A program made the position numbers and the translations under genes. The notes beneath the pieces are model-generated. The model saw only the letters and a list, made by a program, of their open reading frames with translations. It did not search any database and had not been told where the DNA came from. From Takakia lepidozioides (lineage: Eukaryota; Plantae; Bryophyta): 64,000 nt of DNA. The stretch lies in NCBI GenBank assembly GCA_030704615.1, contig CM060731.1:21824001-21888000 (forward strand), given 5' to 3'. Numbering within the stretch: the first letter of the stretch is position 1; each line of letters begins with the position of its first letter. Below are positions 1 through 64,000 of the stretch, in pieces.

Positions 1-149
1 TCTTCTTTTCTGTCGCACCTGACTTCAATTAATTTCTGTTGGGGTGTTCAGCTCCTGCATGCCTGAGCAATGTCCAGCAGTGATCTAAAGGACATGGCAT
101 TGTGTAAATGTTATAATCTTGAAAAATTGGTGCTTTGTGTGGCTTGCAG

Positions 150-2220
150 GTACAGAATCCTTACAACCCTAAGTATAGTGGAATGATCCAAGGTTTGAAG
201 TCGATTTGGGGGAGCGAGGGTATTCGCGGATTCTTCAAGGGCAATGGCACGAATTGCGCCCGAATTGTACCTAATTCTGCTGTGAAGTTCTATAGCTACG
301 AGCAGGCATCCAGGTGTGTTTGCTACTGATTGTCCACTTTATGTCAAGGGCTTAATAGGTTAGCAGACAGGCCACATGCCACGCATCGTTACTGCCCTGC
401 TTGCAAGGATTGCTGCAGGGATGCACGGTCGATGACTATCTGACTTAGTATTGCCGAAAGGTACTCTAAATGCAGGAGAAATGGTGGCTTATCACTTGAG
501 GAGATCAATTGTGTTAGGGAACACCTAGAAGACAATATCAGGATGGAGGGAGAGACAGGTGCAGATTACCTCATTGGGACAGCTTTGGATTCCAAGGATG
601 GGAAAATTCAGGATGTGCCGTGCAGGGGTTTAGGGTCTGGACTGTGGATAACCTGATTCTTTCAGCAGAAATTCTGACTGTCTTGCTTGCTGCCCAACTT
701 GCAGTGCGATTTTGTGGGCGTACCGGCAACAATCAGGGCGTGGTGAGTGATAGGAATTTGTCAAAATATCCTCTTTTTGTGATTTCATTCAAAAGAGCTT
801 AATGTAGATGAGCATGTGAAGTTAGGGTGATGCATTAGCCATGTGTTGCACTGGGCTGGGTCACAATTTTATCTGTTGTCTTTTCAGAGGATGCGGAACT
901 CACCCCAGTCTTACGGCTTGCTGCTGGGGCATGTGCTGGGATTGTTGCCATGTCTGCTACCTATCCTATGGATATGGTTCGAGGGAGGCTAACGGTGCAG
1001 GTGAATGTTTCGATTCTTCATGGCAGATTTCCCACTGTTGCTGCTTCCTTGAATCTATCCTGTCTCATGGAAATCAACAGCCTAATAATGTGCTTCTGCT
1101 GCAGACGGAGGACTCACCCACCCGTTATCGTGGAATGTTCCATGCTTTCTCCACTATTGTCAAAGAGGAGGGCCCAAGAGCTGTGTACAAGGGATGGCTA
1201 CCATCAGTTATTGGAGTGGTACTGCACTGAACTTGAGACTGAAGTTTTTTCTTGTTGGAGAGAGTTACAAATGGATGGAGACAATAAAGAAAAAGACGGT
1301 TGTTTTGAGGATGGGAGAACAGCGTACCGATGGTTAACTACATGTATGTATAGAAAGAGGGAGAGGTTGTGATGAGGTAGAACTCTGTGACTGGTGACTA
1401 AAAGTAGTGTCCATTGCATGTATGAATGTGTTGTAAGCTCTCATACTGGAGTCTCCTCCGTGCTAAATCTCAAGTGATGCTCAAGGAAAAGACAGGTTCC
1501 CACTGGCAGTGCCCTAGCAATTGACCGGTATCTTGGTTGCACTTGTTCTGGGTACTGCAGATTCCGTATGTGGGGCTGAACTTTGCAGTGTATGAGACTC
1601 TTAAGGATTGGATTGTCAAGAGCGAGCAATTTCGGCCAGATGAGGGCTCCGAATTGGGTGTCATGACCAAGCTGGCATGTGGGGCAGCTGCAGGGACTGT
1701 TGGGCAAACTGTGGCTTATCCCTTGGATGTGGTCCGCCGACGAATGCAGATGGTTGGCTGGAAAGATGCTTCACCGGTCATCACAGCAGATGGGAGAGTT
1801 AGGGCCCCTATTCAGTATACGGGCATGCTAGATGCTTTCACGAAGACCGTCAAGCATGAAGGATTTGGGGCTCTCTACAAAGGCTTAGTGCCGAATTCTG
1901 TCAAGGTCAGGAAGTGGATGTGATGGGATTGCGCTACATTTCTTATGCATTGTGCTAATGCTTACGGTGGGGTAATGCTTCAATGACGAATGTTGGAGAA
2001 TGGAAGATAAAACCCTTATTGGCTTCTGCCGGGGAATATATCAACAATTTCCTGGGAGGTGCAACCCTAGCTTGTGGATTGGGCAGATAGTTCAGTAGGT
2101 TCTGACATCCATGGTGCAACTCTCTTGTCTTTGCAGGTGGTACCTTCGATAGCACTGGCATTTGTTACGTACGAGTTGATGAGAGACCTTCTGGGTGTGG
2201 AGATACGCATTTCAGATTAA
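150..2220 (+). CDS. ADNT1: Mitochondrial carrier family protein, adenine nucleotide transporter ADNT1-like (5'-partial; exons 150-313, 705-742, 888-1000, 1105-1218, 1561-1905, 2137-2220)
   Basis: Spliced GT-AG exons join in frame: [25 protein letters not shown], carrier signatures [10 protein letters not shown] and [12 protein letters not shown]-terminus [27 protein letters not shown] (TAA 2218-2220). The start lies upstream of the window. Confidence 0.93.
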
Positions 2221-4573
2221 TGCAATTTTGTTACAAAAAAAAGGTACACATCGGCTGGGTTTTCAGACAAGGCCAAGCGATCACGAGGACAATATTGTGT
2301 GCAGTTCATTGTGAGGGTTGGTACAAAATCACTCCTAGACTTGAAATTGAATGAACTTTGATACACCAAGGTGTCTGTCCGAGTCATGCATCCATATGCA
2401 TGAGGGTGAGAGTTCAGGTAGAGCTTGAGAAATAGTTGTAGTGTGCCTTGTACTCTGAGAGGCTACAGGTCTAGCAGCTGCTGCAGTGTGAGCAGAGAGG
2501 CACAACGGTGGGCATGCTTGGATGGAACCCTGTGTTTTGAGGCTGGCCAGTCATTCTTCTGTGAGTTAAGGGGTTTACAGTTACTTCAGGTTTATCCTCC
2601 CCGGCTGAAGTCAAGGATGCCGCTATTTACGAGGGCAACATGTTACAGCACTCTAGGTTTATCTATACTCTCTTGTTTTCATTAATTTAACAGGCCCTTT
2701 ATGCCTAGGTGCAGTTTGTGTGCCCCAAACAAGTGAGCTCAATTGCTGCTACCTGGCTGGTACAAACCCAGTGTCGAGGGAGAGAAATTGTATGTTGGTG
2801 TTTTCTTGTCTGTGGGGAGGTCACGGCTTGGGGTGGCTGGTAAACTTGTTCTGAAAATTGTACGGCTCCATGCTCACAATGTGTGAAAAAATTTCTGCTC
2901 CGGTGCTTATGCAGGAATTTTTGGATTTCTCAGTTTTCACCCTTTGTATGATATATAGGTGTTGGGGGGAGAGGTGGGGTGGTGCATGTAGCCAGCCTGC
3001 AACAGTTACCTTGCCACTGACACCGAAGATTATGAGTTTCATATTTTTAGAAGGTGGTGGTGGTTCATGGCATCATGGCTCTACCAGATCAGATAATATA
3101 TGCTTACTGCATTCAATGCATAAGTAATCTTAGAATCGATCTGGTTCCATAATCTTAGGAAGATATTTCTATAAGCTTATGGTTTGCATTGTCTGAGTTA
3201 ATCTCGGATGAAGCTATTTCCTGGAGGAACTACATTAGGATGTGGAATTAGCAGCCATTTTACACAAATTTGTGGTCTCTGTTCAACTAGCATTTCGATG
3301 TTATCATAAAAAGTTGAACGAAATCATGCAAAAACAGGCTCCAAACTCTTGATTGGGGTTTTCAGGTTCCAATAACTTTTACGGTCGTGGTACCGCACGC
3401 GATCATTTATGATACAGGTAGCTGTAATGTACGGAGGTAGGACGTACTGGATGTCGGATGACGTGAATACACTTTGCAATGAAAGTCATCCGGGAGGAAG
3501 ACCTTCATAATTGTATGAAGTATGAGTCCCTGACGAATGCAGCTCAAATCATCTACATCGATTGGATGGTGAAATAGCTCATCCATCCGATGCATTGGGT
3601 TTAACCTGTGGTTTGACCGGAGTAGCGTTGTGAACGTGCAGAGAGACAGAGAGGGAGGGAGAGAGAAACAGAAAATCAGTGTGAATGTGAATGTGCTTTT
3701 GGATTTCGGTTGAAGAGAGTGTTTGCCAGATTATTGTCTGGTAGCACTTTTTTTAATTTTTCTCCGGGGTTTAGATCATCGGGATTTCTCTGGTGTTGAG
3801 GTTGCGTTAGATCCGCTTTTGTGGTAGGGTTGGATCAGACATCAGACCTTCGTTTACAGGATCAGCATTGTGTTGGATCTTCGTTTGCATTTTGTCTGTG
3901 CATTGTTTGGTTTGTGGAGTTCATGCGCGATGCTCTCTATGTCGGCTTAGTGTTGCCTGTGGGCCACTAGTTTGGAAATACCTTACGGAGAAGCTGGTGT
4001 GAAGGAGGTGCGCACATATTTCAGGGAGTTGATCTGACTAGGTGGCTATCTGTCATCGGATTTTCTTCTTCCACAGCTCCTTTGTGCCTTTCTCGGGTTC
4101 GTTCGCTGGGTCTTCTGGCAATATTTTTCTGACTTCTGCTGGCGGTACTTAGCTAGAGGAATCGGGAAGCCTATTGAAATCCAATGCAGGTTGGAATATT
4201 CTGCGTGGATTGCTTTTCAAAATCCCATTCATAGCACTGATATAGCCGACATTGCTGCTTAACCTCGGGAGACTCGCATTGCAATTGTTCGTCCGATCTG
4301 TTGCGGCCGCTGGCACTCTTATTTGATCTATCGAGCCTCCATTTATCTGTTCATGAAGCACTGACACCTTCTGTAGTTCCGGCTCGCGCCCCACTTTTCT
4401 GTTCTTCTGTAAAGAAATTTGCTTAGAGTCAACCGCGGCGGCCTTGGTGTGTGTAGCGTTCGTCCCAGTCAACAGTAAACGTTCAGCGCCTGGAATCGGG
4501 TCTGGATCTGCCACAGGCAGGGGGAAGCTTCACTCCCCTTGTCGCTCGCAGGTTTGTGGCATCGACTGTAGAC

Positions 4574-7500
4574 ATGATGGAGGACGGTCGCAAGGATGTG
4601 GAAGTGGCAATGATGGAGCCATATCCAGAAAAATCGAAGGCAAAGGCTTTTCCTTCGTTGAAGAATAAGTCTCCCAGGGTATGTTTCTTGGGTGCTTGCT
4701 ACGAACAGCTGGGTAATGTAATAGCGGCATTGTACGGGGTGTTTTGAATGACTTGCAGAGTTCTGCAATTTGGTAGTAATATATATTTCTGGCATTTTCA
4801 ATCTCCGATCTTCAGCACCTACTACATTATTGTTTCTACTTTGCGGAACCCATTGACTCAGGCATTCGCATTGGCCAATTGCTGGTTCAGGTAAGGCCAA
4901 GGAAAATACTGCATTATTAGATAGACATTCACTCTGATGTGGAAGGTTTCAATCTCTTCTCTCCCCAAGCATTATTAGTAAAACTCCTCATTACATGGTA
5001 TACTTCAAATCTGCAATGCCATCAATAGAGGGAAGGGTTTGATTGATTCACTTCAAGCATAAAACCTGTACAGTGCTGCTGTTGTTATAGTCTTATGAGT
5101 TTGCTTTTGAACTGGATGTTAAGGATGGCTTTTCATCATGTAAGCAATGTCCCCTTTAAAGTAGATGAGCAGTCCTGTAATCTGCACCATGTGTCCTGTG
5201 GGGTCAAAGATCCAGCTGGCACTTAATCCTCATCAACTGGTCAGTGAATATGCTCTATCACTGTGCAAAGGGGGCTCGGGTTATTACCCTGGTAAAATTA
5301 TTTCCGATGAAGATGAAGGGTTATTATCTGGCAGGGAGTCTGATTCAAGAGTGCATCATAGCCAACATTCCACGGATGAGACATTTTGATGATCTCTCTC
5401 TTTTCAATAGTTCTTCTCCCCATTCCTGGAATGCGGCATCCCTATGTGGGTTATTGTTTCTGTCTTATGTCGTGAAGCATTCAGGTTTATTTGCAAACCT
5501 TTCTTTTATGCTTAGGTATGTGCAGCAGTTGATATCCGGCCTTTCGTGTTTAGGTACATGCAGCAGTCGATATCTGGCCTTTTAGTCTGTCTGTTTCCTA
5601 TCTTGCCAAACCTTGCATGTAATGAATCTTTCAAATGTTCCAACTTCTCATTGTGGTTGTGACCTAATATAACATATACTCTTTATTACTCTATGGTGAC
5701 TCTCTCCAATGTCTGATTGGTTTGCTCCTGTTTCTTATCATCACTTCCATTCAAGCAGCAGCCTCTAGGGGTGTTCTCATTCAAATACCTTTGTTCAGTC
5801 TTCCTGTGTGCATTAGCTTGATTTGATGGACTAGAGAGGTTTGGTTAAACAGCCAGATTCCTTTGAGAGTCTGACCGCTAGCAGAGTCTAGGTAGGGTTT
5901 GGTTCATATGCATGTGGTAATAACTCTCTGCTTAAGTCGTCTTGCAAGCTCAACAAACTTGTTCCTTTGGCAAGTCTGGCTGTTAGCAGGGTCTAGACAG
6001 GGCCTGGTTGTTTGTGCATTATGGTGTTTAGCCCGTGTCGATTGTCACGACGTGTTGCCGTCTTCAGGGCTGTGGCTGTGAACTGTTGCTAACACAAAGT
6101 TTTAATTTGCTTGGGTTGCTATGTGTGGTTTTGTGGTTGCAGTGGCTAAAGATGCTCTTCAGTCTAGACAAGCGAGTGTATTACATACTCGCGCTACTTA
6201 CAACCATGTTCGTATTCTATGTTGGATCTCGAACGTCCCCCATTATCTTGTTTGTGTTGACACTTTGCACAGGCAGCATGCTGTATGCATCATACCTTGC
6301 ACACTGGGTTCTCAAAAAAGACGAAGGGCCTCCTGAAATGAGTCAGGTATTCTTCTCTTCTTTAGACCTATATCTTCTTGATGGTGCCAAAACAATCCGT
6401 ACAGGATGTTTTCTAACCTCTATGACTGATCTTCATTCATGGTCAGCCATCCTTGTTTGGGGATTTGCTAAGGCAGGATTGAAAAAGAAGAATGAGTTGT
6501 CAGAGTTAAACCTTTAGTGTACTCGGTCTGTTTCAGATTTCAGACGCAATTCGAGATGGAGCGGAGGGCTTCTTCCGCACTCAGTATGGGACGATCTCAA
6601 AGATGGCAGTGGTGCTTGCTTTTGCCATTCTTGGCATCTACGTTTTCCGCAAATCCACACACGAGCAGGAGGCTGCTGGTATTGAGAAGTAAGTTTGGGG
6701 GTGCCTGACATATTTTCAAAGTCATTGCATATCTGTTAAAGGGAGAACAATGCTAATTTTGAACGCTGACTAGGACTGGATCTACAAATATTACCATCTT
6801 GAGCATGGCATTCAAACCAACGTAGATGCACCACATAAGTGCGTCAGCAACTTCTTGGCATGATTCTATATGGTTTGGGTTGAAGCGTACGATCTGAGTG
6901 GAGTGATCCATTAGCAAACATGCTGGAGGCTCTATGGTATGGCCTTCCTCTAGGCAAGACTGTCTGACACATTCAAACTTTCATGTAGGTCCACGATTGC
7001 TTTCGTCACAGTTTTATCATTCCTTCTTGGAGCTATTTGCTCGGGCATTGCTGGCTATATTGGGATGTGGGTGTCCGTTCGTGCAAATGTTCGTGTCTCG
7101 TCTGCTGCCCGGCGTTCAGCTCGTGAAGCACTACAGGTTTGTGCTTCTGGTTAATTGGAACTTTGAAGACCTTTTACTTTGGTCTGTCCACAGTTCTTTG
7201 TAATCAGGCTTTCACTTGTGAGTAGGTGTTCTAACTCTGCTTTCTGTGGGATCTTGGACTGAACGTCATATTGTGTTTGTCTCTGTCTATTGAGGACATT
7301 AAGGAGAGCTTTCGTCATATGTCCATTGTCTGTCTTTGGCTGACCAGCAGATGCAACTCTGAGTAAATAGTGGATCTTGCATCTTGTCTCCCAAGACCAT
7401 CTCGCAGTGCTAATGTGGGGATAATATCATGGTTTTGAAATCTCTTTCACCTTCTTTGCCTGCTGACTGCTAGTCAACATCATGGCTTAGTTTTCCCGTT

Positions 7501-10500
7501 AGTCCTGAAAAGTATGAAGATTTGTGTACTTGATATGCCTATGAATTTGATCTACACCCCCTCCTGGCAGCTGATGAGGTCGATGGGGAGTGGTGGCAGC
7601 TTGTCACTGCCACACATGATGAAGCTGATGGTCTGAGACTCGGTGATTGACCACACAATGTTAAGACTTTATGTTGCGCTCTTTTAGGCTTTAATTTAGA
7701 TTTTAACTTGGACTGGCAACGGTTACCTTTTAATGTCCCTATGGAGCTTTGTCTCTGTACTCACACAGGTGAGTTTCTAAATCTCTAATGCATTATGTAC
7801 AGGTGGCCTTGCGTGCTGGAGGCTTCTCAGCGCTTGTTGTGGTTGGCATGACTGTCTTGGGAGTGGCTGTGCTGTATGCGTCCTTTTATGTCTATCTCAA
7901 CGTGGATGCGCCTGGGTCTATGAAGATGACTGAGTGTAAGTGACATGCTTGTAGATTGCAGCACAATTTACGTAATACAGCTGCAATTGTGGGTATCTGT
8001 CAACTTTGGTTGTCTATTGACATATGAGTATATCCTACAATGATGCAACTAGTGAATATCAACGACATGATTGTTCCGTTACCATCCACATGTAAATTAT
8101 ATTTGTCAGTTGACTTGTAACTTGATTTGAGTGCATTGTTAGGGTACTCTAGGCCGACAAAGGTCGCATCTCCTTTTCTACAGGAGAGGAGTTCTTGTTT
8201 TGAATAAGAAATCATCTATGGTTTCTGGCAGTGCCTCTACTTCTGGTTGGCTATGGATTTGGAGCTTCATTCGTGGCGCTATTTGCGCAATTAGGAGGCG
8301 GTATCTATACAAAGGCAGCAGACGTGGGTGCAGACTTGGTAGGCAAAGTGGAGCAAGGCATTCCTGAAGATGATCCAAGGAATCCTGCTGTGATTGCTGA
8401 CCTGGTAAGCTTTAAGTGTCCTCTTGGGCAGACCTAAAGCACTGGCATGCTTGACTGAGACTGGTAGTGGTTACTTCATTCGTATCTTATAGTCACATCG
8501 AGCTATCTTGTTGTAATGCTAAGTGATTTATTCATATTGGGAATGAGCTAGATGCAGCTAAATTTTTTGAAGGGCCTTTGGCATCCAAAGGGGGCATGGA
8601 AGTGCTTTGCTTTGGGTCCATCTATTGGGCACAAGCATAGCAAACTGGAATGTTAACTGTGATGGTAGCAGGTGCCAAAAACAAGAGAGTGAGCAATCAC
8701 TGTGTCCCCCAAACAATGAGATAAATTGACATGAGGCAGGACGTATTTACTAGTAATATCATCTGCAATCGCCTGCAATCTTCTCCACGGAAGGGTAGGA
8801 AGTTGAATGTGTGTACTTGATCGTTTGCTTGTTCAATGGGTATATTAGGATAATGTGTGTGGCGCATTGCAGGTTGGGGATAATGTTGGAGATTGTGCTG
8901 CACGTGGCGCAGATTTGTTTGAAAGCATTGCAGCTGAAGTCATTAGTGCCATGATTCTGGGGGGTTCTATGGCCAAACGTTGCAACCTTGAAGGTGGATT
9001 TTGACTGTTGTGTTTTGAGCTTAAGGTAGTGGAGCTTCAGGTGTTTACTGGATGTCATGTCCACTATCTATCCAGTAAAAATCTATCTTCTGCCATCACT
9101 TCCTGAAAGAATTGCTGGCAATCCTGAATGGTAGCCAATGACATTGGTGTGACCATTTGCCACTAAAATGCAACAGTAGGTGAGCCTGTCAGGGGATTTT
9201 ATCCAAGAGGAGCCGTAGAAGTGGTCATGGTCCTGAAATCGGATACACACCAGTGCGCTTCCACTTAGCAAGTTATCTGTTCAGAGTCTGACAACTATAA
9301 TCAAAGGGGATAAGGCCTACTTTGATGGGCAGACAACTGCTCAAAACAATGACCTAATTTGGAAAGCTGACATGACAGAGACTCTGGAAAGAACCCTCAA
9401 GTTTGGTACCTTGGTGGTTGGCTGTAAAATGAGGGCTCTGTTATGCATGTATTGTATGCTTGGGCCGTGTTTATCGATCAAGTTAAATAGGGTCTAACAA
9501 AGAAGAACGACTCTTAAATTTGTGACTTCATCTTTCAGTTCAACACCTGAAGTGGCACGGATACATATATGTCAATGCTTTCCTTTTGATGATGTGGCAA
9601 TTAAAAGCTTAAGGAACAATTGTCTTGGCAATGGTAGCATAACTAAAACTGTGCTATTTTTGGATCCCTCAGATGCATCTGGCTTTATCCTATTTCCCCT
9701 TGTGATACATTCGTTCGATTTGGTGGTCTCTGCAAGTGGTATTGCATCCATCAAAGGTACACGGGATCCGAGCTCAAAGTCAGTGGTTGAGGACCCAATG
9801 GTTATTCTGCAAAAGGGATATTCCATCACTCTTATGTTGGCAGTTCTGGCGTTTGGCGGAGTAAGTTGCATACATCTTTGGGGCTCTCATGTCACCATGA
9901 GTTGGATAGTTGTTTTTTAAAGTCTCCTGTTTTGATGAAGGCATGGGGAGTTAAACCAGCTGGTCACAAGATTTAATTGATTTGTCCTGTACTCTTGGAT
10001 TGTTTCTCTAAGTTATGAGGCAGCCTTCTTTCTGGTTTCCTTCCTCTTTTTACTGTGTCTTCTTCTGTGTTTGGCCTTTGTTTTCATCTTTCAAAGCTCT
10101 TCTTTACCTCGGGTGCGGCAGGCTCTTGTATCTGTGGTTACCTTTCATATTTGAGCTCTTAGTTTACCAGGTTGTCTCTCTCTCTCTCACACAGACATAT
10201 CTTTGCTCTTTTCTGTCAAGAGGGCTTCTAACTGTGTGGTGTGTTTGAGTGGGCCTGCTTCTGGAATCTCAAATGTCAGAGACCCTGGGGCTTGCTTGCA
10301 GATCAAGTGCGGCTGTCTCTGTCTAGCCTGTCTCTTTATGGTTCTCAAGGGGCTGTCACCTCCCGGCTGTATCAAATAACTTTAACACGGTTTGCTTGTC
10401 AATTTTGTGGCATTTGTGAATTCTGCAGTCAACAAGGTGGCTTCTGTACACAGAGCAGGCACCATCAGCATGGATCCATTTTGCACTATGTGGACTGGTT

Positions 10501-13429
10501 GGCATCATCACTGCTTACCTCTTTGTGTGGATCTCTCAATACTACACTGACTACAAGTATGAGCCAGTACGCATGGTTGCCCTTTCCAGTACAACTGGGC
10601 ACGGAACCAACATCATTGCAGGTGTCCTTCCTGACTCCTTAACAGAGTTTAGCATGTAGCCAAAGGCTCTAAGTGAGGAATTGACCTTCTTCTCCTGGCC
10701 CTCTTGCAAGCCCCATTTGTCTCCCGGCTAGCCACAATGTCCAATGCTTATACTATATCTGCGGTGACATCAAAATCTGTGAAAAAAGAAGCAATCTAGA
10801 AATCCCTGTGTTGACACTAGGTAGTATGATTGCCATTTACAGTGCATTGCATGCCTTAATAAGATTTGATGTGCAAGGCAAAGGAGGAGGGGCTAGAGCA
10901 CAGAAACTGATTGGGCAATTCTTGTCAATGCAGGGGTGGGGTTGGGCCTCGAGTCCACAGCAATGCCTGTGTTGGTGATCAGTGTTGCAATAATCTCAGC
11001 TTACTGGCTTGGAAGGACTTCAGGTCTTCAGGATAGTCGGGGATTGCCAATGGGAGGGCTTTTTGGAACTGCAGTTGCCACTATGGGTATGCTGAGTACT
11101 GCTGGGTATGTGTTGACAATGGACATGTTTGGACCGATTGCCGATAACGCAGGTGGCATTGTTGAAATGAGCCAGCAGGTAAGAATTCAGCTCTATTTTC
11201 TTAAGGTCTGAAATCTAGTAAGGTTTTTTATTCCCTGTTCCCATTTATCACATGGATTGGATTTGTGCTGTACCCTAGTTCATTTTGTTTGGTTGACAGT
11301 CCTAAATGTTCATCCCCCTCCCGCAACCCTGCCCCCCAGTTTGTAGTCTGTACTCATATATCTAAATATTCAGTTAACTTTCGCGGAAAATTCACAATTT
11401 CTGCATATGAGTTTTTAAATCTGCACATACTTATGCTCATCTACTCTTTGTTTGAATGGTGGTTAACTGCAGCCAGAGAGTGTGAGGGAGATTACTGACT
11501 TACTGGATGCTGTTGGTAACACCACGAAAGCAACAACCAAAGGATTTGCCATTGGGTCAGCTGCTTTAGCTTCCTTCCTTCTCTTCAGCGCATACATGGA
11601 TGAGGTTTCTTCATTCTCCGGCGTGCCTTTTACCACGGTATGAGAATCTTTTTTCCAGGAAAAACAGAAGGCTAGGATAATAATCTGTTCCAGTAGCTGC
11701 ATTCTTAATGTTGGGAATAAAGGAAGCTTCCTTCATTTTGCTATCTCTGCTGGGGTCAGGTACAAGGTGACCATGTGCGCTAGGCAAGCACGTCCCTGGC
11801 TCCCAGGAATGCCATATAGTACTTTGTAGTAATGCCATGAGTTCTCCACTTATCTTGATTTGTTTGTGGCTGCCGAGTCAGGTGGACATTGCTATTCCAG
11901 AGGTGTTTGTGGGAGGCTTACTGGGTGCGATGCTCATCTTTCTCTTTAGTGCCTGGGCATGTGCTGCTGTGGGCCGAACTGCTCAAGAAGTTGTCAGGGA
12001 AGTCCGCAGACAGTTTATTGAACGTCCCGGTATTATGGTGAGGATGGGCAATCCATTTATCTGTTCTATATGCCCGCACACGCTTTTTATGTCACTTGGT
12101 TTGTTTTTCTAATCATACTCTGGCCAATAAGTGGATGCTTGCCACCAAAAGATTGTGTCATAGGAGAACCCACTGGCAGCGACTTCTTGGTCAATTGTAC
12201 AATCCCAGACATGTGCAACTTGTCTGGTGTCAATGTTTACAAGATCAGCATTGACGAGTTTTTCACCTTTGCAGACCTACCAAGAAAAGCCAGATTATGC
12301 GCGGTGTGTATCTATTGTGGCGTCTGCATCTCTCCGTGAGATGATCAAGCCTGGGCTGCTTGCTGTCATCTCTCCAATTGTCGTTGGTATGAAGATAATT
12401 AACCTCTTAATCTATGCAAATATTCTAGGGAATGTAAGGTGTATTATTGGATCAGTTTTAAGAGCCACTTTTTATGGGCTTTGCTAGGGTTTGCTAGAAG
12501 AACAGAATGATTCTCTATTCTAATCAAATCTTCTCTCTTGCCAAAGCAGAGTGATGGCAGGTTTGAGGATGATACTTTATTATGATCCTAGCATGGCAGC
12601 TGCATGAGCTAAAGGAAGTTATAAGCAGTCTGCAAAGAAATTATTAACCTTCGGGTACCTCTCGAGAAGCTTCAGTTTAAACCATACCTGATTATTTTCT
12701 GACAGGTTTGACCGATATGGTTGGGGTTGGGTAGGGGTTGTATTCAGAGTGATAGGGCAATGCACAGACCAGGCACTGCTCGGAGCCAAGGCAGTGGCTG
12801 GCATGCTGATGTTTGCGACTGTATCTGGGATCCTCATGGCCCTCTTCCTCAACACTGCTGGTGGAGCCTGGGATAATGCCAAGAAGTACATTGAGAGTGG
12901 GGCACTTGGTGGGAAAGGCAGCGATGCCCACAAAGCTGCAGTTACTGGTGACACGTAAGTTCATTTCCTTTTTTATAGAGCTGTGACTCTTTATTTCATT
13001 TTCAAGCTTCAATTCGGCAGTCATGGTTAGAATCAGTCCATTCTAGATTCTGAGTATGGCTGTGGTGATGGATGATCTACATGCTATATCCTGTGAAGTG
13101 AATTGGTTTGGGACGGCAGGTCCCTATATAGCTTAAACCTCTTAAAAACTTGATTGTATAAATGCTTGAACATTTAAAGCTCATGTTTGGGCATGGTATG
13201 TGCCAAATTCTTATACATAAGCACGAGGTCATGATATGGGACCTATTCTTCTTCTGACTCTGATTCTGATGGACCATGTGCTTGGATTGAGGAAATTTTT
13301 TCTGTGGCGTGGGAGGGGTGCAGCGTAGGGGATCCATTCAAGGACACCGCAGGGCCATCACTTCATGTGCTGATTAAGATGCTTTCGACAATCACACTGG
13401 TTATGGCCCCTCTCTTCTTGGAAAACTGA
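4574..13429 (+). CDS. AVP2: Membrane H+-translocating pyrophosphatase, type II (K+-independent; AVP2/VHP2-like), multi-exon
   Basis: ATG at 4574 (MMEDGRKD...[11 protein letters not shown]). Exons include 6143-6346 (KDEGPPEM), 6537-6688 ([13 protein letters not shown]), ~8232-8404 ([36 protein letters not shown]), ~8873-8993 ([18 protein letters not shown]), [38 protein letters not shown] and the last exon 13324-13429 ([19 protein letters not shown]...LEN*). Confidence 0.96.
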
Positions 13430-14547
13430 GAGCTTTCTTGTCAAGAGGATAAATTTGTTAGTAGGTCTGTACATGTTATTGGCTAACGTTCGGTAGTCCA
13501 ATAATTGAGGAGCCCATTCACACTTCAGCAATGCTTAGTGGAGAAAACATGTTTGTAGAAAAGCTTTCTCGTAGTGGCCTTCTGAATGTGGATGCAGAAA
13601 TGAGAGAGAATCACTATTTGCTGCTAGAGAGGGAGAGGAAAGAGAGTTTGTTTTTCATTTTCAGTGCAGTATTGTTTTTCCAATCTCTCCCCATCAATAG
13701 GGGTGCATTGGTTTGAGTGCAGCACAAGAATGCTGCCTCAATAATTTAGAGTTTTAACTTGTATGAGATTGGTAGAGTATTTTAGGATTTTTTGGCTGGG
13801 TAGGGTGGAAATTGAGTTATGAAGAGGCATTAGATTTTACCATATGTTTGTGACCTTACTCTGGATGACTTTATAAAGTGCAAGTTTCTTCTGTGACATT
13901 CCCTACCTTTGCCAAGATAAGCCTGCGATAACTCGGTGATATTCATAGCCTGCACTTCTATGCTTGCTTTCTGTTGTCCGTTGAGTCACTGTAGCAGGGG
14001 AGATTGTGAATGTTATTATCACACTTTGGACATGCTACTGCTATCCAGCTTCGAAACGTTAGTTAGTGTATGGTGGCGCTTGCGGTGGTGGTGGCTAGGT
14101 TTTGAGTACACAGGTGTCTTAGTAGTGCTCCAATGTTCCCAGTTAATTTTGGGTGCACGAAGTTGACAAACTTTTGTTCAAATTCACCAAGCATTTCACT
14201 AGTTTTTTTCATATCACGTGCGCACAAAGGTATATTTATACTAGGCTATATTCTTAAAATTTTGTATTTTTTTTCACCCTATCTTTAGGTAATATTGTAA
14301 AACCCTTTGTTTTCAAACACCCTATTTTTCTTTATAATTTTTTTTACAACAATTAATTAGATCCTATTTTTAAATAATTACAAAATTTCAAAGCATTTAC
14401 ACAAACAAGTACATTCCATATAACATAAGTAAAACTCTGGATTTTTTGTGACAACTTTTTTTTTTAAAGTGAGTGAAAGGATATTGTCTTACCATATCTT
14501 CTAAGTAAAACTTTTCTAAAATTTACCTCAAAAAATAAATTGCACCC

Positions 14548-17500
14548 CAAATTACCAAGAGTAACTTGGGAAATTGCTCATGAAGTTTTTTTTGGAGGAA
14601 ACTTTTCCATCAAGATACCTCCTTTGTTTAAGAAAGTTTTTCCATCAAGATACCTCATTTGTTTAATGAAACTTTTTAATCAAGAAACCTCATTTGGGGA
14701 AGCCTCTTAAGGAACCGCCTAGTAGTCAGTATATATAGCAGGCGAGACTGCACACTCTTTAGTCTCGCCAACACAAGTTCAAGCTACTCTTGTTCCCAGT
14801 CCCAGTACTCCAGTCCAGCTTCCAGTACTTCAGTCCAGTTTCCAGTATCTGGTACCCAGTCCAGTTTCCAGCATTCCAATATTCGAGTCGAGTTCCAATA
14901 TCTTGTACTCTTGTCTATTGTTATAAAGATCATTCTTAATTCATGTTTACCCACCATGCATTCGGCCACGCCGACCTTGATTTTTTGTCTAGTCTTGTAC
15001 CTCTAGTCTGGTCTCTTGTTTGAGTTTAGTCAAGTTCTCGTCATTGACAGTTTGGCGAGACTAAAGTTTGTTCCTTAATTAGTTAAGATAAAAGGCATAT
15101 TTGCGGAAATGGTCGCCACATTGCAGAGTCTTCAGCTCCAGATGCAAGAATTTCGTACCTCTACCGCCCAATTACAAGCTAATCAGTCTCAAGATCTTGG
15201 CAACGCTCTCCACAATTTGCAACAACAAATTTCAGAGTTAAAGGAGTCGAACAATGGATCTTCAACCATACGACTCTTTACTGCAACAGCTCCTACTGCA
15301 ACGGTTCATCTTCAACAGATTACGAGAGAACCAAAGATCAGCATGCCCGAGAAATTTGATGGGACAAGATCAAGATTTCGCGGTTTTGTTCAACAAATAC
15401 GACTGTTCTTACGATTACATCCACAATGCTACCCCGATGAAGGTAATCAAGTGGGATTCGTGGGCACCCTTCTATCAGGCACTACCATATCTTGGTTTGC
15501 ATCGCTATTAAAAAAAAAATGACATTTACTATACAATTTTGAAGCATTCATGTCCAAGTTCACTGCAACGTTTAGAGAAAATGATAGGGAGAGAGTTGCA
15601 GAGACAAAGATGCGAAATCTTCGACAATGAGTACGTCGTGCTTCCGTTTATGCTGCCGAATTTCGACAACTTGCGTGCGACCTCGACTGGAATGAGAAGA
15701 GCCTCATAAGTCAGTTTCGATGTGGGTTAAAGGATGATGTAAAAGATTTATTGCTGACAATGTCAAACGTGAGCACACTTAGCGAATTCATCACCCAAGT
15801 CATTGCATGCGATAATCGTTTGTTCGAAAGACGTCAAGAAAAGCGATCTGGATGGTCGACGACGAATCATGCCGCTGCTACTACGGCACCTAACACAACG
15901 ATCCATCAGACATCCAGTAAGGATCCTATGCAGATTGATGCTGTCCGATTCAAGCCATTGACGCCACAAGAAAAACAAAGACGGCGCTCGAATGGATTAT
16001 GTCTCTATTGCGGAGAAGAAGATTACATAGCATTAAATTGCCACATCGACTGGCGATCGTGAAAAATTTCTGCAAGACAGAAATGTAGAAATATCAAAGG
16101 TATTCAACCTCTGTTCCTTGGAGCTAGAGATTTCATGAGAGCTACCAAAAAAGATGCGGCATTTGCACTTTATGATCAAGACCACAACAGACAAAGGTAC
16201 TTCGACATTACACACTCAATATCAAGATTTCAAGGATGTATTCGAAAAGAAAAATGCAGACATATTGCCAGAACATCGACCTTATGACTGTGTAATTGAG
16301 TTACAAGAAGGAGCCCAACCACCATTCGGCCCAATCTATAACTTATCCCAGATGGAGTTGGCTGCATTACGTGAGTACATTGATGAAAATTTGTCGAAGA
16401 ACTTCATCCGACATTCAAAATCACCTGCGGGGGTGCCTATCTTGTTTGTGAAAAAGAATGACGGATCATTGCGCATGTGTGTGGACTATCGCGGTCTCAA
16501 CAAAGTCACAATTAAAAATCGTTATCCGCTGCCGCTAATTTCTGGGCTTCTCGACCGACTGGGACGAGCAAAGATTTTCACCAAAATTGACTTGAGATGA
16601 GCTTATAACCTTGTACCGATAAAAGAAGGAGACGAATGGAAAACAACTTTTCGAACAAGGTACGGACATTTTGAATAGAGTGTTATGCCTTTTGGTCTTA
16701 CAAATGCTCCAGCAATTTTCCAACATATGATGAATGACATCTTTCGAGAATTCTTAGATGACTTTGTAGTCATCTATTTGAACGATATTTTGATATTTTC
16801 ACATAATGAAGAAGAACATGGCCGCCATGTACGCCTTCTCCTTGATAAATTAAGAGAAATAAGACTATATGCCAAGTTGGAAAAATGTCTTTTCCATCAA
16901 TCTGAGGTCGAATTTCTGGGCTACATTATTTCCGACAAATGCGTCTTTATGGATCAGAAGAAAATACAAACCGTCATCGAGTGGATTAAACCAACTTCGG
17001 TCCGAGATGTACAATGTTTTCTGGGATTTGCAAATTTCTATAGAATCTTCATCAATGACTACTCCAAAATTGCTGCACCATTGACACGACTCACAGAGAA
17101 GGACAAATTTGTATGGGACGAGAAGGCTGACCATGCATTTGAAAGGCTGAAGCAGACATTTACAACGGCTCCATTACGCGTACATGTAGACCCATCTAAA
17201 CAATTCTTTTTGGAAGCCGATGCATCGGATTTTGCACTTGGTGCGGTACTCTCTCAATATGGTACAGATGGCCGACTCCACCCTGTTGGTTTTCGTTCTC
17301 GCAAATTTTCCGCTGCGGAGATCAATTAATGACAAAGAACTTCTAGCAATTATCGATGTTTTTGAGGAGTGGCCTCATCTATTGGAGGGAGCTAAACATC
17401 TGGTCACTGTCTATACCGATCACAAAAACCTCGAGTATTTTATGAGTGCTCGTGTTTTGAATCGACGTCAAGCGAGATGGAGTATGTCACTAGCAAGGTT

Positions 17501-18872
17501 TGATTTTGTTATTACCTACCGTCCCGGACATCTTCAAGGAAAACCAGATGTTCTTTCTCGACGGTTGTATCCTGCACCTAAAGAAGGGAATGCAGTTTTG
17601 ACCAACAGAAATCCATCATCTTGAAACCAGCAAATCTCCAATTGAATATGCTATTAATGTCCACCTATAACAATACAGAGATCATAAAGGAGATTCAGGA
17701 AGCACTGAAGGGCGACCAATTTGCTACGACACTACGAAGTCAACTAAATCGACCTCGAGACAACCCACATGTTACAAACGACTTCGAATTCAAAGATGAT
17801 TTCATGATCTTCCGGCTGTAGGACATTTCAGCTTCAACAAAACAATGGAATTGATATCCATGGACTATTGGTGGCCGCAGATGTGGAAACTCGTGAAAGA
17901 ATTTATAAAATCTTGCGACACGTGTGCTAGAGCGAATGGACCACGACATTGACCTTACGGCCTTCTTCAACCAATACCCATTCCCAATGGTCCATGGTCG
18001 TCCGCGTCTATGGACTTTATTACGGACCTTCCAATTTCCAAGACCACCGATTCAATCCTTATTATTGTAGATCGTTTTACAAAGATGACACATTTCATTC
18101 CATGTAATAAGACGGTTACCGGCGAGGAAACTGCAAGACTCTTCCTCAATAATATCTACTGTATTCATGGACTCCGAAGGACATCGTATCTGATCGAGGA
18201 CCACAGTTCATATCAAATTTATGGAGGGGATTATTTCACATATTGGATACTAAGATCAATTTCTCTACAGCTAATCATCCACAGATTGATGGTCGAACCG
18301 AACACGTAAGCCAGATTTTGGAGCAGTATCTTCGTTGTACGATAAATTATCACCAAGATAATTGGACGGACCTTCTGTCATTGGCTGAGTTTGCCTACAA
18401 CAACACTACACATTCTTCAACCAAGAAAACTTCATTTTTCTCCAATTATGGTCATCATCCTCGAGCAAATCATTTCCATATGAAGACTGTTGGAAGCCCT
18501 GCTGTAGAAAACCTTGCTACTCATCTTGCTACGATTCATAAGGAGCTTACATTCCACCTCGCAGAAACTCAAAAACAATACAAGGAGTATGTCAACTCCA
18601 ACCCCAGTTCAAGGTCGGAGATCGTGTTTGGCTTCTTCGACGGGACATACAAACCTCGCGACCATCAAGGAAGTTGGATTATCAACGTCTGGGACCATTC
18701 AAAATTATTCGACAAATAAATCCTGTCAGTTTTCGGCTTGAACTCCCACGAAGTATGCGCATCCATCCAGTCTTTCATGTTTCATTATTGGAGTTGTAAC
18801 ATCCATCGAATATTCAAGGGAGAATTTCCGTATCACCTCCACCAATCGAAGTCAATCAGGAAATCGAGTATG
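14548..18872 (+). mobile_element. Ty3/gypsy chromovirus, Tcn1/Tf1-sushi-like, decayed copy 1 (5'-truncated LTR 14548-15049, gag, RT, RNaseH, integrase; protease deleted; truncated at start of chromodomain)
   Basis: gag EPKISMPEKFDG...CLYCGEEDY; [39 protein letters not shown]; RNase[14 protein letters not shown]; integrase MDFITDLP...IVDRFTKM. Stops and frameshifts are present. The LTR is homologous to 41843-42386 and ends ...CATTGACA at 15049. Confidence 0.9.
15052..15066 (+). promoter_or_regulatory. Self-priming primer-binding site (complementary to predicted transcript 5' end at 14757-14771)
   Basis: TTGGCGAGACTAAAG begins 3 nt after the LTR end (15049) and is the exact reverse complement of CTTTAGTCTCGCCAA (14757-14771). 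The latter lies ~27-40 nt downstream of the start of TATATATA (14730-14737). Confidence 0.75.
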
Positions 18873-20805
18873 ATTCCTCTGATTCTGATGAAGAAGAAGA
18901 AGTGAGTGAGGATGAAGGGAAGAAAGTAGCTGCAGACATGCAAAGTAATGAAGGGACTTTGGCTGAAGTAATATGCCAGACCAAAGCAAAGATTACCATT
19001 GGACAGCTATTGGCTGTGGCACCTTATTGTAGACACAGGCTGTATCAAGCAATCAATCGAATTGCCCAGGAGACGGGAAACACAGACCTGAACAGCAAGG
19101 TGACCAGTTATAATGTGAAGCCGGAAGGGCGAGAAACAGTCATGGACTTTGATGATTCTATGCCAGTAATCCAATTGAGAATTGGAAGCACAGAACTAAC
19201 TGATGTACTGATAGATAGAGGCTCTAGAGTAAATATCATGACAGACCAATTAAGAAAGAAGCTTGGTCTAAGTAACATGAAACCAGCCCCATTTACAGTA
19301 ACAATGGCAGATCAAAGGAGTGTACAGCCATTGGGATTAATAAGAGGAGTTAAGATACAGATACAGAAGATGATCTTTATGATCACAGTAACTGTGTTGA
19401 AGATGGATGAAGTCATGGAGGCTTACTCCATATTATTGGGACGTCCGTGGCTGAAACAGGCCAGGGTATTCCATGACTGGAATTCTCAGTTACTAACCGT
19501 GCATAATGGGATGCACGAGATACAAATTACTACAAAGAAATCTAGTAGATTACCTGCTACGAGAAGACCTCAAGGAGTCAGAGAGTATGACTGGAGAGGA
19601 GGACTGGATGAGGAGCAAGAAGCTACCATGTTTGCTGCACACCCAGAGTGGGAGCAGGTTGCAGAGATGCGGCTGGAAGGCCTAAGTTGTTTAAGAAGTA
19701 TCTGCTGTGGTGTAGTGTCAGCAACACCAATTGAAGAGGAAACGAGCAGTTACCCATCACATTTCTATGAAGAAAGAGAAGGAGAAATGGAAATCCTAGA
19801 GGAACCAGCCACTGTGAGTTTACAGGATGAAGTGGTGACTGGTTGGTGATGAGCAGGTGAGGGAAGTGAATGTGGGAGCTGAAGAGGAACCGAGGATGGT
19901 GAAGGTAGGAGCTGAATTGGAGCCAGAATTCTTTGAAGAAGCTAAGAGTTTGTTCATCAAATACAGAGATGTATTTGCTTGGAGCTATGAGGATCTAAAA
20001 GGGATACCACCTGAAATCTGTCAGCATAAGATTGAACTGGAACCAGGATCAGTACCAATCAAGCAGGCAAGGTACAGAATGAATCCAACTATGCACAGAA
20101 GGTTGGAGAAGAGATCAAGAAGTTGGCTGAGGCTAAGTTTATATACCCAATAGAGTATACAACTTGGTTGTCACCCATTGTGATAGTTCCCAAGAAGAAT
20201 GGTAAACTAAGAGTTTGTGTGAACTACAAGAAACTAAATGCTTGTACGAAGAAAGATCATTTCCCTTTGCCATTCACAGAAGCAGTATTGGACATTGTGG
20301 CAGGCCATGAGATGTACTCATTCATGGATGGCTTCAGTGGTTATAATCAAGTGCAAGTGGCAGAAGAAGACCAAGGAAAGACAGCTTTCATCACAGACTG
20401 GGGTGCTTATGCATACAAATTCATGCCCTTTGGACTTTGTAATGCACCAGCAACCTTTCAGAGAGTGATAAGTGAATCTTTTCATGAGTATCTGGATGAT
20501 TTCATGCAGGTGTTCTTGGATGATTTCAGTGTGTACAGCTCTAAGAATGAGCACTTGCATAAATTGGAGTTATGTCTGGCGAGATGTAGGATGAGAGGTC
20601 TGGGCCTGAATCCAGAGAAGTGTACTTTCTGTGTGAACTCAGGGGTGCTTCTGGGACACGTTGTGTGTAAGAGGGGACTTCTTGTGGATCCCAGGAAAAC
20701 AGAGGCCATTAAAGCCTCTCCACCACTAGTGAATGTTAAGAATCTAAGGAGATTCCTTGGACAAACCAGCTATTACAGAAAATTTGTCAGACGGTATGCA
20801 CAGAT

Positions 20806-21529
20806 TGTCGCACACCTCGATTCGGTAAACTCCCCTTCAAGTCATAGTTACTCGCTTTGATGCGCGCGCCTGACTCCCAACCTGGCCGCCGGGCCAACTT
20901 GGAGTTTCGGCTGCTCACCGGGACATAACGGTCCCCTTCCGCTTCCCTCTAAACCCTCCACCTATTTGGGACTAGGAGAATTCCCTTTGGTAGATGGCAG
21001 TCCGGAACAGCTCCCCACTCTTTGGTCGCTTTCCGGCTCGCTCGCTTACTCACTAGTTTTTGGTCACCAACGGGCTTGCACCGTTCTCGGGGTTACTACT
21101 CCCTATATATACTTCTGTAGCTGTCCGCGGGGGTTTCATAACCAGCCATGCCATTTTATGGCGAACCACCACGAAAACCCTCGACTCCCGGTGGTGAGTC
21201 GCGGTGAGTCTTGGCCCACTCACCGCGGCCCCAATGGACCGTGATGAGTCCCAAGACTCCCCAGGACTCCCACCTCGAGGTCTCCACCCCATGGTGAGTC
21301 CTATGCCACCCCCACTAAGTCCCACTAAGCTACCACCACCCCTTGTGGAGCCACCTACACCGCAACCCGGTGTGCGGGGCTCCACCTAGTGAGCGCCTCT
21401 GCCTCCTTGAGTGCCTTGGGCACTCAAGGGTGCTTCAGCCCCCCATACCTATCGCCGCCGCTGCCCCCACCACAGGGGCAGCCCCTCATGTGTCCCGACC
21501 CCCTGCCCTCAAGGCAAAGGGCCGCGACA
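20806..21529 (-). repeat. 3' LTR of nested Galadriel-like element
   Basis: Direct repeat of 27056-27778; TGTCG...CGACA termini. Confidence 0.95.
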
Positions 21530-22435
21530 CACACCCCTACCAACAGGGAGTCGATGTCCTCATCGACTTGTCCATTTTGTAGAAACGAACATCCAAGTTG
21601 TGGCGTCCCACATCAAGGAGTTTGTTTCCGTACCATGGCGTCCCATGGCAAAGAACCAAACCCCACACTTGACTCCACTCTCCACTAGCTAGTTCGGCCG
21701 ACTTCCTCCAAGTCCCGGCCAAAGGTGGAGCCTCTCCAGCTCCTCCCAGTGCACTCTTCTTGGCCTACTTCAAGGCCAAGGAACGATCCTCCCCGAGGAT
21801 CGAATCGCCTTACTGCAACAACATTGCTTGCGATCGCTCATGATGCCGCTTTTGGCATCACCTTGAGCAAGGGTTCACCTGAAACCCTCTTTGACTAGGA
21901 AGATAACCTTGAACCAACCGTGCGCCCCAATCACTACAATTGGGTCCGCCTTGGAATGCTGGCCTGAGGTACGGGAACACGCCGAAGCCGCACTACGACT
22001 TCGTCCCGAGGCTACACGATTATAGTACGTGAACGGAAGCACGTAGCTTCCGCGTTAGCCCGCACTACAAGGCAACCCCCTCGGTAGCGCAGTTATAGTA
22101 CGCGCACGCGCCAGGTGCGCACTAGCACTTGAACTCCCAAATAAGGCGCAAGTTTCCTTGCCCCTTGGATGGGAGTCACCCGATTTCGGCACTGCGCAAA
22201 CACACGATTAACCCAATTTACCTCTCCCACTTTTGTAAGCTAGCATGCATTCTACACACCAGCCAACCACACCATGCATCACCATTCCAAACACAATAGG
22301 ACGCACAATATTTGGAACCCATTTCCTTTATCACAAATTTTTGTACAATACAAGTTTTTGCAATCGGATTCCTGAGCTAGCTAAACCGGGCTAAGCATGC
22401 ATTTCCTCCCCCACGCTCCAAGGTTGATGTCCCCA

Positions 22436-25400
22436 TCAACGCTTCTTCCGCTTTTGAGGTCGCCCTTCGAACGCTGCAACTGCCTCGGATGCGTTTCCCA
22501 TTTCTGAGGCACGCACCCAAGATGCCTCCACAAGATGATAGCCCTTCCATTTGACGAGATACTCCGTTTCTCGGTTCTTGAACCTCCTCGACTTAAGTAT
22601 TGCCTCCACCTCGTACTCGGGTTCATTTTCATGATCCAACAGCATAGGTGGCGGACGCAATACTTGCTGCCGATTCGGACGTGCTTCATCTTTGAAGTAA
22701 GGCTTCAAAAGGGAGACATGGAATACTGGGTGCACCTTGCTGTTTGCTGGCAGCTCCAATTCATACACATCCTCATTCATAACCCTCCGAATGCGAAAGG
22801 GACCCGCATACGGAGGTACGAACTTCGGACTCATTTCCGGAGGTAGTCGAAAATTCTTGATGTTCAACCAGACCTCTGTGCCTGCCTCAAACTTCACTTC
22901 CCTCCGCTTCCGATTCGCCTGCCTTTCATACCGTTTCCTAGCTTTGGCAATGTTGTACTTTGCGAGCTTCAACAAACGCTCGCGTTCTTCCAGTACCGCC
23001 GCTACTGCCGGTTCCTCAACGTCCTGGGCGGCCCAACTTGTCGGCACCAGAGGTGCTTTTCCATAGACCAACACAAAAGGGGAAACTCCCGTCGCGGAGT
23101 GTTCTGTGTTATTATAACAGAACTCTGCCGCGTCTAAGTGTTCCATCCAGTCTGATTGGTCTGCCGACACGTAATTCCGCAAGAATTGCTTCACTACGAA
23201 TTCACTCTTTCCGTTTGGCCGTCCGTCGTAGGTCGGAAGGCGGTGCTCATCTTCAGCCTCGTCCCCATCTTCTTCCAAAGTGCTCTCCAGAATTTACTCG
23301 TAAACTTTGGGTCGCGGTCCGAGACAATATCCTTCGGGACTCCATGATGCTTTAAGACGTGGGCGAAGTAAAGTCGCCCTGTCTCCTGCGCAGTAGCCGT
23401 CTCCTTGGTGGGGATGAAATGGGCCATTTTACTGAACCTATCTACCACCACCATGATTGCATCGAATCCTTTTGACAGCGGCATAGCAGTCATGAAATCC
23501 ATCGAGACGCTTTCCCAAGTCCCCTCTGGAATCGGCAAGGGTTGTAACAGCCCCGCTTGCTTTTTTATACTCGCTCCGGTTTTGTTGGCATGTGGTGCAT
23601 GTCTTTACATACTCCTCTGCCTCCTCCCTCAGTTTGGGCCAGAAATACTCTTTCTTCAAGAGTGCCGCAGTGCGCTTGGCTCCACCGTGGCCCGCAAGCG
23701 GGCTATCATGGCATTCTCTCAAGAGACTATCCCTGATCCCTCCCTTTGGCACATAGAGACGTTTTTGCTTATACCGGAGCAGTCCGTTTTGCAAGTGGAA
23801 CTGCGATTTAACCCCCATTCTCAAGTTCTGCATCACGCACTTTGCCAGCTCATCCTTCCGGCAAGCCTTCCGGATCTTCCTTTGGAGCGCCGTCTCGCCC
23901 TTGTACACCAACAAGAGCTGCTGCTTTCTACTTAAAGCATCGGCCACCACATTGTCCCGTCCCGGTTTGTACTGGATATCCACGTCGAACACTGCCAAAG
24001 TATCTTGCCACCTAAGTTGTTTTGGGGACAACTTGGGCTGCGTGGCAAAATACTTCACCGTGACATTGTCCGTGAACACCTTCACTGGGTTGGAACCAAC
24101 ATAGTGGCGCCAGAGTTCAAGGCAATGTACCACCGCCTTCATCTCTTTTTCGTGCGTCGGCCACCGTCGATCCACTTCATTCAGTTTCTTACTTTCGTAA
24201 GCCACTGGACGTCCATCTTGCATAAGTACACCCCCAATTGCGAAGTCCGATGCATCTGTATGAATCTCAAACGGACGATCGAACTCCGGGATTTTTAAGA
24301 CTGGAGCTTCCGTCATCCGCTGCTTCAATTCAGCAAAAGCTTGGCCACAAAATGTGTTCCATACCCAGACTTTGGATTTACACAGAAGGTCCGACAGCGG
24401 CCCCGCGATCTTGGCGAAATTTCTCACATACTTCCGGTAATAGGAGGCGAGTCCTAGGAAGGATCGCACTCCCGGGACCGAAGTCGGAGGCTCCCAGTCC
24501 AAGATCGCCCTCACCTTTCTGTCATCCATTTTGATCCCATCCTGTGTAATCACGTGCCCCAAGAACTCCACTTTTGTGACCCCGAATTCGCACTTTGAAG
24601 CTTTGGCATACAGCTTCCCTTCTCGCAATTTTTGGAACACCCTTTTGAGGTGCTCCAGGTGCTCCTCCTTTGTTTTCGAGTACACCAAGATGTCGTCGAT
24701 GTACACGATCACAAAGTCATCCAACCACTCCTGGAAAAGGCTGTTCATCAGCGTGCTAAATGTTGCTGGTGCATTGGTGAGCCCAAAAGGCATCACCAAG
24801 AACTCATATGAACCATACCTTGTCCTGCACGCGGTCTTCTCCTCATCTCCTTCCGCCACCCGAATTTGGTGATAGCCGGAGCGCAAGTCGATCCGGCTGA
24901 AATACTTCGCTCCTGCCAACCGATCGAAAAGAGGTCGTCGATCCTTGGCAAAGGGTACCGGTTTTTGATAGTCACCTTATTCAGAGCCCTGTAATCGACA
25001 CACATCCGCAGCGTCCCATCCTTCTTGTCTGCAAATAGCACCGGGGCTCCGTAAGGTGACTTACTCGGCCGGATGTACCCCTTTGACATTAGATCTTTGA
25101 GCTGAGTCTTCAGCTCGACCAACTCTTTGTGGCTCAACCGGTAGGGCGCCTTGGCAGGCGGTTCCGATCCCGGTATCACCTCAATTTTGTGGTCAACTCC
25201 TCTTCGCGGTGGCAAGCCGCTTGGTAAATCCTCCGGCATCACATCCTGGTATTTCTCCAAAATCCCCTTGATCCAATCTGGGCTCGGCTCCCCATCGCCT
25301 TCTCCTTTCACTTCTCTAATGTAAAGCAAAAACTGGGACTCGTGTGTCTCCTCCACGGCCCACTCCTTTGCTGATAGAAGGTTTATTCGCCCTCCCACGG

Positions 25401-27000
25401 ATTTGGGCGTTTCCGACACTCGTAAAACCTCGCCACCATTCCCACATGGCAGCGTGACTACTCTCTTGCGGCCATCTATGACCGCTCCGGATTTGCTCAA
25501 AAAGGTCATTCCCAAAATGAGATCCACTCCATCGATCTCGCAGATAGTGAAGTTCTCACGTCCCTCCCAACTCCCCAATTGAAGAGGAACATCAAACGCC
25601 AACCTTGTCGCCAACTGAGGTTCTCCTTTGGCAGAGCGCACCTCAATAGAGGCCCCCACGTCACTTGTCGGGAGTCCCAACTTTCGCGCCGCCGCCGGCG
25701 TCATGAAGGAGTGCGACGCTCCTGTGTCCACCAACAACGACACATTAGTTCCGGATATTATCCCATCCACGAACAATAACTGACTCCCTTTTCGTAAGGC
25801 GCCAGTTTCCTGATACAACTCACAAGAAAATTTGCCTACCTTGCAAGTCCTGGCGACCACCGCTTCCACCAAGCGACTGATGGTATCTTCCGACAGCTCC
25901 GTGGTCGCCCGAGTCATGTTCAATTGCCGGGGCTTCGTGCACTTCTTGGCCATGTGCCCGGGCTCCCCGCAATTGAAACACACTCCATCAAAGGTCGCCT
26001 TCTGTCCGCCATAAGTCGCTCCACCCGCTTTTCCTTTCGAAGCACCGGGTGCCGCCTTGACGTGTGAGGGACCTCCCTTCGATTTCCACGTGCCATTTTC
26101 GCCGCGTGGCCTATCCCACTTCTTTTCCGGTCGGGAGGAGTCACCTTCCCGCCGGGTCTTCTTGTGGTTCAGCTCCGTACGGCCTTGTCTCTCACCCCTA
26201 GGGACATCCGAGAAACATTCAGCTCCTCTCAATTGCCTCGTTCAAAGTCTTGGGTGGCTTCTCCTCCAACTTCCGCCTAGCCCATGGGGCCAGTCCCGCC
26301 ACAAAGTTGAAGACCATTTCTGGTTCTGCCATGTCCGCGACTTCGAGCAACAGCACATTGAAAGCCTGGACATACCCCCGAATGTCATCTGTTTGCTTCA
26401 AATTCCTCATCTTGTCCCGGGCAAGCCAGGATGCGTTGAGGGGCACAAACTGTCTCTTCATCAATTCCTTGAACTCACTCCAGTTCAAGGTTTCCGGGCT
26501 TGGGCCTCGGTCGTGAAGGCGTTTCTGCCACCATTGTTGAGCATAGCCCCTCAAATAGGTGGGAGCCACTTCCACCCGATCCTCGTCACTCAACTTGGCC
26601 GCCCGGAAGTACTGCTCTAGCTCCAGGAGCCAGGTGTTGAGTGCCTTCCGTTTCGAACGCCCTCGAAGGTGCCGGGTTCCTTAGGCTTCACCTTAAACTT
26701 TGCCTTGGTGGAAGTGGCATTAGCCGCCTTCAACACGTCTTTCAACGTCCCGCCAAACTGCGCCAACAACCCTTCCCAAAAGGCTGCCGGCATGGGAGGC
26801 ATCTCTTGGTTTGTCGGAGCTCTCAAAGATTCCTCGGGCTCCGACTCCTCGGATTCCTCCCGCTCCTGAGCGGCCTCGTTTTCGGAAACATTAATCGCTT
26901 CCTCAAACGGCCGCCTCGGTGACACGTCGCCCCCATCGGGCTCACCGGGGTCATCATCTTTTGGGCCGTTCCGCTTTCGCTTCGGCTTGCCCGACCCCAT
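22436..27000 (-). pseudogene. gag-pol polyprotein (gag, zinc knuckle, protease, RT, RNaseH, integrase, chromodomain), broken by ~5 frameshifts
   Basis: [14 protein letters not shown]; [11 protein letters not shown]; SPYGAPVLF...CVDYRALN; YIDDILVYS; [12 protein letters not shown]; [10 protein letters not shown]; chromodomain YEVEAILKSR...YLVKWKGY. Confidence 0.92.
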
Positions 27001-27055
27001 GATGAGGCCAATCCCAAGGACGATCGCGTACTGAACTCTAAGCTCTGATACCAAG

Positions 27056-27778
27056 TGTCGCACACCTCGATTCGGTAAACTCCCCTTCAAGTCATAGTTA
27101 CTCGCTTTGATGCGCGCGCCTGACTCCCAACCTGGCCGCCGGGCCAACTTGGAGTTTCGGCTGCTCACCGGGACATAACGGTCCCCTTCCGCTTCCCTCT
27201 AAACCCTCCACCTATTTGGGACTAGGAGAATTCCCTTTGGTAGATGGCAGTCCGGAACAGCTCCCCACTCTTTGGTCGCTTTCCGGCTCGCTCGCTTACT
27301 CACTAGTTTTTGGTCACCAACGGGCTTGCACCGTTCTCGGGTTACTACTCCCTATATATACTTCTGTAGCTGTCCGCGGGGGTTTCATAACCAGCCATGC
27401 CATTTTATGGCGAACCACCACGAAAACCCTCGACTCCCGGTGGTGAGTCGCGGTGAGTCTTGGCCCACTCACCGCGGCCCCAATGGACCGTGATGAGTCC
27501 CAAGACTCCCCACGACTCCCACCTCGAGGTCTCCACCCCATGGTGAGTCCTATGCCACCCCCACTAAGTCCCACTAAGCTACCACCACCCCTTGTGGAGC
27601 CACCTCCACCGCAACCCGGTGTGCGGGGCTCCACCTAGTGAGCGCCTCCGCCTCCTTGAGTGCCTTGGGCACTCAAGGGTGCTTCAGCCCCCCATACCTA
27701 TCGCCGCCGCTGCCCCCACCACAGGGGCAGCCCCTCATGTGTCCCGACCCCTGCCCTCAAGGCAAAGGGCCGACGACA
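27056..27778 (-). repeat. 5' LTR of nested Galadriel-like element
   Basis: Direct repeat of 20806-21529; followed on the - strand by the tRNA-iMet PBS. Confidence 0.95.
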
Positions 27779-29739
27779 GAGATGGCAGCACCAATGAGCC
27801 AACTTCTGAAGAAAGATGCAGTGTTTGCATGGATACCTGAATGTCAACAGGCTTTTGAGGAACTTACATAACAACTACACATGTGCTGATTAATCCTCAC
27901 TGGCAGAAATATTCATGTTCAGTGTGATGCTTCTGGAGAAGCACTAGGAGCACGTGTTAGCCCAAAATGTTACAGGAGGAGGATAGATTCACCTGTGTAC
28001 TATGCTAGCCGATTGATGAACAATGCCGAAAGAAATTATAGCACAACGGAAAGAGAAGCATTGGCAATGATCTATGCAGTGAAGAAATTCAGGCATTACC
28101 TGTTGGCAAGAAGTTTATGTTCTATGTGGATCACCCGGCTATGGATACCTGGTAAACAAACCTTGATAAGCGGAAGAATAACAAGATGGTGATAATCTTG
28201 CACGAGTTGAGTTCGAGGTTGTTTACAAGCCTGGGAGGCTGCATCTTGTGGCGGATCACTTGTCACGATTATCAACAGGAGAACCAGCCACGGGAGTAGA
28301 TGATCAATTACCAGATGCGAGTCTATTTGCAGTGGAGGTGCAGGAAGTGCAGATGACTGGTTAGATTGGCAGTGGCCAATCAGATACTACCCTTGCTCAT
28401 GGTCAGTGCCCACCAAGTTATGGAAAGGAGCAGAGAAAGAGAATTGCTATCAAAGCTCTACCTTACACTATGGTAGGGAGCAGAATGTATAAGCTAGGAC
28501 CAGATGGAGTGCTGAAGCGATGCTTATACCACCATGAAGTTAATAAGTTTTGGAGGAAGTTCATAAAGGAGTGGCAGGAGGTCATTTTGGAGAAGAGATT
28601 ACCAGCAGGAAGATACTACATGCAGGTTACTGGTGGCCTACTTTGTTCAAAGATGTACACAAGTATTGTCAGAGTTGTGATGAATGTCAGAGGCTAGGAC
28701 CTTTGCAGAGATCTGGGAAGATGGCTTTGCATCCTACAATGCCTACGGAACCATTTCAGAAATGGGGACTAGACTTTGTTGGACCAATTAACCACCAACA
28801 AGAATACACAGAAACATGTACATAATTACAGCCACTGATTATACTACGAAGTGGGTGGAAGCTAAAGCTTTGAGGGACAACACAGCCAAGTCCATAGTAA
28901 GGTTCCTGTATGAGAACATACTTACACGATTTGGCTGTCCCTTGGAATTTATCAGTGATCAGAGAAGTCACTTCATTAATGAGACCATTGAATTATTGAC
29001 TAAAGAGTTCATGATTGTGCATAGGAAGAGTACAACATATACCCACAGGGTAATGGGCAGGCAGAGGCTACCAACAAAATTCTATGTACTATCTTGGCTA
29101 AGATAGTCAATGCAAACAGAACGGATTGGGATACAAAGCTGTTGACAGCTTTGTGGTCATACAGGACTTCATATAAAGTCACCACTAAGTATACACCATT
29201 CCAATCAGTTTATGGTATGGAAGCTTTACTTCCAGTGGAATTCCTGTTACCTACCATGAGAACGGAATGGGGAAAGAGAATGGAATTGCAAGATTCAATT
29301 AAGGTCAGGAAACATGAATTATACCATGTGGAAGAAGTACGTGCTAATGCAGCTGATAATATGACCAGAATTCAGATGAAGAGGAAGGAACAGTTTGATG
29401 AAGGCAAGTTAAAGACTTTTAAGACGGGAGATTTGGTTCTCTGGTTGCAGAAGAAGGGAAAGATTAAAGCTTCTAAGCTTAAATCACCATGGAAAGGACC
29501 TTATGTCATACAGAAGATGTATGATAACAACACCGCCATGTTACAAACCATTAACAAAGAGATGCTGGGAAGAGTCAATGCCAATAAGTTGAAGGGGTAC
29601 AGTGGTATCCATGACAAACCATTGCAGCATGATTTGCATGTTGAAACGCAAAAGCAGTCACGGGCTGCGCCAGTGATACCAACGGAGTATGGAGCACTTG
29701 TCGCTAGGCCGAGCATATATGACCAGGGCGGGCAGAACA

Positions 29740-29990
29740 AGCGCGACACAGCCTATCACAGCCCATCAAGGCGCGACACAGCCTATCACAGCCCAGAACG
29801 GCGCAACACAGCCTATCACAGCCCGGCGCGACAGAGCATATCACAGCCTAGCACGGCGCAACACAACCTATCACAACCTACCACAACGTGTCACAGCCTA
29901 TCACAACTTACCACAGTGCATCACAGCCTATCACAGCGTACCACAGTATGACACAGCCTGTCACAGCTCAACACAGCCTACTAGGGTTAC
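29740..29990 (+). repeat. Degenerate tandem repeat array (ACACAGCCTATCACAGCCC-like units) after integrase
   Basis: Repeated GCGCGACACAGCCTATCACAGCCC and TATCACAAC/AGCC units. Confidence 0.85.
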
Positions 29991-30689
29991 ACAATCCATA
30001 GAATCAGTGACAGGTGGATGCAAGATAACTTCAGGGAAATGGCCGGCGGAAGAAAGGATGGAAGCCAGTTTAGAAATGGACACGTGGAAGTCAGGGCGCG
30101 ACACACAGCTGAGAAGGAAGTGCAAGAACAGGTGTCATCAAGAAAGAGGACAAGAATGGCCGTCAAAGTACCTACTTAGCACGTCAATTCGGATGAATGG
30201 CAGGCCCATTAATGAATACGGAAAAAGGGCAACAGAACAAACGGCAAGTACAGAAAAGCGAAATTCTTGTCACATGTGTTATCCTAGTGGACAGTCCAGC
30301 AGGGGAAGTCCACTAAAGAAAATTAAATCTAAAATCCAGTCACAGCGGTTACAGCCAATCAAAAGCCAGAAGCAGGATCAAGAAATTGGAGGGATTTTAA
30401 GCGCAAGAGTCGGCGTCGTTCCAAGTAACGGGCGTCTCGACGGGACAAACCATCAATGCTATAGCTTTGAAGCTATGGAGGAACTAACAGACTATACGCT
30501 CGCAATATTACTTACGCAGTGGCATAGGGACGGAAGAACAGAGCGGATCTTTTCTCTTAATCGATGCTTGCAAGCCCCGCAGGCTTACACGAAATTACCC
30601 ATAGCATTTTGTGGCAACCATACGTTTATGCTTTGTGCTCGCAGGCATTTCTTCAATTGTTACAGCCAAAACCTTTCTGTGGGTCTAGA

Positions 30690-33600
30690 ATGAAGAGAGT
30701 GAGAGGAATAGAAGAAATCAGGGTGAAGAGCACCACAATCCTGCAGAAACAAACGATTGCTACTCCGCAGGCGGTACAGTTACTGAAGGAGCTGCGATTA
30801 GAAGGATTGCAAAGCAAAGATTGGACATTGCACCATAGGCAGTACATGTTACAATTCTTGCAGAACTTTGAGCCTAGGACAGGAGCAATAACGGTGACGG
30901 GAGTTGAATTAGAAATTACTCCCCTATACCTACATCAATTGTTTGAATTGCCATCAGGTCAGGTGCATGTGGAGGAGCACAGGGCAAGACTGCAAATAGG
31001 GGACTTATTCCAATAAGGGAGTTTCTTTAAAACTCAGGGTTATGCTTATACCAAGGCCGTCTACCCAGGGCTAAGGGAGGTAGGCCAAGTATTGAACGTT
31101 CTGTTTGCCATGAAACAAAACCAACAATATTTGAGCAGATCCTTCACAGAGGAAAATACTCAAAGCCCTGAGAGGGGAAGAGGTAGCATGGGCGGACATA
31201 ATGTACAATGCACTGGTAGAGGAGATGAAAAGATTACAGGGCACTGCCGCAAAGTCTCCTATCATAGTGTCTGGCCCAATCATTGCTCAAATAATTCTTG
31301 ATTCTTGCATACTTGATGCTCGGGAAAGAAAGGAGATAGGAGTGTTTGAGACCGAAACCACTGCAATGGAAGAGCAAGGCTCTTCACACAGTGAGGGTGG
31401 ACTGGCAAGGCAACCCCAGACTAAGAGACAGAGGCAGGAAAAGACTGTAGTGGCGGATCCACTGGCTTCACGAAAACCGCATGATAATGTTTCCCAAGCT
31501 CTTGTGCAGGAAGGGGCACATCAGCACAGAAAGCTGCTATTATTGGAAGCAGGACCTTCAGAGAGGGAAGAGGAAGTTACTTTAGTATTACAGCCATCAC
31601 AGCCAGATCATCGGCTTGTCACAGAGTTACCACAAGTTGTCCATGCAGTTCCACCAGAAATAATTGATTTGGAGAAAGAAGGGTTAGATATTCCCACTAC
31701 AGAACAGGTGGTGGCAGAAATTGAGAAGGGGGACCTTCTCTATGAAAATTCTGGTCTGGTCAGGGAAACAGTGATTCCGGAGGTGCAGCGGTTGTCTAGG
31801 GGAAACCCTGCGGTGCATATAATACACACACATGTGACGGAGGTACCACAGGTAGAATGTCAAGACACTGCAGCACCTGTGACGGATGAAGTGGTTCAGG
31901 AAGAAAATCTGGTGGGGCAATGGCCTGAGTGGTTCGTGAGGCATCACACTGTTGAGGATGAGGGAGAACAGCAGCAAGCTCACCATGATGACCCTCAACA
32001 GGCCATGCTTATGAGTTCCATAAGCATGACACTTAATTTGTTGGGCACTTATTTCAAATCCCATGTTCCAACTTCCCAATTGGCAGCTTTGAGGGAGGAA
32101 CTCAGGAAGGAGTTTGAGGCTCGACTTGCCACTGAGTGTGCAAACAAGGTCGATGAAGAGGTCACTCTCAAGATGCAGCAAGACTTAGAGAGTACAGAAG
32201 CGGCTTTGCAATTGGCCAATGAACAATTAATTGAGGCAGGCCTCGCGCAAGATCAGTTGCACGAAGCACATAAGCAACAGCTATACCAAATGCAGGTGAA
32301 GCATGAAAGCAAGTTGCAAGAAGTGAATGCACTACATACAGAGTTGCAGACAGTGCATGACAGGATGGCCATACAATGTGCTACACTCACAACTACGCTT
32401 GACCAAGCTACAATAGAAATAAACAGTCAAGCGGAAAGATGTACGAAGGCAGAGGCAGAGAATGTTGAGCAAGTGAAACTCATTGTCGATATGAAGAATA
32501 CAATCTGTCGCAATGAGAATACTTTCAAGCAATACAGGCAGGTTGAAGCTGACCAAGAGAGGTACATCCTGGAGTTGCAACAAACGCTCATGGTAAATAG
32601 AAATGAACTCTCTGTGGCTAACAAGGCTTGGAAGGAAGCCAATAATCTGGCTGCTGCCTATGCGAGTTTGGTTGAACCTCATGCAAAGCGCATGGAGGCT
32701 TTACAGCAACAGATAGATGTGTACAGGCTCACAGAGGAGCAGACTCTCAGGGGTGCCACAAGCAACTTGGTGGATAACCACCTTATGCAGGTCTGGTTAG
32801 CACAAGGGCCGGTGGAGGGCAAAGCACCACGAAAGCTCACCCAAAGAGAGATGAATGAGCTCAGACTGCAAGTGCAGAACATTGCCACAACTACTATAGA
32901 CAATGTCTATAGTAGAATAGCGGAGTTACAGGAGGATGTAGACGGCCTGCAGACTCAGGTGGAGGACCTCACTTCAAATATCGACAAGAGAGTCTGTGTA
33001 CCTGAGGAACAGCTGATGGCTTCTTATTTACAAGCGAGAACTTTGGCTTTTCAGTCTTCTTCGCAGGGGGTGCAGGAGATGCCAATGGTACAAGAGCCAG
33101 TGCCACCAACACCACAACAAGTCACTATGCCAGTAGCTGACCCTGTTGTTGCTACAGCCACACCACGGCCACCACAGCCTGAGGTATGGGGGAATGCTGC
33201 TTTTAACCCACCTAAAACTCCAACTGCACGGGAGTACAGTCGGGCTATGATTATGCCCTTCAACCAAATTCCCATTGTGTTGGATTTGGCTTGGAAGGAA
33301 TTTAGTCCTCCGCAGTCATTGGCACATTACTATCAAATCATGCGCATTTGGCTGCCAGTGGCAACTAGGACTAAAGTTCTTCCGAACAATCGACCAATTG
33401 AGGATCATCACTTTGCGCAGTACTGGCATGAGGCAAGTACCATGTTGAAGGAATTAATTGCCTTCCAAGTTGTACATGGATTCATTTATACCAAGACCAA
33501 AGAGGTAGCAAGTATTGTCATGGGCTGCGGGTTATACTACGCTGCTTGTTTTCTGGTACGTTATCACATTGAGCAGCAGAAGATGCAAACGCGCTTTCTG

Positions 33601-34248
33601 AGTTATTCCAGTGGGGATCATTGGGTCTTACCTTCAGTGCCACCTCATATGTACCTATATGAGGCAAAAGTTATGATGCAAAAGGATTCTCAGATTCGTT
33701 CATGGTTTCATGCGGCCTGGAACAATTTGTCAACACAGAAATTCGGCCTTGACGATATTTTCTTTAAGGGACATCAGGCATGGAAATACTTGCACAATTC
33801 ACAAGTCATTGGTACCCCACTCACCTGGACAGACAAGGAGCTCAGGGTCTTCACCAATTTTGCAATTCAGCGCTTACAACAAGTTTTATAGTTTAAACTT
33901 CCGGACATGGTGGGACAACATTGTATGCCCCAGAGAATTCCAGTTAGAGTTCGACAGTTAAAACACCTCAGGGGGGACGAGGATTCTGATACTACTGTTT
34001 CTTCAGCGGACTCTTTTGACATGGTAGAGGACTATGCAATTCAGATGGCAGAGAAGAAGCGACGGGGGTCTCCTATGCCTGAAAGATTACCTCGATATCA
34101 GCCTCCAGAGGGACTGACATATCCAGGTAGTGTTCAATCATCTCCCTCAACCAGTGACAGGACACGGGCTCGCACACGGAGTCCTTCACGAGACTCTAAC
34201 CGTCAGAAGGATGCTCGCTCACAAAGGGTTACAAATCCCAAACAGTAA
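30690..34248 (+). pseudogene. Additional ('env-like') ORF of the Athila-like element, ~1180 aa when repaired; N-terminal plant-transposon-protein-like domain plus long coiled coil
   Basis: ORF pieces 30690-31016, an in-frame continuation to ~31145, 31201-33891 (896 aa) and 33907-34248 are separated by only two in-frame stops and one frameshift. The ORF lies between the integrase and the PPT. Confidence 0.75.
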
Positions 34249-34285
34249 ACCATGAGGACACGGCTTTTTGAGAGGAGAAGGGGAA

Positions 34286-35229
34286 TGTTAGAGGACTGTC
34301 TGGGACTTAGGCACTTTTACGGGATCTGTGGGGTACCCTTAATTTTTGCACAGACTGAGACCAACAGGAGCCTTAGGGGTGACAACAGCGCACTTTAGGG
34401 GGGGGGGGGGGGGGGGGTTACATAGCCCGTCACAGCCAACACAGCCCGTCACAGTCCGACACAGCCCGTCACAGTCAACACAGCTCGTCACAGTCTGACA
34501 CAGCCCGTCACAGCCAACACAGCCTGTCACAGTCCAACACAGCCCGTCACAGTCCGACACAGCCGACACAGCCGCCACAGCCAGACACAGCCGTCACAGC
34601 CAGTCACAGTTCGACACAGCCCGTCACAGCCCGACACAGCCGACACAGCCGCCACAGCCAGACACAGCCGTCACAGCCAGTCACAATTCGACACAGCCTG
34701 ACACAGCCCAACACAGTCGCACAGCCAGTCACAGTTTCACACAGCCGGTCACAGCTTGACACAGCTGTCACGACCATAGGGAACGGATAGCAGGACAGTG
34801 AATGACTGTGGGGAACAACATCTGCGAATGGAACATGTTAGTTCACGGATGACGGTTAGTGAGGGAACGGTTAGAACCACGGAAAGGAAGATAAAGCGAG
34901 GAGCGGGGACTGGAGGATCACTTCGGGGGGGATCAAAACTTGGAAATGAAGCGGAGAGCGCATCTCTGAGGAGAAAGAGGGAGAGCACGGAGTAGGAGGA
35001 AAACGATCTGTTGATACTGGCTGAATGCAAGAAGTAGAGTTGTAATGTAGAGCAGAATAGAGACACCATGGCTTCAGCCTGATACTTGATAGATATTAAT
35101 CTGATACATACTTCATACTCACACTGTGTAGAGAGACCTGAGTGAAGCTGTGGAATGAATGGATGGAACTTGATAGATTTCTGAAGCAAACTGATACTTA
35201 ATTGCAGATAGTAAGGTAACTCGCTAACA
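34286..35229 (+). repeat. 3' LTR of Athila-like element (944 bp), containing a G20 run and a CACAGCC repeat array
   Basis: TGTTAG...CTAACA inverted termini; directly preceded by the PPT; poly-G 34398-34417; (GTCACAGCC/GACACAGCC)n 34420-34770. Confidence 0.85.
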
Positions 35230-38200
35230 TGAATGCGGGAAGGAGTACAAATAGGAAACACCCCCATGATACACTAGCTGTAGGTCATGACTGATTGTTC
35301 TGAGCGGGCTGAGTGCTTAGAGATTTCCAACTCTTCTATCTTGGAGTTCCCACCTCGGATAGCGAAGGGATGTGTGAGTAAAAGCCGCGCGACAATATTG
35401 CATTGCGAAACACAATAGGCACAATTATGAAGTCCCGACGGCATGACTTGCACAAGGAATGGCAGAAAGGTGAGGGGAAACCCATGGACGTGTCTGATGA
35501 GCATTGGAAGAGCCTCACCTCCTACCGGAGTACAGAACAGTACTCTAAAGTGCAGACCCACTTGAAGACAACAAATGCCTGCATTCAAAATCACACCAAA
35601 ACGGGCCGGGGAGGGAAGGACAGCATGGAGGCACGCTTAGTAAGAACCCTCATGAGCTTTCTCACTATACTCTTCTCAATACATTCTATGAATGCCAATC
35701 TTTAATGCTGGTTGGCTTATGGTTTAGTACTTCAAGCAATTTTGGAGCTGAGTTTTAATAGAAAATTATTTTTGTGTTGACATGATTGTTCAATCTTGAC
35801 GTTGCATTATCTTGAGTGGTTTTGTTATGGTTTTGTATGGTTGAGCCATTGAGTACAAATTGCACATTGGCTTCATATTGTTTGTTATGTTGGGTAAATA
35901 TGTAGGAAAGAGAAACCGGGTGCCCCCCTACGTTGGCTGATATACAAGAATACTCTGTCTCAAGGATGTCAGCTGGGAGCGATAGGCGGGTAAGTGAGCC
36001 TCAACAACCATGTGCTTTCAGTACATGTGTGCCCTGTGTATTATAGCACGTTTGCTTGCTCAAGTTCTCAGTGAATGATCTAAGTGTTGAAAGAATGTAC
36101 TCATAAGAGTGCCAGTGTGTTGATTGACAAAACTGAGTTTGGTACCTCTAACCACTTCTTGGTTTGGACTAAGATCTGTTGGTTTTGGGTTTGTTGATTT
36201 TCACTATAAGCCAAATTGTATCCCTAGGACGGCCCTGTCTGGCCAGGTCTAAGTCCATCAAGGGGTTTAGTAGAGGGTTAAACACATTTTACTTTAGAAG
36301 TTGCTGGGTGTGATCATTGTATCCCTAGGACTGCATGTGTGGTAGAAGGACCTGTGCCTGAATTTACTGCTTTGCTAGAACAAAAGTGGGACCAATATTT
36401 TTGTACAGGTGAACATGTTGTAGTCATGGTTGCCAGCGTTTGATGAATATGTGTCTGGTTGGTGTGATCACCCAATATGGATTGATAGGTAAGGTGCTTG
36501 ATGTTGTGCTCAAATATTGGCAAGTGGAAATAATCTTGCTGGAACATGTTGTCTTATGCATTTTGGTCTATATGGCAGGAAGCGAGTGTAGCGTATTCTG
36601 CCATAGTCAGAAAGGTGGATGCAATGGAAAAACAAGTCGAGGCTCAAGGGTCTGATATGCTGGAGATGAAATCATGGATGCAGAACATGATGGACTCTCA
36701 GAAGGCAATGATGCTCAAATTGGGGGTTAATGTCCCCCTGGCAGGTCCAGTGACATCTGGCATGAATGGTTCTGGTGTCACTATATCAAAAAGATTGGCG
36801 GAGCGGTTTGAGACCATAACTGGCGATCAATCTCAAGTGTCCCCTAACCCTATCACCGATGATGGTTTGCATCTGTCCAAGCAGTTCGCCATAGGGAAGG
36901 CAGGCACTGAGACAGCAATTTCAAGTCAGCCTGCCTCTGGTACAAAAGAAGCTACTGATCATGATGCCCGTGATATGTCTGAGAAGCCTGGTACACCGGA
37001 TTCAGGTATGCATGATTTCTTGGGGAATTCACATGGGGAGGATGGGACAGATGCTACGACATTTCAATTGGTTGTGCATCCCACTGGGCTGATATGTTGA
37101 AGCCAGATAAGCGTTTACAGTCTCCACCACCTCGCAAGCACTTGCTAGTTTTGGATGTGAATGGATTGCTCTATGAATCCATTCATGTTGCTAAGTGGTC
37201 CAACAACTGTTCCCAAAGGATTTGTGGGGAAGTTGTGTGGGATGAAAATGGTATTTTTGAGACCCAGCTGTATTTCTTGCAAAAGTGTTTTGCACACTTT
37301 GAGGTGGCAGTGTGGTCTTGCTGCAAAGCTCGCAACTTCATTCCGATGGTGGACATTATTTTCAAAGGGCACACTTATAATATTTTCCAGTGGGATGCCC
37401 TTTATTGTGAAGAGCTTAGTGACCCATTGGCTAGGGGGGCTAATGCAAAGCCCATATATTTGAAGAACCTATCAAGAGTGTGGGCAAAGTGGCCAGAATG
37501 GGGTCTTGAAGACACTCTTCTTGTTGATGACACCCCAAGAAAGGCATCAAACAATCCTCCATTTAGTGGGATATAGCCGGAGCCATGGAAAATGCGATCA
37601 TCAGGGCCAAAAGATGGCTATCTACTCGATGTGTTGTGGCCGTTCTTGGAGAGGGCAAGCAAGACTCCTAGTATTCCACAATTTCTGAAGTCTGAGCCTC
37701 TCTTTGGACAACAGCCCTACAATTCTGCTCAATGTAATCGTCAAAAGGTACAACAATGTAATGTAAGTCTGGTCCACATTTGGAATTCTTGGGTTGCTTG
37801 TGAATTGCATGAGTAGTGGGTTTCTCTTGAGTGAGCTATGTAACTAGTGTATTTCAGGTTGTAATGCCACTGAAGAAATTGTAATGGTTTGTGATATAGG
37901 GACCTATGATGAAGCGGCTCCATGTTGTCAACAAGTCAGCATAGGAGCTGGAAAGTAGCCCTCTCAAGTAGTTCTCGCAGCCGCCTGAAAGTCAGCTTGG
38001 TGTAAGTCCATGACCTTGTACTCATCACCCCCACACTACATTCCTTGGATATCTTTTCCAATTTTGTTTATCTGACACTGGAGTGTAGACTACCGTCCTT
38101 CACGTTTGCTGTATCCTTGTGGTCATAGACTCCGCATCCACTGGGAGACCTTTGTGAGGGATTTACTTCAGTTTATTGCCAAAGGTAGGTACAGAAAGTA

Positions 38201-39829
38201 CTCATAAGACCTTGTGTTTGGCATAGCCTTTTGGGTAGGTAGGTAGAGAGAACGAAATTGAAATGTGTGTGTGTGTATGTATGTTGTTTGCTGCAATTTG
38301 TTGGCTGTAGACCTTCCTGACTACCCTTCCTCCCTCCCCTCCCTCCATCCATCCCTATTAGTAGTTGCAGCCCCCCTCCCGGTACTTAAGTACTATAATG
38401 CTTGGACCTCCGTAGTCTAGCGTGCAGGGTATTTTCACTCATTGTTTTTGCTGGTGGGTGCTGGGAGGTGGGGTAAGTGAGGGCTACCCTGATGTGCCAG
38501 CTGAGTATGCGGCTATATACATCAAAGAGACATACATCACTAACGCTCCTTTACCATATCTCAACGATGTTAAGAAACATATTGTGTTGGGGGATGTGGT
38601 AGGAAGCACCACACTTTGGAGTTTGAAGCTACTGAGACATGAGGTTTAGGAAGTTCTACTGCTTTGTTTGTCAATAAAGCCCTTACTTCTAGCAATATCT
38701 GTTGAATCTAGTTTTTTCCAGGTAAGTGTTTAGCGACATTTTGATTGAACAATGAAGCATATTTTGTGAATTTATATACAAAGACTGGTTCGAACACCAC
38801 ATGAATGTGTGTGCTGTGATTGTGATGTTGCTGTTTCTATGGATGGCATGATTGATTGTAGTTGTCTTTCAGACTGTATGATATTGGTGCTTCTGTCAGT
38901 CTATGCAAGAGGGTTGGTGGTAGAATCTTTCTTTGTCACACTTTGCAATTGCCAGCAGGGTTGGGGGTCAACTCTTTGGTCATTGGAAGATTAATGCAGG
39001 CTCTCCTTCCCTGCAGAGGGGGTGTGTCTTGATATAGAGGGCCAATTGCTTTGCCAATTGCTGTGCTTATGAGAGCTCCACATGGTTTGTTTAAATTTCA
39101 TATTAATTTACTTTAATTTATTATTTAAATTAGTCATTTGAAATTGAATAATATATAACAAATTTTAAAATCTACATGACCTACACGTGTCATTCACACA
39201 TACTCCAACAAGACCACGTGACATCTGTAGTGTTGTAGTGATATAGTCACACCCATAGTAATGTAGTCATACATGTATTCAGGAAATGTGCCACATGTCA
39301 TCCTCAGCGATGTACTGAGTAGTTATGTAGTCATCAGTGTAGTCACACAATGTAGTCATGTAGTCATAAAGTTACGCCTACATCACTATACTCCATCCCA
39401 CGATTTGGACACGTGTTATAGCAGAGGGATTGCGTGTGTCACGCAGACAACTATCCATGTAGGCGGACTTCTGTAGTAATGTAGTTATCATGTTAGTCAT
39501 GACATGTAGTCGTGTAGTCCACTGTACCATATGATCACACATGTCAAATCCCAAGGATCCCACGTGTCACGCACAAACCTCTCCATGTAGGCGCAATGTT
39601 GTAGTGATGTAGTCATAACTTACAGTCATGTAGTTATTTCTGTTATGACTACATCACCAAACCCTGCAGCCACGTCCTCAGTGACGACCATGACTTCGCA
39701 CTTATCACTCTGTAGTCATGATAGAACTAACTTCGTGTTTGTCACTGTAGAGTGAGGTAGTCGTAAAAGCACTTATCACTGCAAATGCAGTGATATCCAT
39801 AGTCATAAAAACGTTATTCTGTACTAGTG
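35230..39829 (+). mobile_element. CACTA (En/Spm) DNA transposon, 3' portion
   Basis: Terminus TTCTGTACTAGTG at 39817-39829 (reverse complement CACTAGTACAGAA); dense TGTAGTCAT-type subterminal repeats 39220-39810; internal spliced TnpA/Ptta-like coding remnants. Confidence 0.82.
35403..38649 (+). pseudogene. CACTA TnpA/Ptta-like spliced gene with embedded FCP1/NIF-like HAD phosphatase domain
   Basis: Exons ~35403-35639 (EHWKSLTSY...HTKTGRGG), 35906-35989 (ERETGCPPTLADI), 36579-37762 (coiled coil, then LLVLDVNGLL...FEVAVWS...KNLSRVW...TLLVDDTPRKASNNPP) and ~38480-38649 (PLPYLND...LGDVVGSTTLW). One frameshift at ~37090 and one stop at 37574. Confidence 0.7.
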
Positions 39830-41273
39830 ACCTCACAGATGGACGTGATATTTGGTTCACACTCATGGAGTGTCATGATCTTCATTGCATATATCAGGGT
39901 GAAAGCATGCTAATGTGTACCACTGACACTCTTGAAAAGGACTAAATTTTGACTGCTGGCGCATTACCCCGCGGTGCGTGGACATGACATATTGCGATGA
40001 AAACGTGATAAAATTTACAGATGATAGTGGGCACCTCGACTCCATCCATTGGATGCTCGTACACCCTCTTGTACACCTCCAATTTTGCTCGTACACCGCT
40101 AATTTTGAGTTTACGATACTAACTCGACTTCCGTTTGCTACCATTTGTTTTCCCCTCATCGCATCCAAGCCGGGTTTGGTGTGTTTGATGCCTACTTCAG
40201 TGCTGCAGATGCTCGTATAATTTTTAGGAGTTTATTTGATATATTTTTAATTTTAAAACAATTTGCAATGAATGATACACTATTTGTAAGAACTCATTTT
40301 GGCCTCAAATTCAAAATTGGAGGACCTTGTAGCCATTTCAAGGACATGGCCTTCTTCCTTTTCAGTAGCTAAACACTTTTGGTGAAAGAACTATGTTTAA
40401 ATTTTGAGATTTAGTAGTACCAAAGTTTGGTGCCTCTAAGTTATGCATACCTCGTAGTAGAAAATTCCTATGATAATGGGTATTTCTGGTTTTGCAGGTC
40501 TACTATTCTTTTTGTATTCTTCCATACCTTACATAAGCACATGAAAATCCCTGATAGGACCTTCACATGTTATGAGTGTGAAAATGAGTCCTAAAGGACT
40601 ACAACATTTTGGGACATTTGAACCTTGTGCTATTCAAGACTGCTTTAGGACCCCTTAAACTTGTCAAATCACAAAACAATTTATATGGGCATGACAAGAA
40701 CTTCAAGGGCTTTCCAATGATATAATGTGTCTGTGGTTTCATACTGAACTCAATATCCTAAATTTGGATCGATTGCGCCATATGTGTTGGAAAACAATTT
40801 GTGACATCATTTTTGGGTCCTATTAGTGTGCTTTGACCCATCGGCTTGTTGTAGAGGTGGGGTATCGGCCACATGCACGTCATTTTGCACTTGCTGTGGA
40901 GTTACCAAGGCGACCTTTGGTCAAGTCACGTATGAGCATGCTATTTTACCCAATGACACCATTCTGTCTGTGGTGACTCAATATACTACTCGAGTGGACA
41001 CTTTTTTGGTGAGTTCCGATCATAAGTTTCAAACTCAAGATTTACATTGAATTTTTGGAACGTGATATCAAGTTGTATGACTATTCGATACATGTGGCAA
41101 GAATTGAACCCATGGCTTCAAGGGGTGCCAATTGATATGTCCATCATTCATCACCCATACGTATCGGAGCATTCACATGTGGTTGTTTTGCGAGACCGGG
41201 CAATGGACTGTATAAACGCATCGAAGGTATTTTGTCTTTGCTACACAGTCAAAGTTGTGTCACGGGTCTCGAG

Positions 41274-41553
41274 CAGTGTTTTTTTTTTTTTGGCGAAAAT
41301 TCGCCAAATGACGACCTCAAAACATTAACATGGAATATTCTGTCGTAAATTCCCAATTTTTTCGTGGATGAAATCGCCAAACTTCTTCAAGGAAACAAAT
41401 AATAATGGATGAATTCACCAAATGTGGATGATATAAATGGATGAAAATACATAGGAGGATGATTCTATCCAAATTTTCAATGGATGAACAAAATATATAA
41501 CTATTTCTTGTAGCCACTCGTGCTATTTTTCAAATTTAAGAAAAAAATCATTG
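41274..41553. mobile_element. hAT-type MITE
   Basis: Imperfect TIRs CAGTGTTTTTTT / AAAAAAATCATTG; 8-bp TSD GTCTCGAG (41266-41273) / GTCTAGAG (41554-41561). Confidence 0.7.
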
Positions 41554-41842
41554 GTCTAGAGCCGTTGTCCTGGTGTACTATCATTTAAATTTAAATTTCA
41601 TTTATGAGTCGGTATAGTCGTATCATTTAAGTTGATAAAATCTATTCACGTAGGTAACTCCGCCTCCGATGAGTGGACTAGCCTATTGTGCACGACATGC
41701 CATCATTCGTACTGTCTTGAAGATGATGCGACATCTGCAGAGGATAGCATGGGAAGCTGACAAGACAATGTCTCTTCGAGAAGGCTCTAGTCGCTTCATA
41801 CGTATTTACAAACTCTCGACGGTGAGATATTTTGGTTATTTT

Positions 41843-44800
41843 TGTCATGGACATAGCCCAAAAGAACTTATCAGGAGTAAATACCAGAAGTTACCAAATT
41901 ATCATGTTACCAAAAGTTACCACGATTTACCGATATCAAGTTACCGGAAGTTTATCAAATTACCGAGAGTAACTTGGGAAACTGCTAGAGAAGCTTCATT
42001 TGGAGGAAACTTCTCCATCAAGAAACCTCCATTGGAGAAGCTTCTTATAGAACTTCCTAGTAGCCAGTATATATAGGAGACGAAACTGGACACTCTTCAG
42101 TCTCGCCAACACAAGTTGAAGCTACTCTTGTTTCCAATCCTAGTACTCTAATCCAGTTTCCAGTATTCTAGTCCAGTTTCTAGTATCTGGTACTCCAGTC
42201 TAGTTTCCAATATTCCAGTATTCCAGTCGAGTTCCAGTATCTTGCACTCTTGTCCATTGTTATAAGATCATCTTGATTCATGTTTACTCATCAAGCATTC
42301 AGTCACGCCGACCTTGACTTCTTGTCTAGTCTTGTACTTCTAGTCTGATATCTTGTTTGTGTTCAGTCATGTTCTCGTCATTGACAGTTTGACGAAACTA
42401 AAAGTTTGTTATTTAGTTAGTTGAGATTTTAGGCCCATTTGCGGAAATGGTCGTCAACTTGTAGAGTCTTCAGTTCCAGATGCAAGAACTTCGTACCTCT
42501 ACCGCCCAATTACAAACTGATCAGTCTCAAGATCTTGGCAACGCTCTCCATTTGCAACAACAAATTTCAGAGTTAATCGAACAATGGATCTGCAACCATA
42601 CGAGTCCCTACTGCAACAGCTCATACTGCAACGGTTCATCTTCAACAGATTACGAGAGAACCAAAGATCAACATGCCCGAGAAATTTGATGGGACGAGAT
42701 CAAGATTTCGCGGTTTTGTTCAACAAGTACGACTGATCCTTCGACTACATCCACAACGCTACCCCGATGAAGGTATTCAAGTGGGGTTCGTGGGCACCCT
42801 TCTATCAGGCACTGCCCTATCTTGGTTTGCACTGCTATTAGAAATTTTTTTCGTATTTACTATATAATTTTGAAGCATTCATGTTCGAGTTCACTGCAAC
42901 GTTTAAAGAGAACGATAGAGAGAGAGTTGCAGAGACAAAGATGCGAAATCTTTGACAAAGAGTACGTCCTGCTTCCGTTTATGCTGCCGAATTTCGACAA
43001 CTTGCGTGCGACCTTGACTGGACTGAGAAGAGCTTCATAAGTCAGTTTCGATGTGGACTAAAAGACGATATAAAATATTTGTTGCTGACACTGCCAAACG
43101 TGAGCTTAATGAGTGAATTCATCACCTAAGTCATTGCATGCGATAATCGTTTGTTTGAAAGACGTAAAACGATCTGGATGGTCGACGACGCATCATGCCA
43201 CTGCTACTACGGCACCAAACATAATGATCCATCAGACATCCGGTAGTGATCCTATGCAGATTGATGTTGTCCGATTCAAGCCATTAACGCCACAAGAAAA
43301 ACAAAGACGGTGCTCGAATGGATTATGTCTCTATTGCAGAGAAGAAGATCACATAGCATTAAACTGCCCCAATAAGAGAAGATTCAAAGCTCGGGGCACA
43401 ACTCAAGTATTCGATACGAGGAGGTCGGAAAACGAAGATGTCCAGTCACAGTAGGGACCATGCGGCTGACACCACAAACTCCTTATTTGCAGCCAACTCC
43501 GTCTGGAATAAGTTATAGATTGGGCCGAATGGTGGTTGGGTTCTTTCTTGTAACTCAATTGCACAGTCATAATGTCCATGTTCTGGCAATATGTTTGCAT
43601 TTTTCTTCTCAAAGACATCTTTGAAATCTTGATATTGAGAGTGTAATGTTGAAGTACCTTTGTCTGTCTTGATCGGAGTCGCATAAAGTGTAAATGCCGC
43701 CTCCTTTTTGGTAGCTCTCATGAAAGTTCTAGCTCCAAGGAACAGGGGTTGAATACCTTTGATATTTCTACATTTTTGTCTTGTAGAAATTTTTCGCGAT
43801 CGCCAATCGATGTCGGGATTGTAAAGTACGAACCAGGAAAGTCCAAGGATCACAAGATTCGTTGGAGACTGGATGACGTTGAAAACAATATGTGATGCTT
43901 GATCTTTAAGCTTCACTTCAAGTGGTCGAGTTTCATGGTCTACATTTCCTGATGCTAACGGTCGTCCATCGATGACTTCAACGGGGGCCGATAGTTTCTT
44001 CTTTACGAGCGTTAAATTGTGTTGCTGCGCAAAGTTTTTATCCATAAAACAAGCTGAAACCCCTGAGTCCAAAAGTGCTTCTACAGAGATATCTCGATTT
44101 TGCACTCTGATTTTTACCGGAACTGTGAAGCAAGGTGCAAGGTCTGGAGGTAAAAAGAGACATTCCTTCGCAATGACTTCACCTCCATGGAGACCCGACT
44201 CACTAACTCAGTCACCCACCAGCAGACGATTGACTTAAGATGATCTTATAACCTTGTACGGATAAAAGAAGGAGACGAATGGAAAACAGCTTTTCGAATA
44301 AGGTAGTCGTTCTCGCAAATTTTCCGCTGCAGAGATCAATTATAAAATCCATGACAAAGAACTTCTAACGATCATCGATCCTTTTGAGGAGTGACGTCAT
44401 CTATTGGAGGGAACTAAACATCAGGTCACTGTCTACACCGATCACAGAACCTCGAATATTTTATGAGTGCTCGTGTTTTGAATCGACGTCAAACCAGATG
44501 GGGTATGTCACTAGTAAGGTTTGATTTTGTTATTACCTATCGCCCCGGACATCTTTAAGGGAAACAACTTTCGACCAACAGAAATCCATCATCTTGAAAC
44601 CAACAAATCTCCAGTTGAATATGCTATCCATGTCCACCTATGATGACGCAGAGATCATAAAGGAGATTCAGGAAGCACTGAAGAACGACCAATTTGCTAA
44701 AACATTACGAAGTCAACTGAATCAACCTCAAGACCACCCACATGTTACAAACGATTTCGAATTCAAAGATGATTTACTTTACTTCAAAGGACTTCTTTAC

Positions 44801-45053
44801 ATACCTCCAGGACCGATACGACTTCGAATTCTTCAAACAGGTCATGATCTTCCGGCTGCAGGACATTTCGGCTTCAACAAAACAATGGAATTGATATCCA
44901 GGGACTATTGGTGGCTGTAGATGTGGAAACTCGTGAAAGAATTTATAAAATCTTGCGACACGTGTGCTGGAGCGAGGGGCCACGACATCGACCTTACGGC
45001 CTTCTTCAACCATTACCCATTCCTAAGGGTCCATGGTCGTCTGTGTCTATGGA
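41843..45053 (+). mobile_element. Tcn1/Tf1-sushi-like chromovirus, decayed copy 2 (LTR 41843-42386, gag, inverted protease segment ~43487-44238, RT/RNaseH/integrase fragments)
   Basis: Clearly alignable to 14548-18010 (LTR, gag MPEKFDGTRSRFRGFVQQ, integrase GHFGFNKT); protease ALLDSG is read on the - strand; LTR TGTCA...TGACA. Confidence 0.88.
43427..43468 (+). promoter_or_regulatory. Putative -1 ribosomal frameshift signal at gag/pol junction (G_GAA_AAC plus H-type pseudoknot)
   Basis: The heptamer is in the correct phase in the gag frame, followed by a 6-nt spacer and stem GTCC/GGAC flanking the gag TAG; loop CAGTCACA pairs imperfectly with TGCGGCTG. The -1 frame is open. Confidence 0.6.
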
Positions 45054-46100
45054 CGAGGAAGTACGCGTCGCATTGTGGCCCATCGTCTCAAGAGCGGCGG
45101 CATGATGATGAAAATCGTGAAAGTTGGAACGGCTAGTCTGGTAGATGGGTAAGTGACAGCTCCAATGTATCTGGTTCCTGTAACTCCATGTTGTCAATAC
45201 AAGATGCAAGAGTGCTGAAAGTGTAGCTATATATACTGATGAGTGGTGCTCCTCCCTCCTTAGCGTGTATCAGGTACACTGAATGTGGAGTCTTCACCTT
45301 GAAGCTAACTTGACTGACATCATCGTAATAACGTTTTATTAGAGTTCATACTCTTGGAGCATAACAATTATCCAGGTTTGACTGTACATATAAGTCCTCA
45401 TATGCAAAGCTTACCAGACATTGCGCTGTCAATGCAGACACATGGTGCCCTCCATTTTTTGCTCATTATTTTGGACCAAGAACGAGTAAAAAACGAGTCA
45501 TGTCAATAAAAATAAGGGTCCCAAATTCTGGCCGGGGCTATTCCTAAAGGTTGATCCCAAGTTTCCTTAAAAAAAATAAAATAAAAAATGTTGAAAAGAA
45601 ATGATGAAACGGCCAATGGGGAGGGAGGGCACCCCGTGCAGTGAGGCCACGTGGGAGAGGGTAGCACAGAAGTAGGAAGGCGGTCCCTGCTTCTAGCTCT
45701 AGAGCTTTGTAGAAGTGGGATAGGCAGTGGCTCCAAGACCCCTAGAAACATCGTAGTTGTGGCTGTAGGAGTGGCAAATGGGGTGGAATAATACTAATAT
45801 TTAATATTTGACACCTCCTCAAGGAAGCATAAACTTTGGAGTCTCTTCACCCAGAAAGGTTACTGCCTTCATTTAGGAAGGTGGACACCTTCAGTGTTGG
45901 CCGGGTATTACATTTTGGGCATATTGAAGGGTCTGGGTAAAGCAACTTCATTTAAAGTGGTATGGATGCGGTTATATATAATGTAGTGTTTTTATTTTTT
46001 ATTTTTATTTATTTTTTAAATTTAAGCCATGTTTACTTTATTAAAGTAAGGAAAAAATAACCTTACAGATAGCCATACGGCGGAATAAGGAGGTAAGTAC

Positions 46101-47062
46101 CAGTGTTGGGCGGTTACCCGCCGAGACCCAGGTTAACCGCCGGTTCAGGTTCAGGTTAACCGGAACCGGGCCCATTCTTGCATAACCTGATCCGGAACCG
46201 GAACCTGCCAATGGGGATCGGCGCAGAACCGGCGGTTCCTGCTGGGTGTGAGAACCGGAGAACTGGGGCGCATGGGATAAAAACGGGTTCCGGTTCTTGA
46301 ACCCTTGGTGGGCCCTTGCATAACATGGCATAACACTGGAGAGCTGGTGGCCCAGGGCAAAACTTCCTTAATGCTCTCAAGCTCCTGAGATTCTGGGTTC
46401 AATGCTTGAAGGCCATGAGATTCTATGTTCAATGCTTCAGCGCCATGAGATCTTGGGTTCAGACACGAAGTAGAGATTCGACAGGAAAGTCGTTTCGATT
46501 CAATAAATTTGTACTAAATCGAGAGTAAAAGAGAGACACAGGATATGTCACTTACCTAGCACGAAGCACTCTACGAGGGTATACCATGTATAATTTTTCG
46601 GAAAAACTTGTTACGATAATATCTTTTTACGATTACCCAGTCAAAATACCAAAAAACCCCATTCACAATCTCCAGCTCCATGATATCTTGGCTAAGTTCA
46701 TTAATAAAATGTTTGAAGATGCCAATACTTTGCCAGATAATTGAATAGTACTTTCAACCCATAAAATTTTACCCATTTTTCTACCAGTTTGTTTAGAATA
46801 TTTTTGTTTGTTTTTTTGTGTTAGTGAAAACTAACAAAATCGTTGGATTCTAGTTCAAATATGTGAATACATTGCTATTTAATCTACCGGACTGATAAAA
46901 TATTTTAAATCTAATTAAATTAAACAAATGTATTTTAAAAATAGAACCGGAACCGATGTTTTTTATCAGCAACTAACCGGTAACCGGAACCGCCCCCATG
47001 TTTAAAAGTTGGATCCAAAACCGGACCAGAACCGGCTCAATAAAAAAAAACCGTCAACTCCG
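46101..47062. mobile_element. Probable non-autonomous hAT-like element with AACCGG/CCGGTT subterminal repeats
   Basis: Clusters of AACCGG/CCGGTT at both ends (46110-46300, 46945-47035) around an AT-rich core; the left end is CAGTGTTGG. The right TIR and TSD are not clean. Confidence 0.5.
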
Positions 47063-47085
47063 TGACCAAAACCCCAGGGACCTTG

Positions 47086-47945
47086 TTTTTTAATCTATCC
47101 ATGAAGAATAAATTGAACACCTCCCACAACAATTGGTTGCTGCAGATATAACCAGAGCCAAAACAGCTCTTAAAACTAATCTGAAAATAACCAAGTCTGA
47201 GAAGGAATCAGAGCAGCAAGGAAGAGGACCTGCCTACAAGAGCAGGGTGAACATGGAAGAAGGAAAACTAACATACGAGCATCTAGCTAGTCAAACAAGC
47301 TACATACTACCCCTTTTGCGCTTCGGAGCATCAAAGGATAGCTGAGCCTTTGATTTGCCTTTCCTAGAGATGCGCTTGTGCCTCCAATTGATCTCGGAGT
47401 CATCAGCTTCCAAGGGAGATTGTTTCAGATTAAAATTGTTGCCAGCATGTTGGGAAGCTGTCTGTCCATACCACCCGAGAGTCTAAAACTCTTCTATCAA
47501 AGATGCCAAATTTTCCCCATGAGTTGTCGAATGAGGTAAGCAGCTTGTTCCTCCTTGATTCACTACACTTGGGAAGAGCTATGACAATGACATACCACGC
47601 TTTGCGAGCCTTAGACACTAGTTCTGAATGAGTCCAATGCAACAATCTCTACAAACATGGACTCACATTCTGGAATACAATTGTACATCTCATCTTCCAC
47701 AAATTCCATAAAATGATCCCTCTTAACGACTCCCACACATGACAAGAGCAGAAGGTACTTCCCTCTTTAACATTCAGCAAAAGAGTAGAAGGACAGTAAG
47801 CAAGATTGGGGTTCCAAAAGGAGTTGAGAGAAAAAGCTTTCCTCCACACCGCCTGAGCGAAGGGGCATTCACTCTTTCAGGAGATTGCAGATTGCAAGAA
47901 GCACAAGTGATAGAAGAGGTCTTTCCAGACCAACTTCCAGGGTAT
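47086..47945 (-). mobile_element. 5'-truncated, decayed LINE (L1-like ORF2 C-terminus, zf-RVT-like region)
   Basis: - strand reads CASCNLQ...ECPFAQAVW...ILWNLWKMRCTIVFQN; short A-tail at ~47086-47091. Confidence 0.65.
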
Positions 47946-49372
47946 TAGAGGGCCCGGCAGATGAGACCATTTGCCGCTCCATTTGCGATCAAAGTTTCTC
48001 CCGAGTAACAGCAGCGAGTATCCTAATTTAACTACTCCGTGTTTTGAAAATTAAGTCGGTTTATATAACCACGCAAGCAAACAATTGAAAGTCCCAAATC
48101 TTGGCAAGGGTTATGTTTGAGGGTCCAAAGGTGGGAGCACCCAATGGAGGGCTAGCATTGGGGTGGGAGAAGGGTTTTGTTTTGGGTAGCTCACATGTAC
48201 AGGTAGCAAGTGTGGGAGTGGTGGGGGGGGGGGGTGGCGCCAGCCTTCTGGAAGGGTCGACATCCTGGGTGTGGGCTGATCGTAGAATATGCCCGGACGG
48301 ATATGTCAAATGAAAGAATATGCTTACGCCGATCCACTGGAGATGGATCAAGAGTGGATGTGTGTCGGACGCACATTCGTCACCCTCACGCGTTACACTC
48401 GAGAATCCACTCCAGACCAGCGCGCACAACACGATATCCTCGTTCTTTCCTGCACCACTCCATGCACCCCCTCACCCTCTCCCTCTTTATGAGCCACCCT
48501 TCCTGCTTACAACCTTCATCACCTCCTCATCATCTGCCCCTGCGCATGCATCGTTTCAGTTTCGAGCCCCAGCTCGCGGGTACGTAGCAAGCACCCAAAC
48601 ATCGAGTCGAGGTTTCACCCTGGTCATCTTGAAAAACATGATAAGCAAACTATTGTTCCTGGAGAATCGTCTCTTGCAAATGATCACAGACCGCTTCTGA
48701 TTCATTAAAACGTACTTGAACCCAGTACTGCTTCTCACATCTCGATTTATGAAAGGAATTGGAAAGTTCATCTTCTGAAAGTTGGTTCTTTGCGTCTAAG
48801 CTTTTACCACGAGAATTGACAAGAAATTTTTTAGCGACACACGAGTACAAAAGCTTGAGTGATGTAGTACAACCCTGGAACTGGTATTTAGCGATCTGCA
48901 GGTTCAGAACACAAAACAAATTGCACAAAAAGCTGCCCAAGTCCAAGAGTTTACTCATAAAACGCACCAGTTGGCGTTATGTTTCTTGAAGTATATAAGT
49001 CCAAATATAATTAGAAAGGGAGACCTAAGTACTTCTGCATATTCCTGAAGTAGCTGCGATCTTTTATTTTTCTCTCAAACACTGTAATTACAGGGACATC
49101 AAAGGATCTTCGGTCGGCAGCATTCCCTTGTACTGAACGAGACACGCGGGGAGACAACGCACTGAGCAGCTTATGGCGCCAGTTCTGATGCTGAAGCTGC
49201 AATACGCACAGGCTAACAATCAGTGGCTGTTGCTAACTCCTTGTACAAGACATGCAATCTCTCTTAACGTTCAGTTCAGGCAGTAAAGCTTGAGTAATTT
49301 GTGCAGGGGGGTGGAAACATCAATACAAATCAAGTTCAAGGTACGTTGCAGAGCTCATGAATGCGCTTCAAA

Positions 49373-49891
49373 TCATAACCAACTTCGGATAAGAGCAGAT
49401 CTGCCACATGATATAGTGTGCAAACAAAAGGTATTAGATGAGTACAAACCTGTCCAGGGAACCCACGGCCAAATGTACTTGGCGGGGCCAGCGTCCAGCT
49501 GTTCTCGATAGAATCCATCGGGTTTCACCCACCAAACGCACTGCCTACATGGCAGAGTGTAAAACCCCCATGGTCCCCTCCACACAGTGAATTTTGCATA
49601 ATGGTTGACCCACATGAACTCACACCAGAATCGTGTGGTACCAAATAAGTTCATGCGAAACTTAAAGTGGAAGTTCTGCCCAGGGTACAGCGGGCTGGTT
49701 CCAAGGTCGTTCTCCTTGGACCAGCAGTGAAGAATAACTGGTTCATCTGCGTTCATGAAGCTGAAGATGTCCACTGACATGACTTCTGTAACATCCCATG
49801 CCTGGCCAGGCATTGCGATCATCGCAACCAGAATGAGGGAAAAGGCCAATATCGAGGTGAACTTGCTCATCTTGTGGTGGTGCCGTGCCAT
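49373..49891 (-). CDS. Secreted S-protein homologue (SPH; plant self-incompatibility S1 family), single exon
   Basis: Signal peptide (FTSILAFSLILVAMIAMPGQA) followed by LHCWSKENDLG...FHFKFRMNLFGTTRFWCEF...CVWWVKPDGFY. Start at 49891 or 49870. Confidence 0.88.
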   Translation of the reverse strand: MARHHHKMSKFTSILAFSLILVAMIAMPGQAWDVTEVMSVDIFSFMNADEPVILHCWSKENDLGTSPLYPGQNFHFKFRMNLFGTTRFWCEFMWVNHYAKFTVWRGPWGFYTLPCRQCVWWVKPDGFYREQLDAGPAKYIWPWVPWTGLYSSNTFCLHTISCGRSALIRSWL

Positions 49892-52099
49892 GACTCCTTC
49901 TGTCCTGCGGGACGAAAGAATGTTAAATTGGTTGTGAGAATCCACTCCAAGGCATGGAATCAAGATCGAGGAGGCCCAACTGAGTTTCGCACAAGATTAA
50001 TTAAGAAGAGGTTTGCAATTTCATGCAGTTGCTCACCCATCGGTTGCTGCTGTGTTAGAAATAACTTCTGAGTTAACATTGACAATGGCCCAACGAGGGA
50101 AAGAAGGTTAGCAATTGGCTTCTTTGAACTCTGCCTCGCTTATCCTGCATGTTATATTCAAGACTACGCCGTAGAGAGTGAGGAAAGCCGGAAATTCCAG
50201 GAAGAAAGACCCAATGAGAAGTCACCTGACCCTTGCAAAGAAAACCTGCTCAACAGGAGGGAGGACTGAAGGATGCTCAGGAACTGCAGCAGAGGCAGGC
50301 CAGCTGCCGCGACCGATCGAGAACAGGGGTAAGGCAGACTTATATAAAACGATCCGTCAGGCGTGGAAGCGGAGATGCTAGATCCTGAATGAAATATCTC
50401 TTCTGGGAGAATATACTTGGACGGAATATAGTTTGGAGAGCATATCGGGCTGCTTGGGCGCAAAGATCGCTCTCGAGACCAAGACACTTACCAACCGGTC
50501 CGGATATCACTCTCCAGCACACACGACTCACTCCTGGACATATTCTAGAGCTGACACACCCTCCTGGAAAGTAATTTACAATGAAAGCTACCAAAGACCA
50601 CTTTGGTGCCAAAAGTAAGATTTCACCTGGTGTCAAGCAGCAGAATGTAGGGGAGGAAAGAATTGTTGCCAACAGATGTTGCAAACCTAGTTTTGTTGGA
50701 CAAAGTTTTGGCCAGCAGGATGTTTGTGGACAAACTAGAAATTTGCCAGTGTCTGGGTTGGCCATGTGGGATACTTGCGCCAATTGACATTACATCATTA
50801 ATTCAATCAATTGACGTTTAGCAAATGCCCATGGCGATCTGGGTGAATATTACAAGAGAAAGCCATTCTCCATTTTCACTACACTGACAATCCTCAGTAG
50901 CTCTAAGTAGCTCGAAACACCATGACAGGATGTGCTCTTGAAAGTGCAGTCACAGCCTTTGGTTGCAACTGTAACACAGATTGTGCAGGCTTGTGGTACA
51001 AAAAGGCCCCTCCATCATCACTGTGTCTTCTTGACTGGTACAAAGCCCTCGGAGTCCATTATGCATTGCCCACAATGAATATGTGGTCGACAAGTATAAC
51101 TGTTGGTCATTACAAACCTTTCACACAGCAACCCCCTCCCTTACATTACTCACCGTGCCCTCCCCACACTTGAGCAAGGGAAGCTACACAGCCACTCTGG
51201 ATCCCATATTGAGGGCGACAGACAATTACACATGAAGTATCAAACATGAGAGGGGGGCTTCCTATTCCTTAATCTCTGTCATAATGCCTTGAGCTGCATG
51301 CCCATTTTCCTGGCAGGAGTTCATGGATGGATACTCACACCTCTAATAATCCCATGTGGCTCTGAATATCCATGCCAAAAGTGAGGAATGGCAGCAAAGG
51401 CTCCGTCCTGCCATGAAGTTGAACCCATGATGTTGGTAGTATGCTGGTAGTGATGACCTTGATGCCATGCTATCTCCCAAAATTCCATGTCGAGACCCAG
51501 TACATCTAGAGTGGGGAAATCCACAGTGCCCACCATACAGAATCCCTGGCTCCATTTACTTGCCTTGCACACTCGACAGTCTTTGCTAGCTTCACAGCAT
51601 CAGATCCAGCAGTAAAGGCAGACAAAGTGGAAGAGTGTCCACACATCAGCACACCCAGATCTTCGACAGTTCCAAGAATATTTGCAACAAAAGCTGACAA
51701 CCTTCTTACTGCATGGATTCAGAGCACACTCATATGAATTTGAAGCAGTGTCCAGGTTCTCAACTCAGATTTTGGTGGAAAATGTCCCATGATAATGCAA
51801 AAATAGGGAGTTTAATAACTCCAACCCAATAAGGGTTCAGGGTAGAATCTGTACCTTAACCATCATGAACATACAACCAAATCAGAGAACAAATTCCTCT
51901 AGATAACAGACTTGCATGGATTTGGCCTGCTTCAAAACAAATGCACACTGAAACCTTGCCTTCAGGATTCAGGGTTACCACTTCCAAATGCCGTTCCTAT
52001 CTTCATGAGGGCAGACTTGCAAGGGAAGTGAACTGTTTGCCTCTTGAGAATCTTGCCACACAGTTCATAAACAAGAAAGTATCGATCCAGGTGATCCAA

Positions 52100-53341
52100 T
52101 CACTTTCCATTTCGCCTAAGATGCAGCAGATCACGAAGATGAATGCGGTCTTGTGGCAAGCCCTCCTGGATGCTCTCCAGTTGTTGAACAATTTCCTCAA
52201 ATCGAGGACGTTTATCCGGATATTCTGACCAGCACTTATTGATCAACTCTTTCATGCCGGAAGGATAGGTCTTTGCCCGTAACACTGGTCGAAGATTTTC
52301 CCTTGCCACAACCTGGGCAGCTTCATAGGCGCCCATATCATCAAAAGGAGCAGTGCCCTCAATCATTTCATACAGAATCATGGCGAAGGAGAAGACATCC
52401 ACACTAGTATCGTAGGGTGCATGCTCAAACACCTCGGGGGCCATATATCGGTAGCTGCCGGTTTCTCCAGTCAGCTTGTAAACTTCGTGCAAATGCTTCA
52501 CCTTGATGAGCTTGCTCAGCCCAAAATCGGCCACCTTCAACTCCATAGATTCATCAAATATTAAATTTCGAGGTTTGAGATCACGATGAATGATGACATT
52601 GGGCCCACTGTGTAAGTAGGTCATCCCTCTGGCCATGTCAAGGGCAAATTTCACTGCGTCCGAGGCTGGCAAAGCTTCTTTCCTTTTAAGAAGGTCATGC
52701 AAATCTCCCGATGCAAGATACTCAGTGACCAACATCATTGGTTGGCGCTCAGTAACCGCTCCAAGAAACTGGACAATGTTAGGATGCCTCACCTTCACCA
52801 ACAATTCCACTTCATGCCTGAAGTCTTTGACCACCGCTCGATCCGTTGAAAGAGATGGCCGAATGGTCTTCACTGCGACCGGTGTGCCTCGCCATGTCGC
52901 CTTCCTTATTTCTCCAAAGGACCCCTTTCCAATGAGAAGGCTATCATTCAGATCTACCTCTGAGGGGTCGATCTCCCAGTCACACTTCTGTGGCAGGGGC
53001 GGAGCGACCGCCACCACATCGCAATGGTTGCCACTGCCTCCAATCAATAGGGCTCCATTCTTTCTGAGCAGCTTGCTCATCTCCTGAAAACCAGCGCCTT
53101 CGGCATCGGCCAGTGGTGAATTGCCCCACCTGTCCTGGGCATTAAGCAAGCACCCATTGGCAACTAAGATCTTAGCAGAGGCAAGGCAGTTGTTGCTAGC
53201 GGCGACATGCAGCGGGGTGCGGTAATCGTAATCGGGAGCATTCACCAAGCTTCTGTCATCTTTCAGCAGCTTCCTGAGATCACCCACTTCCTCATTTCTC
53301 ACAGCCCAGTGCACCTTTGACACCTGGGCTCTGTCCGCCAT
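52100..53341 (-). CDS. Ankyrin-repeat Raf-like protein kinase (VIK/integrin-linked kinase-like), intronless CDS
   Basis: Ankyrin DYDYRTPLHVAA...QDRWGNSPLADA; kinase IGKGSFGEI, VAVK, HRDLKPRN, DFG, TGSYRYMAPE; uninterrupted ORF from ATG 53341. Confidence 0.93.
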   Translation of the reverse strand: MADRAQVSKVHWAVRNEEVGDLRKLLKDDRSLVNAPDYDYRTPLHVAASNNCLASAKILVANGCLLNAQDRWGNSPLADAEGAGFQEMSKLLRKNGALLIGGSGNHCDVVAVAPPLPQKCDWEIDPSEVDLNDSLLIGKGSFGEIRKATWRGTPVAVKTIRPSLSTDRAVVKDFRHEVELLVKVRHPNIVQFLGAVTERQPMMLVTEYLASGDLHDLLKRKEALPASDAVKFALDMARGMTYLHSGPNVIIHRDLKPRNLIFDESMELKVADFGLSKLIKVKHLHEVYKLTGETGSYRYMAPEVFEHAPYDTSVDVFSFAMILYEMIEGTAPFDDMGAYEAAQVVARENLRPVLRAKTYPSGMKELINKCWSEYPDKRPRFEEIVQQLESIQEGLPQDRIHLRDLLHLRRNGK

Positions 53342-53802
53342 AGTTCCTAACCTCGTCACTGCCGTGTGGCCCGTGTTATCCTTGGAGACTTTCCCGAATC
53401 CCAGGCCACACCAGTCAAGTCCACCGTAAACAACCTCTCCTAACCACCCAGACGAGAGCTTTACACTTGGGAGCATTTTGATCCTACCGACCTTTTCAAG
53501 TGAGATATAAACGTACGTTCTTAGAAACGTACATGGCGAGTATACGTCCACATATTGTGTGGCCAGGTTTCCTTTGAATCGCACCGCTTCCAAGGCACTT
53601 TTGAGAAAGAGAAGAGGAGGGGAGGGTATCTCATACTATTTTGTGAGCTATGCGGAGAACATACAGGAAGGGGGAGGAGACGCAACTGAAAAGAGAGGAG
53701 TGTGCATGTGGGTTCTGCATTTTGAGCACCAGACATAGAGCGATTGAGAGAGTTTGATGGTTGTGAATGGTGAAGAAACAAAGAGAGCCAGCCACGGTAA
53801 GG

Positions 53803-56394
<2,592 letters not shown>

Positions 56395-57594
56395 TTTTTC
56401 CCAAACGGATACAACATTGATAACCTCTCCCAAAGGTTATGATCATTGTTTCAAACATTCCTGATACAAAAGAGATCTAGAGAGAAGAGAGAATTTTATC
56501 TTGTGCACAAGCCTGAGGGCCCATGGAAACCAAAAACCAACCTGAATCAGGTCAAAATGCCTCATGCACTGAAGCTCCTAGGGGAGAAGAGAGAGAGAGG
56601 GAGAGAGAGATTCACGGAGTGGCTACTAGTTTAGCCTTCCTGATTGAAGAGCCACACCCTAAATGTATACTACACGAAGAGGTGGCTGTTGTGTACCTAA
56701 GGCGAGTAGGAGTTCTCGTTACATTAAGCATGCGTAGGTGTATTTCACTGCCTTCCTAGTTCATTATTGAGTTGATTTCAATAGGCATAAGCTGCACATT
56801 GTTTCTGCTGTCAATTCCAATGCAGCATTGTGATCAAAATGTGTGGATCACACATCCAACTTCATTAGGTTATTCATTGTTTCAGTTTATGGCTGTATTC
56901 ACTTTTGCATCAGTAGAAAAATGGCATGCCAAGGGGGAGAAGTTATATTTCTGATGGACATATGTCCTTCAAGAGGGCACTAATCAGCACTACTAACAAC
57001 CATGTTATTTAGTTTTCTCCAACTTTTACATTCAGACTACAACTCCAGGATTAGTGTATGCCAATCATATTTTTGGAATGTATTGAATATTGAACGACTC
57101 GGTAACTGTTTCTTTGCGGTCTGTGAAATGATGAGATACATATAGCACATGATTTGGCTTCCATGTGAGCTATTCCTTTGGCCCTGATGAAAAAGCAAGA
57201 TGTTGTACAACAATAAAAGCATCATCTATATACTTTGGATGCTCCAGATTCAAGCCACCCAGACTCACCCTTGAGTGTATGCAAAGCAGAGAAAATGAAG
57301 TTTGTCGTCTTCTCTTCACCATGTCTTCAGTTCCATACATCAGTGTCCCCCTGGATCACTCTACCACTTCACTCCTGCAGCCCAGCAACTCACTTGTGAC
57401 CTTGAATGTGTACAGACAAGAAAAAGGAATTATGAATCACATTGTGAATTACAAAAACCCATGTGGTCTGGGGCTCAAATCCTGGATACTGCATTACCCC
57501 CAGCTAGATTTTCCCTTTTTCTACAAAACCAACAGTACCGAAGCAAAAGAAAAGCTCGGCTGAGCTGAGGACCTTGCTCCTTCTGTTTGAGAAG

Positions 57595-57596
<2 letters not shown>

Positions 57597-57638
<42 letters not shown>
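57597..57638. repeat. (GA)n microsatellite upstream of the micro-exon gene
   Basis: ~21 GA units. Confidence 0.9.
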
Positions 57639-57642
<4 letters not shown>

Positions 57643-57911
57643 AGGGTTTAGTAGAGAGTTAGAGCGTGCGAGGATAAGCGAGGAAGGCGCGTGGGCCAAT
57701 GAGCACCCGTCATCCCTGACCCGCCGCCCTCAGCCCTAGCCGCTGAGAGAGAGAGAGGGGGGGAAACAGAGAAAGTGGTGTGCGATTGGGAGGGGCTTTG
57801 GGGCGGATCCGGTGGGGTTCGTTTACTGGGGTTTATCTAAGAAGCTGTTGGAAGCTAGTGTTGATGAGCTCTCTTTCTTTTCACGTGTACCGAAGAAGCG
57901 TTGCTAACATC

Positions 57912-58176
57912 ATGGCTGCAAGAGTTTTGGGCGAGCACTGTAAGCAGGTGACAGGGCTGTGTGCCCAGTCTGGTGCTCGAGGGTTAGCGCCAGGGCCGGG
58001 AGGAGCTCTGGGCAAGGGAGATCAGAGTGGGTTTCTTCTGATGAAGACTCGATTGTTCAAAACTGAGTTTCCTCGACTCCGAGGTACCCACATTGTTTCT
58101 CCCCTCCCCTGTGTCTGCAGAAGTGGAGGTGGAGGTGCCCCGCGTAGGTACAATTCTGAGGCACCCGATTGGAGAG

Positions 58177-58219
<43 letters not shown>

Positions 58220-61200
58220 CTCTAGGTTTGTAGGTAACTCTACGTTATTGCTAGTCTCTTTTACGCATGGTTTTTTATGTATTTTCTAACCCAGGTTCTC
58301 TCACCATATGTAGTCAAACATTCTTCACCTTCCAGTTTCGGTGAGGCAGATGCCGACTGTTTTGATTAGTGTTACGTGCTGAGTTCTAACATCATGACCG
58401 AGTCTACTCTAGGTTTAACCTAGACTTGTCCGACATCTGTTTGTATGATTTATTAACAGTGGCCGATTTAAGAGTGTTCACTTCTGAATTTGAAGCTGTG
58501 TAATGTATGTTGGAGTTGAGCCATGCTCTTTTTCTTTGTTGGTTTTAGCAGTAAAGTGGGGTGCTCTAGTAATCAGTACTGAAATCGTAGATCGTGGGCA
58601 TCAGCTTTGGCTTAGGGCAGATTTTCTTTTCCGATTTAATTAGCCTATCCGAAAACACTATGAAGCCAACTTATTGACGCCTATCAGTATAATATTATTG
58701 GAGATGTGGTTCTAGAAAAAATTGAAGTCCTTGACTTTGTCAAGGGACTATGTTGCAGACCCACCCTCTGGAACTGGAAGAGATGGGGATGAGTCTGGAA
58801 AGGAGGGGTCTGGAAGAGAGGGATATCAGTCTGGAAGAGACGGGTATCAGTCTGGAGGAAATGGGTATCAGTCTACTCGTAAGTACCTCTGCTCTGCCTT
58901 TTCACTTTCCATCGTTTTCTAAGTTCCCAACTTCTTTTTTTCAATTGAAAAAACTTGGGCTTGTACAACACTGTCAGGCAGATGTAGCTGGCGGGCAATG
59001 TAGTATGTTGAAAGTGAAAGCTGCTTGCAATTAATTTTCTGTGTTGATAGCTGTTTCTGTTGTTCATACGAATTGATGCATTTAGAGCGGCCTCTACTGT
59101 GGTCTAGTTTATACCATATTGGAACAGCAATGTGGTTTCGTTGTGACAGAGATGAAGACTGAAAGATGCTAGGGGAACCTTAATGTGAGTCATAATGGAT
59201 TTGATTGTTTTTATGTTGCAGGGCCGTCAGCTCCACCTGGAAATCCATATGTTGGTCAGTAAATTTGCTCAGTACCTGTTCAGTGTCCAGTTCTTAAATT
59301 CTGAACTATGTGAGTTCAAGCAGTTTGTCTCAAGTGAAACTGTCGAGGAAGGTTGATGAAGCAGGGTCTGAGTCAAATGTTGTACTAGGGAAGTGTAGTC
59401 CATGGAGGGTGGAAGTTTCCTGTAATCAATTTCAGTTTAACCTCCTTTTTATGTCTTGATTGCTGTCTGGGACGACGCTTCACTCAAATTTGATGTACTG
59501 GGAGTGGCCTCCTTGGTGCTGTTGTTTTTGTTGTATTGGGACAGCAATGTGACCTCCTTTCCGGAGTTGTAGAGGGAAAACTTCTGCGGGAGAGCCTTAT
59601 TAGTGTGGACATTTCTGAGTAAGTTACGGACTTGATTGTTTGTATGTTGCAGGGCCGTCGGCGGCACCTGGAAATCCGTATAAAGGTATGTCTGCTCAAC
59701 TATGTGGCTTTGAACATATTTGTCCCTAATTAAAACTGTTTGGTTTATACATTGTGAGGCAGATAAAGTGTGCCTTTAGTTCAAGTTGTATGAGAACAAT
59801 CTGGTCTGTAGTTTATGTCATACTCCAAACAGCGGTGTAGAGAGGGCTTCTGGGATGACTTATCATCATGGAGCCTTATGAGTAATTTATGATAATGATT
59901 TATGTGTTTCAGGACCATCGGCTGCACCTGGAAATCCATACGTAGGTCAGTATTTTGCTCAATATGTCTTTGCTCTTTGGTTGGAGTTTAAATCGGGGTT
60001 CAGGCGCTTTTTGGGTTCATATAAATTCTTCGCTTGTAACTACGAGGCAGGTGAAGGAAGCTCTCGTTTCTAGTCGTGCTGGTTAACAAGGCTAGTTACG
60101 ATGATGATTATGTGTTGCAGGACCATCGGCTGCACCTGGAAATCCATACGTAGGTCAGTATTTTGCTCAATACGTCTTTGCTCTTTGGTTGGAGTTTAAA
60201 TCGGGGTTCAGGCGCTTTTTGGGTTCATATAAATTCTTCGCTTGTAACTACGAGGCAGGTGAAGGAAGCTCTCGTTTCTAGTCGTGCTGGTTAATGAGGC
60301 TAGTTACGATGATGATTTATGTGTTGCAGGACCATCGGCTGCACCTGGAAATCCATACGTAGGTCAGTATTTTGCTCAATACGTCTTTGCTCGTTGGTTG
60401 GAGTTTAAATCGGGGTTCAGGCGCTTTTTGGGTTCATATAAATTCTTCGCTTGTAACTACGAGGCAGGTGAAGGAAGCTGTCGTTTCTAGTCGTGCTGGT
60501 TAACGAGGCTAGTTACGATGATGATTTATGTGTTGCAGGACCATCGGCTGCACCTGGAAATCCATACGTAGGTCAGTATTTTGCTCAATACATCTTTGCT
60601 CTTTGGTTGGAGTTTAAATCGGGGTTCAGGCGCTTTTGGGTTCATATAAATTGCTTCGCTTGTAACTATGAGGCAGGTGAAGGGAGCTCTTGTTTTAGTC
60701 GTGCTGGTTAACGAGGCTAGTTATGATAATGATTTATGTGTTGCAGGACCATCGGCTTCACCTGGAAATCCATACGTTGGTCAGTATTTTGGTCAATGTC
60801 TTTGCTCTTTGGTTGGAGTTTAAATCGGGGTTCAGGTGCTTTTTGGGTTCATATAAATTGCTTTGCTTGTAACTACGAGGCAGGTGAAGGGAGCTCTTGT
60901 TTCTAGTCGTGCTGGTTAATGAGGCTAGTTGTGATAATGAGTTATGTGTTGCAGGACCATCGGCTGCACCTGGAAATCCATACGTAGGTCAGTATTTTGC
61001 TCAATACGTCTTTGCTCTTTGGTTGGAGTTTAAATCGGGGTTGAGGCGTTTTTGGGGTTCATATAAATTGCTTTGCTTGTAACTACGAGGCAGGTGAAGG
61101 GAGCTCTTGTTTCTAGTCGTGCTGGTTAATGAGGCTAGTTATGATAATGAGTTATGTGTTGCAGGACCATCGGCTGCACCTGGAAATCCATACGTAGGTC

Positions 61201-63894
61201 AGTATTTTGCTCAATACGTCTTTGCTCTTTGGTTGGAGTTTAAATCGGGGTTGAGGCGTTTTTGGGGTTCATATAAATTGCTTTGCTTGTAACTACGAGG
61301 CAGGTGAAGGGAGCTCTTGTTTCTAGTCGTGCTGGTTAATGAGGCTAGTTATGATAATGAGTTATGTGTTGCAGGACCATCGGCTGCACCTGGAAATCCC
61401 TACGTAGGTCAGTATTTTGCTCAATACGTCTTTGCTCTTTGGTTGGAGTTTAAATCGGGGTTGAGGCGTTTTTGGGGTTCATATAAATTGCTTTGCTTCT
61501 AAGCTACGAGGCAGGGAGCTCTTGTTTCTAGTCGTGCTGGTTAACGAGGCTGGAAGTTAACTGGAAGGCCTTGCCAAAGCCTATCCATTTAGAGTGGGCT
61601 CTATTGTGTTCTAGCTTAATGTCATACTAAAGCAGCAATGTGGTCTCCTCTGTTACTCAGGTGTAAAGGGAAAAACCTCAGGGGAAGACTTTGAATTGTG
61701 GAGCTTTGTGACTAAATTATGGATATCTTGGATTTGCATGTTGCAGGACCTTCTGCGTCACCTGGAGGACCTTCCGTCTCACCTGGAAATCCAACATATG
61801 GTTAGTTTCTTTGCCCAGGACCTTGTTGGGGTATTGTTCTTCTTTGTTCAAATACGTGGGTTCCACCTTCTTCTGGCAATGTTTTGTGTCTAAAATCATA
61901 AGGCAGATGAACTGTGCTCCCAGTCAAAGTTGTACTCGAGCAATGTAGTCCGTATTCTATATCTGTTTGTTGACTAGGACACTTCTCTCAATGTTGATCC
62001 ATTAAGAGTGGCCTCTTCTGTATTGTAATTTATGTCAGATTGGGACAGTAATGTGATCTCCTCTCGCAGAGGTGTAGAGGGAAAATGTCTGCTAAAGCCT
62101 TGTTATTGTGGACCAATGCGAGTAAATTATTGACTTGATCGCTTGTATGTTGCAGTACCTTCCGTCTCACCTGGGAATCCATATGTTGGTAAGTTGTTTT
62201 TTCTCAGGACCTTGTTGGTGTATTGTTCTGTTTTGTTGAAATATGTGGTTCAACCTTCTTTTTGCAATGTTTTGTGTTAAAATCGTGAGGCAGATGAACT
62301 GTGCTCAAGTCCAAGTTGTACACGAGCAATGTAGTCTCTAATCTATTTCTGTTCGTTGACTGGGACGCTCCTCTCAAAATTGATCCATTGAGAGTGGCCT
62401 CTTCTGTTTTTTAGTTTATGTCAGATTGGGACAGTAATGTGATCTCCTCTCACAGAGGTGTAGAGTCACAGAGGTGTAGAGGGAAAACGTCTGCTAAAGT
62501 CTTGTTATTGTGGACCTATATGAGTAAATTATTGACTTGATCGCTTGTATACTGCAGTATCTTCCGTTTCACCTGGAAATCCATCCGTTTCGCCTGCAGT
62601 ATCTTCCGTTCCTGTTGGTAAGTTGTTTTTACTCAGGACCTTGTTGGTGTATTGGTCTTTTTTGTTCAAATATGTGGATTCAACTTTCGTTGTGCAATGT
62701 TTTGTGTTAAAATGTTAAAACTATGAGGCAGATGAACTGTGCTCCGAGTCCAAGTTGCACTCGACCAATGTAGTCCCTGATCTAATTTGTTTGTTGACTC
62801 GGACGCTTTTCTCAATGTTGATCCATTAAGAGTGGCCTCTTCTGTATTGTAGTTTACGTCTGATTGGGCCAGCAATGTAGCCCCTGATCTATTTCTGTTC
62901 GTTGACTGGGACTCATCTCTCAAAATTGATACATTAAGATTGGCCTATTCATTATTGTAGCTTATATCAGATTGGGACAATGTGATCCCTTCTCGCAGAG
63001 GTGCAGGGAAAATGTCCCTCGAAGCCTTATTATTGTGGACCGAGTGAATTATTGACTTGATCGTTTGTATGTTGCAGGGCCATCTGCTGCACCTGGAAAT
63101 CCATATAAAGGTCACTGTCTCTGCCCCGGACCTTTTCAATCTATGCTTGTATCTTGGCCAAATTTGTGGCTTCAAGCATATTTCTGCTTCAATTGAATGA
63201 ATTTTATTTGTATGATGAGGCAGATGAATAGTTCGAGTTGTACCAGCGCAATGTACTATATGGAGATTAGGGTTTATTATTTTATTCCCGTGTGTTTTAA
63301 TTTGGAGGCCTCATCGAAATTACTCCATTGAGAGTGGCCTTTATTGTGCTCTTTGTCATGCCGTATTGGAGCATGGGTGTGATCTTTGTCCACAGAAGTG
63401 GAGAGGGAAAGCTTCTGGGGTATTTATCTTAGTGGTCCTGCGTCAGTAAATGATGGACTTTGATTGTTTGTATGTTACAGGGCCATCAGCCGCACCTGGA
63501 AATCCATATAAAGGTTGATATCTTTGCTCAGGAACTTTTCAATTGAAATCTCCAATTTGCACAAATATTTGGCTTGAAGTCTCGTCTTTAAATTATGGAT
63601 TGGTTTAGAGGGGTTTTGTCATCGTGTACCTGTGTGAGTTCAATATGGACCTGATCGGTCGTATGTCACAGGCCCATCAGTTGCACCAGGAAACCCGTAT
63701 AAAGGTCAACTTTTATCCCAGGATATTTTCACTTTAAAGTCTTATTCACCCAAACATGTGGTTTCAAGCATTTTGTAAATTCTTGAGTGAAAACTTCTAG
63801 GGTCTTCATCGTTGTGTACCTGTGTGAGTAAATTCTGGACTTGATTATTTGTCTGATACAGTGCCATCAGCTGCTCCAGGAAATCCATATAAAG
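57912..63894 (+). CDS. Unknown, probably plastid-targeted, low-complexity repeat protein encoded by a micro-exon array (3'-partial). Exons: 57912-58176, 58759-58878, 59222-59254, 59653-59685, 59913-59945, 60121-60153, 60330-60362, 60539-60571, 60747-60779, 60955-60987, 61165-61197, 61375-61407, 61747-61800, 62156-62188, 62558-62617, 63078-63110, 63481-63513, 63672-63704, 63862-63894
   Basis: Every internal exon is bounded by (Y)AG and GT, has a length divisible by 3 and is phase 1-1. The joined frame is stop-free: MAARVLGEH...PCVCRSGGGG..., SGRDGYQ repeats, then (GPSAAPGNPYV/K)n. The gene continues past the window end. Confidence 0.8.
58180..58217. repeat. (CT)n microsatellite at start of intron 1
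   Basis: ~19 CT units directly after the donor GTAC. Confidence 0.9.
59880..61550 (+). repeat. Tandem repeat, ~208-210 bp unit x 8; each unit is one 33-nt exon plus intron
   Basis: Near-identical units GGACCATCGGCTGCACCTGGAAATCCATACGTAGGTCAGTATTTTGCTC... recur with exon starts at 59913, 60121, 60330, 60539, 60747, 60955, 61165 and 61375. Confidence 0.95.
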
Positions 63895-64000
63895 GTCAAT
63901 AGTGCTTCTCATGAACTTTCCACTCCAAATATCCATCTTGCCCCAATATGCGAGTTGAAGCACTTTCTGTAAATGACTAGGGGGAGGCTCCATCTACCCT

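Follow-up and report, generated by a model that had tools for sequence, protein, structure and literature searches.

A plant gene with one conserved repeat unit per micro-exon, grown by duplication of exon-intron cassettes

The window analysed here is a 64-kb stretch of DNA (64,000 nucleotides). Its left end holds the 3′ part of a mitochondrial carrier gene (1-2220, + strand) and a type II H+-pyrophosphatase gene (about 4570-12000+, + strand), both recognised by eye from their exon sequences. Nested Ty3/gypsy fragments, identified from ORF translations, occupy 16685-29951, and one of them carries a chromodomain (22436-26232, − strand). An 896-residue ORF at 31201-33891 (+ strand) lies in a retroelement-rich block, together with decamer repeats at 29741-29980 and 34420-34765; it has a coiled-coil-like middle and no Pfam match, and is perhaps an accessory retroelement ORF. 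Repeat-rich DNA also contains a NIF/FCP1-like phosphatase ORF (37094-37576, + strand; PF03031). An intronless S-protein homologue with a signal-like N-terminus follows at 49373-49963 (− strand; PF05938, E 1.6e-22).

The neighbouring gene at 52100-53341 (− strand) encodes an intronless ankyrin/VIK-type kinase with a best identity of 69%. In an ankyrin-kinase tree it falls within the moss clade (100/99), the base of which is unresolved, and outside the set formed by Sphagnum and the Bryopsida (89/87), a placement that makes an early-diverging moss the likely host. The Sphagnum model of this kinase, P0005 (L002/L003 10001-41796), has a first exon ~30 kb upstream of a compact gene and is likely a misannotation. 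Directly upstream of the gene described below, a magnesium-dependent phosphatase-like gene runs from 53806 to about 57400 (+ strand), with an Acid_PPase match (PF12689) on its first exon.

The gene of interest lies on the + strand. Its 5′ leader (57793-57911) is covered by RNA contigs that extend ~100-107 nt past 57900. Exon 1 (57912-58176, 265 nt) begins with an ATG, encodes 88 residues and ends in phase 1, and exon 2 (58759-58878, 120 nt) is phase 1-1. They are followed by 17 micro-exons, of which 15 measure 33 nt, one 54 nt and one 60 nt. The V-type unit m1 (59222-59254) and the K-type unit m2 (59653-59685) precede a young tandem array of eight cassettes at 59887-61551, m3-m10, in which exons of 33 nt each start at 59913, 60121, 60330, 60539, 60747, 60955, 61165 and 61375 with a period of ~209 nt. 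The 54-nt exon m11 (61747-61800) contains a 21-nt internal duplication, and the 60-nt exon m13 (62558-62617), which lacks Tyr, is separated from it by m12 (62156-62188). The K-type units m14 (63078-63110) and m15 (63481-63513) and the units m16 (63672-63704) and m17 (63862-63894) complete the visible array. The gene continues beyond the window end at 64000, and its C-terminus lies outside the window.

A motif scan of the window places 17 PGNP-coding sites within 59222-63894 on the + strand; only one more exists in the window, at 49454, where no array surrounds it. Chance is excluded, with 16 motif matches against 0.00 expected in 100 shuffles. Joined from the ATG at 57912 onwards, the model reads through 331 codons without a stop, and the remaining two reading frames, with 10 and 11 stops, were rejected. 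Every micro-exon (17/17) has a CAG acceptor and a GT donor and is phase 1-1, and 15 of the 19 exons in the model are symmetric exons of 33 nt. PGNP is encoded in all 17 units and GNPY in 15, the exceptions being m11 (GNPT) and m13 (GNPS). None of the pairwise exon skips computed on the model makes a stop. A first-pass annotation made from the letters alone had proposed this set of exons and splice sites, the same unit counts and a frame that survives the skipping of any subset; the exons and counts are recovered in full, and the frame holds at every pairwise skip junction. A TGA(T/G) element ~20 nt 5′ of the acceptor in all 17 micro-exons is a plausible branch point. Exon 1 is flanked by an inverted pair of simple repeats, (AG)21 at 57597-57638 and (CT)19 at 58180-58217, the latter just past the first donor. 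GA repeats are common at plant promoters.

The exons are expressed and spliced in order into one frame. The sample comprises two public runs from independent studies (2017 and 2021), available as contigs and guessed to be RNA, which hold part of the stretch; the contigs of the runs, X1 and X2, were aligned to 57900-63899. In both runs the main contigs cover mainly exons, including m2, m11 and m13, with little intronic depth. Exons 1 and 2 are joined in both runs, with exactly the four expected letters between the exons in the contig pieces, and the cover of exon 2 is free of mismatches in either run. Joints at the predicted GT..AG sites connect exon 2 to m1, m1 to m2, and m11 through m12, m13 and m14 to m15, and are listed as 58878>59222, 59253>59652, 61799>62155, 62187>62557 and 62616>63077. 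Splicing between the 33-nt units, on which the first-pass annotation depended, is therefore seen at the predicted sites in both runs. Further joints lead from m2 to an m3-type unit (run X2) and from an m3-type unit to m11; the m3-type units are spliced in the RNA, and their single copies are indistinguishable. Apparent skips of 1479, 1801 and 549 nt were rejected as exon skipping, since they span identical exons: m3, m4, m5, m6, m8 and m9 are the same in sequence and collapse in de Bruijn contigs, which makes these joints uninformative. A synonymous C>T change at 58038 is shared by both runs and absent from the assembly, so both runs derive from other plants than the assembly.

Low-depth unspliced contigs are also found in both runs (59467-59807, 60519-60557). 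They are ~91% like the m2 cassette and carry the same variants in the two runs, by which we assign them to a twin cassette outside the window. In run X1 the unit that follows this m2-like twin apparently lacks a GT donor, and is perhaps a decayed cassette or a retained intron.

Purifying selection maintains the repeat peptide. Among the 15 short units, the minimal number of changes is at least 16 synonymous against 5 non-synonymous, where ~28% synonymous would be expected, and the excess has a P of 5e-6 to 3e-5 across transition/transversion ratios of 1-8. The dN/dS is 0.13 among eight non-redundant units and 0.06 when the V/K codon is left aside. Third positions differ at 0.43, near the rate of free intron sites (0.53-0.56), and positions 1 and 2 at 0.10, well below it. 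Both changes in exon length (+21, +27) keep the frame, and 13 of the 17 introns are not multiples of 3. Only ~10 units provide independent evidence, because m3-m6, m8 and m9, six of the 17 exons, do not differ from one another and belong to the young tandem array. Within the unit, P-S and P-G-N-P are invariant and Y is nearly always present; positions 3, 4 and 10 vary. Selection acts on the peptide and not on splicing alone, because a splicing constraint would not selectively spare third positions. The earlier claim of selection on the peptide thus gains a quantitative basis (P ~1e-5), and the comparison of exon with intron divergence, which had been put forward as its test, comes out in its favour.

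The young eight-copy block, taken by itself, behaves differently: changes at 3/33 exon sites and 17/171 intron sites amount to equal variation, on counts that are tiny. Such equality is what an array that was a neutral minisatellite with incidental splice signals would give. That explanation is already largely refuted by the spliced joints in two studies, by the strong synonymous excess among the old units and by the frame-keeping indels, and we regard it as hardly credible.

The unit of duplication is a cassette of exon plus intron, because the introns are mutually homologous. Their identity is 67-92% in BLAST blocks between old cassettes, ~84% among i12-i14 and 93-100% within the young eight-copy block; the first intron is unrelated to the cassette introns. 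Cassette trees and intron homology agree with growth by cassette duplication, as had been suggested from the letters, and the accompanying statement that the older introns had diverged heavily needs qualification, since divergence does go down to 67% identity but homology is still clear. Cassettes of several ages adjoin, as repeated unequal crossing-over would predict. The start of exon 2 is 71% like the start of m1 over 31 nt, and the G-N-G-Y of exon 2 resembles the G-N-P-Y of the unit, a weak hint that the two may be of common origin.

Repeat number or order differs among the assembly, X1 and X2, through splicing or through genomic copy number. Directly after m15 both runs carry a unit that resembles m14 but ends in Val; it does not occur in the window and differs from m16 at 9/33 and from m17 at 7/33 positions. 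Additional units of this kind in the RNA contigs are in keeping with an array that runs on past the window. The unit that precedes m11 in the RNA lacks the variant that marks m10. In a simulation with k=31, two tandem copies of m15 reproduce the 62-nt contig of X1 and its 21-letter side, other orders that were tried do not, and the order of the assembly yields a single piece without breaks; m15 would thus be present twice in tandem in X1, and run X2 passes it once. The peptides and splice sites of m16 and m17 are intact, and neither exon has contig cover in either run, where holes in contigs prove nothing. Exon skipping and copy-number polymorphism are inseparable here, because both runs come from other plants.

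These departures from the assembled order are also what would be cited if regulated skipping were the main point of the gene, with tissues or stresses making isoforms of differing repeat number, in the manner of schistosome micro-exon genes. The frame survives every skip, m16 and m17 are conserved yet missing from both runs, m15 is joined to a unit unlike either of them, and the unit before m11 is not the m10 of the assembly. On the other hand, the joints follow the genomic order for most unique exons, rare forms are lost from contigs, and the plants sampled, as the synonymous variant shows, are not the one assembled. Moreover, skipping of near-identical units would change the length of the protein and not its sequence, and alternative splicing in plants is mainly intron retention (PMC8831610). 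We consider regulated skipping as the main point doubtful. Phase symmetry lets a duplicated exon survive and is no evidence of regulated skipping. The first-pass annotation had envisaged that valency is tuned both by cassette duplication and by skipping; the former stands, whereas for the latter the unique exons, from exon 2 to m2 and from m11 to m15, are found joined in order.

Exon 1 encodes an R/K/S/G/A-rich sequence with few acidic residues, and the first 70 residues comprise 3 acidic, 10 basic and 7 Ser/Thr. A candidate cleavage site lies near C-V-C/R-S (cut at the slash), a motif that we take to recall plastid cleavage sites. The start is transit-peptide-like and probably directs the product to an organelle, the plastid being the likeliest. 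Seven Ser and Thr are few for a typical plastid transit peptide, which counts against plastid targeting. No hydrophobic signal or membrane segment was found, the hydropathy of 11-residue segments within the first 40 residues peaking at 0.78. An in-frame ATG in the transcribed leader (57864-57866), 48 nt upstream and in weak context, would add a Ser/Arg-rich 16-mer and is a possible second start for dual targeting; an added N-terminal stretch of this kind is a pattern known in dual targeting.

Exon 2 encodes Gly/Ser/charged low complexity (30% Gly) with three SG-x-x-GYQ repeats. The repeat region consists of 27% Pro, 16% Gly and 14% Ser (Pro+Gly 43%), is almost uncharged and lacks W, F, I, L, M and C; Tyr recurs at intervals of 11 residues. 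Its longest Pro-free run is 7 residues, and on composition it is predicted to be unable to form a globular domain or helices. The high Pro and Gly content, the single Tyr per unit and the one core per exon would also suit a secreted structural protein of the elastin, resilin or extensin type, or a repeated-core precursor cut into small peptides. The N-terminus shows no signal peptide by the hydropathy given above, dibasic sites are absent from the repeats, Asn is always followed by Pro, Ser-Pro4 blocks are lacking, and no BURP or other maturase domain is in view. The traits of burpitides, orbitides and KEPs (signal, dibasic sites, Pfam matches on exons 1-2) are likewise absent from the visible part, and both readings are very unlikely.

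Exon-by-exon protein searches, made with short pieces and in two cases limited in length, returned no homologue of exons 1 and 2. Searches of Atlas, Pfam, PDB and Rfam gave no match, Pfam being blank on exons 1-2, and a word-indexed database likewise returned no match to exon 1. These blanks carry little weight, because exon 1 is a targeting sequence of a fast-evolving kind, two of the searches were length-limited, and the queries were single exons. Three sets of matches were rejected: two weak bacterial-type matches over 22-35 residues in a full HMMER scan of exon 1, judged to be chance; a tblastn match to exon 1 (E 0.02) that contains a stop and is antisense to the kinase start; and two single bacterial-type matches, without an array, to a one-exon DNA pattern in metagenomes. 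With the neighbouring kinase as a synteny anchor, no counterpart gene was found in Sphagnum, in Ceratodon or on one metagenome contig, and in the literature no paper carries the peptide as a repeat. Judged by these searches, the product is an orphan protein in a plant.

We see about an even chance that the product is a multivalent disordered scaffold, probably of the plastid, in which cassette duplication drives the evolution of valency. The array of this expressed nuclear gene was built by repeated tandem duplication of a 33-nt exon with its intron, most recently in an eight-copy burst, and selection keeps the P-S-x-x-P-G-N-P-Y peptide constant. Exon 1 would target the product to an organelle, with the plastid as the best candidate, where cleavage would leave a disordered chain in which G-N-P-Y would be the recurring sticker, spaced by the P/S/A/G stretch. 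The scaffold may bind many copies of a partner or self-associate into a condensate, and a folded domain past the window end may tether it. Its valency would shift mainly by genomic gain and loss of cassettes through unequal crossing-over, with skipping possible on top. Function, and condensate behaviour with it, is argued from composition alone, and with no homologue found, no function can be transferred. In algae, sticker number tunes a plastid condensate (10.64898/2026.01.27.701992); the analogy explains why repeat count could be a target of selection and is no evidence for the gene itself.

A more ambitious version seems to us improbable: a land-plant scaffold of an organelle condensate, built from Tyr stickers encoded exon by exon, in which genomic cassette number and regulated micro-exon skipping together determine the valency. 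If true, it would amount to a valency dial tuned by splicing, for which plants offer no described example.

The array may instead belong to a known plastid nucleic-acid-binding protein, RHON1-like, as an expanded disordered arm, with the folded domain of the protein past 64000. This is compatible with the scaffold reading and differs from it in the chief role of the protein. In our assessment, the N-terminal part of RHON1 is echoed at the end of exon 1 (V-C-R-S, a Gly run, R-R and P-D-aromatic-R) and in the S-A-A-P-G of the unit, although the resemblance lies between low-complexity stretches; exon 2 is of RG/SY-like low complexity. RHON1 is laid out as a transit peptide, short conserved blocks, an acidic stretch and a C-terminal Rho_N domain, and a Physcomitrella Rho-N protein is also listed, but RHON1 itself is called vascular-plant-specific (PMC3458557). 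Exon-wise searches with the short pieces were blank, and RHON1 (At1g06190), a protein of 401 residues for which Rho_N (PF07498) is defining, has no described repeat array, whereas the moss gene has one. A RHON1-like protein is thus rather unlikely.

Among the closest known systems are EPYC1, CsLinker, PYCO1 and AaPPAP28, disordered repeat proteins of plastid type for which the number of stickers is important. The putative plastid targeting, the disorder and the repeated aromatic motif could even suggest a Rubisco linker of the EPYC1/CsLinker/PYCO1 type, and AaPPAP28 has 90 short repeats (PMC13655443). However, the pyrenoid linkers use helical or W-centred stickers ~50 residues apart, whereas the moss repeat has a period of 11, no W and Pro-free runs too short for a helical sticker, and it does not match the Chlamydomonas motif. 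Pyrenoid linkers belong to pyrenoid-bearing lineages; the host falls in the moss clade, and among land plants pyrenoids are known only in hornworts (PMC13655443). A Rubisco linker is highly improbable.

The gene is real, expressed and under selection, and annotation would likely mask it as a satellite. Its repeat grows exon by exon, as in animal elastic proteins and schistosome MEGs, here in a plant; cassettes of every age adjoin, and repeat number already varies between samples. Should the product be a plastid scaffold, the gene would offer a natural allelic and isoform series for relating sticker number to condensate in a land plant.

Tropoelastin, the PEVK region of titin and collagen encode one low-complexity Pro/Gly repeat per symmetric exon, have grown by exon duplication, and have a physical property set by repeat number. 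The moss gene shares with tropoelastin and PEVK the repeat per symmetric exon, homologous introns, splicing and purifying selection. It has no sequence kinship with these animal proteins, which are extracellular or sarcomeric, and differs from them in belonging to a plant, in its organelle-type N-terminus and in the even spacing of its Tyr residues. In schistosome MEGs the body of the gene is mainly symmetric exons of ≤36 nt that can be removed without frameshift, exon duplication also occurs, and the proteins are host-exposed, with variation tied to immune evasion (PMC8293314). Here, too, the coding region is mostly symmetric exons of ≤36 nt, yet the moss gene is not a MEG: it has no signal peptide, and its near-identical repeats are conserved under purifying selection.

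Limited literature searches found no plant array with one repeat per micro-exon. Plant microexons have been described as coding exons of <51 nt that annotation misses, several of them phase 1 (Yu et al. 2022, PMC8831610). They encode parts of conserved folded domains such as AP2 and invertase, and the word 'tandem' is absent from the text (PMC8831610); the moss micro-exons, in contrast, each encode one unit of a repeat.
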